The position numbers and the translations under genes were made by a program. A model generated the notes under the pieces. That model saw only the letters and a program-made list of their open reading frames with translations, did not search any database and was not told the origin of the DNA. A stretch of 64,000 nucleotides of DNA from Guillardia theta CCMP2712 (lineage: Eukaryota > Protista > Cryptophyta), in assembly GCF_000315625.1 (NCBI RefSeq), contig NW_005434613.1:55998-119997 (forward strand), written 5' to 3'. This document shows, piece after piece, positions 1-64,000 of the stretch. Every line of letters starts with the position of its first letter. Positions within the stretch are counted from its first letter, which is position 1.

Positions 1-859
1 TGAGCAGCTTTAGCAGTGTACATTCTGTCTGGGCCTAGTCGGGAGACAGCGACTCCCGGCCCATTGTCCCTGCATCAAACATGGGTTCATGATCTGGTCA
101 TTCAACGGATAGGGACACCCCATGCCCCCCTCCTTTCCTACCTCCCTCCCTCCCTCCCTCCCTCCCTCCCTCCCTCCCTCCCTCCCTCCCTCTCACCATG
201 GCGCTTGGATGTCCTTGGCTGAGGACATGAAGATAATCGTCTTCAAGACATGCGTAGACATGGCAGCGAATCTGTCGGGGATCGAAGGTGCCAGGGCGAA
301 GGTATACAGCGAAGGCGGGGGGGACTAGATGGAGGGGTACTGGTACTCGGCAAGATGATGTTTCGGGGTAGGGGTGAAATGACTACCACCCATCTTCCCT
401 TTGAAATACGTGTATTTGTGAAGCTTAGTGGGTAGGGGTACCATGAAATTAAAGAGGGGGGGGTGATGAGGATATCTTTACTTTGTTGGGGTGGGGGTGG
501 AAGGAGCGATTGGAAGCAGCACCGATCGTTGTAGTCTACTACCCCATTGACTGTACCACCCACCATTTATTCAGGTACCCACCGTATTTCTTAAGTACCC
601 CACAATAGTTTTAAGAACCCAACATATCAATAGTCAAATTCAGGGTCTATTTACATATTTGAAGTACCATGACCCTCTTTCCCTCTGTCATACCCCTGTA
701 TTTTCAGCCGGCCACCAGAATCCTCTGGTCAATTGAACGGGTCATCCGAGGCTAGTCCTCTACACCCGCCGTTACCTCCCGCACCCACCAGTCTGCAACG
801 AGCCTGCAATTGTCCGTTACGGTAGCCTTCAACTGGGGCTCAGCCTTCCAGCGGGGGCC

Positions 860-1205
860 ATCATGGCAGCGGACCGGCGGTCCGTGACTGCCGAGACTCT
901 CAGTGATTGAACAGCGGCTTGCAGTCCGTGCGGCGGCACTGCAGCGGCGGCACTGCACTCAGGCCTCGCCCGGCCGGACGCCTGGCGGGTCACAGGCTGC
1001 CGGACGCCCGGCGGGTCGGTCACACCGGGCTGCCGGGCCCGGCGGCGGCAGCCTGTGCGGCCGGGCAGCGCGCCGGGCCGGCGCCCGGCCCGGGCCACTG
1101 CCTCCGTGACTCAGTGAGGCCCGGGCGACCCTGTCACGGTCTGAAAGGTCTGACGCCGCGCCGCTCACGCCGCCCGGGCAAGTCAGTGTCCGATCACTCC
1201 TCACC
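860..1205. promoter_or_regulatory. GC/CpG-rich intergenic island (CCGG, GTCAC/GTGAC, CTGAG/CTCAG-rich)
   Basis: Composition and motif content recur at ~10190-10500, 12610-12870, 20335-20730, 33630-33950 and 48400-49080; always intergenic. Confidence 0.5.
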
Positions 1206-3733
1206 GTGAAGAAGCCAAGTTGAGCCGTTTATCACATATGAAGAGAACCACTGAAACAAAACACCAAGATCCTCCTTTGCTGCTCGTCATTATTCACATC
1301 TCTGGTAGAGGAGCAGCTCCATTCTCCACACTGACACTTAAAAACAGAGGACCTAGCGTGAGTTTTCGAAATTACATCTTCACTTTTTCTTCTCTTTATC
1401 CGTTAACATCTGCAAAGTTTAGATTTCAGTCTGATCGAATTCACTTGACTTAGTTCTTACACTCTTCACTGCAGCAGCACCGAGGCATCCAGTGAAGGCT
1501 CCAAGAAGTCCAACGATGGGACCTGCAAGTTGGTACACATCAACAGGAATAAATTTATTTCAACTAGGCTTGCCTGTCATGATGTTCCAACGCAAGAAGG
1601 TGTAGATACCGAAGCGAGCCATGTCTGTGAGAACTCTCTCATTAGAAATTAGGGTTAACTCATCATGGATTTCGAATAGTTGTTTCTCGGGTATGCAAGC
1701 CAAGTCAGTAAACGAGCTCTCAAGTTATAGGGCGCAATACGAGGTGCTAGTGTTCGACATAGATCGCTAGTTACCTTGGATGTTGGGAAAAGAACAATAC
1801 AAATATCCCTTACACTGTGTCCATCATCTATTCTAAGGCTTGCAATCATGAAATTCTAATGCTCACAACAAATTTGAGACAATGGTTCGAAGAATCAATG
1901 TTTGAGTGGGAATGGATACTAGAGAGTGTACATGAGCGGAAACAGAAATGAAATAGAAGAAACGGATGATAGCAGGATATCAAGTCTAAATGATCTTCCA
2001 ACAGCATGTGGACAAGCTGAAGAATATCATTCAACATTTTTTGTACCACAGCATGAACAGTCTCAAAGAAAATACAAATTGAACAAAAAAAAAAACATTG
2101 CACTTCAATGATCTATGTGTTCTCCACTTAGATACCCTCTATTCTTGCTTTACAATCTTCTTCTTCCCTTGACCTCTTAGCCCAGGTGAGCGATTTGCTC
2201 CTTCCATTGCAAACTCCCACTGAAAACCCCTTGATTCGAACGATCCCCTCCACAGATAACTCTGCCTGCTGCATCAAGAACATCACATTGTAAGTTTGAT
2301 ATCTTTGACCCTGACTTTCCTAAAATCTTGCTTCCTGATAGGTGTCCGCCTCCCTCCGCCTCCCTTCCTCTCCCAGCCATCCCAGAGCGCCTGTAGTAGT
2401 CGTCGACATTCTCCTCGTCGACCCCACCCCACCCCACACCACCACCCTACCCCCTTGGAATTTTGTCAGTACCCTACCCATCATGCTGGGAATCACCAAT
2501 CACTACCCTACCTTCTGATTTGACCTCCTTTCCTCTACCCCACCTTATCAAAATCCAATAAGAGATGCAAGAACCCCCCTCCCCTTTTGAACACCACCTT
2601 TTCATCACCCGTACTTGAACCAAGTAGTTTATGTGGTCATGTATCATCAGTACCTTCACCGGTATCCCACCTACCCACCTGACATGACCCCACCCATTCA
2701 AAATTGTATCAACTTGATTCACCCCACGCCCTCTCGACATAAAACACCCTACCCACTGAGACAAAATTCACCTACAATCCGGAGGAAGGGTACTATCACC
2801 GCTACCCACCCCCTGTTACGCCCGTTCCACCTACACCCGTTATCACCCTACCCCCTTGGTTACGATGATCTACCCCACCCACACGAATGAGTGATAACTA
2901 CCCCCTTTTCGTATTCCATCGCCTCTACCCTGATACATGATCATGTACCCCATTTTTTACATAATCAACCACGGGTATAATTTACACCCCACCTTATCCC
3001 GTGATCAAAGGGGGTCATGATGACGGGATTTATTGTATAGGTAGGGGTGATGCACAAAGGGGTTATTCTGACTTCATCCATATGATAAAGGGTGGGGGTT
3101 ACTGGGAAATCGTGGATGATTTGCCGATGGGGTGGGGTGCTCGTGATCAGCAGAGCATGGCGAGAAGCGAATTAGTAGTGTAGTTGGCTGCGACAACGGA
3201 GGGGGAGGGAGGAGGGGAGGAGAGACGGGGAGGGAGGGAGAAAGTGATTGGGTCTGATGTAGGCAATGAAGGAGCAGGAAGGAGAGCAGGAGGGATGCTC
3301 AGATGTCAACGAAGGAGGAAGTTAAAACATGTTCATACTCGTATGCATTCGCGTGCGAAAGGATCGCGGTCAGGCGACACAGGAGAAGTCGTCAGCCTTT
3401 GGGTGTCCGTTTTCCAATGATAGATGTGGAGCATGCGTGAAGGAGGAACTATGTCCACATGAGACAGAAGCACGCATGGATCCTCTGGAAATGCGTCGGC
3501 ACAGTGAAGTTCAGTGTGGCCCGCAGGGAATGAGAGGAGGAGTCTTGGTGTATTGAGTCGACAAGGAGCGAAATGTAGAAATTGAAGTAGGATCATGATC
3601 ATGGCGAGAAAGTGCATAGAAAGAAACTGAATCCAGAGCAGTTGTTGATGCTGGTTGACAGGGCATGGAAGGCTGAAAGAAGACCAAGAGACTGATTGAG
3701 GCTACATCTTTGAGGGACTGAACAGCGACGGCA

Positions 3734-6700
3734 ATGGAGTCCTATCGCTTTCCCAGCGGGTTCCAAGTGACGAGAGAAGATGTCGACCACGTTCTCCTCC
3801 AGCGTCTTGGGCAACGGCTAGGTGCCGACTCATTGTGTTTGTCTTGATGCATTTGCCTGCCAGTGATGGACTTGAGCAGGTTCTGTTGACGAGAAAGACA
3901 CAGTGCTGAAGATGCTGAAGAGCATGGTGCTCGATCGTGAGACGCTGGCTCTGGTTCCTTCAGCTGCTCTAGTTGCGACGCCTTGAGCTCACTAGCCGCT
4001 GCCAGGTCTCGGCAGATGAGCTGATATCAGAAGCCGAGATGAATGAGATGCAAGCGTTTGCGCTGAAGCTAGAAGTACAACCTACAAGTCATGTTGCAGT
4101 ACAGTACAGCTGAAAGTTCTTCGCAGGATGGAGAGTGGGGCTCGTGGAAGCAGCAGCTGGGGTTAGCCAAGCCCGTGGTGACTATTCCATTGTGACACGC
4201 CGCGTCCTGACTTGCTGGCTCTCTTGAAGCATAAGTCTCCACCAGTCGAGGACAAACAACACTTTCAGGCAGCAGCCTCTCAGTCAGGATTCCCCTCCTT
4301 TAACTCGCAGCCCTCGTTTTCTCCCAACCCCGTGGCGAGCAACGGGTGAGCTTGCAGCAGACTAAATTCGACGTAACGTGAGTTCCAGGCCCTCCGCCCA
4401 TCTTTCGTTCGGAGGTCAAGGACTCTTCCAGCAACCCAATGGCAGTCAGACTTCAGCTGCAGTCCAGCTGACTGAAGCGCCTCGAAAGCCAGAAGCGTCC
4501 AAACCTCCTCCTCAGAGCTCACAGCCGCCTATCAGCTTCAACAACTTGACCGCCGGGCAACCAACTCAGCCTTGGCAACAAGCTCAAGCCCCGCAGGGCC
4601 CCGGCACGAGCACATTCATGGACCCGGCAGGTAGCAAGGGAAATCTCTTCAGCTTTGGTGGAGGCGCTCCCAGCCAGGGCTTCATGGCACCGCAGCCCTC
4701 CCAAGCTCCGGCATTTTCGTTTCAACCAAAACCAGCTGTTGTCCAGCAGGACCTCAAGGCTCCTTCCAGCGTGCCAGCTCCTCTTCACGTGCAGCAAACG
4801 GTCGAGCCTCGCAAGAGCGAGCCGGAACCAGTGCACGAGCAGCAGCAGCAGCAGCAGCAGCAGGTACACAAGCAAGAGGCGCATGGGGAAGTGCCCGAAG
4901 GCACGAACGATGTAGAGCATGCGGGAACAGACGATCGGCCTCAGCAAGAGCACGTCAACGAGCCCGAGTACGAGGAGAGCGCTGAGATGCCCGACGGGGA
5001 TGACACGGACTTTGCGGACCTGGTGGAGCATATCATCCTGATGATGTACAATCCGAAGGGAGACGATGACAGCGACGAGGCGGTCAAGTACAGCATTCGC
5101 ATCGACAAGGTCAGGAACTTTCTGGACGCCTCTCCTCTCGCCTCCATGAAGAACGGGCAAGTGAGAGCGGACAAGGCGAAACTTGCGGCGCTGGTCGACG
5201 GCGGGGATGGAGTCGGGTTCACCGAGGAGGAGATGAAGACTATCGACGGCGTTCTCTTCAAGAAGTCGACGATGCCGGCCGCCCCAAAGTCTCGCGCAAA
5301 GCGCATCGTCGGGCGACCCAAGGCGAACCTGAACCTTAAGTACGGCTCAGTAGAGCTGGACCTCATTCATGTCTCTGGGTTTGACCGGCCCCCGCTGGCC
5401 AACTGGGAGGAGCTGGTGACGCTGCAGCAAGGGAGGGACCAGACGTTCGGCCAGGACCACGGAGGGTCGCTGGTGCCCCTGGAGCACATCGTGGTAGCGA
5501 TCAACGAGTATGGCAGGCAGTGCGAGTGGAATCGAGACGACAGCGGCAGCTTCACCGTCCGCCCTATCCAGGCGGCCACCATCCCAGCTAGTCTGAGCGG
5601 CTTCAACATTGTGGCAACGGCTGAGACGGGGTCAGGAAAGACCATGTGCTTTGCCGTGGCGGCTCTGGCAGCGATCGAGCCCTCCAAACAGCGTCCTCAA
5701 GTGCTGATCATGGCGCACAACCGACCGCTGCTTGACCAGCTCTGTGACGAGGTAGACAAGCTCTGTGCTGCCTTGCGGGACAAGTGCGGGGTGAACTTGG
5801 CATGGGCCTTCGTGGACAACGAGCGGAGAGGCGGGCCGGCGATCAACACGCAGGCTCAGATCATTCTGTCGACGGCCAACCAGCTGGGCAACAAGGTGAG
5901 GGACAACCGGCTGCCGTGCGGGGACGTGAAGCTGTTGATCGCGGACGAAGTGGATGACATCTTTGCTCAATCGGGCGGACGAGAGTCGGCGGACGAGATC
6001 ATAGTCAAAGTCCTCAGGCAGTGCGTGCAGCAGAACCCCAAGAGGCAGCGTCCCAAGGTCCTCTTCTTCTCGGCGACCATCGGCGACGACGAGAACGACC
6101 CCGACGACGTCCAGCTGAGGAGACTGATCGACCTGTGCGTCGACCACAAGTACATCCGCTTCCGAGTGCCAAGGAAGGACGTCGCTGGTATGACTCATCT
6201 GTTCATCAAGTGCGGGTCGGAGGCTGAGAAGCAGGGAGTGATGCCTTGGCTGCTGTCGGACATGTTCCTTGCCGGCTCGGCCATCGTCTTCTGCAAGAAC
6301 AAGTCAGGAGGGAGAGTGTCAGTGGACTCGCTCATCTATATGGACAACGACTGTAGGAGGAGGAGGGGCCTGGGGGAGATCGACGGCGAGATCGGAGTGA
6401 ACCTCCTGCAGGGGGTGCAGGAGTTCACGGCTGGATCCGACATCACGAGGGAGCAGAGGATAGAGATGATGAAGAGGTTCAGGGAGAACCGAGCTCATAT
6501 CCTCATCGCCACGGACTCAGTCGCCAAGGGCATCGACGTGCCCAACGTGACCATGGTCGTGCAGATGGAGCTGGTGAAGGAGCAGGGGAGAGGAGGCTTC
6601 CAGTGGATCAAGTGAGGACCGGAGGGAGGGAGGGAGGGAGGGAGGAGGGAGGGAGGCGACGAAGGAGGAGGAGGGAGGGTGGGTGGGTGGGTGGAGAACG

Positions 6701-7316
6701 AGGCTGGAGGGAGGGACGGAGGGAGAGAGGGGGGTAAGGGGAGGGGCGGAGGGAAGGGAAAAGGGTGGAGGACGAGGACGAGGGAGGGAGGAAAGAAAGG
6801 AGGGAGGAGGACGAGGAGATGTAGTTAACCTGCTGACTTCTCCTCTCAGGACCAGGAAGAAGGCGCTGGATCAATTCCGCCACAGGTACTTGAGCTCCTG
6901 CACTTCCCCTTCCTCTCCTTCCAGCCTCCTTGCTCTCTTTATCCTTCTAGCCTCTCCTCCTCCCCCTCCTGCCCTCCCTCCTTTGAGCTGGAGCGTCCTT
7001 GTTCACATCCTGTCTCTTCCTCACCTCTCCCTTCCTCCTCCTCTCCATCCTCTCCTCCTCCTCTCTCTCCCTCACTTTGCTTCAGGTCCGGGCGAACGGC
7101 ACGAGCCTTGCAGAAGGGCATCAACATCGTCCTGCTGCAGCCCAACGAGGAGGAGATCGCCCACGAGTACGTCCGCATCCTCCAGGTGGGTCCCGCTAGC
7201 TCAATGGCAGCTGGGCTCGAGCTGATCTGTCGCAGATCCTCCCGGACAACGTGAAGTTCATCTCGGCGTCGGAGGGAGCGAGCGTGCGTGAGTTCATCAA
7301 CGATGCGCAGAACTGA
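3734..7316 (+). CDS. DEAD-box RNA helicase (divergent, Dbp5/DDX19-like) with long low-complexity N-terminus; multi-exon
   Basis: Hand-spliced from ATG 3734 (MESYRFPSG...) through five short exons into ORF 4378-6615. Motifs: Q (RPIQAATIP), I (AETGSGKT), Ia-like (AHNRPLLDQ), II (DEVD), III (SAT), IV (IVFC), V (TDSVAKGIDV). Motif VI (HRSGRTAR) is only assembled across the intron 6886-7085. Stop TGA 7314-7316. Confidence 0.85.
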
Positions 7317-7447
7317 GGAGGAGGAGATGGGGAGGGAGCAGGAGATGGAGCAGGAGCAGGAGCAGGAGATGGAGAGAGGGAAGAGGGAGGGAGGATGGGA
7401 GGGAAGGAGTGAAAATAATCGGTTCAATGGCATTCTTATGTTGCAAT

Positions 7448-9247
7448 TCACTCGTGCTGTTCCGCCCGGAAATTCCTGAGAAGAACAAAAACAAGAACAA
7501 TCAGCTTGTGAGGAAGTGGAGGAGAAGGGGAACGAGAAGGACGAAGAACGGAGGGAGGGGAGGGGGGGGCGAAGAGAGGGAAAGAAAGGGAGGAGGGTGG
7601 AGTAAGGGGAAGAGAAACAGGACGAGCAGAGGGGGGAGAGGACGATAATCAGTCTCCTCCTACCAGTACGATGCTCTGATGACGTCAATCTCCTTGGCTA
7701 GTCGTTCGAATCTGCTGCTCCTTCACTTTCTTCCTCCCCCATCCCCCATCCCCCATCCCTCTCCTCTTCCCCATCCCCCTCCTCTCCTCCTTCCCCTCCC
7801 TCTCACATTCTGCGCGCGGCAAGTCGGTTGTCCTCGCCTCCCTATCATGACATGAGAAGAAACATCCGCTGCTTCAACTCTCTCTCCGCCCTCCACTCAC
7901 TACTGACCAGCTCTCTGCACTCCCTCTCTCCTCCTCTGCCTTCCTGTCGTACTCCCTGCTCCTGTCTGCTGCTGCTTTCGTTCGTTCTCACTCTCGATTC
8001 CTCCTACACCCTCTGCTCTGCTCTCCTCTGCCCTCCTCTCCTCTCCTCACATTCTCCAGCAGCAGCTCCGCCTGGAGCTCCAGCGCCCCGACCGGCGGAG
8101 AATCCGAGGAAGAGTAAGTCTGCAATGCATCCTGCAGCATGTCAGAGGAAAGGGAGAGGGAGAGGGAGAGGGAGAGGGAGAGGGAGAGGGAGAGGGAGAG
8201 GGAGAGGGAGAGGGAGAGGGAGAGGGAGAGGGAGAGGGAGAGGGAGAGGGAGAGGGAGGGGAGGGAGGGGGAGGGAGAGGAGGAAGGGAGTGGGAGCGCG
8301 AGGGAGTTCAGTTGGGGGATGACATACCACAAGTTCAGGGAAGTCGCGGATGGAGTGAGAGAGGAGGAGACCCCGGATGAAGGCCCAGGCGCTGTCGTTA
8401 TGAGGAGAGAGAGAGAGTTCTTGAAGCGCCCACGTCATCTCCCTGCAGAGAAGCTTGAGATGATGGCACAGGAGGAGGAGGAGGAGCAGGAGGAGGAGCA
8501 GGAGCAGGAGGAAGTGGTGGTGGTGGTGGACGAGGAGGAGGAGGAAGAGAGAGCAGGAGAGGGAAGGGGAACAGCAGAAGAGAGGAGAGGGGAGGAGAAG
8601 TACCTCCTGCAAACTTCAAGGGACATGTCTGTTGTGTTCTTGAACAGGAAATAACGCTGATTCCTAGAGAACGGGTGGAGAGCACAGAGGAGGAGCAAAT
8701 CGGAACAGGAAGACAGAAAAAGATGGAAAGATTGAGAGATAGAACAAGGTAGGGAGCAAGAGAGCAGAAGTGCGGCAAGGAGGGAGGCGGATCGGAGGAG
8801 GAGGCTGGAGAAGGAGGAGCGAGGAGGAGGAGGAGTCAGCAACCCCCTCCNNNNNNNNNNNNNNNNNNNNNNNNNNNNNNNNNNNNNNNNNNNNNNNNNN
8901 NNNNNNNNNNNNNNNNNNNNNNNNNNNNNNNNNNNNNNNNNNNNNNNNNNTCCTCCTCCTCCTCCTCCTCCTCCTCCTCCTCCTCCTCCTAATCTCTCCT
9001 ACCTTCGGAACGGCCACACAGTGTAATTCGCTGCGTTCAACCTGATGACTGGAGAGAGATGCGTAAGCGACGAGGAAAACAGGAGAAGAATGACAGGAGG
9101 ACGAGGGCGAGGAGGAGGACGAGGGCGAGGACGAGAAGCAGAAGGAGGAGGAGGATCAGGAGGACGAGGACGAGAAGGAGGACGAGAAGGAGGACGAGGA
9201 CGAGGGCGAGGACGAGAAGGAGGACGAGGAGCAGGAGGAAGAAGAAG

Positions 9248-9319
<72 letters not shown>

Positions 9320-9858
9320 AGGGAGAGACAGAGGGAGGAGCAGAGCTTGCCATCGGTGGTCAGATCGTAGGCGCGTTGACTTCTCTCGTCCATGGCCAAG
9401 ATGGCCCGGAAGTAGCTCATGGTGTCTCGGACTGACAAGGCGAGGAAAGAGATTCAAGAGAGGAGGTGAGAGGGAGACGAGGAGGGAAGAGAAGAATGGA
9501 GGAAGCGGGGGGTGCAGGGCAGGCGAAAGAAGGAGCAGGAGAGTTTGGGGATTGAAGAGCTGGGGGTGATAGGCAGGAAGGAGAAGGACGACAATATTGG
9601 GCGAGGATACGACGAGCTAGGGAAGGAGACTGTAGGTAGACGAACGGAGTGGAAGAGGAGAGGAGCACAGGGAGAGGCTGGTAGAGGAAGTCTGCACTTA
9701 CATTCTTTGGAGTAGTTGATGGAGACGATCGGATTCGGCCCATCATCCTGCCCTCCAACTTTATCCTACCGCCATGCTCGTTCCACCAAGCGTTTCACCT
9801 GCTCCATCGGTACCACATCCCGCCATTCCGGTCGTTCACTGTAGGAGTATCCGTCCAT
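7448..9858 (-). CDS. FNTA: Protein farnesyltransferase/geranylgeranyltransferase type-I alpha subunit; multi-exon, interrupted by an N-gap
   Basis: Exons give YSERPEWRDVVPMEQ / DDGPNPIVSINY / RDTMSYFRAILAMDERSQRAYDLTTD / VIRLNAANYTVW / NQRYF / PHNDSAWAFIRG / EIDVIRASYW-NFRAEQHE*. These match the N-terminus, PPTA repeats and C-terminus of FNTA/RAM2. Confidence 0.9.
8151..8255. repeat. (AGGGAG)n intronic microsatellite
   Basis: Direct inspection; inside the FNTA gene. Confidence 0.9.
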
Positions 9859-10679
9859 CTCCTGGGCAAGGTCAACTGCCGGAGGGCACAGAGCATGCAA
9901 GCAATGTGAATCTTCCTCCCCCCTTTCTCCCGCCTTCCTGCACCTCATCCCTGCATGCTCTACCCGCCTCCGTTCCTGCCTCCCTTCCTGCCTCCCTTCC
10001 TGCCTACCAACTAACACGCACATACCGAACCTGTCCCTCGGGTCTTCTTTGACTGTCATCGTCTTCTCATCCCCTTCCTCCCCTCTCTTCTCCCCCCTCT
10101 CCTCCTCGCCCATCCCATCTCTGCCATTTTTTTGTCCATTCACTCCTTCTCATCCCCCTCATTCTCTGTGAATTCCGTTAATGCCGCAACAGCTGTCTCA
10201 ACGGTCACTGAGCGGCTCACAGAGTCACATGCTGGCCGCGGGCCCGGGTGAGTGCACTGGCAGGATTGAACTGAGCTCAAGGTTACCAGTACCGGCAGCG
10301 GTACCCGATGGCCCATCCCGGGCCCGGCACGAACTTCCGGGAAGCGCCCGGCGGCCACGGCGCGCGGCCACCGCCGCCGCCGCCGCGCGCGGCGGCGCCG
10401 GGCGGCCCGGCCCCGAACAAATGCGCCGCTGATGTCAGACTGCCGCCGTGCAAACTTATTTGCCTGAGCCTGGCAACTTGGCGAGTCCCCTGGGGGGGCA
10501 CGCCTGAAAACCTTCAAGTGACTGCTGCTGCTGCTTCATTTCCAGTTAGAGTTGGGACATTCATATAGGAGTGAGCGCGGTGAGCCAGGTTCACTGTCAT
10601 GGCAGCTTTACCCAAACAATCAAATACATGCGATACACAGTCTAGTTGCAAGTTGTTACACAGACAGCGCGCAGTCGCT

Positions 10680-12229
10680 TTATTGCGAGACGCCGTTGCA
10701 ATGATTGACAATCTTCTTCTTGATCTCCTTGATCACGGTGATCTCCTTCTGATATGGTTGGATCTGTGACAACAGAAAGATGAGATACAGTTTTCACTTT
10801 CAAAGACACCATCTCACCTCAAGATTGTACGCCGAGGTCTCCTCCTCGTAGTTCTTCTTGGCGATCTTCAGCTGCCCTGCAACCTTCTCTCTTGCTAGGG
10901 ATTGGGTGAGCTTTTCAGACTTTGCCTTGTCTTGGGCATTCGCCAGGGAGACCAGTTGCTTCTCCCAGTGCACCTGCAAGGCTCGCGTAAGAAAGCAGAT
11001 GCAAGCTGCATGTCGGACGCGCCCTACCATCTTTTCATTGGTTGACTTGACCAGATCACTCTCCTGATTGTACACGGTTTCCAAGTTCTTAAGGCGGTTG
11101 TCGATCTCCTGCAGCAGGGTGAGGAAACCATTCTCGTTGGGACAACGTCACATTCTTACGTCAAGGATCTCCTGCAAGATCTTGGCGACTTCGGAGCTCT
11201 GGCTGCCCAAGTCGCTGTTGGCCAACGTCTCCAATCGAGCTTTGCCGACAGTCTGCTGAGCCAGCACAGAGTTCTGCAGCCGGTTGATTTTTGCCTTGAG
11301 AAAAGCTTGCTTCCTCGACTGCAACCTTCACGCAGATGTTAAGACAGGAATCTGCACCAAGAGCTGAGAACTTACGAGCTGGAATCAAACGCCATCTGTT
11401 GACTTGGAGATGATCCCGACGAGCCAGAGGAGGAGGAGGAGGAGGAGGAGGAGGAGGAGGAGGAGGAGGAAGAGGAGGAGGAAGAAGAGGCACCAAGTCC
11501 ATTGGACACTACGCCAACCATCTTCATGATCTCAAGGATCAATTCCTTCTCAGATTCGAGGCTGGCCTTGTCAACTGCATTGTTCTTGGTGGTCTTTTCC
11601 AAGTCTGAGGAAGCCTGCTTGTGTGCTGTTTGCCACTTGTCATACTCCTGTCTCGCAAACTTGGCTCCTTCCTTGGCCTCTTTCTCCTTCTGCTCGGTCA
11701 GGCGATACTTGGACTCGGTATCCAGCCACTTGGACTTGATTGCCTCATATTCCTGCTGTGTCTGGGAAATGGTCTTGTTGACTTGAGTCTCCTCAACAAT
11801 GAGCTTCTTCAGGAGCTGATCAAATTTGGAGATGATAATGTCCGCCTTCTTGCACAGCTGCGAGTCCGATGCCAACTGGCTGCCCATCCAGCCCTGGTGG
11901 TTAGCGAGGGACAGCATCTGCGTCCTTGCCCTGTCGCTGTCGACGTCCAAGAGAGTGTCAGGCCTGTCGTGCCAGTCGTCCAGTTTCTTCAGCATGGAGG
12001 AGACCGGCATCGATGCTCCCTTCTTGGCAAACTCCAATGCCAGGCTGTCCAACTTGGACATAGGGGATCCTGCCAAGAGCTCCTTGCGCTGGTCTGCAGG
12101 AGCAAACAGCGCCAGAGACGCAACCATGGCAAGGAGGATGGATCCGACAACCAGCAGAGGTCGGAAGCGACCCGAGGAGGAGGAGGAGGAGGAGGCAGGA
12201 GCGACCGACTCGTACGAGGGAAGCGCCAT
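10680..12229 (-). CDS. Type-II membrane-anchored long coiled-coil protein (paralog A), unknown function; 5 exons
   Basis: ORF 11372-12229 has a hydrophobic segment LLVVGSILLAMVASLALFA followed by heptad-rich helices. Further exons SRKQAFLKAK..., EIDNRLKN..., VHWEKQL..., IQPYQKEI...NHCNGVSQ* are joined by GT-AG introns. Clear similarity to 50024-51478. Confidence 0.8.
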
Positions 12230-12939
12230 GCCGCACGACGATACCCGAAATAGAGCAGGACCTCCTCGACGAGGGCGCCGGATGATCCCAGATGAATGGG
12301 GGGGTTCTGATGACCCTCACGAAGTTTTCTTGAGGGTGGGGGTGACAGAAATACCCTCATTTTATCACTTATAATGAGGGGTAGTAAGGGAAATAGAAGG
12401 GGTCACCAGAAAGATGTCAACCTTACAAGGTAGGGGTAGAAATCTTGTTTCTATAACGGGGTGAAGATTTTGAGGGGGTAGGGGTACCACGGGTGCTTCC
12501 TTGACCCCTACATAGCAGAAGAAAGGCTGGGGAGTACTGTGCCGCCCGTGGGTTGGTAAGAGGGGTGGGGGGTACTGAAAGGAGGGGCTCATAGAACAGT
12601 TGAAATGCCACCGGGGTGGGGGTCCCCGACGGAGAATAGAATCACACTGGCAGGCCCGGCCCCGCGGCCGCCCCGGCGGACTCTGGGCCGGGCCCGGCCG
12701 GGCGATCGGCGGATCATGCGGGATGACTCGCGGCCTGCGCAGCCACTGCTGAGCCGAGGCGGATGCGGAGAGTGGCGGGCGGAGGTCCTGCGAGCAGTAC
12801 GGTGTACGGGAGGGCTTGGAAAGCTCAGGCTGGGATCACCCTGAGGCTCCGGGCCCGCTTCGACTGAGGTTCAGACTTAAGTTTCACAAAGGCACTCTCA
12901 TACACAGCAGACTTAACTACAGGCTAGAATGTGGGCTTA

Positions 12940-15921
12940 TCATGACGGTGAAGCTACCATGGGGACAGGGTTGGCGCCAACCTTGGTAAGCGCCTCCCCC
13001 GAGCGCAGCCACGGCATCGTCATCTCCTCCTCGTACTGTATGTGCCCCACCATATAGTCGTTGAGGCGTTCTAGAGCGTCGACGACCTGGCCCATCTCCT
13101 TGGTGTTGAGAACCATCTCTTCTCCTGCCCTGTTCCTCTCATGCAGCTGCTGCAACAAGCGCCCGACACGAGCATTCAGCGCCTCCACTCCCTTGTGCCT
13201 CGTTGGATCTAGTACACTGTCCACAGCCTCCGCACTCTGGGGGAAAAGCGCCTTGACGAGGGGAAACAGCATCTGGTCCTCAACCCTCTCGTGATCCTCC
13301 AGGAATTCCATGTATTGGTCAAACCTCCCTCGCAGCGTCTCCACTCCGATGCTCTCCGCCTGAGCCGCAGAGTTCGCCATCTCCAGCAACGTGTTGAGCT
13401 CCTCCCGCACCACATCATGCTGCTTGAGCCAGAACTGAATGAGCCGTTCCTGCTGCTCCTTGTGCAGCTGGATCCCTTGCTCGATCTGGTTCAGCATATC
13501 CATCACAACCTGCTTGTCTTCGCTGGTTACCAACACAGCCCTGGGAGAAGCGTCTGTGTCCTTGCTGCAGCTTCCAAGAGGCGCGGCAGGCACGTAACCG
13601 TCCGGCATGGCTGCTCGTCCTGGTGAAGGAGACTTGCCGAGTTTCTGAGCCAGGGCTCCTTGCACTTGATCCTTGAGCCGGTCCACATGCTGCTTCGCGT
13701 TCCGAGCCTGCAGGATCTTCCCAAGCTGCTGCTGCAAGATTGCCTCCTCGCCGATGGGAGCATCCCCCACGGCCTTGACGGCATCGATGGCGTGTCCGAT
13801 ACATTGCTCGCACTGCATGCTGAGGGACGACAACTGTGAGCACAGAGCATCGAGCGTGTTTGGCGTCTCCTGCTTGATCCGAATGCCCGAGAAGAGCTCT
13901 TCTGCATGGGACTGGAGGCGGAGGGTGAAGGACTCCATCTGGCCAACAAACAGCTTGCACTGCATCAGCCGCTCAAGCGAAGCCACTTTGCGGCGAATGA
14001 TCTCCTGCTGCCTCTCCAGCTCGAAGAAGAGGATGATACTGGTGGCAGTGGCCCCTTCGACGGGGGGGCGACAGCCTTGGTGGATGGTGATGGAGGCATG
14101 TCCTTCGGAACGAGCAGACATCAATGGATGGGGCTCAGACACCAGGAACGACAGCCACGGGTCGTTGCTCCTGGAGAGATGTAGCACAGACATGGCCACC
14201 CACTCCGGCATTGTCACCGGGATATGCACAACTGGTTGCTGCCCGCTGTCAGTCGAGGTGCCATCCAGCCATTCGTGGAAGCAGATTGAGTCGATATGAT
14301 CGGCAAGAACCGCCTGCAAGGTCAAGTCAGCCCCACTCTCCATGTGCTCTGCAGCGGTTGGCGGGTACCCGAACAAACGAGTCATCAGTCTTGGAGCAGA
14401 ATCTTCCCCTCTGCCTGAAATAATTCTGCAGACGAAATAAGTCAACAGAACTTTCACACGGTCGAGAGTACACCTGAAGGTGGTTCGGATAATAAAAGGA
14501 GATTTCCGTTGAATTCCCACCAATCTTATCGTAACAGCACACAACAGTCGCCGCATCATCCTGGAGATCGACAGGTAAGCTGAATATCTTGAGGGTTGCT
14601 TCATCATAGACTACCTGGTCACCACTCGAAACATTTTTGCTCATCCATGAAACGATGAGCGACGACGTCAAACTTTCAGGGAAGACGTTCTGCAAAGCTT
14701 GCTGCCACGCGACCGAATCTCTTTCGCAACTGGCGAGCGATTGAGTCAGAGGTCTGTGAGCATCGAACACTGGAGCATACAGTTCACTTAGAGTCGCAAG
14801 CTTCAGTTTCATTGGCGAGTCGGACGCGGTTGCACCTTCATGGTTCAGTCCCACGATGATGATCCGAAGCCTTTCCGAACTTTCATCGTAAGTCTTTGCT
14901 TCTGCCCAACGACAGACTGTCAAGCGAAGCCGATTACACCAAGGAACTTGTCAACCTTTGTAGTTCAGGGTCGATGGCTCACAGCAGCCTCCTGATTCTG
15001 CAATGCTGACGCTGAAGGTGAAAGAAGACTCCGAGCCCGAGTTGCTGAGCGAGTTGCTTCTGCTCCGGACCAACTCAGGGTTCCGCTCGGAGTCCGAGAC
15101 ACTAAGATGGATCAGAAGAGTGAAGGCAAGTGCAAACTGTCTCACCTCTTGTCGTCCGAAAACTTGAAAGATGAGCTGGAAAGCAACCGTGATGTCAGTA
15201 ACAAGAGCGTTCATTGGAACAACCGCCAACCTTGAGTTTGAAATCAATCCACTGGGTGTAGAAAGAAAGGAGCAGTTCCTCAGGAAATCGTCTGATATCA
15301 CCTCGAATGAAACCTGCCGAGCAGTGAATAGAAGAACTTCATAGACATCTGTCAGCTTACGGAATCTTCTGCTAGCTCGAGCCCCTGGGTGAAAGAGACG
15401 ATCGTGATGATGTCTTTCTTCAGAGACGACATCACGTCGTCATCCACTCTGTGCGACAAGATGATTCGGATCCTCTCATGAGTTTCCGGCGTTCTCATAT
15501 ATTCCAGCCTGCACAGCATTTGTTTGAAATCCTGGAGACATTCCTTGGTTGGAAATGTCCCTGAATCGATTCGCCGATGAAGTAGTCGCTTGAGGTGTAG
15601 CAGTTTTGCACTCAACGACCCACGATCGCAAGAAGCAAGGTTACCCTGGAAGCCGAGCAGCATGTCTCTGCTCTTGGGAACTTTCCCTACACTTTCAGGG
15701 CGCGAGTAGAGGCCGGAGAATCTCCCTCCCAACGTGGACCGCATGCTGGGTTGCTCGAAGTGTGGCGAATGGGCCTGTTCATGAGCGTGCAAGTTGAAGG
15801 TCAACTCGTCCAGCCTCCGACTGAGACTCGCGTTCTCCTGCTTCAGCATCGACAGCTGCATCTGACGGAACTCCTCCGTGTCCACGGCGCTCGTTGCATC
15901 TGCAGCGTCTGGGCCAGACAT
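12940..15921 (-). CDS. Large protein with coiled coils and a C-terminal hemerythrin-like (HHE) domain; multi-exon, 5' end uncertain
   Basis: ORFs 15352-15921, 14951-15301, 14327-14923 and 12940-14607 can be joined by short introns. The C-terminus has H(DVVR)...HERVEDQMLFP...H(KGVE)...HIQYEEEMTMP, the H-HxxxE-H-HxxxE pattern of hemerythrin-like domains. Confidence 0.75.
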
Positions 15922-17688
15922 CCTTGCTATCCTGCGCGATAAAACATTCAGACTGAGAACCCAGAGACTACCACCCTTCTCCTCGTCCTCGTCCTCGTCC
16001 TCGTCCTCCTCAATGTGCTAGATTTTCTATCGAGATCTTTCCACTTGCTTCTATGCTACATACATTAATCTGTTCCGACCTCAAATAATGTTCGAGATCA
16101 GAAAGTGCGGTTGGCCTCTACCTCTGCTTCTTGACTCAATTCGAGGTACAGCTGCTGTCAGAACATCATCCCCAAGGACAGCGCTGCTTGATCGCTCGAA
16201 GATCAATGTCTGGAGCTTCAGCAGCAGAGCCTCTCTCATACCTTATCCAAATTCTCACCATTCTCACCCACCTCCAACACTATCAAAATTGTGATACATT
16301 CTTGAAATCTCATCAGCTTTGGTCCGACACATCATTAAAATAAGCCCGCTGATACAATACGTATCCATTCTTAATCATTATTGGTCAACGTTTCCCGCCG
16401 TGCCTGCTCCTGCCCCTGCCCCTGCCTCCCTGTTTGTTTTTTGCCATTTGCCGCCTTCTCTTCCGTCCATGTGTCCAACTGATCCTTCCTCCTGCCTAGA
16501 ACATCCTCCTCTGATTTTTTCTCTGTGCCCTATTGCTGCTGCTGCTGCTCCCGCTCCCGCTTCTCCTCCTCCTCCTCCTCTGCCCTCGCAGTTCCCTCCT
16601 TGCGTGCCATTAGAACACTCCTACTGCAGCGTTACTTCCTCGCGGCGGGGGTCCTGCAATCCCTGATGATTGGACCAACTGAACTAGACCCCAAACTTTA
16701 CACCTAGAGAACCTACTAAAAACTATCACTTTATATTTTTTTATATCAAAATTTAGTTTATATCTCTACTGCCTTGGTGATTGGGGACCCAGACACGAAA
16801 TTAAGCTGGAGTGTGCATAGCCCCCCTATCAAGGTTGTATGGCATATAGGGCTTCATAGGACTCAAGCTATAGTAAACTTGGTACATCATAGTGGACCTG
16901 CTAGAGACCTTCTATGTCTACCCGTCCTAGAAAATAAGGTGTATCGCCTAGCAAGAAGATATGACCAAAGGACATAGGAATTTCATAGGGGATACGAAAC
17001 AATGTCCTATCACAGCTCGCACCCAATAGCCCTCATCCCCCTTGTTCCCAAGGGCGAAAGATGAAAGAATAATATGGAGGAGGAGGAGGAGGAGGAGGAG
17101 GAGGAGGAGGTGAGGTAGGAGGAGGGAGCCGACGAGCGTAAGAAGTAGCAAGGAGAGGGTTGAGATCCAGAATCGGGACGAGATGGGACAAAATTGAGAC
17201 GATGAGGCGCAGGATCTTGGAACAGGATGTAAGCAACGAGGAATGGAAGATGGAGGAAGGAGGAGGCAGATGATTTCGGTTGGAGAGAATGGGAGAGCTG
17301 AATGTAGATAAGTGCGTGAGGAGAATCGGGATGTTGAATGCTGCGACCGAGGGTGAACACTTGATACATAGTAGAAGAAGGTGAGAGGGCAGGAGCGGTA
17401 CGATGAAAGAGAGGATCATATGCAAGGAGTTCCAAGAAAGGAGCTGAGGACGGAGGAGAGCACAGAGATAGACATGGAGGAGGCAGCATCCCTTTGATCG
17501 AAGGCAGGATAGAAGACATAGAGGGTCGACGAGACAACAGTGAGTGTGCCAGCCGCGGAAAGATTTTGCAATGTAGCGGCGATATAGTGGGAGAACTAGG
17601 ACATCTATGATGAGTGTTGGTGAATTTTATATCATTTACCTTCTCTTCGTTCTTTCTCTTTGTCTTCAAGGTTTCTCGGGCGCATTAG

Positions 17689-19689
17689 ATGAAATCTTGG
17701 TTGATACTTGCCAGTGCGCTGGTGTGTTGTTCGGATGTAAGGTATGCTGGGGCGCGCTATGCTCTGTCTTCCTCCTCACCCTCCGGCACAGAGGTTTTGT
17801 TGTGAATCCTAGCCGCTTTCCTTCCATCAACTCCAGGTTGCACTTCGAGATCAATCCACCCCTTCGATCTCGCGTCACCTTGCCCCAGGACCCGGCTGTG
17901 CCCGGAGCATTGTGCGAGCGGGGTGAAACTGTACAAGATGAGGTGATGTGATGAGAAGCCCGGAGCTCTTGTTGGGTTGATGGCATGCACAGGCATCATA
18001 CGAGGAAGAACACTCGACCGATCGTCGCTCAGACGTCCAAGGGAGACATGCAGAACGAGCTTACAGTCGCTGAGATGTAGCCCATGATACCTCTATCCGT
18101 CTCCTGCTGACTTCGCCTCCCGCAGCCAAGAGAAGCTCGTCACCTTCTCCAAGATACGTCAGACGCTCATGGCCTTTGTGGCGGCAACAGGAGCGGGAAT
18201 CCTTGCTTTCGGGATTGAGCAGGTGGTGACGCGGAGGAAGGAGAGGGAAGTGACGATTACTGCAGGGTGGGACTTACCTGATCCTGGAGACATTGAAGCG
18301 ATCGTTGGGGATAGGTGTGCCGTCTCGCCCTCAACTGCTCGCGACTGACTTCTTCCCGCAGCGACCTTCGTCGATCTTATCGACTTCCTGGTGAGGACAA
18401 GGACAGGACTGTGTCGCCACCTTTGACTTGCAGCAGACGAAATGGGCGGCAGCGTCCAACTTTACTGGAGTCCTGGTGACAGCGGTGGCAGCCACGGTCT
18501 TGCAGGTCGCCGTTGACGCTAAGGTGTGAAGTCAGTGACTTGTCCAGTAGATCTTGCCGATCTTCAACGGCATCCTGCTATCCATGGGAATCGGTAAACT
18601 ACCACCCCCTAGCCCTCTCTTGTCTCAGCCTGCCTCCAGGTTGCATGTGGGGAGCAGTCAAAGGTGTGGCGATCGCTTCCTTCGCCGCAACAACCTCAGC
18701 TGTCATCTGGTGCTCCCTCCCAGCTTGTTCCTTGCTCCACTGAGCCCGCCTCCAGCCTGCTGATCTCAAGATACGGTCTGCGCGAGATGATCGCCGGGAA
18801 GGAGCCTGCCCTGCTGGTACGTGCCAGCTCCTCCTCTGCAGCCGCCTGCCAGTCTCACGCGACTTTCAGACTGCTGTCGGAGAGAGCATCGGGGCATCTA
18901 ACCAGAAGTCCCTGCTCGTCGTGTCCCTCTTCCGCCTGAGGTCAGCCTGTCGTTCCCAGCTTCTGCCCTACTCAGACGCCTGCTGCCCTTCAGCCCTGTC
19001 ATCCCATACTGCTGGTCAAACTACCTCCTCGGCCTCACCAAGGTCAGCACAATCCTGCAGCTGTTTCTCAGCAGGAGATGCTGAAGTGAGGCAGGTGAGG
19101 CTCATCCCCTACATCCTCGGTACGATGCTCGGGACTCTGCCCGCGCTGTCTGTGTTTGTAAGTCCGCTGCCGACCCTCTCCTCCTCCCTCACCATCCCCT
19201 CAAGGTTTCGGCCGGCATGGTTGGCAAGAAGATGTCAGAGGGTACCGCGTCTGCTCCGCCAGGTCTGTTGATGTTGATGTTGATGTTGATGCCGGTGCCA
19301 GTGGTCAAGACCATGGGGGATGGAGATGATGAAGATGAAGATGGATATGACAAAGATGATGATAACGCAATCTTTATGAGACGAGATTATGATGATTGAG
19401 ATGTTGATGATGATGTTGGAGGAGGACGTGATGATGTTGGAGACGATGCGGATGCTAGTGTTGTTGATGAGGTGGAAGTGATGGAGACGGAGATGATGAT
19501 GCTGGTGTTGTTGTTGATGTTTCATCTAGAGCTTGTCCTTCTCGGCATCTTGGCTACCGTCGGAGTTCTTTCAATCATCGGCAAGATCTCCCAACAGGTC
19601 CCTTGCCTCCCTCCTTGCTCACTTGCTGACCATCGTTGCAGGAACTAGCAAAGATTGCTTCCAAGGAGAAGGGCGACATGGACATGTAA
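17689..19689 (+). CDS. DedA/VTT (TVP38/TMEM64, SNARE-associated Golgi protein family) membrane protein with bipartite plastid-targeting leader; many short exons
   Basis: Spliced peptides LPIFNGILLSMGIG, GAVKGVAIASFAAT, LISRYGLRE, LVVSLFRLSPVIPYCWSNYLLGLTKVRLIPYILGTMLGTLP (DedA signature RLxPxxP...NY..G.T). N-terminus MKSWLILASALVCCSDVRG|FVVNPSR. Stop TAA 19687-19689. Confidence 0.85.
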
Positions 19690-20300
19690 CATGTAACAAC
19701 GATCTGAGGTTAGAGACGCTTCTTACAATAAAGACTGGTGCGAGTGGGGGAAGGCAAAGCTTCAAGACTCTTGACAACAATTCAAGTTCATTATCATAGT
19801 TGACACCGGCATTCTTCCAGATATGCCGCAAGTTTGACATGCCTGTAATGGTCAAGCATGTGTTAAAGAAGGGAGGAAACAGCCTTCCTGCCTGCTCTAT
19901 CCCTCAAGCTCGCATGCCTCAGGCCTATCGATCGAACGCTCATCGTGCGTTGCACATAGCGGAATTAAAAGCATGAAGGGTGTCGTCACTGGCATTTTGA
20001 GCTCTACAAGAGACAAGAGATCGAAGGAAACGCATCTCCTCGTCCTACAACTACTTTGCCTCCCTCCCTCTCTCCCTCCCTCTCTCCCTCCCCCTCTCCC
20101 TCCCCCTCCCCCTCTCCCTCTCCCTCCCCCTCTCCCTCTCCCTCTCCCTCTCCCTCTCCCTCTCCCTCTCCCTCTCCCTCTCCCTCTCCCTCTCCACTCA
20201 CCGACATTGCCGGATTCGCACGTGAGCTACAAGCGACACTGGCTCAATTTTTACTCAAAGTTAAGTTATATTGTAACGAGGGACATTTGGCCCGAGAGGA

Positions 20301-20332
20301 CCCAAACTTAACTGAAATCTTCACTTAACTGC
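20301..20332 (+). promoter_or_regulatory. 32-bp conserved non-coding element CCCAAACTTAACTGAAATCTTCACTTAACTGC (copy 1)
   Basis: 30/32 identical to the reverse complement of 48536-48567; contains ACTTAACTG twice; abuts a GC-rich island. A regulatory role is inferred only. Confidence 0.55.
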
Positions 20333-20733
20333 AGGCCCAGTACGAGGATCGGACCAGCCTCAGTCACGGTCCGAGACGGTGAGCCCGGCGGCCCGCCGGG
20401 TGGCACTCAGTTCAGCGAGCTCATGATGATGATCCGCAAGCTACCAGAGACTCTTGAACCGCGGCGTCCCGGCGTCACCGTCACGTGAAGAGCAAACCGG
20501 CGAGCCTCGGAGGCCGGCGGCCCGAGTCGGAGCCCGGGAAGCCGGAGGCTAGTAGTCGGAGTGGGCCGTGAGGATTTCAAGTTCAATTCATTCAATTGAA
20601 TAATAAGTTAGAGTTACTAAGTAAAGGCCGCGATCGCCGGTAGCACCGGGCCCGCCCCCCTCCGCTCGGTCGCCGGCGGGCCGGGCCGGGTTAAGGAGGC
20701 GCGTTGCGGCACTCACATGATCGAGCCCGAAGT

Positions 20734-22929
20734 TCACTGATGGTAGTAAAATCCCGGCGGCGACCCATTGGCTTCGCTCATGATGACAAGTGGGCTGATC
20801 TGTCCAGAGCTCAAGTCCGAAAGGCCCCGAGCTTGTAGCAGGGCCGGCGCCCTCTGAGTCAAGTCGCTGATCCTGCTCTCTACGACCTGCAGCTTTCTGT
20901 TCATGGCGGTGATGAGCTTCGAGTTCTCGATCTTGATGAACTCGCCCACAGCCTTGATGAGCTTGTTGGCATCCTGCTGAGAGGAGGAGGAGGTGGCCGT
21001 GGAGGGCGGCCTCTCCTCAACCTTGGAGGCACCTGAGAGTCGCGGGGCTACCCCAGAGCTGGACAGGCTCTGCATGAGCAGGGAGTTCCTGGCGGAGCGG
21101 AGCAACTGAGAGACGTTCATGTTGGCTCGTCGTCGGCTCATCAACCTCTTGGCCATGTAGAACCATCGGACCGTGGACGTGCTCAAGTCCGCCTGCTCCT
21201 TCTCTACGAAGGCCTTGCAGGAGCGCGAGAGGTCTGAGAACTCCTCGAAGAGATCGCTGGGAAACTCGCTGAGCACATCGAAGAAAGTGTCTGCGAAGAT
21301 GACGATGCAGACGACGGAGCTGGTGGAGACGTACTCACACTCCATGCCATGCTCTCCTCTCCATCGAGGGTCTCCGACCAGGCAAGACTCTCCGAAGCAG
21401 TCCGTCTCGTTGAGCACGGCGACGGTGCTGCCATTCTGAAGAAGAACTCGGACGCAGCCCTTGCGGATGATGTAGACGCGGTCACAGACTTGATCCATGG
21501 TGGCGATGGGAACGTTCGCGTCGAAGGTTTCAACCAGAGACTCCTCGAACATCCGGACCAGCAGCCGGTCCTTCAGGGGATGAACTACCGCCTTGAAGAG
21601 AGCGATCGAGCCAAGGTAGTCCTTGAACATGTTGAGGTAGATCGGCGATCTCAGCTGGCGGGGAATGTGGCTGATCATGCCGAGCTGCCTGTTCCGCTCC
21701 TGCTGGACTGCGTAGTCCAAGTCCAGCCAGCTGATGATCTTCGTCCTCATGGAGTGTGGGACGTGTGCCCCCCTCAGGAAGTCCCTGACCTCTCGCCGCG
21801 CGTCCTCGCACTCGCGCTTGAGCTGCGAGGCCTTCAGGTGCATCGTCTGCACCTCCGACAACATCGTGCCGAACACCATGACGCCAACAAACATGCTGCC
21901 GATGGTGTACAGGCGCTCGTAGGTGTTCTGCGGCGTGATCTCCCCGAAGCCAACAGTAGCAAAGATGGTGTTGGTGAAGTATATCATCACGACGTAGCTT
22001 CCGAAGGGGCTGCCATCGCAGGGCAGCGATCGGCTTGTCAAGAACTCGCACACTTGCTCTTCAGTCGACGACAGTTGCTTGACTAGCCAGAAGAGACACG
22101 ACGTCGTATGGACCACCAGGAAAACGTAGACAATCATCTGCAGCGTCCGCAAGACGTATCCTGGCAACCTGATCTTCTCTTCAGCCCACTCCATGAAGGT
22201 CCTGGCTGCGCCGATCTTGAGTAGCCTTGAAAGTCGGAGGAGTCGGAAGGGCTTCACGAGCCTGAGCAATTGAAGATTCCCAAGGTGCTGATTGCTATTC
22301 GCTGTTTCTTCCGTGCATCCCGCGACGACGATGTACTCCATGAGCGAGGTCGGGATGGACGTTACCGCATCAAAGAGGAAGGAACCCTTGAGGTAGTTCC
22401 ACCAGCTCGACCGCAAGGACTCCTCATACACGCCGTCGACCATCGTTCCCGAGCAGAAGGAGATCAGCAGCTGGAAGACGAAGAAAATGTCGACGAACAC
22501 GTCGAACTTGATGGTGGGTAGAGAGGAACAAGGCGGAGTGTTCCAGTAAAAGCAAACTTCGAACTGTATCACGATGGCGGTGTACAGGAGCAGCAAGGCG
22601 CCTATCAAGGCTACTATCTTGGCAAAGGCAGATTCAGGGTGAACCAGCCAGGCCTGCGTGGCTTTCGGGCCGCCGAAGAATCTCGCGAAGAACGTCTTGT
22701 TCTTTCCTGCGTTGTCGTACAAGCTCTGGAAGTGAAGGTGCCCGCCCGAGCGTCTCGCTACCTGCAGCGACGGGTCTGGAAAGTTGGGTCGGAATCCTGA
22801 GATGTCGAAGGGGGAGCGAGCGGCTGAGTTCGTCCTCCCTAGGGGAGAAGCTACCTCCCCTTCCTCGGGAACTCCGATCACCAGCTCTCCCACCAAGTTG
22901 AAATCCTTCCAAGACGTACTCTTCTGCAT
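20734..22929 (-). CDS. Six-TM K+ channel with C-linker and cyclic-nucleotide-binding-homology domain (EAG/CNG/HCN superfamily), paralog B; intronless
   Basis: 731-aa ORF. S4 LLRLVKPFRLLRLSRLLK, pore FATVGFGEITP, CNBD RVYIIRKGCV...CFGE. Confidence 0.92.
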   Translation of the reverse strand: MQKSTSWKDFNLVGELVIGVPEEGEVASPLGRTNSAARSPFDISGFRPNFPDPSLQVARRSGGHLHFQSLYDNAGKNKTFFARFFGGPKATQAWLVHPESAFAKIVALIGALLLLYTAIVIQFEVCFYWNTPPCSSLPTIKFDVFVDIFFVFQLLISFCSGTMVDGVYEESLRSSWWNYLKGSFLFDAVTSIPTSLMEYIVVAGCTEETANSNQHLGNLQLLRLVKPFRLLRLSRLLKIGAARTFMEWAEEKIRLPGYVLRTLQMIVYVFLVVHTTSCLFWLVKQLSSTEEQVCEFLTSRSLPCDGSPFGSYVVMIYFTNTIFATVGFGEITPQNTYERLYTIGSMFVGVMVFGTMLSEVQTMHLKASQLKRECEDARREVRDFLRGAHVPHSMRTKIISWLDLDYAVQQERNRQLGMISHIPRQLRSPIYLNMFKDYLGSIALFKAVVHPLKDRLLVRMFEESLVETFDANVPIATMDQVCDRVYIIRKGCVRVLLQNGSTVAVLNETDCFGESCLVGDPRWRGEHGMECEYVSTSSVVCIVIFADTFFDVLSEFPSDLFEEFSDLSRSCKAFVEKEQADLSTSTVRWFYMAKRLMSRRRANMNVSQLLRSARNSLLMQSLSSSGVAPRLSGASKVEERPPSTATSSSSQQDANKLIKAVGEFIKIENSKLITAMNRKLQVVESRISDLTQRAPALLQARGLSDLSSGQISPLVIMSEANGSPPGFYYHQ

Positions 22930-23734
22930 TCTCAGTCGCGGAGATGGCGGTTGTCCGGAGTTGTGCGCACGAGAGCCCTTCGGTCGTAGAAGGGGAAGAG
23001 GTGAAAAGAGAGGAGGTGGTAAGGGGAGGAGGAGTGAAAGGCAGGAAAAGGTAAGCGGAGGAGGACGTAGGCAAGGGCAGAAGAAAGGGAGGAGGATGAA
23101 AGAGAGGAGGAGGTAAGAGAGGAGGAGGTAAGAGAGGAGGAGGTAAGAGAGGAGGAGCCAAGGGAGAGGAGGCGGGAGGGGGGGAGGAGACGGAGAGCGG
23201 AGACCAAGGCCGAACTGAAAGCGAGGTTTGAAAGCGCGAATTTCAACTGTTGAGACATCAATATTTGAAGTTGGTGTACCCTTCCAGAAAATCTACAAAG
23301 ATATCTTTATTTCTGTAATCAGATGAGTACCCCTGAAAAATCCTGCCTGCTCCTCGTATGTTACCGGTACAGATTACTTCTGCTTTTGAACACCCTATTT
23401 TCAACTGAAAATTGTAGGTAGGGTAGTCGGAACTTCATTTTGTCGTCGGGGGTATTTCGATTCAAATAATTTCCCGATTGTATGGCCCCGCTTGCACATT
23501 CTGTACTTGAAATCCCGAGGCGGACCGGGCCTCCTCACTTGAGTGAAATAGAAACAAAAACGTCATTCTTGAGGGAACGGGCAGCGGGGAATGCGAGGAA
23601 GGGAAAGAGGAGGAGGAGGAGGAGGAGGAGGAGGAGGCGGGGGGGGGGGGGGGAGGAGCTGATAGTAGGATATCGTATGGATCCAGCTGAGCTGAGCTGA
23701 GCTGAGGAAACTGAAAAAACAGCCCACCTTCAGC

Positions 23735-26578
23735 ATGCCGCGTACTCTGGAGGAGATACGAGCAGCAGCAAAAGCTGGCAAGGAGCAAGGGGCGTCGGGC
23801 AGGCCGAAGGATCCCGAGCCATCATCGAAGCCAAGCAAAGGCACCAAGCCGAGCACGAATGGCAGCACCGCGCTCGTCGTCTCATCGTCGGGGAACGGGG
23901 CAGCCAAGTATCCGGGCCGCATGAAAGCGTCAGAGGCAGCGTCGCAATGGACTGAGTCCAGAGCGCTAGTCCCTTCCAAGGGCAAAGACCTGACGCCCAT
24001 GCAGACACCCAAGGTCTGTGAGCTCCCATGAGCTGACGACGAGCTAATGTCTTTCAGGCTGTCCCGAAGACTTCTTGGAAGCGAACTGATGTGGAGGACG
24101 ACGGAAGTCAGAGACTTGACTTAGTGTCGCAAACAAACAGCCTCGGCATGCCCAAGTTCTCGTCGGGTAAGAACGTGAGCAGCTTCTCAGCGTTCGCCGA
24201 ACAAGAAGACGGAAGCAGCAGCCGAGCATCTACACCAGAGACGCTGCCGGTGCCTTATCGCTTACGCTCTTCCTCGCCTTGTCTCTTTGACTCTCTGGCG
24301 TCTCCAAACAGGAAGAAGCTCCTGCGATGCACGGAGTTGGAGAAGCTGCTTCGGCAGCTTTCGACATGACAGTCAACCATTGCAAGTTGCTCATTCTTAT
24401 CAGCAAATACGCGCAATGTGCGCTGACGGCGGAAGACAACGAGTCGTGGATAAGGCAGGTGCCGTTATGGGTCCTTATCTACGAGGGTATCATGAAAGAG
24501 GTAAGGCAGTGTTGAGTTAGGCAGTAACTAGATGACCTCAAACTATGCACTGATGACGTCTGGTTTGACACATGGCGTGTCGTGCAGGTTATACAGTTCG
24601 ACTACGCTCCTTGTTCTGTCCTCCTCTCCTACGACGGGAGCTCACGGCGAATGTTCTTGAACATCTCACAAGAAGCCAAGTCAGCCATCGAGGACTTGTA
24701 CACTCGATCTTGTCGCCTCCCACTCCTCGTCTGCTCTGACGTGTGACGGTCCAGGAGGGAACAAAGTCTCCTCAATGGGCTCAAGCTCTCGTCCGAGGAC
24801 TATCAGTCAGTGACCTCCTTCCAGGTCCGTCCGGGGCCCGTCGGACAGTTGCGCAGCTGACCTGCTAGCTGGCAGGTCTCCCTCAAGGGGCTGCAGTTCC
24901 TGAAGACCCTCCCCAACAGTCTCTTTGAGGAGGTCAACCAGTTCCTTTACGCGCCGAATGCTCCGGTAGACCGTGGACGAAGAGAAAGTTTGAGGGACTG
25001 ACTCGTTCTCCTGTTTCTTCTACTGCTCCTCCTGCTTCTTCTACTGCTCCTCCTGCTCTTCCTTCTGCTCCTCCTTCTGCTCTTACTCCTTCTGCTGCTC
25101 CTGCTGCTCCTCCTGCTGCTCCTCCTCCTGCTCCTGCTCCTCCTTCTGCTACTCCTTCTGCTCCTACTCCTGCTGCTCCTCCTGCTGCTCCTCCTGCTGC
25201 TCCTGCTGCTCCTCCTTCTTCTCCTTCTGCTCCTACTCCTGCTCCTACTCCTGCTGCTCCTTCTGCTGCTCCTTCTGCTCCTCCTTCTGCTCCTCCTTCT
25301 GCTCCTACTCCTTCTTCTCCTTCTGCTCCTACTCCTGCTGCTGCCCCTGCCCCTGCCCTGCCCCTGCCTGTGCTGCTCCTCCGCTCGTTCACCTCTATGT
25401 TTCTTCTTTCTCCTCCTCCTCCTCCTCCTCCTCCTGCTCCTCCGCCTCCTCCTCCTCCTCCTCCTCCGCCGCCTCCTCCTCCTCCTCCTCCTCCTCCTCT
25501 CCTCCTCGAACACAGCACTACGACTCCGAGCTCCTTGAGGTAATCAAGTCATCTCCTCCTCGACCGCCCTTGATCTTGTGCTCTCGTGACCAGGTCTTCT
25601 TCGACGGGGAGAATTTTCTGCTGCGCTCCAAGAGCGGCTTCCAGCGGATGTCAGATGTGACGGATGTCGAGGATGTGTCCTACGTTTCGAGCCCCTTCCT
25701 GCCTGACTCCCTCCGGACGCGCTGGGGAAAGCCGATGATCTCCAATGCTCACCGAGCAGCGGAGTCGAGCGCGGCAGCTGCGACTATACGGAAAGATCTC
25801 GGTAGAGGAAGAAGAGAGGAGAGGAGAAGAGGGAGGGAGGGAGGGAGGGAGGGAAGAGAGGGGAGGGAGGGGAAGGAACTTGGTAGAGGAGGGAGAGAGG
25901 GGAGAGGGGGAGGGAGGAAAGAAGGGGGAGTGAGACGAAGGAGGGAACGAGAAGGAGGGAGGAAGGAGGGTAAGAGGGGAGGATGGAAGGAAGGGAAAGG
26001 ATCAGGAGGGGGGGAGGGAGAGAGAGGGGAGAGGCTAACTGGATTTGGTAGATGAGGCGATTGTTCTCTCTTACTGCACCGTCCTTGTTGGAGAATGGTT
26101 GGTGGAGGGGATGCTGAGGGATACTGAGAAGTTGACATTTATCCTGCTCCTCCTCTTCTCTCTTCTCTCCTGTTCCCTGCTTCTCTCCGACATTTTCCTC
26201 CGATATACTTCCCTCCTCTTTGTTCTTGCTGCCGCTGCCGCTGCCGCTGCTGCTGCTGCTGATGCTCCTCCTCCTCCTCCTCCTCCTCCTCCTCCTGCCC
26301 TTCATCACCCATCCTTTTTGGTCCTGTTCTCCCTTTTCTTCCTTTTTGTCTTCCCCTTTCCTCTTCTCTCTTCATCCTCAGGGTTCCGTTCGGTGCCAAC
26401 AACATCGTAGCTCTCAACGAGCGACTCGGGGCGTTTGACAGATGTCAAGGAGGACTTTTTACAGCCTTGGTGGACAAACATCCGTCGGATACCAACTTCA
26501 AAGTGTGACGCGTTTAAGTGAAGCTTTTTAAAGCGATGATGATGATGATGATGATGATGATTGAGATGATGATGATTG

Positions 26579-26645
<67 letters not shown>

Positions 26646-29600
26646 AACGAAGACGAAGACGAAGACGACGACGACGATGATGATGAGAATCGTGATCGTG
26701 GTGTCTGTGTTGTTGTCAGTTGCCGTGATGATGATGAAGTCAAGGTCATGATGTTGCTGCTGCCGCTGCTTCTTCCCTCGTTTCCCTCGTCCTCTCGCAT
26801 GTGAGAAAGTTGGCAGGTTCCAGCAGGCTTGACATCCATCAGAATCATCGACTTCAACCTTGTCCGTTTCATCAACTTCGAGGCAGAAATCAACTTCCCC
26901 GAGGAGGATGGAATGGTTCAGATTGAGGTATATATTCTCCTTCCTCTCCTTCCTCTCCTTCTCCCCTCCCTCCTCTCCTCTCATTCGCTCTCTTGTTTTC
27001 TCTCCTCTGCCCTCCTCTGCTCTCCTGTCCCCTCCTTTCTTTCCCCCCTCCATCTCCTCCTCTCCTCGCTCTCCTTACACTCTTGTCTCCCTGCCCTCCC
27101 TCCTGTCTTTACCATCTTTCTCTGTCCGTCCCTGGTCCACCACGACCTTGCGAATATCCTCTTCCTCTCTCATGCCCTCCACTTCTGCATCCACTTCCTC
27201 TGTCTCCTCCTCGCTCTCCTTCCTTCTCCTTCCCGCTCATGACTAGGTCGCCAGCACTTTGGCATGCACATCAATGTTGACGGAACCATCTTCTACGGTA
27301 CGAGGGGAGGGGAGGGGAGGTGGGAGGGGAGACAAGAACGAGGACGAAAGGAGGAAGAGCAGCAGCAGAAGCAGCAGCATCACGAAGGAATTGTGTGTGG
27401 GGGGAGGTTGGTGGGGGGAAGGAGGAGCAGGAGGATGAGGATGAGGAGGGGGAGGGGGAGGGGGAGGGGGAGGGGGAAAAGGAGGAGCAAGTGGGGGAGG
27501 GGGAGGGGTAGTGAGAAGAGGACGAGCATGAACAGCAGCAGGAAGGGATTTGTCTCTTGCTAACTCGTCCCAGGGCTCAAGGTAGAGGCGATCGTCGATC
27601 ACGGAGCTTCAGATATCTCGCTCGACAACCTCTCGAGAGTCTTGGTGGACGTTCAGGTCAGGACCGTCTCCTGCGCCTGTCAACCCTCAGCTGCTCTACC
27701 CCAGCTGGACTCGAGCAAGATCCTCAACGACCTGCTCACCAACTACCAGCGGGGGCTGCTGGATGTTCTCTTCCTCGGAGACTCCGACCAGCGCAACAAG
27801 TTGGGCCTGCTGGGCAGGGTGCTGGGACTGAGTTATGTCAGGTACTGCATGGTAGTTGCCGACCGGATCCAGCCGAAGATGCCGGCGCAGGCGTATGTGG
27901 ACAGAGACAAGTATGAGAACGAGCTGAAGCAGGTGAGCGAGAGAAGATGGAGATGTTTGTGCTGGTTGTGAACTGAGTTGTGGTGGGAAGAGTTGATGAT
28001 GATAGAGATGATGATGATGATGGTGGTTATGATGATGATGATGATGATGATGGTTATGATGATGATGATGATGATGGAGATGATGGAGATGATGGAGAAG
28101 GAGGATTTAATGATGATGATTATAAAGGAGATGTTGCTGGTGATGATGATGGAAATGACGACAACGATGGTGGTGGTGGTGGTGATGATGATGATGATAG
28201 AGATGATGATGGTAATGTTCATGTTCAAGATGAATATTTGGTTACTCGCACTTAACACGTTTTTTTTTCCATCAAAGGTCATCGGCGATCTCTACATGGC
28301 GCACGACATCGGGCAGGAGGATTTGATTATTGTCGGCAAAGATGGTCTGATCCTAGTGGGTCCCAACGCGGTTGTCTTGGAACCCCTNNNNNNNNNNNNN
28401 NNNNNNNNNNNNNNNNNNNNNNNNNNNNNNNNNNNNNNNNNNNNNNNNNNNNNNNNNNNNNNNNNNNNNNNNNNNNNNNNNNNNNNNAGACGATGAGGTG
28501 GAAGAGAAGGAGACGACCTGCTTCTCTTGCTTCCTCCTCCTCCTCCTCCTCCTCCCTCCTCCTCTCCTCCTCCTCCTCCTCTCCTCCTGCTCCTGCTCCT
28601 GCTCCTCTCCTCTCCTCTCTCCTCTCCTGGCCTCTATTCTCTCATCTTGCTTTCCAGCGACAACGTCAAACTTCGTGTCCGTGACCTTGCAAAGCTCGTG
28701 GATGGCGCAGCAAATCAGCTTGTGAGCTACAAACGTTCTCCTCCTCCCTCTTCTTCGTCCTTTCGCATGCTTCCTCCCTCCTACCTCCTGTTGTCCTGTC
28801 CTGTCCTGTCCTGTCCTGTCCTGCTCTGTCCTGTCCTGTCCTGTCCTGTCCTGTCCTGTCCTGTCCTGTCCTGTCTTGTCCTTTCCTCTCCTCCTCGCTT
28901 CTCATTCTTGATCAGGTCAATCTCAACGAGACCACGGACGCGATCAACTCCAAACAGCTCGAAGAAACTTTCAGAGCCATCGAGACCAACATGAAGTTTC
29001 TTGTCGACGCCTCCGCCGCGAATGAAAGAGGTCGAAGGACTCACAAATTTCCCTCTTACATCCCAATTTCCTTTGCTCTGCTCTGCCCTGCCCTGCCCTG
29101 CCCTGCCCTACTCTGCTCTGCTCTGCCCTGCCCTGCCCTGCCCTGCTCTGCTCTGCTCTGCTCTGCTCTTCCCTGCTCTGCTCTGCCCTGCCCTGCCCTG
29201 CCCTGCTCTGCTCCTGCTCCTGCTCCTGCTCCTGCTCTGCTCTGCTCTGCTCTGCTCTGCTCTGCTCTGCTCTGCTCTGCTCTGCTCTTACCTCCTCACT
29301 GTTAACAAACAGCTCCTGTCCTCTCTATCTGCTCTTCCCATGAGCATCTGCTCTCTCCTGCTCCCCCTCCTCCTCAAGCTCCTCCAGCTCCTGCTCACCT
29401 CCGTCTCCTGCTCCTGCTACTCCGTCTCCGTCTCCTGCTCCTGCTCCTCCTGCTCCCCTCTCTCTTCCTCTTGTGCTCTTGTCTCATTTGGTCGTTCAGC
29501 CTCCGCCTCCCTCGCCATCATGCAAGTTGTGCTAGCGGGGTCGTTTGCCTTCGACATCATCGACCGGATCGGTGAGAGCCCGAGCTCGATCCTCCTGCTC

Positions 29601-30372
29601 CTGACGCTGAAGCAGGAGGAGCGACGTTAAACATCGGGCCTCCGCAATGGGTAAGGGGAATGAGATGAGGAGAGAAGGAGAAAAGCAGGGGAGAACGAGA
29701 GAGGAGAGGAGAGCAGAGCAGAGGAGGAGAAAATAGATGGGAGGGAGGGGACAGGACAGGACAGGACAGGACAGGACAGGACAGGACAGGACAGGACAGG
29801 ACAGGACAGGATAGGACAGGACAGGACAGGACAGGACAGGACAGGACAGGAAGGGACAGAACTTGTCAGACAGAGAGGAGAGGGTCTCAGGCAAGTGATC
29901 GAGTTTGTCATGCTACTGTCTTGCAGGTCAACTCGTTGATAGTTGAGCCTCTCCTGCTCCCCCCGGGTGTCTGGCTAGCTGTAAACTTCGTCTGGATGGC
30001 TGTCCTGTGCTACTTCCTCGCTCGGCTGATGCAGTACCTCTCTCGCAAGACCTTGGTGCGTCCTCCTCCTGCTTCTCCTCCTCTTGCTCCTCTCACTCAA
30101 CTCTTCTTATCTGCCCGTTTCTGCTCTGCCCCCAGCTCCTACTCCTTCGTCTTTTGCTTCTGCTTTTCCTCCTTTTCCTCCCCTGCTGTCTCCACCCACT
30201 TTCCTTTCCTCGTATCTCCTTCTCCTGTTGCCCTCACGTTCTCCTTCTCTTCCGCGTCCTCCCCGCGTCCTCCTCCTCCCTCACGCGCTCTCACGTGTCT
30301 GACTGAGAGCCAGGGGCTAATGACAGTTCGCTGTATCCTGAACAAGAAGATCAAGTCCGAGGATGGGCTGCT
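23735..30372 (+). CDS. Conserved uncharacterised protein; helical N-terminal domain, C-terminal coiled coil plus two TM helices; >18 exons, 3' end lost near N-gap
   Basis: Continuous spliced reading: LLILISKYAQC...WIRQVPLWVLIYEGI|FDYAP...NISQEAKSAIEDL|REQSLLNGLKLSSEDYQ|...DVEDVSYVSSPFLP...|GEW|VPFGANNIVALNERLG...|FINFEAEINFPEEDG|HFGMH...|YENELKQ|VIGD...|SLAIMQVVLAGSFAFDIIDRIG|PGVWLAVNFVWMAVLCYFL. Confidence 0.75.
26534..26685. repeat. (GAT)n/(GAC)n intronic microsatellite
   Basis: Direct inspection; lies in an intron of the 23735 gene. A similar tract is at 27994-28215. Confidence 0.9.
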
Positions 30373-30843
30373 GAGTGAGCAGAGGGGAGGAGTTGATATG
30401 GGGGAGAGGGAGAGGGAAGGGAAGGTCGTGGTGGCAAGGGAAAGAAGGTAGGATGAGGAGTGGAGGATAGGAGGGAAGGGCAGTGAAAGGAAGAGAGGAT
30501 CGAAAGGGCAAATAACGGACAAAGGAGGAGGAGGAGGAGGAGAGGGAGAGGGAAGAAGTTGAAGCAGGGGATGAGGAAATCGTGGAATTTGAAACGCGGA
30601 GGCGAGGGATGAGAGAGAAGGGAGAAGGAAGAGAGGAGAAGGGAAAGGGAGGGGAGAAGGGAAAGGGAAGAGAGGAGAAGGGAAAGGGAAGAGAGGAGAA
30701 GGGAAAGGGAAGTGAGGAGAAGGGAGAAGGACAAGTGATAAGGAGGGAGAAGGAAGAGAGGAGAAGCAGAACGAAAAGACTACAGACAACCCCATCCACG
30801 GACGGTCGAACACAAAAGAGCAATTGGTTTGATCTTGCTATCG

Positions 30844-31773
30844 NNNNNNNNNNNNNNNNNNNNNNNNNNNNNNNNNNNNNNNNNNNNNNNNNNNNNNNNN
30901 NNNNNNNNNNNNNNNNNNNNNNNNNNNNNNNNNNNNNNNNNNNNNNNNNNNNNNNNNNNNNNNNNNNNNNNNNNNNNNNNNNNNNNNNNNNNNNNNNNNN
31001 NNNNNNNNNNNNNNNNNNNNNNNNNNNNNNNNNNNNNNNNNNNNNNNNNNNNNNNNNNNNNNNNNNNNNNNNNNNNNNNNNNNNNNNNNNNNNNNNNNNN
31101 NNNNNNNNNNNNNNNNNNNNNNNNNNNNNNNNNNNNNNNNNNNNNNNNNNNNNNNNNNNNNNNNNNNNNNNNNNNNNNNNNNNNNNNNNNNNNNNNNNNN
31201 NNNNNNNNNNNNNNNNNNNNNNNNNNNNNNNNNNNNNNNNNNNNNNNNNNNNNNNNNNNNNNNNNNNNNNNNNNNNNNNNNNNNNNNNNNNNNNNNNNNN
31301 NNNNNNNNNNNNNNNNNNNNNNNNNNNNNNNNNNNNNNNNNNNNNNNNNNNNNNNNNNNNNNNNNNNNNNNNNNNNNNNNNNNNNNNNNNNNNNNNNNNN
31401 NNNNNNNNNNNNNNNNNNNNNNNNNNNNNNNNNNNNNNNNNNNNNNNNNNNNNNNNNNNNNNNNNNNNNNNNNNNNNNNNNNNNNNNNNNNNNNNNNNNN
31501 NNNNNNNNNNNNNNNNNNNNNNNNNNNNNNNNNNNNNNNNNNNNNNNNNNNNNNNNNNNNNNNNNNNNNNNNNNNNNNNNNNNNNNNNNNNNNNNNNNNN
31601 NNNNNNNNNNNNNNNNNNNNNNNNNNNNNNNNNNNNNNNNNNNNNNNNNNNNNNNNNNNNNNNNNNNNNNNNNNNNNNNNNNNNNNNNNNNNNNNNNNNN
31701 NNNNNNNNNNNNNNNNNNNNNNNNNNNNNNNNNNNNNNNNNNNNNNNNNNNNNNNNNNNNNNNNNNNNNNNNN
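30844..31773. other. Assembly gap (N run); 100-N gaps also at 8851, 28388, 40052, 42648, 44613, 47328
   Basis: N characters, mostly flanked by simple repeats. Confidence 1.
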
Positions 31774-32344
31774 AGAGGAGAGGAGGAGAGAGGAGAGGAG
31801 CGGACTGCACAGCACAGGGGAGAGGAGAGGAGGAGAGACGAGAGGAGAGGAGAGGAGAGGAGAGGAGAGGAGGAGAGAGGAGAGGAGAGGAGAGGAGGAG
31901 AGACGAGAGGAGCTGACGAGAGGAGCAGGGGGAGATTGAGCGAGCAATGGCCATCTCCAAGCTTCAAGGGTCCCACATCAAGTAGTTTCTCCTGCATGCA
32001 TCCTCCTCCTACTTCCTTGCGGGCAGTCCAACTTACCCGGTTGCTCCTGCTCCTGCTGGAGGCAGTGAGAGCGCGACAGTGAGACTTGTGAAGGGTTTCA
32101 GTAGCTTCATACAAGCAAAAAGGAACCGCAACTTCACTTCTCTCCTCCTTCGACTGCTGCTGCTCCCTCTTCGCACAAGCTCTGTAGCTGACCCGTCGGG
32201 TCAAGCCGCAAGGATCCTCGTCCGACTCCGATCCGCCTGTTCACGGCTTGCTCGTCGTCGTCATTGTCGTCGTCGTCGGAGTGGAGGCAGACGACATGGA
32301 AGGAGATCATCGGATGTTGTTGCCCTGCTGTAACTTGTTGAGAG

Positions 32345-33017
32345 GTAGGATGGTGTACTTGTATGACCTGTAGGATGGTGTACTTGTATGACCTGTAGGA
32401 TGATGTACTTGTATGACCTGTAGGATGGTGTACTTTCATGACCTGTAGGATGGTGTACTTGTATGACCTGTAGGATGGTGTACTTTCATGACCTGTAGGA
32501 TGGTGCACTTGTATAACCTGTAGGATGGTGTACTTTCATGACCTGTAGGATGGTGTACTTTCATGACCTGTAGGATGGTGTACTTGTATGACCTGTAGGA
32601 TGGTGTACTTGTATAACCTGTAGGATGGTGTACTTTCATGACCTGTAGGATGGTGTACTTGTATAACCTGTAGGATGGTGTACTTGTATGACCTGTAGGA
32701 TGGTGTACTTTCATGACCTGTAGGATGGTGTACTTGTATAACCTGTAGGATGGTGTACTTTCATGACCTGTAGGATGGTGTACTTGTATAACCTGTAGGA
32801 TGGTGTACTTTTATGACCTGTAGGATGGTGTACTTTCATGACCTGTAGGATGGTGTACTTGTATGACCTGTAGGATGGTGTACTTGTATGACCTGTAGGA
32901 TGGTGTACTTGTATAACCTGTAGGATGGTGTACTTGTATGACCTGTAGGATGGTGTACTTGTATAACCTGTAGGATGGTGTACTTTCATGACCTGTAGGA
33001 TGGTGTACTTGTATAAC
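32345..33017. repeat. Minisatellite, ~27 tandem copies of a 25-bp unit (ACCTGTAGGATGGTGTACTT + GTATG/TCATG/GTATA/TTATG)
   Basis: Direct inspection: invariant 20-bp core plus a variable 5-bp block; no unique spacers. Confidence 0.97.
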
Positions 33018-33629
33018 GTGTGATTGTATCTCGCGTCCTAGTACGTCCAGCGACCGGCGACTTCCGGCAGGCAGGAGGCTGATCCTCTATCTCTTCACTG
33101 CATCCGCTCGCCAGGCATCTCCCTTAACTCTTGCTGCACATCTAACAGCCCTGCATGAAAATCTTCTTCAAGAATGGACAATCCTTCCAGAACGGTTATT
33201 GCACACTCAGCATAACTGCGAACTTGACGCAGTCTCATCGTATCTTGACTTGGAACTCTGCTGACATTCTCTTCAATTTGTGTGACTTTCTGACGTCCGA
33301 TGTACAATTTCAGAAACTCGTGGGGGCCGTACGATGGATCGCATTCCACTGCCGTGCCAGTCGGGTCCGATCAGATCGCAATGTAGCCTGGTACGTTTGA
33401 CGAAGCCTCGGAGGAGGCCTTCCTGGCCGTCTTGCTAAGGTCCTCTCATGTCTGGATGCTTGGGTTTCACATCCTCTATGCTACGATTCGGCCTTGAGCA
33501 AAAACTGTCTTGTTGCAGCTGAAGTCGAAACAACAAACTTGTGCTGAGTACTCAAGATCATGGCACCGTCACGCACTCGTTTCAGTAGCAGCAAACATCA
33601 AAAGTAGCTTGTAGGACTGCAGTGTCACT

Positions 33630-33950
33630 TTCGGATGGCCCCAGCTGAGTCACTGTGACTCACTGACTGAGCCGCTGAGTGAGTCAGGAGTCGCCGCTGC
33701 GGGCTGCCAGTGATCAGCCTGAGTGGTGCGGAGCCGGCGGCCCGTTTCATGGCAGTGAGGGGCCGCCGTCGGCCCGGGGCCGCCGGCTCAGTCACAGTGC
33801 TCAACTCCGAGGCTCGCTCTGAGCGGACGGACTCGGCCCGGGCTGCCGCAGATTCCCCGCCTGGTGCCGGCCCGGCCGGGCCCGGGGGTTCACTCCCGGA
33901 GTCATGGGCCGCCGCACAAGGCACTCCGAGGCTCCGAGGCACCGATCCGT
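33630..33950. promoter_or_regulatory. GC/CpG-rich intergenic island with clustered TGAGTCA/GTCAC motifs
   Basis: ctgagtcactgtgactcactgactgagccgctgagtgagtcagg followed by a CCGG-rich tract. Confidence 0.5.
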
Positions 33951-35489
33951 TGAAAAGGTTAGTATGGAATTTTTCGTGTGAAAAGTTTGTAGAAAACTTG
34001 AAATTCAAGCTAGTGGTTTGAAAATTCGTATTCGTGCTTCGGTGCTTGGCCGGGACCGAGTTGAAAAGATCTCTTTTCAATTTTATCACGTTCATATAGT
34101 CACGTACCTCCCTATGATTCCGAATCCGGTTTGCACAACATGACCCCCTCCCTACCCACCCCTATTTCGATATGTATTTTTGAGGTAAAGGGTGGGGTCT
34201 GAAGGTACTTTTGCCGCTCCAAGAGTAGTCCCACCCCACTACTCAAGTCACGAGCATGACCCCCTCCCCCTCCCCTGTCAAGTCTGACACTACCCTACCC
34301 ACGAATCTAAGAAAATCATTTGGTACCCTATGATCACCCTACGGTAACCTTCACTATATATTATGGACTGCAAACCACCCCTCCTAGCAAGTTCCGTGTA
34401 CCACCCCCAATCGGCTCAATCCGAAGGGAGTGTTTGCCCCAAAATACCCTTTTAAAACTTTAGTTCTAGCAGGTCCCACCCTTCCGCCCTCTCAGTCCTG
34501 AATCAAATCCCCGTCATGGTTAGGTGGTTTACCCATAGGTTACAGGGGGTGGTACCAAGGGAGGGTGGGTGAACAGTGTTTACCACAAGGGGTAGCAGTA
34601 CCAATGCTGAATTTTACAGACAAGAGGTTTTAAAACTAATATCTTTGTAAAACCTGTTTTATGAAAAGCAAGGCCAACGGAGTCCAGGACTTCTTCACCC
34701 TACCCCTACCTACCCCAAATCATCGTACCCCTGAAACCTAGTTTTTTTTTAGTACCCCACCCATGTCAAATCGCATATCTGTGCCTTCCATGTCATAGGA
34801 ACGGTGGGGTCATCGGATAGACTACCCACTCAGTGGTCACCACCCCCACAGGAAACGGAAAAATTTCTTCAGGAGGTTTGTGGGAACCTTCAAGACTTTC
34901 CTCATAAACTTTGAAATTTACCTCAGAATTTCAAATTTTATCCATAAAAAGCAAAAATGTTATAACCTTCTAAAAATAGTTGTAGCGTCCATGACCTGAA
35001 TGCCGCCTTATCGTAATGCCGCACGAAGGGCAACAGGGGAAGGCTGTTAGAAACACAGGGGGGCAGAGATGGACAGAGCATGTGAAGGATTCAGTGAGAG
35101 ATGAAGTTGAAGTTAGCATAGGATGGATGGGGGAGGAGGAGCGTTGAAGGTTCACCGTAAGAAGACACGGACCAAGAGTTGGAAGGGGACCAGACGGCGA
35201 GGGGATGAGTGGAGTGTGCGTGCATGAGTTTGAATGGGAGGAAGTTCTACTGGAATACGATGAGAATGGGATTCAGATGGATGCAGGGTCCTTACTGAGA
35301 CAGGCTTTGATGCATACCAAGTAGATGTCGTAATGATAGAAGTTCTCGATATCGCTCTTTGATTTGCGTTTTTCTTCAGGTGTTTCACGTAAAATCTTGA
35401 GTGTTTGAACCGAAACAGCCATTTACTAGAGGGTGGGGGGATGAGCCCGTGAAACTTTGAAGGCGTGGGTCCCATCATAATCTTTTGCA

Positions 35490-37715
35490 ATGAGTCGAGC
35501 ATTCCAATTTTCAAGCAAGAATGTTTTCGACAGTTTCAAATCGAATGACAGAGGGTCGCAAGGCAGCTTGCCACGCTCCGCTTCAAGCAACAGCCTCAAT
35601 GGAGATCTCAAACGGACGACCTCGAAAGCCATCGAGATGTTCCGATCGGGTTTGCGCTCCGGCTCTTCAGTGAGGAGGAGGAGCAACGTGAGCTTTACGG
35701 GAGTTCCCAAGAACGACTACTTTCCCTCCAAGAGCAATGTCTTCTGGAGATTCCTAGGCATCGGAGATCGTCAGGGGAATCTGAAAGCATCGCGACTGAT
35801 TCACCCGGAGTCTCCCTTCAACTACACCGTCTCTCTGGTCTCTTCGCTCCTCCTGCTCTACACGGCCATTGTAGTGCAAGTCACTGTCAGCTTCTTCTGG
35901 AATGCGCCTGACTGCTGGAGCTCTCCCACGCTGCCTTTCGACATGTTTGTGGACACTTTCTTTGTCTTCCAGATCTTTTTGACTTTCTTCACTGGGGTTG
36001 AGATTCAAGGCGTGTACGCAGACTCACTGGGGGCGGTTGCTTGGAATTACGTCACTCATGCCTTCATCTTTGATGTATTCACGTCCATCCCTTCTTCGTA
36101 TGTGGAATATTTCGCGGTAAAAGAATGCGGAAGCTCCGGCACCAGCGTCAACATGAACAGCCTCCTAATCATGAGGTGCATAAAACCTCTCAGGTTGCTG
36201 AAGTTGTCGAGGATGTTCAGGATGAAGAAGATTCGTCTCATCCTCGACTCAATCGAGGAATTCTTTCAACTGCCAGGGTTCATGATGAGGATGTTCAGTA
36301 TGCTCGCTGGAATCTCGCTGCTCGTGCACAGTTGTGCTTGTATCTACTGGCTTATCAAGGAGATGACCTTCAGCCAGGACGAGATTTGTCTTTTCCTCTC
36401 CCACTACAACCTCAACTGCTATTCTGGCCTGCTCGAGAAGTATGTCCTCACCATCTACTTCATGAACACAATCTTCACCACAGTTGGCTTCGGCGACATC
36501 ACCCCTGAGAACACAGCTGAGAGGCTCTTCACCATCATCGCCATGTACGCCGGCGTCATGGTCTTCGGCACCATGCTCTCGGAGGTTCAGAGCGCGCACA
36601 TGCACGCGTTCCGCCTGCAGAAGCAGTGCGACCAGGTGCACCATGACGTGAAGGACTTCCTGCGGTCTACCAACGTCCCCAAGGCTGTCAGCAGGCGCGT
36701 GCTGGAGTGGGTGGATCTCGACTATATGGTGAAGATGAGGAGGAACCAGCGGGAGGCAGCTCTCTCCCTCATCCCTCCTCAGCTCCGCATGCCCATCTTC
36801 GATCACCTGCACAAGGAGATGCTGTATGGGATCCCCTTCCTCCGAGACCTGGCGGACATCCACCGCGATCAGTTCCTCCTCAACCTCTTCTCTCTTGCTC
36901 AGCCCATCACTTTCTGCAGCTTCATGCCCATCGCAACGGTGGACGACGCTTGTGACCGTCTCTACATCATCACACACGGCAGCGTCAGCGTCGTTCTGCC
37001 CTCCGGGTCAATCGTCTCCACACTCAACGCTGGCGACTTTTTCGGAGAGAACAGCTTCCTCGGGGAGACAACATGGAGGGGAGAGCACGGGCAGGAGGTC
37101 GACTTCTGTGCTCTGACATCTGTAGTCTGCATGTACATCTTGAAAGAAGACTTCATGCGGCTGCTCCAGTCATTCCCTGGACACATCCACGAGGAGATCG
37201 AGGCTCTCACGCAGGACCTCAAGGAGCTGCGGGAGGAGCAGGCTGCTTCGGATGATCCTCCTACCTCCGTCGCCATCCGCTGGTTCTATCTCTTCCGCAA
37301 GGCCAAGTGCCACATGCTTCACACGGATGGCACGAGAGACCTGCTGATCAAGACGGTTCAGAAGCTCAAGTTTGCATCCATCTTCGGCAAGCACGACACT
37401 CAACGTGGCAAGTTTGAGGTCATCGCGGAGAAGCCAATCCCCGATGAGGAAGAGATAGTTCCGACCTGGGAGGGCAGGGGACCACAGGAAGAGGCGCAGA
37501 GTCACGGAAGCTCCGGGGACATTCTTGTTGCTATTCAGCAGCTGATCAGAGCGGAGCATGACTCGCTGCGCGCTTGCTTCGACCGTCGCATCAGTGAGAT
37601 CACAACTCGCATGGACGCGCTGGAGGAGATGTGCTTCACTGAGGACACGGCCAAGGCAGATACAGCGAGCGTGTCAGGAGGAGATATCCAGCCTGTCGAT
37701 GAGAGATATGCATAG
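35490..37715 (+). CDS. Six-TM K+ channel with CNBD-type domain, paralog B'; intronless
   Basis: 741-aa ORF. S4 IKPLRLLKLSRMFR, pore FTTVGFGDITP, CNBD RLYIITHGSV...FFGE. Colinear with 20734-22929 (HPES, CDR.YII, WRGEHG, RWFY). Confidence 0.92.
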   Translation: MSRAFQFSSKNVFDSFKSNDRGSQGSLPRSASSNSLNGDLKRTTSKAIEMFRSGLRSGSSVRRRSNVSFTGVPKNDYFPSKSNVFWRFLGIGDRQGNLKASRLIHPESPFNYTVSLVSSLLLLYTAIVVQVTVSFFWNAPDCWSSPTLPFDMFVDTFFVFQIFLTFFTGVEIQGVYADSLGAVAWNYVTHAFIFDVFTSIPSSYVEYFAVKECGSSGTSVNMNSLLIMRCIKPLRLLKLSRMFRMKKIRLILDSIEEFFQLPGFMMRMFSMLAGISLLVHSCACIYWLIKEMTFSQDEICLFLSHYNLNCYSGLLEKYVLTIYFMNTIFTTVGFGDITPENTAERLFTIIAMYAGVMVFGTMLSEVQSAHMHAFRLQKQCDQVHHDVKDFLRSTNVPKAVSRRVLEWVDLDYMVKMRRNQREAALSLIPPQLRMPIFDHLHKEMLYGIPFLRDLADIHRDQFLLNLFSLAQPITFCSFMPIATVDDACDRLYIITHGSVSVVLPSGSIVSTLNAGDFFGENSFLGETTWRGEHGQEVDFCALTSVVCMYILKEDFMRLLQSFPGHIHEEIEALTQDLKELREEQAASDDPPTSVAIRWFYLFRKAKCHMLHTDGTRDLLIKTVQKLKFASIFGKHDTQRGKFEVIAEKPIPDEEEIVPTWEGRGPQEEAQSHGSSGDILVAIQQLIRAEHDSLRACFDRRISEITTRMDALEEMCFTEDTAKADTASVSGGDIQPVDERYA

Positions 37716-38172
37716 CTCACTCCACTGCTCCCTCCCTCCCCTTCCCGACTCTCTCTCTCTCTCCCTCCCTCCCTCCCTCCCTCCTCTTCTTCTTTGCTAC
37801 GACCTCTTTATATTCAACTTCTCTCGCCGTCATGGCAGCACAAGGGAGAAGATATTCAACTCTATGAATTTAGCTTAGATAATCAAAATGAAGATTTTTA
37901 ATGTTTGCATGTTAGCATGCAGCAGTTGTTGTTTCTCCTCACGCCGGCAGATCAGCTCTTTCTTCCATAGCAAACAACTACCTCGTTCAAACGCACACCA
38001 TTGACTACGTTACACACCATGGACTACACTAACACACCATTGACGAGGTTCCTTATGAGACTGCATCGTCTTTGACACGGCACTTCACCTCGCCCGCTTG
38101 TTCTCCCCGTCGTCTCGACCTCCAGCTGTTGCACAAACATCGCCTATCCCCAACTACCCCCAGCACACCCTC

Positions 38173-38671
38173 TCAGCTGATAGTGCACAGCACGGGTGCC
38201 GGCCAGACGTGATCGTAGTAGGCGCGATGAGCGCGGGGAGGATGGTAGCGATTGAGAAAGCCTGCGGGTCTTGCCCATCAGCCCCTGCAGCACTGACCCT
38301 CCATGCGCACTCACCGCAGCGGCAGCAGCGAAAGTCGATAGGGGCAGGGGAGAAAGGGATCGCGTTGATGTCCCTGCAGGTTGAACAGGCTACCTGTGTG
38401 CGAGGGATCAGGAGGACAGAGGGGGGGGAGGAGCAGCGACATGAACAATGGTGGGGGGGTCGTGAGACGAGTACGACGGGTCTTGGTAACCTGCTCGTCG
38501 GTAGTCTGGGAGAGGCGCATGCATCCTCGCTTGAGCTAGCTCTCTGTTCTCACGGTCATACTCCTCCTGCAGAGCACGAGCAACGGCCTCGTCGTCCCCA
38601 GTCTGCTGCCCTCCGTTTGCTGCGTTTCCTGACCGTAAAGTTTCCATTTCGTGACTTCTACTTGCAGCCAT
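38173..38671 (-). CDS. Small protein: UIM-like helix + CxxC...CxxC zinc ribbon + C-terminal CaaX (CTIS); 3 exons
   Basis: Hand-spliced: MAASRS...DDEAVARALQEEYDRE...PTIVH|VACSTCRDINAIPFSPAPIDFRCCRC|GFLNRYH...PAPVLCTIS*. Both introns are GT-AG and keep the frame. Confidence 0.7.
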
Positions 38672-39565
38672 TGTGAACCTGTGCAGCAAATCAGCGTGGC
38701 ATGGACTAACGTTGGCAGGGATACTAGGCAAAGCACCCTTGCTCTGTCCCTCCCTCACTTCTGTTCCTTCCATGTTACCCTCCTCGTTTGTTCTCAGCTG
38801 CATTTGCCTGTCTGTCTGTCGCTCCCTTCATCAAAGTTTCTAATCCACTTCAAGCATCCTGTGATCGCTGCTGTGCACGTCCCATCCTTTCCCATACTCT
38901 CTCCTCTCCTCCCCTCCCCTCCCCTCCCCTCCCCGTCTCGTCTCCTCCCCTCCCCTCCCCTTCGCTCTCGCCCCCTGCTACAGCATCGTCTCATTTTCGT
39001 CCCGTTTGTTCTCATCCTCATAATCACATCATCCCCCTCATACCCTATTCTCATGGAGATGAGCCTCATCCCCTCTCAGACCACCAACGAGCCGAAATAG
39101 AAGATGGCAGGCAATGTTGCTGAAACAGGCGGGAGAGCGCAGAATGGGAGGAGACAGGAGAGGAGAGGAGAGGAGAAGGAGAGGAGAGGAGAGGAGAGGA
39201 GAAGGAGAGGGAAGGAGAGGAGAGGAGAAGGAGAGGAGAGGAGAGGAGAGGAGAGGAGAGACGCTGGTTTAGGCAAGTCGAAAGAAGCAGAGAGGTGAGG
39301 CGAGGCGATAAGAAGGGAGACGAGGGAAAACATAGTGTAGTGCTATGTAGGAGTGAGGTTGCGGTCGCTATTATTGCGGTTGGAATATTGAGTTGGAGGT
39401 ATTAGCAGAAGTGTAAACAGTCGGAAGTAAGACTTGAGCTTGAGATTGATTTCTGATATCGATCACAGCAGGAGGGTTTGTTGGACGAGTAGCTTCCTGG
39501 AACAATCGGGAGATGGAGGAACATTGAACGCGGTTAACAACCTGAGACAACATCAAGCAAGCGGG

Positions 39566-40670
39566 ATGGCGATGGATTTTATCTTATCAAGATCCACAGC
39601 ATTCCAGCTGGTCTCCCTAGTTATTCTCTGTGAGTTTTTCTTCTTCTTTCTCATGCTCTTGCCCTTGCAATCGCTCCAACCTTGTCCTTCTCATTCTTCT
39701 CTTCCTCCTCTACATTGCCTTCTTGTACCTCTTCCCTCCCCATCCTCTCCCCCCTTCCCCTTCCCCTTCCCCTTCCCCTTCCCCTTCCCCTTCCCCTTTC
39801 CCCTCCCTTCGGGTGACATGACCGTACCATTACAGCATGCTTCATCCTCGATCTCGATGCTTCTAGTAGCGGGCCCTCGCACAAGGTCAGTCGCAACCGT
39901 CTCCTCCTGCTTCTCATCCTGTGGCTCCTTCCAGGTCGACAGCAGCCTTGAACTCTTGCATGCGGTAGCGAAGCTGCGGCAGGCGGTTAGAACATCCTCC
40001 CTTCAGGAAGCAGCGGTAAGTTATAAGCCCGATTCCCTTCCCTTCCCCCCCNNNNNNNNNNNNNNNNNNNNNNNNNNNNNNNNNNNNNNNNNNNNNNNNN
40101 NNNNNNNNNNNNNNNNNNNNNNNNNNNNNNNNNNNNNNNNNNNNNNNNNNNCCTCTCTCACTCTCTCTCTCTATGCTCCTTCTCCTCCTCCTCCTCCTTC
40201 CTCCTCCTCCTCCTCCTCCTCCTCCTCCTCCTCCTCCTCCTCCTCCTCCTCCTCCTCCTCTTCCTTCATCTCCTCCTCCTCTTCCTTCATCTCCTCCTCT
40301 TCTCATCTTCTCTTCCTCTTCCTTCATCCCCTCATCTTCTCATACTCTTTCTCCAGCGCTGCCCCTTCGCCTGCAGCCTCAGCTCCATCCCCTCCTCCCC
40401 TGAAGCCCGTGGTACTGACCCTTCCCCTTCCACTTGCCCATCCTGACAGCATGTAGGACTGCTCGGGCGAGCCTGGAGGGTGCTTCGGCACCCACCGCGC
40501 TATCCATCAGCTACTTCCGCTGATCATCTTTGGCTTCATTGGAGCAGGTAGGCGAAGGCAGCCGTTACTGCAGTCCCTAACTCCCTGACTAGGTTTCTAC
40601 TGGTCGTACCTGCGATTTGTTTACCCTCAGGGTCGGGCCAAGAAGGCTGTAGCCGAGCAGCCGAGGACGG
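39566..40670 (+). CDS. Possible small multi-exon hypothetical membrane protein
   Basis: Short exon-like, non-repetitive blocks flanked by AG/GT (MAMDFILSRSTAFQLVSLVIL; VDSSLELLHAVAKLRQ; DCSGEPGGCFGTH...LLPLIIFGFIGA) between microsatellite tracts. Boundaries are uncertain. Confidence 0.3.
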
Positions 40671-41148
40671 TAGCCGAACCCCCCCCCGCCTTCCCACCCC
40701 CCGCTCTCTCCCTCCCTCTCACGCTCTCTCCTCCCTCTCACGCTCTCTCCCACTCCCTCTCCCTCTGCCCCACATCCTCTCCCCTCTCTCTCTCTTCCTC
40801 CTTCGTGCTTCTTCCTCATCCTGCTGTTGAAAGTTCCTCCTCCCCGTCTTTCCCCTCCTCCTACTGCTGCTGACCTTCTCTTCCTGCTCCGCTTCTTACG
40901 ACTACCACCACTGCTAAATCGTCTTGACCATGCTCCTGCTCATGCTCTTGCTCCTGCTTCCCGTTTCTTGCTCCTTCCCAAACTGAGGTTTTATCCCTGT
41001 TTGTGAGAATTGTTTCAGGTGGTGTTTGCTCCTTCCCAGAAGATCTATGACACTTTCGGTCAAGAGAATGCCCCGAACCTTGTTTGATAGATGAAAGACA
41101 TAAGGGACAAGTGCTGACAAGGAACCTCGTTTAACGAAGCTGAAACAA

Positions 41149-43876
41149 TCAACCCTCCCCTCTCGTATCTTCCAACATCTTCATCCTTTCATTCCCGTCC
41201 TCCTCTCCCTTCCCCTCTGAACCCTTCTCCTCCCCTCCCTTCTCCTTCTCAAACGGACCGGCCTCGCCTCCTTTCGCTTCTCCTCTGCCGCCTGTGGGAA
41301 AGGTCTCTAGGGAGGGAGGGCTGTACTTCCTGACGTCGATGTAGCCAGCAGGTTTGTGAGCTGTAAAGTGTGACATGAAAGTGAGGACAGGAAGGAGAAT
41401 CGAGAAGAGGAGGACCGCGAGGGGCACAGCAGGAGCAGAGCAGGGAAGGGGGGTGGCAGGAGAAGGGAAGAGAGGAACCTTCAGGAATCGCCCTCATTGA
41501 AGACAAGGGGGAGGAGGAGGAGGAGGAGGAGGAGGAGGAGGAGGAGACAACTTACAGGAGCAGAATTCTCTGAAGGAGGTCCACGTTGCTCTGCGAGCCT
41601 TCCCTCCTCCTACTCCATTTCCTCCTCCATTCTTCAGGTTCGCAGCGTCCATCTTTGAGCGAGAGCCGAACCATGGCTGCTTGCAGCAACTGGAGCAGAA
41701 GGAAGGGGATCAGCGAAGAAGGCGGAGGGCAGGAGGGAGGAAGGGGAAGAGCAGGGAGGGAGGGAGGACATGTTCATGATCGTAGAGAATGGTAGAGAGA
41801 AGAAGAGAGAGAAGAGGGGGGGGGGAGGCAAACATGTAGAGGAGATGCAGGGGGCAGGCAGGAAGGCAGGCAGGAAGGCAGGAAGGCAAGATGGAAGGCG
41901 GGGGCAGGGGCTCTACCCTTGGAAGTCGCAGCGCCGGACGTCGCAGTTGATGTGGCTCGCGTTCTTATGGGTCCCGCAGAACCTGAGCCCAATCTCAAAG
42001 GAAGAAGAGAGGGAGGGAAGGAGGCAGGCAGGAAGTCAGGCTGGGAGCTTCTACTGTCTACTTTGTTCACCTTGCTTGACCTTCACTCATGCCGTAGAGA
42101 GCTCGTCGTTGACATCCGCTAGCCTGCAGGAGGATGAGGAGGACAAGGGGAAGGAGGAGAAGAGGGGGGTGATGGAAACGGGGTGGAGGGAGGAGGGAAG
42201 AGGAGGGAGGAGGAGGAGGACAAGGGGAAGGAGGGAAAGGAGGGAGGAGGGAAAGGAGGGAGGAGGAGGAAGAGGAGGGAGGAGGACAAGGGGAAGGAGG
42301 GAGAGGAGGGAGGAGGAGGAAGAGGAGGGAGGAGGAGGAGGAGGATGGAGGAGGGAGGAGGGAGGGGCTGCACTTCGCATGTTCGGCAACGGACATTCAC
42401 TTGCATCTCCTTCCTGCCGCACAGCAGTGAGTGGAAGTTGAGCAGGGAGGAGGCTGACTTGTGATGCGAGCAGTACAGGGCTCGTCGCCCGGGTTCGCCG
42501 TAGGTGGCTCTGCGGTTGCAGCCCTCCTGAAAGAGGTGACTGAGAGATGAAGGGAACCAGGAAGAGGAGGGAAGGAGGAAGGGAAGGGAAGTGGGGGAAG
42601 GGGAGGGAAAAAAGGGGGAGGGGGGGAGGGAGGGAAGGAGAAGGAAGNNNNNNNNNNNNNNNNNNNNNNNNNNNNNNNNNNNNNNNNNNNNNNNNNNNNN
42701 NNNNNNNNNNNNNNNNNNNNNNNNNNNNNNNNNNNNNNNNNNNNNNNACTAAGAGACGATCTGAGCACACAGTACTGCCTCCTTCGCCTTCTCTCTCCCT
42801 CCTTCTCCTCTCCCCTCCTCCTCCCCTCCTCCTTGCTTCCTCCTCCTTTTCCCACTTTCCTCCTCCTCCTCCTCCTCCTCCTCCTCCTCCTCCTCTGCTG
42901 CGAACCTTGTTCGTGCGGGGATTCCCGCATGTGGCTCTCCTCTTACATCCATTTGTCCTGACAGGATCGTTAGCCCGCAGGCATCGACCAGCAGCAATCG
43001 AGCGAGACCACCTGCACATAGACTTGTCCTTGGCACGAAAGAATTCTCCGGTGTACGTCCCCTCCGGAGATCCCCCGGTGTTCCTGCCGGTCTGCACAGC
43101 TTCCCCACCCAGCCTTGACTGGTTGCACTGTTTCAGCTGCTTGCACTGAAAGCAAATCAGCTTCTCCTTCTCCTCCGCCTTCATCGCCTCCTCGATGTCG
43201 TCCTCCCACTCCAGCATCTCATTGAGAGCCAACAGCTCCTCTTGCTCCTCCTCGTTCATGTTGGCAGGATTCACCATCATGTCAGAGTATGCTTCTGCGA
43301 TCGCCGTTGCGATCTTCGTCCTCTCGTCTCCGGCCTCATACGCCACCGATGAGATGGATCGACCGCAAAGAGCACAGACGTCCTCCTCCTCCTCCTCCTC
43401 CTCCTCAGCGTGAGTAATGATCCTGTCTCCATTTGAGAGCGGATCAGCCTGAGAGCATATCGTCTCCAGAGGCCCTCTACAAACCCCTCCTTGTCTTTGC
43501 TCCCACATCATGTCTGCCTCCCAACCCCCTCCTCGTAGACCCAACACTGGTCGTCTTAGATCGTATCCCAGCACATGGTACCCTCCAAGAGGACGTGAAG
43601 ATTTTACTTCCGCTGCATTCCCTTCACCATGAAACCTGATAGATGGTCAATTCCATGATGACAACGCAGCAAGTCTTACTCGTACCTCAGATCCCGTCTC
43701 GTGATTTCTTCCCTGTTGTGCATGCACTTTGTTGAGGATGAGATGAACAAGGAAGGAAGTCGTGTCTCAGCATGTATGTGATCATGATGAGATGTTTCTG
43801 CCTTACAGCACCTCTCAAGGCTGATCGGTACCATCATGGCAACCAGCGCCATGAGCTCCACAAGGAAACGTACCAT
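41149..43876 (-). CDS. EsV-1-7-type cysteine-rich repeat protein with signal-peptide-like leader and LRGG motif; multi-exon, N-gap inside
   Basis: Repeats GCKRRATCG, GCNRRATYGEPGRRALYCSHHK, RCRTCE..GCQRRALYG, FCGTHK..INCDVRRCDFQGCCKQPWFG, AHKPAGYIDV match the C-x4-C-x3-(A/P)-x-(Y/F)G...C-x2-HK pattern. N-terminus MVRFLVELMALVAMMVPISL. Confidence 0.7.
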
Positions 43877-44799
43877 GCCTGTCCTCACAACTCCTCCTCT
43901 CTCATCCCATGTCTGTGTCTATGATCGCCTGGATCGCATCATACATCTCGCTTCTGTCCCTCTATCAGCCGCTTCCTTCTGCTCACCTCCTTTCTTTCCA
44001 TCCCTCTGCTCCTCTCCTCCCTCCTCTCCTTCCTCCTCCTCATCTCCTTCCTCTCTCCTAGTGCGGCATAATGCGACTGGTGCAAAAATCCCATTGACCC
44101 TCATCCCCGCTCAGTTTATACCCTCATCCCCGCTCAGTATACCCTCATCCGACCTGCCCACCGACCCCTGCACCGACCCATTAAAACTTCATGAAGTGGG
44201 GTACCTGGTGGGGTAGGGGGGTGGTACCTGGCAGAGTGATGACTCTATTTCATAGGGGTGGTAGGTGAGTATGGGTGGTGGTAGGGGGGTGCCTCAGAGG
44301 GTAAGGGGCAGCAGGTATTTTTGGGAGAATAATGCTTATGATTGTATAACTGTCTTTTATATTTATTTGGTGATACGGTGAGGCGGACTTGATTTCGTAT
44401 GGACTTGCGTGGAAGCGAGGACGGGAGAGGCAGCGAGGTGGATGGATGGAGGGAGAGAGAGGAGAGGAGAGGAGAGGAGAGGAGAGGAGAGGAGAGGGGG
44501 AGAGGAGGAGGAGAGGAGGAGGAGGAGGAGGAGGGAGGAGGAGGGGAGGGGAGGGGAGGGGAGGGGAGGGGAGGGGAGGGGAGGGGAGGGGAGGGGAGGG
44601 GAGGGGAGGGGANNNNNNNNNNNNNNNNNNNNNNNNNNNNNNNNNNNNNNNNNNNNNNNNNNNNNNNNNNNNNNNNNNNNNNNNNNNNNNNNNNNNNNNN
44701 NNNNNNNNNNNNCACCACCCTCCTCCTCCTCCTCCTCCTCCTCCTCCTCCTTCTCCTCCTCCTCCTCTCCCCCCCTCGCCCCCTGCGTTCTTACTGTAG

Positions 44800-45470
44800 G
44801 ATCAGATCACGAGGCGGAGGAGGAGGAGCCCTGGGGAACGTGAGGAGGAACGAGTTCGGGGAGGTGATTGGGCAGCGGAGCAACTCATCCAGGGAGAGCG
44901 AGGGCAGGTGAGAGCTGAGTTGCTCGAGTTTCCTCCTCCCTCTTCTCGCTCATGGCTTCTCTTCAGCGCCCGAGACAAAGACACCGATGGCGGGCGGTAC
45001 CGTGAAGGCAGGGACAGGCGGGACAGGTTCGAGCTCACTTGCTCGTTGATTTATGCTCACAAACATTGTAGGAGCCCTGAGGATTCGAGATCGCGCAGTC
45101 GAGATCGAGACCGACGAGGGCGGAACAGGAGCAGGTGATTTATCAAAGCGCTCCTTTCTTCGTGTCCTCTTTCGGAGGACACTGCTGATTTTCTGTTTGG
45201 TGACGTGTGGTCTGCATCGATAGGAGCCGAGAACGTCGCAGGGACAGGAGCAGGTGGGGAGGGAGCAGGAGAAACTTGCCATCGAGCGTTTGACTGACCA
45301 CTGTCTTTGGTCTCAGGAGTGGCGACCGTCGGAGAGGAAGGAGCCGAAGTAGAGAGCGTCGTTACCGCGAACGCAGTCGCGATCGAGATCGAAGGGACCG
45401 ATCCCGCTCGCGCTCCCGAGATCGCGACCGAAGAGATCGAGACAGAGACCGTAGCCGAAGTCGTGACAGA

Positions 45471-45511
<41 letters not shown>

Positions 45512-46663
45512 TCGGAGAGAGAGAGACAAAGGTTCGAACAAGAAGAGGAGGGACGAAAGCGATGCAGAGAGCTCGGACGACAACTCCTTCTCTTTCTCCG
45601 CCACTCAGGTCAGGCACGAGCGATGTCGAGCTCATCTGAACTGCCGCAGCTTGCCAACATGCTCTGCGAAGTTTGGAGCTCGGAGGAGTCTAAGATGCGA
45701 TCCGAGACGCTGGAGCAGGTACCCACGTCCTCGTCTGCCTGCTGCTGATGCGCCGTCGACTTTCCCAGTGCCTGCAAGAGAACGTCTGCATCTCTAAACT
45801 CGAGAGTGGAGCTGTGTTGATGCGAGGAAGTCAGAACGTGCTCAAGGTCCCCAAACCCCATGGGAGGCGCCACTTGATCGCATGAGGCAGGCATGGTCGA
45901 GCAAGGAAGGCGGTGGGAGTGCAGAGCCGTCGTGCAGCATCTATGTGGAAAGCGAAGACAAGTCGAAGCCAACGCTGGTGGCCTTCATTTTCCTCTTCTC
46001 ATATCCCGTCCTCCGCTCCCCCCCCCTCTCCTCCTCTCCTCCTCTCCTCCTCTCCTCCTCTCCTGCTTCACCTCATCACCATCTGCTCCTCGTAGTCGCT
46101 CATCTCCCTCAACTCACTCTATTGAAGGTTCTGCACGTCTACCCGGCCAGCAAGAGCCCAGGGATGACGGCCAAGGGCATGTAGGCGACTCGATCCTCTC
46201 TCGACGCACTTGAATGACATTCTTGCCACGTCAGAAGTGCGACGGGGGGAGGAGAAGTCTTGGCTGCCCTCTACCGCGTTGAGAAGAACAAGATCAATCA
46301 CATCTGGGTGACCCGCCCGCCTCCTCCTCTTCCTCCTCAACTGATGTCTCTCCCCAGCTGAGCTCGGAGGTCCCGGCGGGCAAGCTGAGCAAGGAGGCGG
46401 TCAAGAGCTCGAAGATGTGGAACTTGGCGATGGAGGTGAAGGAGCACCAGCACCAGCAGAGAGGTAGCGGGCTGACCCGGCCCGCAGATTATCCGCGAGA
46501 GTGTCAACTCGCCGAGCAAGACGTCAGCTGGAGGAGGGCGTCTGGGGTTGTCATGACGTGTGTGGGCAGGTTCTACTGGAACGACTACTCGAGCGCGGAA
46601 GACAAGCTCGGGATGGGGCTGGGAAGCACCTCGTCGGCGGAATCATGGACCGAGAAGGAATGA
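44800..46663 (+). CDS. RS/RD-dipeptide-rich protein with a compact C-terminal domain (possibly NTF2/SnoaL-like); 5' end in N-gap
   Basis: Exons encode RSRSRDRDRR..., then LPQLANMLCEVWSS...|VLHVYPAS...|EVLAALYRVEKNKINHIW|...|FYWNDYSS...WTEKE*. Confidence 0.55.
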
Positions 46664-47038
46664 AGGAGTATGGAAGGCCGAGAAGGGCAAGAGAGGAGTT
46701 TGCGAAGAGGAGGAATGGGGAGTAAGAGAAGAGATCGAAAGCTTTCTATGGTGGAAGAGACAGGACATAATGAAACTGTGGGATTTTCGGATGAAGAGCA
46801 TCTTTGATCTCTTGAGAGACTGTGCTGACGATTCTTGTCCTTGAGTTGACAAGATTTTGTACATCAATAATTCAATGCCATGGAAGTTTCTTGTTCCCTC
46901 ACCTTAGACTGTATTGCAGCTTGGACATCAGCTTATGACAGGAACCGCAGAATGTCATGGCAAGTATTCGGATTAGCTGTGGATGACTTCGTCGCTGCCT
47001 GATGACTTCGCAAAGTTGACGAGTTGACAAGTGACTGC

Positions 47039-48233
47039 TCAGTCGAGAACCTCGAGGTCGATCGAGGTTGAGGGACCAGCCGTACTCGCCCCCGTCTTCT
47101 TCAGCAGCCGATAGGCGAAGATGGTGGGGGAGAGGAAGGAGGGTTTGACGAAAGAGAGGTCAAGGGGGGAGACCTGAGCTCCCAAGTCACCCACGACAAA
47201 GGCGGCGAAGCACAGAGCACCTTGAAGTGCTTGACGGCTTCTACCTCGAAGAAACTCCTCCTCATCCTGCCGTCCTTGTCATAGAGCCTCCCAGCCCTGC
47301 CCCCCCCCCTCCCCTTAAAAGAATGACNNNNNNNNNNNNNNNNNNNNNNNNNNNNNNNNNNNNNNNNNNNNNNNNNNNNNNNNNNNNNNNNNNNNNNNNN
47401 NNNNNNNNNNNNNNNNNNNNNNNNNNNTCCTCCTCCTCCTCCTCCTCCTCCTCCTCCTCCTCCTCCTCCTCCTCCTCCGTCGTCACCTCCATCCCCCCGG
47501 GATCGAATCGTCGTCGTGGAACAGCAGTACTTCCGTCCTGTCGTCACAGAGCTGCAGCAGACTTGCGAGCAGAAGGGAGAAGGATGGCAGGAAGAACGTG
47601 AGGTCAGATCCGATGATAGAGCTCCAACGCTCTCTTGACAACTCCTCCTCTTCCTCCCCCCACTCGTGTGACCGGATCTCGACCAACACGTCCGGGTTTG
47701 CTGAGACGTTCTGAGCGAGGTACCACAAGGAGGAGGCCCTGTCTGTCGCCACAACTCGCGATGCTCCCGCACGTGAAGCCGCCATGGCGCCGAGCCCATG
47801 GCTAGATCCAAGCTCGAGGACGTTACGGTGGGAGAAGGAGGTGCGATGCGTCTCGACGTAGTTCATGAGCGTCTGCCCCGAGGCTTTACGGGTGCGAAGT
47901 ACAGGAGCATGCAGGGCTCACCAGTGCTGCAGGCCAGAGGAAGAACTCGCCATCGTTGCCTGCCTGCGTGAGACCGCCGTCAGGTCTGTAGGGGAGGAGG
48001 GACGAGGAAGGACGAAGGGAATCATCGAGGAAGGTATGGGGGAGGATCAGACGAGGAGGAAAGAATAGGGTAGGATCGTCGTGTTGAGGAGTGAGAACCT
48101 TGCAGGGATCCTCGTAGAGGACGTAGGGAGTTGCCAGGAGGGCTGAACTAATCTCGCGCCTCCACATTTTGTGTGTCCCATCGAATAGGCCGAAGGAGGA
48201 GAGCGAGTCTATGCTGTTGACCTCCAACCCCAT
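47039..48233 (-). CDS. SAM-dependent protein lysine methyltransferase, METTL21/family-16-like; multi-exon, N-gap inside
   Basis: G.FLWPAAL, VLELGSSHGLGAM (motif I), VVATD, N, EWG, IIGSDL. C-terminal exon VSPLD...IFAYRLLKK...LEVLD*. Confidence 0.85.
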
Positions 48234-48535
48234 CACATCCAAGTCAAGTCTGCCTTAACATCCTCCTTTCCCCTCTCCATTCCTCTCTCCCTTTCCCTCT
48301 CCCTTCCCCTCTCCCTTCCCCTCTCCCTTCCTCTCTCCCTTCCCCTCTCCCTTCCCCTCTCCCTTCCCCTCTCCCTTCCTCTCCCTCCATGGCGCATTCC
48401 GCACAGATGCGGCAGTGCTACGGCCTGGTGAGTTCAACGCGCCGCGCCGGAGGCCCGGGTGCCGGTGGCCCTCTCCCCCGGCCGGTACCGGGCCCGGGCC
48501 GGGCGCTGGCATGGCGCGGGGGAATTGTCCTGCGC

Positions 48536-48567
48536 GCAGTTAAGTGAAGGTATCAGTTAAGTTTGGG
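48536..48567 (-). promoter_or_regulatory. 32-bp conserved non-coding element (copy 2, inverted)
   Basis: Reverse complement is CCCAAACTTAACTGATACCTTCACTTAACTGC; abuts the GC island 48400-48535. Confidence 0.55.
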
Positions 48568-50023
48568 GGACAGCAGTTGGAAGGAATAGGTTTGGTTCTC
48601 GCTGTCTTTTCTCTTCTCGCCGTTTTGGAAGATTTTTGACTTAACCGTAACAAGTTTGTTTGAGTAGCCAGTGGCAAAGAGAAAAATGCCATGTCAAAGG
48701 GCGGCTGAGCATTGTCTTTACGGTCCGAGTCACCGTGCCTGACCATGAGCCGCGAGTTCCGGGAAGATCCGTGGACACTGGACGTGAGCCTGAGTCCGGA
48801 AATATTCGAGTCACAACTTGCCAAGTTCTGTGCCACGGACTGACGGTGAAACGGCGAGTCGGAAATCAGTGAAGGTGTTCGGAAAGTACCATCATCGAGT
48901 TTGTATCACGACCGGTGACGTGCAACAGCCTGACTCTGAAGCCTACCGTACGGCGTAGTCTATAATTGACTCTGAAGCAGCCGGGCTGCCACTGCAAAAC
49001 TACCCGGCGCCTTGCCACAGCGGCCAGTGTAGATCGGACCCGGCGGGTGTACGGGCGGGCCGGCCCTAGATACTGAACTTGGTGACTGGGAACCGAAAGT
49101 TTACTTCCTACTGGACTGACTTCCCGTAGTGAAAAGTTCACGCTTTAGGGGGTGGGTACCTGGATCATGGCAGGGTCATCGAACGGGGGGGTTATCTGAC
49201 CAGGGTACAAGTCCCAATCAAAAATAGAACATATCAAAGTGGTGGGTACTTTTCTGTCATTTGTACCTGTCTCAAAACATAACAGTGGGTAGGGGTACAT
49301 TACATGGGGATCTGACCACTGTGTGCAGAGGGGGTGAGAAATGGCCTTTCATGGATATGGGGGTAGGTCGACATGGGTGGGTAATTATTGGAGGGGGATA
49401 GGGGTACGTGCTGTGCGTACAAGGGTGGGGTGGGGTGATAATGAGTGATTCCCGAAATAGAAACCAGCCGCCTCTGGTGATGGGCGATGGCAGAGGAAAA
49501 TTGGATGAAGAAGGAGAGAAGAGAGAGAGAAGAGAGAGAAGAGAGAGAAGAGAGAGAGGAGAGAGAAGAGAGAGAAGAAAGAGAGAGAAGCGAGAAGAGA
49601 GAAGGCTGAAAGGATAGCAAGGAAGCATGGGTGAGAGGAGATGAGCAGTACATTGGAAAGAAGAAGAGATTTATCTTGAAGTGCAGCAGGGACATCAAAT
49701 CGGTAGTTTACGTTGGAACAAGAGCTTTGTAAATCTCAATGCTTATATTCTAGAGGTTGTTTCGAATCATCTGCTCTAGAGAGTATGAAACACGTAGTGC
49801 TGATCTTCAAGCAGCGAACTGTGAAACTCTAAATTTTGAGGTAGTCATACATAGCTGCTGTGTCCCGGAACCTGACAGGAAGAACCTATCAATCAGTTGT
49901 TGTTCTGAAGCATCTGTTAGAGTGATTGCTCATGTTTATGCATACAACTAGTATTCTGTGTGTTCCATCACGATGAAGTGCTTCCATGCATGACTGTTTT
50001 CTATGTGCCCAGGTCTCGTTCTC

Positions 50024-51478
50024 ATGGCGATCGGTCAAGCGAGTTCTCACGGGACTGAAATCCCTTCCTATGTCTGCTATGTCGATCAGGGGCAGGACAC
50101 CCGCCGGCGATCCAATGTCAGGCGCGCCATCGTGGCATCGGCTCTTGTTGCCGTCGCTCTTTGCGCTGCGGTCATGCTCATGTTCTCCAAGCAACCGGCT
50201 CCCGCCCGTCGATCCCTCCTGGGTATGACCAAGGCTACTGCTGCTGCCAAGGGCCGCATGGACATCGCGCTTGCTGCCAGGCTGATCAAGGCGGCGCCCT
50301 CGGCGTCTTTTGCGCAGCTCTCGACGATCTTGGACAACTGGAAGAGCAACCAGATTGTGAACTTCGACCGCTCGAGCCAGACGAGCACGCAGATGTTGGC
50401 GTTCTTGCCTGGGAATGTGGAGACAGCTCTGGAGGAATCCGGAAAGCTCTGCGAAAAGAAGGACTTCATCTTCCAGAAGTTCAACCAGCTTCTCAACAAG
50501 CTCAAGGACGAGTCCATCGTGAGAAATCAGACCGACCATGCCGCCTACGTTGCCCAGCAGGAGGCGCTCAAGGCTTGGCTGGATGGTGAGAGCGCTTACC
50601 GTCTTGAGGTAGAGAAGGAGAAGGAGGCCAAGGACGGGGCACAGTTTGCTCGTGCCGAGCTGGAGAAGTGGAAGGCAACTGTGAAGCAGACTGAGGAACG
50701 TCTCACTACCATGACAAAGTCCTACAACGCAGAGAAGGCTGATATTGAATCTGAGAGGTCAGTCTTTGCTCATGCGCATTCCTGCCTCCTCTGTGCTTAC
50801 CCGCTCTGCCAGGGAGCTTCTCAAGGAGATTCTCCGCATCCTCGGCGTTCTTGAGGACCAGCCTCTAGATGATGTGAGTCTCTTGTCCTCCACCTTCCTC
50901 CTCCTTCCTTCTGACTTGCTCGTTCGCTGCAGAGAAGCAAGGAAGCTGGTGGCTACACCGCTCAGAAGCGCGCCCAGGATGTCGCCATGAAGCAGCTCCG
51001 CTCCAAGATTGCTCAGCTGAAGCAGCGTGCGACCCTGGGAGGGCCCCTGCACGTCAAGCAGGTCACGATGCTCCAGCAGAAGCTTGCAAACTTTGCGGAG
51101 ACCGACGAGGTGAGGAAGCTGCTGGAGGCCATGCTGGCGGATCTCGCCACCCGCGAGGAAGTCATCGACAAGGCGTATCAGGAGACTCAGACCGAGCTCG
51201 AGCAGCACAAGGACAAGGTGGTGGAGTACGAGAAGGAGGTCGTGGACCTGTCCAACGCTGCGGACAAGGCGAAGCAGCGAGCGGACGCCAAGGACCTGCA
51301 GCGCCAGGCGCTCAATGGCAAGAAGATCAACTCGGACGAGGAGTACAAGAACGAGCACGCGGAGTACGAGATCGTCGCCACTCCTGCCGAGCGAGCAATC
51401 TACATCCTCCACATGATTATGGAGAAGATCGACGCCTTCTGCAAGAACGGAGGAAGTGCCGCATCCCCGACCGCTTAA
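50024..51478 (+). CDS. Type-II membrane-anchored long coiled-coil protein (paralog A'); 3 coding exons
   Basis: TM AIVASALVAVALCAAVMLMF. Shares LD.W, TQML, LC.K.D.I..KF.QLL.KL, WLD.ES.YRL...KEKEAK.GA.FAR.E..KW and a terminal C..G with 10680-12229. Confidence 0.82.
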
Positions 51479-51794
51479 GCGGATCCCACGGGACCCTCAT
51501 CCTCTATCTTGAAGTTGTACCTCTACCTCTGACCTCTATAAACGTACGAGAATTCCTTGTCCCTCCTCGCTTGCTCGTCGTTCTCCCAGTCTCCTTCCTT
51601 CCTCTCTCTTTTCCCACCATCTCGCTTCAACTCCCTCACGGCAGCTGTTGCCGATGAGGGGCTGGCGAGCAGAAGAACAGCGAGGGAGGGTGAGCAGGGG
51701 ACCTAAAGGGGAGGACGATCATCGGGCTTGTCTTACATGGTTTTGTTAGACCGAAAGAATACAATCACCTGCTAGTAAACAATAACTCTCTATG

Positions 51795-54700
51795 CTACCT
51801 TCTGCCCTGCACCCTCCCCAGCAGGCTTCTCATCAGCTCCTCGTTTCTCCTCGCCAGCTCCTCCTGTCTGTGTTGTCAGCGGCACAAACACCCGCCCCGC
51901 CCCTTCCCCTCCCCCTCTCACGACCTCTATCCTCCCCATTCCATTCCCTTGTCCTCCTCACCGTCTAACACCCTTCTCTTCCCTTCCCTTCCCCTCCCTT
52001 ACGCTCTCCATCTCCCCTTCCTCCCCCCTCCCTCGCTGCTCCTCACGTTGTGAAGGAGAAGTTCATCCATGGAAGTCATGCGCTGCTTTCGCAGCTGCTT
52101 CAGGTCGTCAGCTGGGCTTCAGCTCGGTCACTCCTCTTACCTCGATGGCTCTCCTCGCCTCCTTCACGTTCTCCTTCACTTCCTCTTGGATCGCATTCAG
52201 CCCATGCAGCGATGCCAGCGCAACCTGAGCAGGTGAGGAACTCAAAGTTAGCCCCCTGCCGACGCCTACTCCTCCTCCTCCTCCCCTGCCCCATGCCCCC
52301 TGCCCCCTGCCCCCTGCCCCCTGCCCCCTGCCCCCTGCCCCCTCCTCCTCCCCTGCCTCCTTCTTGTCCTCCTCCTCTGTCACTCGTTTTCTGTGTCTCT
52401 ATCCTCCTCTGATCCATGCCTGCTCCAGGTTTCTCCCTGCCTTTGGTTGTTTCCTCCCCTTTATCCTCTCATCCATCTCGCTTCCTCTTTCGCTCGCTTC
52501 AAGTCACCCTTCGTCTACTCCATTCTTGCTCCAGTCGCTGTCGTCCTTCCTCCCCCTCCCTCTTATCCTGTGTCGTTCCTCTCTCTCCGTCTTATCCTGT
52601 GTCCTTCCTCCCTCTCCCTCCCGTCTCTCTTCTCTTCCTCTTCCTCACCCCGTCGATATCCACGCTTGAGATTCTCGTCGGATCCTCGCCGAGTCCAAAC
52701 GCCATGAAGAAATCTTGAGCCATCGGCCCCATGTGGCGAACCTGATGAGGCTCGGTCAACCTCCTCCCTCCCCCGTCGACTCCTTCTCCAAGACCCGTCT
52801 CCTCCTCCTTCGCCCCGATCCTTCCTCTCTCCCTCTCCTCTTCCTCCACGTTTCTGATACTCTACTCCTGTGCTGTTCAGCTCCTCTCCATCACTTCCAT
52901 CATGAACAGCTCTCCCTGAACTCACATCATCGCCTTGGTATGACCAAGTGCTGATAGGAACCTCCTTCACAAGTTTCTGCGAGAAAGTGAATGGCAGAGG
53001 GAGGGAGGGAAGGGGGTAGGGAGAGAGGGAGAGAGGGAGGGAGCTGGGAGGGAGGGGGAGAGGGAGGGATGGAGGGAGCTGGAAGGGAGAGGAGCAGCAG
53101 GAACAGGAACAGGGCGGGAAGGGAGGTGAGGTAGGAGACAGGCAGGCAGCGGACCTGCAGGACGAGTCTGGGGTTCACTTGTTGGATGTCTTCCTTACTG
53201 TTCCTGTCCGAAAGGACAGACCACGAGCTGCATGCGACGGTCAGTCCCTGCTCCCCCCCTCCCCCCAGCTCACGCCTCACCTGCTCCTCGGCTCCAGCAC
53301 GACGCCCAGCTCCTTCCCAGAGGGGGTGAAGCCAGTCACGAACTTGATGCCTCCTCTTGCCCGCACGTTGAAGGATCCGTCGGCCTTGGAGCTGAAGGGA
53401 GGAAGCGAGCTGTCTCCCGCTACGCTCCCGTCGGTAAAGACGAAGCTCCCGGTGTGCGCGGCAGGGGCCGCGTTGACGCCCAGGGAGACGGTTGTGGCAT
53501 TGGCGAGGAGGCTACTGCACTTGATAACGTACTCCTCCTCCGGGAAGACGATGCTAGACGGCAGGTTGCCAGTGGTGATGACGGTACCGGACACGTCGGG
53601 GAACGAGATAATGTTCTGGCCTGTCGGGGGGGAGATCTCGAACACCGTGCTTCCTGAGGATACATTGGCTATCCCCTCGGAGAACCGCAAGGGGAACCTT
53701 CCGTGGATCACCGATCTCACCTCCACCTTCCCAGCTCGATCCGGGCTGCCTATGGTGATCAGGCTCCCCGCAAACACGAGCTTGCCCAGCAAGTTCGCCT
53801 CCCCGATGACGTTGAGCGACTCTACGACGTCGGGGAAGTTGCCGGTGGTCAAGATGGTTCCGGTCACGTCCGGCAGGGTGATGACGTGGCTACCCGACGG
53901 CTCCTCGACCCCCAGGGAGATGCTAGAGGCGCCCTGGGAGGTTCCAGGGAAGCGGAGGGGGGAGGAACCAGTCAGAACGGCGTTGACCTCCAACAAGCTG
54001 GCGGCTCCCGGCGTGCCAAAGATGACGTCATCGTTTGTGAAGGAGGCGCCTTTGTAGAAGCTCGCCTGCCCGATGAAGGAAGTGGTCTCGAGAACGTTGA
54101 GCATGTTGCCGGTGGTGAGGACAGTCCCGCTGACGTCAGGGAGAGTGAGCAGCCGGTCCTCCGTCGGGCTCTCAACCCCTATGGAGAGGACGTTGTCCGG
54201 CCAGGATCGGTCGGAGAAGGTCAAGGGGACGGAGCCGAGGAACTGAACGTTGAACCTGACGGAGCTCGCAGTCCGCGGATCTCCTATCAGCAAATTTCCC
54301 CCGATCCTCGTCTCCCCGTCCAGGGACGTCACCCCCAGCACCGACACCTCCTCAAATACCTCAGGCAACGTCCCAGCTGTGACGATCGACCCACTGGAGT
54401 CCGGCAGGTGGACGATAGCTGAGGAGGACGGCTCCGGGAGGTGGAGGGTGAGAGTCGACGACGTCCTGTCCTTGTGCACGAAGGCCAGGGGGAACTGCCC
54501 GACCGCAAAGCCCTGCAGCTCGACCTTGGACCCGGGCTGACCGATGGACGAGTTTCCCATGACCAGCAGCTTTTGCTGCACTGCCAAGCTGCTGAACGCT
54601 GACTCCTTGCTAATGTCCTCGAGGTTCCCTGTGGTGATAAGTGTTCCCGTCACATCCGGCACCACCAGCTCTGCCAGGAACGTGTCCTGCTGCTTGTCCG

Positions 54701-57700
54701 GGTACCACCCCTGCTCCGCGCACTTGAACGCCTCGGCTGCCGTCGGGTCCGCCACGATCTTCGACTCGTCCACGAAGTAGGAGCGCTCGCCGCTGAAGAT
54801 GGGCGAGAGAAGCTGCGTTATTTTCCCCTGATGCCACTCCACCTCCGCCAGGTCGCACAGGCTTGCTGCAGCAGGGGAGAGCTGAGGGCCAAGGAACCGC
54901 ATGGAGTCGTAGGAGTGTCCGGTGGAGACGACGAAGCTGGTCCAGACGCCTTCTGGCAGCACGTCCTTGACTACCAGGACGTCCTCCCAGACCTTGTTGG
55001 AGGTGTTGAGCCCTTGTACGACGGCGCCGACGAGGCTGGCAGAGAAAGAGCTTCTGGGAAGGATACGGACCAGCGAGATAACAGTGGGGCTCACGAAGTC
55101 CATCCCCAGCATGCACTGGGTGACTGTCAGCTGGAGGTCAGCTGGGAGCGCCAGGGCTGTCAAATCGAACACGTCAGAGCTGGCAGTCACTGCGGTACCG
55201 CTGGCTGTGGAGGTCTGGAGGGAGAAGAAGGTGGAGGCGTTGCCATCGTATGCGCAGAAAGGGTCGAGAGGAGATAGGCAGGGAGGCGTGTCGGTGGAGC
55301 AATCCTTGGATCCCAGGATGCCGTTGCAAGCAAAGGAGGTTGAGTTGACAGCCACCTGAGGGGGGAACAAGTCAGGCCGGGCTGGTACGCTTGACAAGCT
55401 AGACTACTCACGTCCTTGACAAACCCGACGGATTCGTTGGACGTCTGCTGCCCTGCCCCATTGCATGTGCAAGTGTCAACGTCGTAGGAACTGCAGAGTT
55501 GACGTCCCGACACGTCCAGGCACTGGTAGAGAGTGCGGTTGTACTGGATGATAGCGCGAGCGTACAGCAGGCCAGCCATCTTAGTCCGAGCTACGAAGCC
55601 TTGGCGGATCGCGTAGTAACCGAGTTCATGGTAGTCTGAGATAGAGAGAGATGAGAGTACATTCCGGCAGACAGTCTGATCGATCTGCTGCGTTCCTTCC
55701 ACAGGCACTCTGAGACAACCAGTCAGACAACCATGAGCGAGAAAGTTAGGATGAGGATGAGGATGAGTATGAGGATGAGGATGAGGGTGAGGGTGAAGGT
55801 GAGGAGGTGGTGGCGGTGGAGGAGGAGGGAGCGAGAAACTGATCTCTAGTACCTGAACGCCACCTTCCCCTTCACTCCAACCGGCAGTGACGGCGCGTCC
55901 GTGCTCAGGTAGTCTCGAAGAGCGATGTCGACACCAAACAGGTGCGGAACGGTCAGCTGGACCCGAGCCGGGCCGGAGTCCGGGTTGCTGAATCGCATGC
56001 TGACGTCACCATCGACCCAGGAGAAGAACTCGAGCGAGGAGTAGCTGGAAGCTGAGCCCAAGGAAATGTTGCCCTGGAGATTGACGTCTCCTCCTACGTA
56101 GAGCTGCTCGTTGGGAATGCGAATGTTGGGCAGACCCAACAGGTTCCCAGTGGTCAGGACAGTCCCAGAGACGTCAGGAAAGGTGATGTTGCGCGGTTGG
56201 GTGGCTGGGATGGTGCAGACTTGAGTGTAGGTGGCGTCGTTCTCGTTGATGAGAAAGTTGAAACAGCCACTGATCCGGGACGTGTTCCCCAGGTTGAGGT
56301 AGGAGAAGGTGGGAGAGCCCGGGCTCCCGAAGTTAACCTCACTCTGGATGTCCAGTCCTTGCAGCTCGATGCTCTTGAAGACAAGATCGTCTGTGTTGCC
56401 CGTCGTAATGACCGTCCCCGTCGCGTCGGGGAAGACAAGCCTCCTGTTGCCCCCCAGCGGCACCTGGTTGATCATCCCGTAGGGTGCCGAGTAGGATGGC
56501 AGAACGCCGTCAACTCGCGTGAGTGGAGCAGTTCCCAGCGCTGCAAAGTCAACAATGGTAACAGGATCGCCAGGCTGTCCACCATGCTGGAAGATGAAGT
56601 TGTTCTTGCCTCGAAGGCCCAGCAGGAGATTGATGTCCTCCAAGTTCCCGCTCGTGATCATGGTGCCATTGGCCTCCGGCAGCTCGATCTTGCGCGTTCC
56701 CGTTGGGATGGAGAAGGACAGGCGAGTCGCCTCGTTCCTCATGTAGAAGTGAACGTCAAACTGCTCGTCCTTCTGCAGCCAGCAGTCGGTGGCGCTCGAG
56801 TAGGCCAGAAGGCACTCGCGCGAGATCTTGTTCAACAGATCCCCCTGTCGATACGAGGTCAAAGAAATCTTGACCGGCGACCCCGGCGTGTCGACCGTAA
56901 CGGCCCCGAGTGAAGAGTCTTTGACGACAGTCAAGGTCGGAGGAACTGAGCACTTGGCCTGGACCGCCAGCCTGCTGACTGCTGGATCGCAGCTGGACCT
57001 GGAGAAGCTCTTGATCCTTGCCGTGCCGATCTTGAGCAGGGTAAGGGCATCCTTGGTGAGAGCGACGGTGCAGCCAGCGCCGAGACAGAGATCCTTGAAC
57101 GCTGCCTCGATTTCTGTCGCGTTGCCGCAGCTCCTTGTGCTGGCGTTGTAGAGGCCGCAAACTCCGTCGACGTTCTCTCCCCAAGACACGAAGCTGATGC
57201 TCGAGATCGAGTCTCCACCAGGGCCGTCGCAGGTGATATTGGCGAGTTGAGAAGTGTTGGCAGGCAGCTCAAGGCAGGTGGACACTCGGGTGAGGTAGTA
57301 AGTCTTGTCGCTGTTGAAGTTGGCGTTCCACAAGGACGGGCTGTCCGACCATCCTGAGCAGAACTGGGACGTTGCGCTACCACAGAAAGTAGTTCCACGT
57401 CCCGAGGAGAGAAACTTCCTGGTCGAATGACTCTGGACGATGACGTCACACGTCTTCGAATCGAGGGGGCACAGGCTGATGTCCCAGCAGGGGATCCCTC
57501 CACACTTGACGGGCAGCAGCTCGAACTCAGTCAGAGGGTCGGAAGGGGAGCTGCTGGATTGGGCCAGCCGCAGCACTTGGCAGTCTGACCTCAGATACCA
57601 CTGGGATATTGGGCAGCTCTTACTGGTGACGATGAGATTGTTTCCGTTGCCGTCCTTCATCTGAACCCTGTAGTACCGAGAGGCGAGCACCAGTCCGCAC

Positions 57701-60700
57701 GTCGGATCCGACCTCTTACACTGCTGGAGGCAGTTGTCAGTGGTGTCGATCCAGAGCGTAGCAGAGCCTGTGATGTTGTACTTCTTGTACTCCGGGAAGT
57801 CGATGAACGGGTTGGCCATGAGCGGCCCAGGCACGTCGTTGACGCAGCTTGTCCTGGGGCGGATGCCCCAGGTGAATGGCTTTGGGACGTCATTGAACTG
57901 ATCCTCAGCAGCTTCGAATCGAGGGGCTGACCGGACGACGATGTCACTTGACAAGTAGCCGACGAAGTTGACCAGGGTCGACCGGTTCGAGCCAAGGACA
58001 ACCGCCCCGTCTAAGAACGCCTTGCCGCTCACGTTGAGGTTCTGTCCTACGAAATGATCGATGTCCTGCAGGTTTCCTGTCGTGATCACTCGGCCGCTGG
58101 CGTCAGGGAACTGCATCGAAGATCTCCGCTGCGACTGGGTGCCGAACTTGAGGACCGTCCTGGAGGCCTCTCGAGTCGTGAACGCAGTCCCGTTGAAGGA
58201 ACCGACATAATCGTAGGGGTTCTGAAAGATGATAGTCTCGTTCATCCTCGGCCTCACACTCAAAATCGCTGCATCCCTATTGCTGTCGTTGGATACCTGG
58301 AACCCTTGGTTGATGTATGAGGGGCCACTGACAAACACACTCGTCAGAGTTCCCGTGTCTTTCGTGATCCCCTCCAGGTTCCCTGTCGTCAGCACTGTCC
58401 CGTCGACGAAGGGAACCACCAGCCTCGACACGGGGTCCATCTTCAGCGTGGGGCTCGAGGGCTCGAACTCCAACACGGTAGTGGACGTGGAAGTGAGGAC
58501 GTTAAGTTGACCCGGCCCTCTGCTAGCATCGTAGGTGTATCCGGCCCGCTGGCCTCCGTGCGGGTAGAGGTAGTGCTTGCTGGGCTCCCTTGGCGGAAGC
58601 CTCACACCGGATTTGAGTTTGTCGGGCCCGAACTCAAAAAGGCCGTTGACCTGCATGTCATTCTGCACTCGCAGGCTCGATACATTGCCGGACTCAAAGC
58701 TGATCTTGTCAAGATTCCCGGTAGTCAAAAGGTCGCCGTCAACGAAGGAAGGCACGGACAAGGTGTTGTTTGCCAGCTTGCTGCTGACCTGTTGGATCCC
58801 GCACGTGCCGTCGTAACATCTTTCAAACTTGAGCGCGGTCGTGCTCTCGTAGCTCGACCAGCCCTTGAGCTCGGCCGAGAGAACGCCCATGGCGGTGATG
58901 TCCTCAAGGTTGCCAGTCGTCACGATGGTGCCGCTGGCATCCGGGATCACCAGCGTCCGAGGCCTTTGAGGCTCAGTGAAGTTCACTGTGGTGGTGAAGT
59001 TGGGTACTTGCGACAGGTCCATGCATCGGAAGCCGAAGTCGTGCTCGTAGCAGGTAAGCGAGGGATCGTTCACACATGCCCCCCCATCCGTACACTCATC
59101 AGAGCTCTTGCATATCTCGCCATTCCTTGAGCCCCCAACGCAGAACTGAGGCCGCGATCGCCGCGCCGGGCAAACCTTCTGGTTGACAGCTGCAGGCGTG
59201 AGGACGCTGCAGCAGCAAACGAAGCACCTCTCAAGGGTTGTGACGCTCGCAAAGGTGTTCTTCCAGGTGTGTTCTGGCGAGTACTGGTTTGCGATTCTAG
59301 TGAAGATGCTCGGGAGGTCTGCGTTCTGTACTGATGCTTCGATGAAGAACTTCGCCAGCTCATTCCTTCCATTCCAAGGAGTGGAGACATTGTGCGACTG
59401 AATGAGTTTCCATAGACTTGCCAGCATGTCACGGGTGGCAGTGCTCGCGTGTATTGTGTCGCTGTAGAAGTCACTCAGCAGGTAGTAAACTCGGTACGCG
59501 TCAAATGTGGTAAGGTTCCAGTTCAGCCCCCGACAGTCTAAGAAGTTCATGTCCAAAGTTTCATTGGAGCAGGTCGTGTTGGAGCAAGAGAAACGTGAAG
59601 GTGGTGGAGGAATGATGTTCCCAAGGTCCTTGTGCCTCCCAGTATACACGAAAGTATCGTCTCCGCGCAACCCTGGGAGCTGATCGATATCCTCACGGTT
59701 TCCCGACGTGATGACTAGGCCAGTGCGATCAGGGAAGGTGATCGACCGCTGCTGACTGGGAGTCTCCAGGCAGAGTTTGGTATACATGCCGTCATTCACA
59801 CCTCCGTCCAGAATTAGCGGGCATTCCTTGTCAATGACTCCGTCGAAGTAGACCTGACTGTTGGTCGAATCCCTCCCGACCTGGATGTAGTCTCCTCTGA
59901 GCTCTGAAAGCATGTTCACCCGCATTGTGGCATTCCACTGACCCTCTGGCTTTGCAAACTCAATGCCGTTAATCAGCTCGCCGTGTAGTGACATGTCGAT
60001 GTTGCGGATCATCGTTAGCGCCTTGCTGATTCCTCCAATGTTCTTGTATGTGAGGAACAGAGAGTCCTTGTGGGCGACAGCATTGGGTGAGCCAACTGTG
60101 AATTCGTAAGCCGCGGTTGATGTCGAGTCCTCCAAGCTCTTTACTAGCACAGCACCGTACTTCTTCTCCGACGCATCGCAACCGAACTGTCCGATAATGC
60201 CGCAAGTATTGTTACAGTCATCGAACACTGGGACATTGCAGGGAGTGGCGGAAACTTTCAAAATGCACTGTCTCATGTTCAAACCTGAGCCGACCTGGTT
60301 GCACTGATCGCCACAACCATTGTTCACTGGGAGTCCGCAAGGGACGGCTAGAGTGTTGACGTTACAGGATCGATCGCAAAACCTCAAAGGCTGCCAATCG
60401 TCCACCCCGTTGCAGCTCTCGAAGTATTGGTCGTTCCATCGAAGAGCTCCCATCTGATCCTTTGTGCACTCGATGTTGTCCACGGGCTGAGAGATGATCA
60501 CACCGTTCACCCTGAGCTCTCCTTCAATCCTCGCTCCAGCTGTTGCTAGCAAGTTGTTCTTGATGATGTACCCTTGATCCGAAAGGGAGACCCAACCTGT
60601 GGCCTCCCCCACAAGAGTGAGAAACAAACATGCCTGTATCCCAAGGAAGTGCCTCTGGCTTCGCAGTCCTGATCCTCCATATCTCAGACGTCTTCTGTCT

Positions 60701-61017
60701 GGCCGGGAACGCTTCATCTGACATAACTTTGATCCTCTATCACATTCCTCCCTTTCACCGCAGCATCTTCCGACATGAATCCCGCTCTTTACGTGCCGTG
60801 GATCATCAGAGCCATGGCATGACTCGCAGGGAGTGCTCGCTGCCTCCTGATGCTCTTCGCTCTCGTTCCTTACTTGCCGACATGTTCGCCCACTGCAGCG
60901 TGCATCCGAACAGTCAGGGGCGAGTTGCTGATGTCGAGGATCGAAACAGCCTCGCGTTCCCGACTCATCTCTGAGTCCGAACGCCTCTAGCAGCGCAGCT
61001 AATGACGGTGGTCTCAT
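51795..61017 (-). CDS. Giant secreted/surface fibre-like protein: 13 tail-fibre-like PDxxGTxxTTGN repeats, Gal-lectin and discoidin-like inserts, C-terminal Peptidase S74 intramolecular chaperone domain + coiled coil; 9 exons
   Basis: Exons 61017(or 60717)-55853, 55709-55412 and 55355-53281, then six small exons: SSWSVLSDRNSKEDIQQVNPRLVLQ|KLVKEVPISTWSYQGDD|VRHMGPMAQDFFMAFGLGEDPTRISSVDIDG|VALASLHGLNAIQEE...|QLRKQ...|EELARRNEEL...GRR*. All junctions are GT-AG and in frame. Confidence 0.88.
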
Positions 61018-61787
61018 TGCCTAGAGTTTGCAGGCAGCAGCTCCCATGCTGCAGCACTTGGACGCCATGACAGTTTCATGTCACGTTGCCTGCGGTCGCA
61101 GCACAAGGTCAGAATGCGGCAACAGTGTAGATGGATCTATGAACATGGTGAGGCCATTACCCGTCTTGCTATCATGCAATTCTCAAGCATGTTGGCCTTG
61201 TAGGGTCGATGAATCTGTGGAGAAAGCTTGAAAGTCAGCTTCAACACGCGACATCAGCTGCAAGTCAGTCGAATGAGCAGAACAGCCCAAGCAATCATCT
61301 AGGACTGGAACATTCGCAGGAGCTCACAAAATGAAACTCATCATAGTTGAAAGTTTAGTCATTCCCCCATCCCACAATCTCGCTAAACAAAAAAATTCAT
61401 TATCCGATCGTCACTCAAAGCATTGCTCCCGTCACAGCTCTACTGGACAAGTGAGACAAATATCAACTTCCTCCCTTCTCTCAGCAGCTCCCATCCCGCT
61501 TTCTCGCTCCTCCTTTCACTAGTGTTTCCCCTCCTCTCCTCTGCCTCCTGCTGTCCCTTCCCCTCCCCCCCGTCTGCCTCCCCGCCATCGGGAATGACTA
61601 CCGAGCGGCGTTTCACCTGAACAGCTTCTGGGGCCCCTCATCCCCACACATACAGACACCTGAGGCGGGCCGTGAAATTGTCTTGTTTTTTTAATTTTTT
61701 TTAATTTTTTTTCCTCCTTCGCAAACTTCAGCCAAGGGGGCAATGGGGAGAGGAGACTAGGCGAGGACAGGAGATGAGAGAAAGAGA

Positions 61788-62177
61788 GTGTCAGTGTCAG
61801 TATCAGTATCAGTATCAGTATCAGTATCAGTATCAGTATCAGTATCAGTATCAGTATCAGTATCAGTATCAGTATCAGTATCAGTATCAGTATCAGTATC
61901 AGTATCAGTATCAGTATCAGTATCAGTATCAGTATCAGTATCAGTATCAGTATCAGTATCAGTATCAGTATCAGTATCAGTATCAGTATCAGTATCAGTG
62001 TCAGTGTCAGTGTCAGTATCAGTATCAGTATCAGTATCAGTGTCAGTGTCAGTATCAGTATCAGTATCAGTATCAGTATCAGTATCAGTATCAGTGTCAG
62101 TGTCAGTGTCAGTATCAGTATCAGTATCAGTCTCATTATGAGTATGAGTATGAGTATGAGTATGAGTCTCAGTCTCA
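61788..62177. repeat. (TCAGTA)n hexanucleotide microsatellite with TCAGTG/TGAGTA variants, followed by (GAGCAG)n
   Basis: Direct inspection. Confidence 0.97.
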
Positions 62178-62202
62178 GTATCGAGATCAAGATCAACATC
62201 CA

Positions 62203-62301
<99 letters not shown>

Positions 62302-62339
62302 TAAGGGCAGGAGCAGGAGTAGGGGCAGGAGCAGGAAAC

Positions 62340-64000
62340 ATAGCGATCATGGGGCATGGCCAGCAACACAAGGAGTCAATAATTTCGGGACCAAGGATCA
62401 GAAACTGATTCTTTCTGCCCGACCACGAAATTTATGTGAATGTCCAGGGACAGACGACGAGGAGCTGGTGAGGGCGGGAACCTGCGATGCCGTGGGTCAG
62501 GCCCGAAGGTTCAGGGGGGTCAAACTCCTTGTCATGGGAGGACGTCAGATCGTAAGCTGAAAGGCACAGTTGCAAGATCCTCCTCTGACCCCTCCCCTGC
62601 AGCAGCTCTGTGTTTGTCATGCAGAGGCACCGGTCGCACCGAGCTCCGGACTATCTCAGGTACGCTGCTGACCCTCCTGCAGGAGCTGGTTGACGGTGCT
62701 GCCAGGAACATGCTTGCTTCTGTGAGGCGCCACCTGCGCTCAGGGACTTGTGAGTACCAAATCCTCCTGGCTGATAAGGTAGGGGCAGCTCCTCCTCTGA
62801 CTTGATGTGACACGACGGTCCTACAGCATCGGACGAAGGTGGCAGAGGCAGCAACGGCAGGTGAGGAGGCGGGTGGAACGGTTCAGGTGGGTAGAGGTTG
62901 GGATGGGGTAATGATGAGATGCAGAGTCTGCGGATGAAGAATGGAGATTCCTCGAGAACAAAGTTGTCCCTCTCCTGCAGATGACGTCTACATTGTTGTC
63001 TCTTGTCTGTTGCCAGCGTCGGTCGTGATGTGAAGCTGCGCAGGTACGAAGATAATTTCTCCGCTGTCAGATGTCTCTTCGAGGCCGGTGAAGCCTTGTC
63101 GATTGACAGTTGGTCGTGAGATTGATTGCTTGACCGCAGCATACATCTTCGAGCATGACAATGAAGGTCTCTCTCCAAACCTTGAAGACTTCGCGCTTAC
63201 AAGCTCATCTGGATAGTCCCGATTGCTCGGAGGTCGATCAGCTCGTTTGTTGTCAAAGTCTGGCAGGTATGATAAAAACCAACAAGCATGTGCTTTCAAG
63301 GCACACACGTGTGATCACTCAAGGATGATCGGACAGATCTGCAAAGACATTGTTCCAACGAGCAACCTCTGGATCAAACCCATCCCTTCCTCCAACAAGT
63401 GAGCAATCCTTGCCTTGAGCATTTCATCCACGTTGAGCTTTCTGACGCTCCCCTCCCTCCAAGTGTGTTATGGCGCGTGATGGAGTCGAACGACTTCTTG
63501 ACGTTGGAAGAGAGGTTCTCAATCCGAGGCCGTGCATCACATGACGCAGGTTAGCAGTATCCTGCCTTACGAGCACTTCGAGGGGATCTTCAGGTCGATC
63601 TGGAACAAAGATCCAGTAAGCTCTCAGTTCCTTGAGCTGCAAACCCTCATGCTCAATGCAGGTCAGGTTCAGGATCCTCGTCCGGTCCAAGGAGAAGCAC
63701 GTACTTGCGCTGTCGTCGGACTTGCAGGAGCTCAAGGCACTGTGGAGGACGCTCAACGAAACTCTGCTGGTACATCTTGTCTGCTGTGGCTCGCAGGAAC
63801 CTGAAGGTTTGACCTCGTTGCGATCAGCAAGCGTTGCAAGCGGCGGGGGTTCGCCCGTGTGTGCGGTGGAGGCCAAGGGCCAATGAGATGCTGGTGATTT
63901 TGCTTGTGGATGCTTGAGGGGGATGAGTAGAGAGGGCGAGGCCGTGTTCTTGTGAAGAGATCCAGAGAGGATGTCGATGTTGATGTCGACATAGACGTTG
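62340..64000 (-). CDS. Possible 3' part of a multi-exon hypothetical gene running off the window
   Basis: Non-repetitive, coding-like sequence with several 80-175 aa minus-strand ORFs; no recognisable motif; strand not certain. Confidence 0.25.

Follow-up and report, generated by a model that had tools for sequence, protein, structure and literature searches.

The nuclear gene GUITHDRAFT_142133 of Guillardia theta CCMP2712 has nine exons, and its product combines 13 copies of a phage-type fibre motif with a lectin-like module and a C-terminal Peptidase_S74 domain. On balance it is probably a host gene, derived from a tail-fibre gene of phage or virus type, whose product would be a secreted, self-chaperoned, homotrimeric glycan-binding fibre. 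Public annotation places the locus on JH993025.1 of GCA_000315625.1 and lists its product merely as a hypothetical protein of 2651 aa; the corresponding UniRef name begins 'Peptidase S74 domain-'. A sequence-only reading of the 64-kb stretch of DNA analysed here (the window) had presented part of this gene as a surface-fibre system of which it knew no description. The protein was already in public databases, very similar S74-tipped giant fibres have been described in cryptophyte-integrated polinton-like viruses (PLVs; PMC12220804), and MYRF is a eukaryotic precedent for the S74 domain. Nor is there a system: one gene accounts for all of it.

Exon structure and the Peptidase_S74 domain

All parts of the gene given below lie on the minus strand of the window. 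The two open reading frames from which the sequence-only reading started, 55846-61017(-) and 53277-55397(-), are present as claimed; they are exons 1 and 3 of the same gene, bridged by a 298-nt exon. The end assigned to the feature, 53281, was too early: the gene continues to 51795 through six more small exons, and the whole coding region (51795-60717) runs from the favoured start, ATG 60717, to a TAG stop at 51797-51795. The public model starts at 61017, 100 codons upstream. Exon 1 (55853-60717) holds motif copies 1-8; exon 2 (55412-55709; 99 codons plus one base) encodes a Cys-containing linker, with which residues 174-262 of protein P0001 align; exon 3 (53281-55355) encodes a jelly-roll domain, motif copies 9-13 and a G-S-F-V-F-x-D ... 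N-S-F-N-V-R-A-x-G-G block. The Peptidase_S74 domain begins in exon 4 (53155-53227) and continues through exon 5 (52926-52976) and exon 6 (52649-52741, with an R-H-M-G-P-M-A-Q-D block) to exon 7 (52141-52224), where the chaperone domain ends and the coiled-coil tail starts; exon 8 (52047-52094) encodes more of the tail and exon 9 (51795-51863) its end and the stop codon.

The eight introns, which fall within 51864-55852, are of the spliceosomal GT-AG type, with donor and acceptor dinucleotides read off the sequence: introns 1-4 at 55710-55852, 55356-55411, 53228-53280 and 52977-53154, and introns 5-8 at 52742-52925, 52225-52648, 52095-52140 and 51864-52046. Their junctions agree with the public model and with homologues that read straight across them. 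The spliced model is an unbroken ORF identical to residues 101-2613 of P0183, the spliced public product of GUITHDRAFT_142133, to whose numbering Ser2519, Lys2524 and W141 refer.

The six small exons (53227-51795) downstream of the two ORFs thus encode a Peptidase_S74 domain followed by a charged coiled coil. The domain is visible to Pfam only after splicing: PF13884, the sole Pfam match on P0183, scores 26.6 bits against a gathering cut-off of 22 (residues 2519-2565) and 23-33 bits on homologues, while single S74 exons are too short to give a Pfam match and the two unspliced ORFs returned nothing useful from Pfam or PHROGs. Exon 4 encodes both the putative cleavage serine, S2519 (codon 53211-53209), and K2524, the lysine of the putative dyad (codon 53196-53194). 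They lie in the string S-D-R-N-S-K, in which S, D and K are shared by 90% or more of the 14 family members aligned; an S-x-x-x-x-K catalytic spacing rule is known from K1F endosialidase and MYRF. A profile of the family's C-terminus matched MYRF 7dc3 (E 0.06) and GA-1 3gud (E 0.2) in the PDB at the expected positions, both below significance.

In phages, Peptidase_S74 serves tail fibres and tailspikes as their intramolecular chaperone, and a tail fibre equipped with such a self-cleaving folding domain is a viral hallmark; in all characterised phage cases known to us, the domain directly follows a trimeric fibre or spike. The algal protein resembles K1F endosialidase, the T5 L-shaped tail fibre pb1 and the GA-1 neck appendage in carrying S74 at its C-terminus, in having Ser and Lys five residues apart, and in placing a repetitive beta-rich region before the domain and a helical tail after it. 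The phage proteins trimerise, fold their shaft and then cut themselves, and by analogy the same working mode would be expected of the algal one. Unlike them, it is the product of a eukaryotic nuclear gene with eight introns and an ER signal peptide, is 3-5 times longer, contains Cys-rich modules and sequons, and stands outside any virion gene set. MYRF and Dictyostelium MrfA, membrane-tethered transcription factors with a phage-derived ICA/S74 domain, are likewise cellular eukaryotic genes that keep the phage chaperone and autoprocessing domain. The algal protein differs from them in having neither an Ndt80-type DNA-binding domain nor a transmembrane helix after S74; upstream of S74 it is still fibre-like, so that the ancestral fibre role has apparently been retained.

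Because the protein ends in this intramolecular chaperone domain, which the sequence-only reading had missed, the trimeric secreted fibre proposed there is now the interpretation that fits best. A 40-aa signal peptide would direct a precursor of roughly 2,510 aa into the ER. Three Peptidase_S74 domains, aided by the coiled-coil tail, would associate at the C-terminus, and from this nucleus the preceding repeat units would fold into a homotrimeric beta-rich shaft. The chaperone would then be cut off by the Ser2519/Lys2524 dyad, leaving a fibre of ~2,380 residues per chain. Such a fibre would be disulphide-rich and N-glycosylated, with shaft segments (the 13 motif copies) alternating with globular inserts, among them a discoidin/CBM62-like sugar-binding jelly roll near its distal C-terminal end. 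Exported to the cell surface, it might act as a glycan-binding adhesin or as a coat fibril. The sequence-only reading had suggested flagellar hairs, periplast fibrils or prey adhesion as candidate sites or roles.

The repeat, its phage relatives and the intervening modules

The 13 motif copies, eight in the long ORF and five in the short one, are all in frame, and their number and distribution are as first reported. Eleven are found by the pattern P-[DE]-x-x-G-x-h-h-T-[TSA]-G, and the looser h-h-T-t-G-N adds two variants, VPSFVDGDLLTTGN and VPFVDGTVLTTGN; no other frame or position of the 64-kb window contains the motif, nor did it turn up in 2000 shuffles of the protein. In exon 1 the pattern search places copy 1 (ITFPDRTGLVITSGN) at 59695-59742, copy 2 (LVIPDASGTIVTTGN) at 58906-58953, copy 3 (variant, SVPSFVDGDLLTTGN) at 58711-58761, copy 4 (variant, VVPFVDGTVLTTGN) at 58375-58422, copy 5 (MQFPDASGRVITTGN) at 58069-58116, copy 6 (IELPEANGTMITSGN) at 56641-56688, copy 7 (LVFPDATGTVITTGN) at 56392-56439 and copy 8 (ITFPDVSGTVLTTGN) at 56140-56187. 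Copies 9 to 13, in exon 3, are at 54621-54668, 54366-54413, 54102-54149, 53835-53882 and 53562-53609. Seven of the 13 start regular units of 83-91 aa: three, of 83-88 aa, at the end of exon 1 (55933-56697), and four, of 85-91 aa, at 53619-54677. The remaining six are either bare motifs or truncated units, including a truncated fifth unit at 53403-53618. To call the protein built of 13 repeats was therefore too simple: Cys-rich modules and the jelly roll lie between the motifs.

By sequence comparison, the algal repeat is homologous to a repeat of ~50 aa found in tail-fibre and baseplate proteins of marine phages, and its initial description as a repeat of phage-fibre type holds. A search of 5.8e9 proteins matched the phage protein P0006 to exon 3 (E 5e-14), and BLASTP aligned the two in several registers (6e-17 to 2e-14). 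P0006, encoded in a phage contig, is a tail-fibre protein (phrog_38058 at 1.5e-45, Mtd_N); its matches to solved structures (PDB) are outside the repeat only. In IMG/VR, more than 270 loci have the motif in tail-fibre ORFs. Searches elsewhere gave single weak matches, to HTVC008M (tblastn against GenBank phages) and to a metagenome-assembled genome (scan of GTDB genomes), and neither raw ORF hit a tail-fibre PHROG at E <= 0.1. What ties the window's protein to phages is its similarity, by HMMER and BLAST, to phage proteins from metagenomes.

The core common to the algal repeat and that of tail-fibre or 'baseplate wedge initiator' proteins of marine T4-like phages (phrog_38058, phrog_8215; P0006, Pelagibacter phage HTVC008M) is a strand ending (D/E)-P-(T/S)-x-x-x-x-I-T-L-P-D-x-S-G-T-h-h-T-T-G-N-L. 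Phage units are ~52 aa long and occur in 1-5 copies per protein, whereas the algal units, at 83-91 aa, have an extra segment of ~35-40 aa. The phage repeat proteins have an Mtd_N-type N-terminus and, in the cases examined, no S74 domain, unlike the algal protein.

Between leader and first motif, a conserved N-terminal mature region (59758-60597) comprises a beta-strand segment, a G-x-x-R-W-N...F-E-x-C-x-G...W motif and a Cys module with about 10 invariant cysteines in an alignment of 10 homologues. Among these 10 aligned N-terminal regions, full-length homologues are 38-60% identical. An AF2 model of the N-terminal 340 aa is of low confidence (mean pLDDT 44.6), and residues 141-690 and 990-1445 of P0183 have no sequence match in the PDB.

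The last five units are preceded by a galactose-binding-type jelly roll of the discoidin, CBM62 and CBM32 kind (54828-55115), which AF2 models at pLDDT 80-92. It is the sole confidently modelled part of exon 3, the repeats of this exon staying below 50 in the monomer. Foldseek places CBM62 2yfu first (E 8e-6, TM 0.59-0.60), followed by CBM32, F-lectins and F5/8 type C, and a BFVD fold search gave mostly unnamed matches driven by the same discoidin-like domain. By sequence, the PDB offers a weak match, 2yb7, and Pfam, F5_F8_type_C included, none at E <= 1; the likeness to bacterial F5/8-type-C proteins shows only via the family profile and BLASTP, in which P0060, a multi-F5/8-type-C protein, matches repeatedly over stretches of 26-31% identity.

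The protein contains 68 cysteines and 32 N-x-S/T sequons. The many sequons claimed earlier are there, but against 23 +/- 4 in shuffled sequences the enrichment is modest. A transmembrane anchor was considered and rejected, since no hydrophobic window was found: 19-aa Kyte-Doolittle means are nowhere above 1.6. Without its signal peptide and S74 domain, the predicted fibre has no obvious anchor to the cell.

Another possibility is that the gene encodes a secreted multi-domain lectin or matrix glycoprotein and no fibre at all, its units being independent small beta domains and its S74 domain a trimerising, self-releasing device as in MYRF; MYRF/MrfA is an example of eukaryotic reuse of the domain for proteolytic processing (PMC3828593). 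Globular lectin-like and Cys-rich modules do make up much of the protein, the 35-40-aa insertion sets the algal unit apart from the phage one, and monomeric AF2 gives no fibre model. We nevertheless consider this unlikely. Phage tail-fibre and baseplate proteins are the only ones in which relatives of the repeat can be identified, S74 is established in characterised phage proteins as directly following a trimeric fibre or spike, and no part of the family is better conserved than the block between the last motif and S74, which is what one would predict if folding begins in that block.

Genomic setting, orthologues and viral fibres

The gene sits on a 495-kb scaffold with eukaryotic genes on either side and no assembly gap inside it. 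Its annotated neighbours within 10 kb are Desulfoferrodoxin, DUF726, Methyltransf_16 and EsV_1_7_cys; Pfam on 94 stop-to-stop flanking ORFs and on the large ORFs returned cellular families only, and an Rfam search of the window had no match. The locus involves no toxin gene. Because there are eight GT-AG introns and cellular neighbours, contamination and recent viral insertion are both disfavoured.

Orthologues, which come from other, uncultured eukaryotes, reach 5,233 aa and have the same C-terminal architecture as the G. theta protein. Of the contexts examined, those of L001 and L166/L167 place the orthologue among cellular genes such as RabGAP, TBP and WD40; other contexts are uninformative. 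On the candidate transcript contig L085, no poly(A) was found. Judged from its sequence and setting, GUITHDRAFT_142133 clearly appears to encode a full fibre-type protein that is host-owned, with introns, signal peptide, cellular neighbours and conserved orthologues.

Fibres of this general build are familiar from PLVs. Those that have integrated into the genomes of cryptophytes and other protists commonly code for modular fibres as long as 3.9k aa with a C-terminal Peptidase_S74, sometimes with discoidin (PMC12220804), and particles of the PLV PgVV-14T hold an L-shaped-tail-fibre-like protein (bioRxiv 10.1101/2022.07.28.501842). The algal protein is like these PLV and virophage fibres (PMC12220804; PgVV-14T Ltf) in being giant (over 1000 aa) and modular, in having carbohydrate-binding modules, discoidin among them, and in ending with Peptidase_S74. 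PLVs, if few, have been reported in G. theta, and the EsV-1-7 Cys-motif gene lies ~8-10 kb from the fibre gene. The gene could instead belong to an endogenous virus, be it a polinton-like virus, a virophage or a giant virus, as its virion fibre gene, either in a still integrated element or as a decaying relic, and serve attachment of the virus and no function of the alga.

We rate this as slightly less likely again than a matrix lectin. Four of the eight spliceosomal introns interrupt the coding stretch of the chaperone domain with its flanks; families of capsid, packaging ATPase, polymerase or integrase were not found in the 94 flanking ORFs or among the annotated neighbours within 10 kb; gene GC content resembles that of the rest of the window; the ER signal peptide is kept across orthologues; and these adjoin cellular genes in other eukaryotic contigs. 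IMG/VR holds no close relatives: a pattern-based search with the 477-aa C-terminal part gave no tblastn-confirmed relative, and matches obtained with the family alignment (pattern-based, not exhaustive) were 27-35% identical and confined to the motif region. Membership of a PLV was rejected, hallmark genes not being found near the gene. Unlike PLV fibre genes, then, the algal gene is outside any recognisable PLV and has spliceosomal introns and a signal peptide; PLV fibre modules such as Laminin_G_3, collagen and BppL also differ from the algal repeat and N-terminal Cys-rich domain.

To our knowledge, the eukaryotic S74 domain is otherwise known only in MYRF transcription factors and, recently, in integrated-PLV fibre genes. 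It is quite possible, if less likely than not, that cryptophytes and some other protists domesticated a phage-type tail fibre with its chaperone as their own structural or adhesive surface filament, for example as periplast coat fibrils or flagellar appendages. If so, this would be the first cellular eukaryotic structure built by the phage S74 'fold, trimerise, self-cleave' mechanism, and a second exaptation of the domain, independent of MYRF and with the fibre function kept. Should the protein prove to be surface-expressed, it would supply a specific candidate molecule for the fibrillar structures on the cryptophyte surface, about which little is known. It would also be a clean case for following how a viral attachment device turns cellular, and a eukaryotic model of how S74 drives the assembly of trimers along the secretory pathway.

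The leader and the remaining alternatives

The predicted 40-aa signal peptide (60598-60717) has a basic n-region, a hydrophobic core of ~14 aa and the small residues A-T-G before W141. The sequence-only reading had chosen ATG 60717 for this leader, and in comparison with orthologues it behaves as a signal peptide: P0186 and P0189 have leaders of 16-17 aa straight before a conserved W-(I/V)-(A/S)-L-S-x-x-G-Y, and L001 is similar. The start at ATG 60717 is supported because the orthologues begin with short classical signal peptides before the same Trp. With the public start at 61017, the hydrophobic leader stretch would be internal.

In cryptophytes, proteins are sent through the inner plastid membranes by an aromatic residue at +1, right behind the signal peptide. 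With W following the predicted cleavage site in all orthologues, the leader could be read as the signal-peptide half of a bipartite targeting sequence, its Trp at +1, and the protein as one of the complex plastid or periplastidal space. This seems very improbable: what follows the W is a conserved structured domain and not a variable, Ser/Thr-rich transit peptide, and the size, the 68 cysteines, the sequons and the lectin domain fit an extracellular protein.

Contaminating bacterial or phage DNA, for which the phage-like repeat and S74 domain might speak, or a chance low-complexity repeat, is of negligible probability: the motif count is far beyond chance, the scaffold is long and gap-free across the gene with eukaryotic genes flanking it, and both ideas are refuted by the GT-AG intron structure, which intron-free homologues bear out.

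Gene structure, repeat layout and start

Both minus-strand ORFs of the sequence-only reading (55846-61017 and 53277-55397) are present and translate as described, and its count of 13 tail-fibre-like motifs, eight in the first ORF and five in the second, is exact: the core, taken strictly as P-[DE]-x-x-G-x-h-h-T-[TSA]-G, occurs 11 times, and a looser h-h-T-t-G-N pattern adds two variants with P-S-F-V-D-G and P-F-V-D-G in place of P-D. Translating the 64-kb window in six frames shows no copy elsewhere, nor did any appear in 2000 protein shuffles. Seven copies begin regular units of 83-91 residues, three of which close the long ORF and four of which lie in the short one; the other six are motif-only or truncated units, set between non-repetitive stretches. 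The “many” N-x-S/T sites also noted do number 32, but this is a mild excess over chance (23 +/- 4 in shuffles). The protein has 68 cysteines, grouped in a few modules.

Canonical splice signals lie between the two ORFs, and joining 60717-55853, 55709-55412 and 55355-53281 (minus strand) keeps the frame. The gene does not end at 53281, as had been proposed: exons 53227-53155, 52976-52926, 52741-52649 and 52224-52141 carry the frame on downstream. This seven-exon model (2513 residues) is stop-free, with GT-AG at all junctions and no assembly gap within the gene; metagenomic homologues run uninterrupted over the junctions of introns 1-2 (P0001) and 3-6 (P0003 and P0002). A database search returned the gene's own public protein (GUITHDRAFT_142133, Guillardia theta CCMP2712, 2651 aa; its numbering is used here), a “hypothetical protein” at NCBI with a UniRef name starting “Peptidase S74 domain-”; the literature searched held no mention of the gene. 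Residues 101-2613 are identical to the spliced model; the public version is longer by 100 N-terminal residues (ATG 61017) and by two 3' exons, 52094-52047 and 51863-51798, and its stop codon is 51797-51795. The locus belongs to scaffold JH993025.1 of GCA_000315625.1, so the window is cryptophyte nuclear DNA; it is not of human origin, and the locus concerns neither a toxin nor an effector.

The leader at ATG 60717, read earlier as a signal peptide, runs from a basic stretch through ~14 residues of hydrophobic core to A-T-G preceding Trp141. Orthologues bear this out: P0186 and P0189 start with Met and a hydrophobic leader of 16-17 residues, with A-G-S directly before W-(I/V)-(A/S)-L-S-x-x-G-Y, and a similar leader is found in P0185 (contig L001). 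No transmembrane helix is predicted, no 19-residue window of the whole protein exceeding a Kyte-Doolittle mean of 1.6. Because the orthologue leaders precede the same conserved Trp and no such helix is predicted, comparison favours a cleavable signal peptide and the start at 60717. The annotation probably sets the start too far 5', since the 100-codon extension (61017-60718) is absent from orthologues that start directly with the leader.

The repeat and the chaperone domain

Searched against 5.8 billion proteins, exon 3 finds close eukaryote-type homologues and, more distantly, proteins that include P0006 (E 5e-14) and P0010. The contig of P0006 is phage-like and also holds collagen-like and transglycosylase genes and many genes for 2OG-Fe(II) oxygenases; P0006 has Mtd_N at its N-terminus, and matches tail-fibre PHROG 38058 at 1.5e-45 as well as the “baseplate wedge initiator” PHROG 8215. 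In pairwise alignment its unit is ~52 aa long, a strand followed by (D/E)-P-T-x-D-R-T-I-T-L-P-D-x-S-G-T-h-h-T-T-G-N-L-x-D-I; the algal unit has this core in common, plus ~35-40 additional residues. A pattern scan of IMG/VR gave at least 600 matches, at least 271 of them confirmed, with one to four copies in the ORFs tallied, and the motif-bearing ORFs sampled are tail-fibre proteins. Consistent with the same link, the “baseplate wedge initiator” in Pelagibacter phage HTVC008M gives a weak tblastn match. The earlier statement that such repeats typify phage fibres is thus supported, the repeat being homologous to one in phage tail-fibre proteins; as a caveat, the window protein itself reaches no tail-fibre PHROG. 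No solved structure covering the repeat was found by sequence. On the phage contigs, the P0006 fibre gene is followed by four 2OG-Fe(II) oxygenase genes in L002 (13615-18073) and nine in L003 (4086-11353), with other small genes between.

Exons 4-7 encode a domain that the sequence-only reading overlooked, Peptidase_S74 (PF13884, “chaperone of endosialidase”). It scores 26.6 bits in the spliced protein against a Pfam cut-off of 22 (residues 2519-2565), a cut-off also passed by homologues P0001-P0003 and P0041-P0043, and the C-terminal 126 residues align gap-free with P0003 at 66% identity. The domain starts with S-D-R-N-S-K, its Ser, Asp and Lys at least 90% conserved across 14 aligned members of the family; in K1F endosialidase and MYRF, the autocatalytic dyad is a Ser and the Lys five residues on, and the cut falls immediately before the Ser. 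Against solved structures the S74-region profile gave weak matches (MYRF 7dc3, E 0.06; GA-1 neck appendage 3gud, E 0.2). By sequence, the protein is a member of the S74 family. A charged, coiled-coil-like tail follows the domain. The 424-nt intron splitting the S74 domain contains a (CAGGGGG)n microsatellite (52300-52360).

Lectin-like module and possible assembly

In an AF2 model of exon 3 (24-sequence alignment), only residues ~80-175, counted within exon 3, are confident (pLDDT 80-92), and as modelled this segment is a galactose-binding-type jelly roll: the top Foldseek match is CBM62 2yfu (E 8e-6, TM 0.59-0.60), with CBM32 modules, F-lectins and F5/8 type C domains next in rank. A weak sequence match to 2yb7 is in line with the assignment, as are repeated BLASTP matches (26-31% identical) to P0060, which itself has several domains of F5/8 type C; named matches in the BFVD viral library include a Bathycoccus virus F5/8 type C protein and a cyanophage baseplate wedge initiator. 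The repeat units stay below pLDDT 50, which could reflect an obligate oligomer or merely a thin alignment, and is proof of neither. On another eukaryotic contig, a piece of a fibre-gene orthologue (L166, 14078-14800) has a weak match to SUEL-type (galactose/rhamnose) lectins, which points to exchange of lectin modules among family members. The mature N-terminus is conserved and includes a module with ~10 invariant cysteines; its AF2 model was too poor for use, and PDB sequence searches with residues 141-690 and 990-1445 gave no matches.

The reading we favour, at slightly better than even odds, is a secreted, self-chaperoned, trimeric, glycan-binding fibre owned by the host. By analogy with S74 proteins of phages and with MYRF, the precursor would enter the ER, and its C-terminal chaperone domains would trimerise and direct the units before them to fold as a trimeric shaft; cleavage by the Ser/Lys dyad would then free the chaperone (~130 residues), and a long, disulphide-rich, glycosylated fibre, with its sugar-binding module near the distal end, would be exported and presumably held at the surface by the conserved N-terminal domain bound to another component. 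The algal protein resembles an S74-tipped phage tail fibre in this putative mode of working and in sequence-level family criteria, whereas its gene lies outside a virion-gene context; unlike MYRF, it has neither a DNA-binding domain nor a transmembrane helix. A non-fibrous secreted lectin, with S74 serving for processing alone, is unlikely.

Host gene or viral element

The main rival is that the gene encodes the fibre of a viral element of the integrated polinton-like virus (PLV) type. According to a 2025 study, PLVs integrated in cryptophyte and other protist genomes commonly encode modular fibres that reach 3.9k aa and end in Peptidase_S74, sometimes with discoidin modules, and G. theta is reported there to carry a few PLVs (PMC12220804); a tail-fibre-like protein occurs within particles of the Phaeocystis PLV PgVV-14T (bioRxiv 10.1101/2022.07.28.501842). 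The algal protein shares the overall design of these fibres, but differs in context, gene structure and module set. Several points argue against a viral element here: the gene has eight spliceosomal introns, four of them splitting the stretch of chaperone domain plus flanks, its GC is like that of the remainder of the window, and its predicted ER signal peptide is conserved. Capsid, ATPase, polymerase and integrase families are absent from 94 flanking ORFs, the large ORFs and the annotated neighbours up to 10 kb away (Desulfoferrodoxin, DUF726 and Methyltransf_16 genes, plus one with an EsV-1-7 Cys motif). Orthologues on other eukaryotic contigs also sit amid cellular genes (RabGAP-TBC in L001; TBP, WD40 and TIG in L166/L167), and pattern-based searches of IMG/VR gave no close relatives, the best matches being 27-35% identical in the motif region only. 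On this evidence a viral owner is distinctly improbable; plastid targeting, or an artefact, is more improbable by far.

Among 1.84 billion representatives, the family profile had 1842 matches at E <= 1e-3, many owed solely to the jelly roll; the full C-terminal architecture is common to ~20 proteins (up to 5233 aa) from metagenomes and other assemblies, G. theta being the sole named organism among the matches returned, and GTDB genomes gave a single weak match. The S74 annotation was already public and related viral fibres are published; the gene may be described as a host-owned, intron-bearing, predicted secreted version of a viral fibre, a solid observation for which exaptation is an attractive angle.

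The EsV-1-7 Cys-rich motif gene (fibre-locus record L169, 27507-29105) lies downstream of the fibre gene at a distance of ~8-10 kb, close to 42-44 kb in the window. This motif family was first found in a brown-algal virus; no further viral signal was found around the gene. Just upstream of the fibre gene are two hexanucleotide arrays, (AGTATC)x66 (61787-62182) and (GAGCAG)x22 (62203-62336), which account for overlapping ORFs there. Runs of N mark assembly gaps at 8851-8950, 28388-28487, 30844-31773, 40052-40151, 42648-42747, 44613-44712 and 47328-47427; the 930-N gap (30844-31773) is the reason for an apparent GC of 0.295 and for long ORFs in every frame at 30-32 kb. A 25-nt satellite (27 copies, 92% identity) occupies 32345-33021, and two cyclic-nucleotide-binding ion-channel paralogues (Ion_trans plus cNMP_binding) lie ~13 kb apart on opposite strands, at 20734-22929 (-) and 35490-37715 (+).

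Follow-up and report, generated by a model that had tools for sequence, protein, structure and literature searches.

Whether a nuclear gene of a cryptophyte alga ends in a self-cleaving fibre chaperone of bacterial or phage type, and what such a gene might encode, is the question raised by a locus of Guillardia theta CCMP2712. The 64,000-nucleotide stretch of contig NW_005434613.1 that we analysed (the window) had received a first-pass annotation placing a Peptidase S74, or intramolecular chaperone (ICA), domain in six micro-exons of the minus strand. We located every quoted peptide piece on that strand, each flanked by canonical GT...AG, and splicing the six micro-exons (53227-51795) to the upstream exons extended the long upstream ORFs into a single gene with one open frame of 2652 codons, its sole stop being terminal. 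The independent splice model agreed with the public model of this nuclear gene, GUITHDRAFT_142133 (61017-51795, minus strand; nine exons and eight spliceosomal introns; XP_005828183.1, 2651 aa, here P0170), the only difference being a Gln at a NAGNAG acceptor. The acceptor of micro-exon 5 lies at 52094 in the public model and at 52097, 3 nt upstream, in the first independent model (Table 1).

Table 1. Features of the window gene, with positions counted from the first nucleotide of the window.
Feature	Position	Strand	Content and basis
Exon 1	55853..61017	-	First repeat units and Cys-rich inserts; ORF list, gene model and P0170 identity; extent as in the public model
Exon 2	55412..55709	-	GT-AG boundaries; collinear with P0001
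Introns either side of exon 2			143 nt and 56 nt
Exon 3	53281..55355	-	Last repeat units and pre-S74 strand; terminates ...EPRS
Last PDVSGTVITTGN motif	53565-53603	-	In exon 3
Pre-S74 strand, FNVRARGG motif		-	In exon 3; fits the bacterial-type pattern F.VRA.GG
Micro-exon 1	53155..53227	-	73 nt; catalytic dyad SDRNSK at 53194-53211
Micro-exon 2	52926..52976	-	51 nt; KLVKEVPISTWSYQGDD
Micro-exon 3	52649..52741	-	93 nt; conserved RHMGPMAQDF...DIDG core
Micro-exon 4	52141..52224	-	84 nt; end of S74 core and start of long helix
Micro-exon 5	52047..52094	-	48 nt in the public model; coiled-coil helix; lower confidence
Micro-exon 6	51795..51863	-	69 nt including TAG stop (51795-51797); end of coiled coil; lower confidence

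The joining of the six-micro-exon S74 C-terminus to the upstream fibre ORFs was confirmed as an observation. Uninterrupted homologues (P0002, P0001 and P0200, the last a transcriptome-derived orthologue from Teleaulax) aligned over the splice junctions, with no gaps in P0200 across four of the five junctions, the four inside the domain, and one single-residue gap in P0002 at the third. Micro-exon 5 is less certain because its intron is only 43-46 nt and its similarity to homologues is weak, and the same grounds apply to micro-exon 6; for the coiled-coil tail that these last two exons encode, the evidence is limited to the frame, the splice signals, weak similarity and the public model. A transcriptome ORF of Teleaulax amphioxeia, also S74-ended, was collinear with P0170 at 39% identity over ~2600 columns. 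Bacterial contamination would account for the resemblance of the module to bacterial proteins (described below), but GT-AG introns interrupt the domain and the gene lies on a 494.8-kb contig amid eukaryotic genes. An artefactual model stringing unrelated ORFs together is contradicted by the Teleaulax transcript and several uninterrupted homologues, which are collinear with the whole model. We put the chance of contamination or artefact at next to nothing, and the collinear homologues refute both.

Searching the spliced C-terminus with Pfam PF13884 (MEROPS S74), a check put forward in the first-pass annotation, gave 31.2 bits for P0170:2430-2651 (E 2.7e-7, cut-off 22; match at residues 2519-2565), which we count as a modest score. 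A profile built from bacterial module sequences alone returned 152 bits for the spliced C-terminus, which it matched over positions 2-125 of the 126 in the profile (the module being ~125 aa long), and 200 shuffles all stayed below 3 bits; the spliced S74 signal far exceeds chance. All 24 aligned module sequences passed PF13884 at E<=0.001. The S-D-x-x-x-K dyad was found exactly where it had been annotated, as SDRNSK at residues 2519-2524 (Ser2519 and Lys2524). Its Ser and Lys were invariant in the 24 aligned sequences and were retained in both G. theta paralogues (SDGSMK and SDARSK). This invariance across cryptophyte-like and bacterial sequences would argue for retained catalysis.

The domain had been described as hidden, which holds for a six-frame ORF view and fails for the public annotation, where the domain is already contained. 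Pfam searches with single micro-exons returned no match because the pieces are too short, and for the same reason a six-frame PF13884 scan of the whole genome missed the window gene, finding only a virus-like ORF on contig C94 and one exon of the paralogue on contig C38.

An AlphaFold2 model of P0170:2500-2606 (pLDDT 86.6) was searched with Foldseek, and the first three ranks were taken by the MyRF ICA structure 7dc3 (probability 1.00, TM 0.66-0.69, E 8e-3). E-values for this domain were weak, but the leading ranks are dense with known ICA structures. These included T5 (4uw8) at ranks 4-5, GA-1 (3gud) at rank 6 and endoNF (3gw6) from rank 15. A 171-aa model submitted to Foldseek and VIA-align was dominated by the long helix and uninformative; the model without most of the helix was the informative one. 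PDB sequence searches with P0002:250-460 and with module profile A1 found no ICA structure. Profile, dyad and fold support the assignment of the P0170 C-terminus as a Peptidase_S74/ICA domain with a Ser-Lys dyad followed by a long helix, in line with the coiled coil that had been noted after the domain.

The best structural match raises the reading that P0170 is a membrane-tethered transcription factor, like MYRF or Dictyostelium MrfA, freed by ICA cleavage. The ICA domain is all that it has in common with these proteins: its passenger is a fibre of ~2400 aa and not a transcription factor, no Ndt80/PhoG domain was found in P0170 (Pfam, four segments, E<=0.1) or in the raw ORFs, and no membrane helix was found C-terminal to the ICA, where there is no hydrophobic 19-residue window. 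The protein ends 133 aa past Ser2519, with only helix or coiled coil in that part, and a PDB search with the module profile, run up to E<=1, did not retrieve the MYRF ICA chains. We give such a factor practically no chance; domain content refutes it, as the first-pass annotation had anticipated.

Phage chaperones, namely those of K1F endosialidase (3gw6), the GA-1 neck appendage (3gud) and T5 pb1 (4uw8), belong to the same Pfam family as P0170 and resemble it in the S-D-x-x-x-K dyad, in forming the C-terminal end of a fibre and, by model search, in fold. Similarity between the solved phage ICA domains and P0170 lies below HMMER detection. Unlike these chaperones, P0170 is encoded by a cellular eukaryotic gene with introns and has no virion context.

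Trimer formation was modelled with three copies of P0002:290-460, a homologue ~60% identical to the window protein in the modelled part and not the window protein itself. The model scored 0.83 against 0.32 for the best of three controls, a score that would favour binding but may also owe something to the predictor's familiarity with solved ICA trimers. At least 88% of contacts were common to the runs, with pLDDT of at least 81, and contacts along the helix followed a heptad pattern. Of 30 proteins solved as pairs of one chain, 21 attained the mark used in the trimer test, and of 23 solved as single chains, none did.

Upstream of the module, a unit-profile search found 13 repeat units with a PDxSGTxxTTGN motif. 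The units measure ~85-90 aa, with 83-102 residues from one motif to the next where motifs are adjacent; the profile of the unit is 73 positions long. This profile scored 61 bits on P0004, a tail fibre whose gene lies within a block of tail genes on a marine phage contig, and judged by sequence the P0170 repeat unit is homologous to the unit of that fibre. Cys-rich inserts interrupt the repeat body and may be lectin-like. PHROGs and NCBIfam searches of the fibre body found nothing, and an ESM Atlas search of exon 3 gave nothing beyond weak leads (best score 0.81, F5/8 type C).

The true start is likely the Met at 60717, and translation from the second Met would give a protein of ~2550 aa. Downstream of this Met lies a signal-peptide-like hydrophobic stretch (~60589-60645) with a mean hydropathy of 1.39 over 19 residues; the putative signal peptide was judged from hydropathy alone. 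P0170 contains 33 NxS/T sequons, with 23 expected, and 78 Cys, and the sequon excess together with the Cys content fits a protein of the secretory pathway. These features bear on the proposal that the S74 domain is a trimerisation or folding module that is no longer cleaved, or that P0170 is an intracellular structural protein, e.g. of ejectisomes or the periplast. In its favour, the hydrophobicity of the N-terminal stretch is no more than moderate and a long charged leader precedes it, but sequons and Cys point away from an intracellular protein, and the invariant dyad, kept in both paralogues, points away from lost cleavage. We regard the proposal as improbable.

We consider it probable that P0170 is a giant fibre encoded by a host gene, with a signal-peptide-like N-terminus, a 13-unit body of phage-tail-fibre type and a C-terminal module of bacterial type in which an F.VRA.GG strand precedes the S74 chaperone and a coiled-coil helix, its mode of assembly being predicted. 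The chaperone and coiled coil at the C-terminus would bring three chains together and so set their register, allowing the fibre to fold from C-terminus to N-terminus. Ser2519, activated by Lys2524, would then cut the Leu2518-Ser2519 bond and release a fragment of ~133 aa. The predicted cut presumably falls between the Leu codon at 53212-53214 and the Ser codon at 53209-53211, a position we take from endoNF and T5 pb1. A mature homotrimeric fibre would be left, probably secreted or on the cell surface; self-cleavage, the formation of trimers in vivo and a place outside the cell are inferences.

Homologues of the module were sought for its origin. The module matched 14,988 representative proteins, and GTDB genomes carrying it at 47-62% identity belonged to Chloroflexota, Verrucomicrobiota, Planctomycetota and other phyla. 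By place, over 583 matches were in bacterial genomes and only 31 in IMG/VR. The module tree was midpoint-rooted and comprised 127 columns, its rows having been chosen for their similarity to the query; in it, ten eukaryote-like rows lay on one side of a branch (support for the eukaryote clade only 69%). That branch falls within a larger starred (97) clade, whose 58 rows are otherwise bacterial or unlabelled. Most IMG/VR rows fell outside the clade of the cryptophyte module, and those inside grouped with bacteria. The neighbours of the window gene are cellular (DEAD-box helicase, hemerythrin, cyclic-nucleotide-gated channels), and the gene has host-like GC content. Module identity, tree, introns and neighbours support a module of bacterial or phage type in an intron-bearing host gene, and the earlier suggestion of such a chaperone in an algal nuclear gene is borne out. 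A single acquisition from bacteria or their phages, predating the divergence of the cryptophyte paralogues and orthologues, is the probable source of the module. Besides the window gene, G. theta has two paralogues with introns, one on contig C51 and one on C38. The three genes differ in where their introns lie, and the introns in the module were probably gained later and in a lineage-specific manner.

The bacterial chromosomal S74-ended proteins carry a C-terminal module of ~125 aa with the identity given above, the same dyad and a helix after it. They are ~400-1200 aa long and have trimeric-adhesin-like repeats, an F.VRA.GG strand at the C-terminus and Peptidase_S74 after it; their bodies hold UspA1-type or beta-roll repeats, or nothing recognisable. 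Their genes are intronless and the proteins much shorter than P0170, and the PDxSGTxxTTGN unit was absent from all bacterial loci checked.

Domestication of a fibre gene from a eukaryotic virus (polinton-like or giant virus), with a possible virus-related role as decoy or entry factor, would be an alternative to direct acquisition from bacteria or phages. It is common for polinton-like viruses of cryptophytes and other protists to encode large, modular fibre proteins that end in Peptidase_S74 (PMC12220804); these proteins reach 3.9k aa, carry laminin_G_3, collagen or adenovirus-fibre domains and belong to intronless elements (PMC12220804). P0170 is like them in being large, modular, S74-ended and in a cryptophyte genome, and the G. 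theta element on contig C94 has an intronless S74 fibre ORF of its own. P0170 nevertheless differs from the viral fibres in its introns (eight), its host-like GC content and cellular neighbours, and in having no laminin_G_3, collagen or adenovirus-fibre domain. The viral S74 of C94 did not match the module profile over its length, and the distribution of module matches and the position of most viral rows outside the clade also speak against a viral source. We judge viral domestication unlikely, and favour acquisition from bacteria or phages. An active viral element at the window gene was rejected, as neither an intronless viral block nor hallmark genes were found around it.

The first-pass annotation stated that eukaryotic ICA domains are mainly known from MYRF and MrfA, a view now out of date given these viral fibres and the glycofibrils of alveolates; eukaryotic ICA fibres outside MYRF have been in print since 2025 (PMC12220804; bioRxiv 10.1101/2025.09.30.679562). 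Alveolate glycofibril proteins of the TLP-12 type (e.g. Amoebophrya A0A8J1ZHD7) carry an ICA that has been proposed to drive a trimeric fibre, and their bodies are a glycosylated triple beta-helix built of ~1,263 GSxxSx7 dodecapeptides (bioRxiv 10.1101/2025.09.30.679562). They are like P0170 in being giant, repeat-built cellular proteins of a protist with a C-terminal ICA. P0170 differs in its 13 longer units with Cys-rich inserts and in coming from a cryptophyte and not an alveolate; no GSxxSx7 dodecapeptide array was seen in its body.

The novelty of the domain itself had been overrated, since UniRef already names GUITHDRAFT_142133 "Peptidase S74 domain-containing protein" and the domain is auto-labelled in public databases; a literature search with the locus tag and accessions of the window gene found no paper. 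Horizontal gene transfer into cryptophyte nuclei is also unsurprising in itself. What the locus adds is the predicted use, by cellular genes of a cryptophyte alga, of a self-cleaving C-terminal chaperone to build trimeric fibres as phages and bacteria do, an approach documented previously mainly in MYRF, viruses and, recently, alveolates. P0170 is a candidate component for a fibrous cryptophyte structure, and the locus offers a clean example of a bacterial-type module that later acquired spliceosomal introns. More tentatively, cryptophytes may keep a conserved, expressed host family of giant fibres built wholly from phage and bacterial parts, which we see as less likely than not. Equally speculative is its proposed make-up, phage-type repeats capped by a bacterial-type self-cleaving chaperone in at least three Guillardia paralogues and a Teleaulax orthologue. 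If true, these fibres could make up a surface coat, flagellar hairs or a virus-host receptor or decoy, and the family would be a rare instance of a eukaryotic cell taking over a prokaryotic fibre-assembly system in its entirety. In the virus-like element on contig C94, we also observed that the intronless S74 fibre ORF lies beside a D5-type primase and a SLATT protein.

The fibre gene was reconstructed on the minus strand (Table). A three-frame translation of 51700-53520 contained all of the peptide pieces quoted in the first-pass annotation, each lying between a canonical AG acceptor and GT donor, and its reading of six spliced micro-exons was borne out, including the exact position of the SDRNSK codons. 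The adjoining long ORF ends in GVVLEPRS before the donor GTGAGG, the piece downstream of it reads SSWSVLSDRNSKEDIQQVNPRLVLQ after ATGCAG, and two introns of 143 nt and 56 nt join it to a 1723-codon ORF. Spliced together, the nine exons form an uninterrupted 2652-codon frame whose sole stop is at its end, and the introns (8 of 8 GT-AG) were 43-424 nt long. The 424-nt intron, which separates micro-exons 3 and 4, contains a C-rich simple repeat; subsequent database searches used sequence outside it. The placement of the last two micro-exons, which encode the coiled-coil tail, is tentative, drawn from the open frame, the splice signals, weak similarity and agreement with the public model.

Exon 1, used as a protein query, recovered P0170, the public protein GUITHDRAFT_142133 (2651 aa, EKX41203.1 / XP_005828183.1), from which our independent model differs by one Gln: the public model splices to a CAG acceptor that lies 3 nt downstream of ours. 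Its entry, UniRef100_L1IY49, carries the name "Peptidase S74 domain-containing protein". The description of the domain as hidden is therefore correct for the six-frame ORF view, in which it is missed, but not for the public annotation, which already names it. A literature search found no mention of the locus tag or its accessions.

Features of the fibre gene, the window and related loci
Feature	Position	Strand	Remarks
Fibre gene	51795-61017	-	9 exons
1723-codon ORF	55846-61017	-	
Likely start Met	60717	-	
SUEL-lectin likeness	57040-57220	-	P0170 residues ~1266-1325; below threshold
F5/8 type C likeness	~54700-55100	-	exon-3 insert; weak
Long ORF	53277-55397	-	
SDRNSK codons	53194-53211	-	Ser-Lys dyad
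C-rich simple repeat	52281-52348		
Cyclic-nucleotide-gated channel ORF	20734-22929	-	Ion_trans + cNMP_binding
Cyclic-nucleotide-gated channel ORF	35490-37715	+	Ion_trans + cNMP_binding
Paralogue (L007/L014)	C51:442043-446608		PDxSGTxxTTGN body, S74 end; dyad intact, SDGSMK
Paralogue (L009/L015)	C38:528024-532981		PDxSGTxxTTGN body, S74 end; dyad intact, SDARSK
S74 ORF (L001)	C94:201938-205105		S74 at C-terminus
Dense ORF block (L128)	C94:192000-201999		neighbours of S74 ORF

Support for the splicing of the window gene is comparative and comes from homologues. Two proteins from environmental contigs, P0001 and P0002, carry the domain uninterrupted and are 51-52% identical to the spliced model; at one junction inside the domain P0002 showed a one-residue gap and P0001 a three-residue gap. 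P0200, an ORF that TransDecoder called in the EukProt transcriptome of the cryptophyte Teleaulax amphioxeia, aligned collinearly with P0170 over ~2600 columns (39% identity), was gap-free at four junctions within the domain and passed PF13884 with 27.3 bits. This collinear transcriptome ORF indicates that in a cryptophyte relative the family is expressed as a single long mRNA; the window gene may be expressed in G. theta as well.

The PF13884 match proposed for the spliced C-terminus was obtained with P0170:2430-2651 at 31.2 bits (E 2.7e-7, cut-off 22; residues 2519-2565). Single micro-exons, too short to score, gave no Pfam match, and a six-frame PF13884 scan of the whole G. theta genome missed the window gene. 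A profile built only from bacterial relatives gave the spliced C-terminus 152 bits, versus <3 bits in 200 shuffles, with an alignment crossing four splice junctions with small gaps, and Ser2519 and Lys2524 were invariant among 24 aligned sequences. An AlphaFold2 model of P0170:2500-2606 (pLDDT 86.6) had the MyRF ICA 7dc3 as its top PDB chain (probability 1.00, TM 0.66-0.69, E 8e-3), and the chaperones of the T5 fibre (4uw8), GA-1 (3gud) and endoNF (3gw6) were within the top 16 rows of the fold search. The E-values of this search are weak, yet its ranking is specific. Sequence searches of the PDB reached none of these ICA structures, and when the modelled segment took in the entire C-terminal helix, the structure search returned coiled coils and nothing else. 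We regard the presence of an S74 domain in the window gene as confirmed, and the first-pass interpretation, a bacterial/phage-type chaperone domesticated to fold a homotrimeric extracellular fibre, as supported.

Downstream of the Met that likely starts translation, a charged leader is followed by one moderately hydrophobic stretch, which by hydropathy resembles a signal peptide; the protein may be secreted. The same measure detected no transmembrane-grade segment elsewhere in P0170, nor C-terminal to the S74 domain. P0170 contains 78 Cys and 33 NxS/T sequons (23 expected), counts that may be signs of the secretory pathway. A repeat-unit profile of 73 positions (consensus ...LSVEEPSGSRTLVLPDASGTVITTGNLEDI...) detected 13 units, with adjacent motifs 83-102 residues apart and Cys-rich inserts separating the repeat blocks. 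One such insert had a SUEL-lectin match of 16.8 bits, below the cut-off of 31.4. The exon-3 insert showed a weak language-model likeness (score 0.81) to F5/8 type C (discoidin) domains. Together these likenesses hint at carbohydrate-binding inserts in the fibre. Structure models place a long helix C-terminal to the S74 core. Pfam found no Ndt80 domain in P0170, in agreement with the earlier reading, and the protein is not of the MYRF type.

Three copies of residues 290-460 of P0002, a segment with ~60% identity to the window protein, were modelled as a trimer. The score was 0.83 versus 0.32 for the best of three controls, a difference that may reflect memory of solved ICA trimers; among proteins of known structure, 21 of 30 solved as one-chain pairs and none of 23 solved as single chains attained the score mark. 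Runs had at least 88% of contacts in common and a pLDDT of at least 81, with a heptad pattern of contacts along the helix. The model supports binding, short of demonstration. In the proposed mechanism the S74 chaperone would drive C-terminal trimerisation, and the Ser-Lys dyad would then cut directly before the Ser, which we take to be the cleavage position as in endoNF and T5 pb1. The window protein would form trimers in the cell and cleave itself. The mechanism is the established one of endosialidase and tail-fibre chaperones, and has also been reported for MYRF and MrfA (PMC3828593; Li et al. 2013).

At E<=1e-3, 14,988 cluster representatives matched the C-terminal module (F.VRA.GG strand plus S74, ~125 aa), with 50-60% identity among the highest-ranking, and all 24 aligned members passed PF13884. 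More than 583 places in bacterial and archaeal assemblies (one genome per species) encode it at 46-62% identity, with bacterial carriers in Chloroflexota, Verrucomicrobiota, Planctomycetota, Acidobacteriota, Pseudomonadota and other phyla, while in viruses it is rare (only 31 places in IMG/VR). The bacterial proteins ending in S74 span 400-1200 aa, and the part before the module holds UspA1-type repeats, beta-roll repeats or no recognisable feature. In a module tree (133 rows, 127 columns, quick search, midpoint root) the ten eukaryote-like rows shared one side of a branch supported at 69% and nested in a starred (97) group of 58 rows, otherwise bacterial or unlabelled, in line with the bacterial or phage type first assigned to the domain. 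Most viral rows lay outside this group. Because the rows were sampled by similarity to the query and a midpoint placing does not fix the true root, the best reading, though an unproven one, is that the module was acquired once from bacteria or their phages.

The body repeats differ from the S74 module in affinity. The repeat unit was absent from all bacterial and viral loci carrying the closest S74 modules, and its profile scored 61 bits on P0004, a marine phage protein of 730 aa with PHROG tail-fibre matches whose gene is flanked on phage contigs by SU10-adaptor, Gp80 and T7-tail-like genes. A baseplate gene of Pelagibacter phage HTVC008M also matched weakly (E 8e-4). Larger environmental relatives, P0185/P0186 (5117-5118 aa) and P0176 (2819 aa), have 11-13 detected repeat units and an S74 end; their metagenome contigs are unlabelled, and membership of the family is thus wider than the two named cryptophytes.

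The window fibre gene is a host gene, not a viral one, and its GC content resembles its surroundings. Two paralogues share its general build, with S74 parts split by introns at positions unlike those of the window gene, while uninterrupted relatives (L003, L004) have an intronless S74 domain; the introns in the S74 part therefore look lineage-specific and late. The strongest classical S74 match in the genome (68 bits) lies in an AT-rich, intronless 672-aa ORF on contig C94, of a subfamily different from that of the host fibre genes. The neighbouring block, which holds a SLATT_5 protein and a D5_N/PriCT_2/DUF5906 primase-helicase, probably corresponds to one of the polinton-like integrants already described from G. 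theta.

The statement that eukaryotic ICA domains are known mainly from MYRF/MrfA is outdated. The polinton-like viruses of cryptophytes and other protists have fibre proteins as long as 3.9k aa that end in S74 (PMC12220804), and a 2025 preprint connects a trimeric glycofibril seen by cryo-EM with giant alveolate repeat proteins ending in an ICA domain (10.1101/2025.09.30.679562). The cryptophyte family is set apart from these viral and alveolate proteins by its body and by its status as a family of host genes with introns. ICA domains beyond MYRF are already on record in eukaryotes, and the novelty of the window protein is modest: it is a previously undescribed example, with an automatic public label, of the known ICA-capped trimeric fibre proteins.

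Other large ORFs in the window encode a DEAD-box helicase, a hemerythrin-domain protein and two paralogous cyclic-nucleotide-gated channels, the latter ~13 kb apart on opposite strands. Assembly gaps amount to 1530 N; one run falls within 47262-47492 (around 47300-47400), and a second is the probable cause of the 0.295 GC content of 30001-32000.
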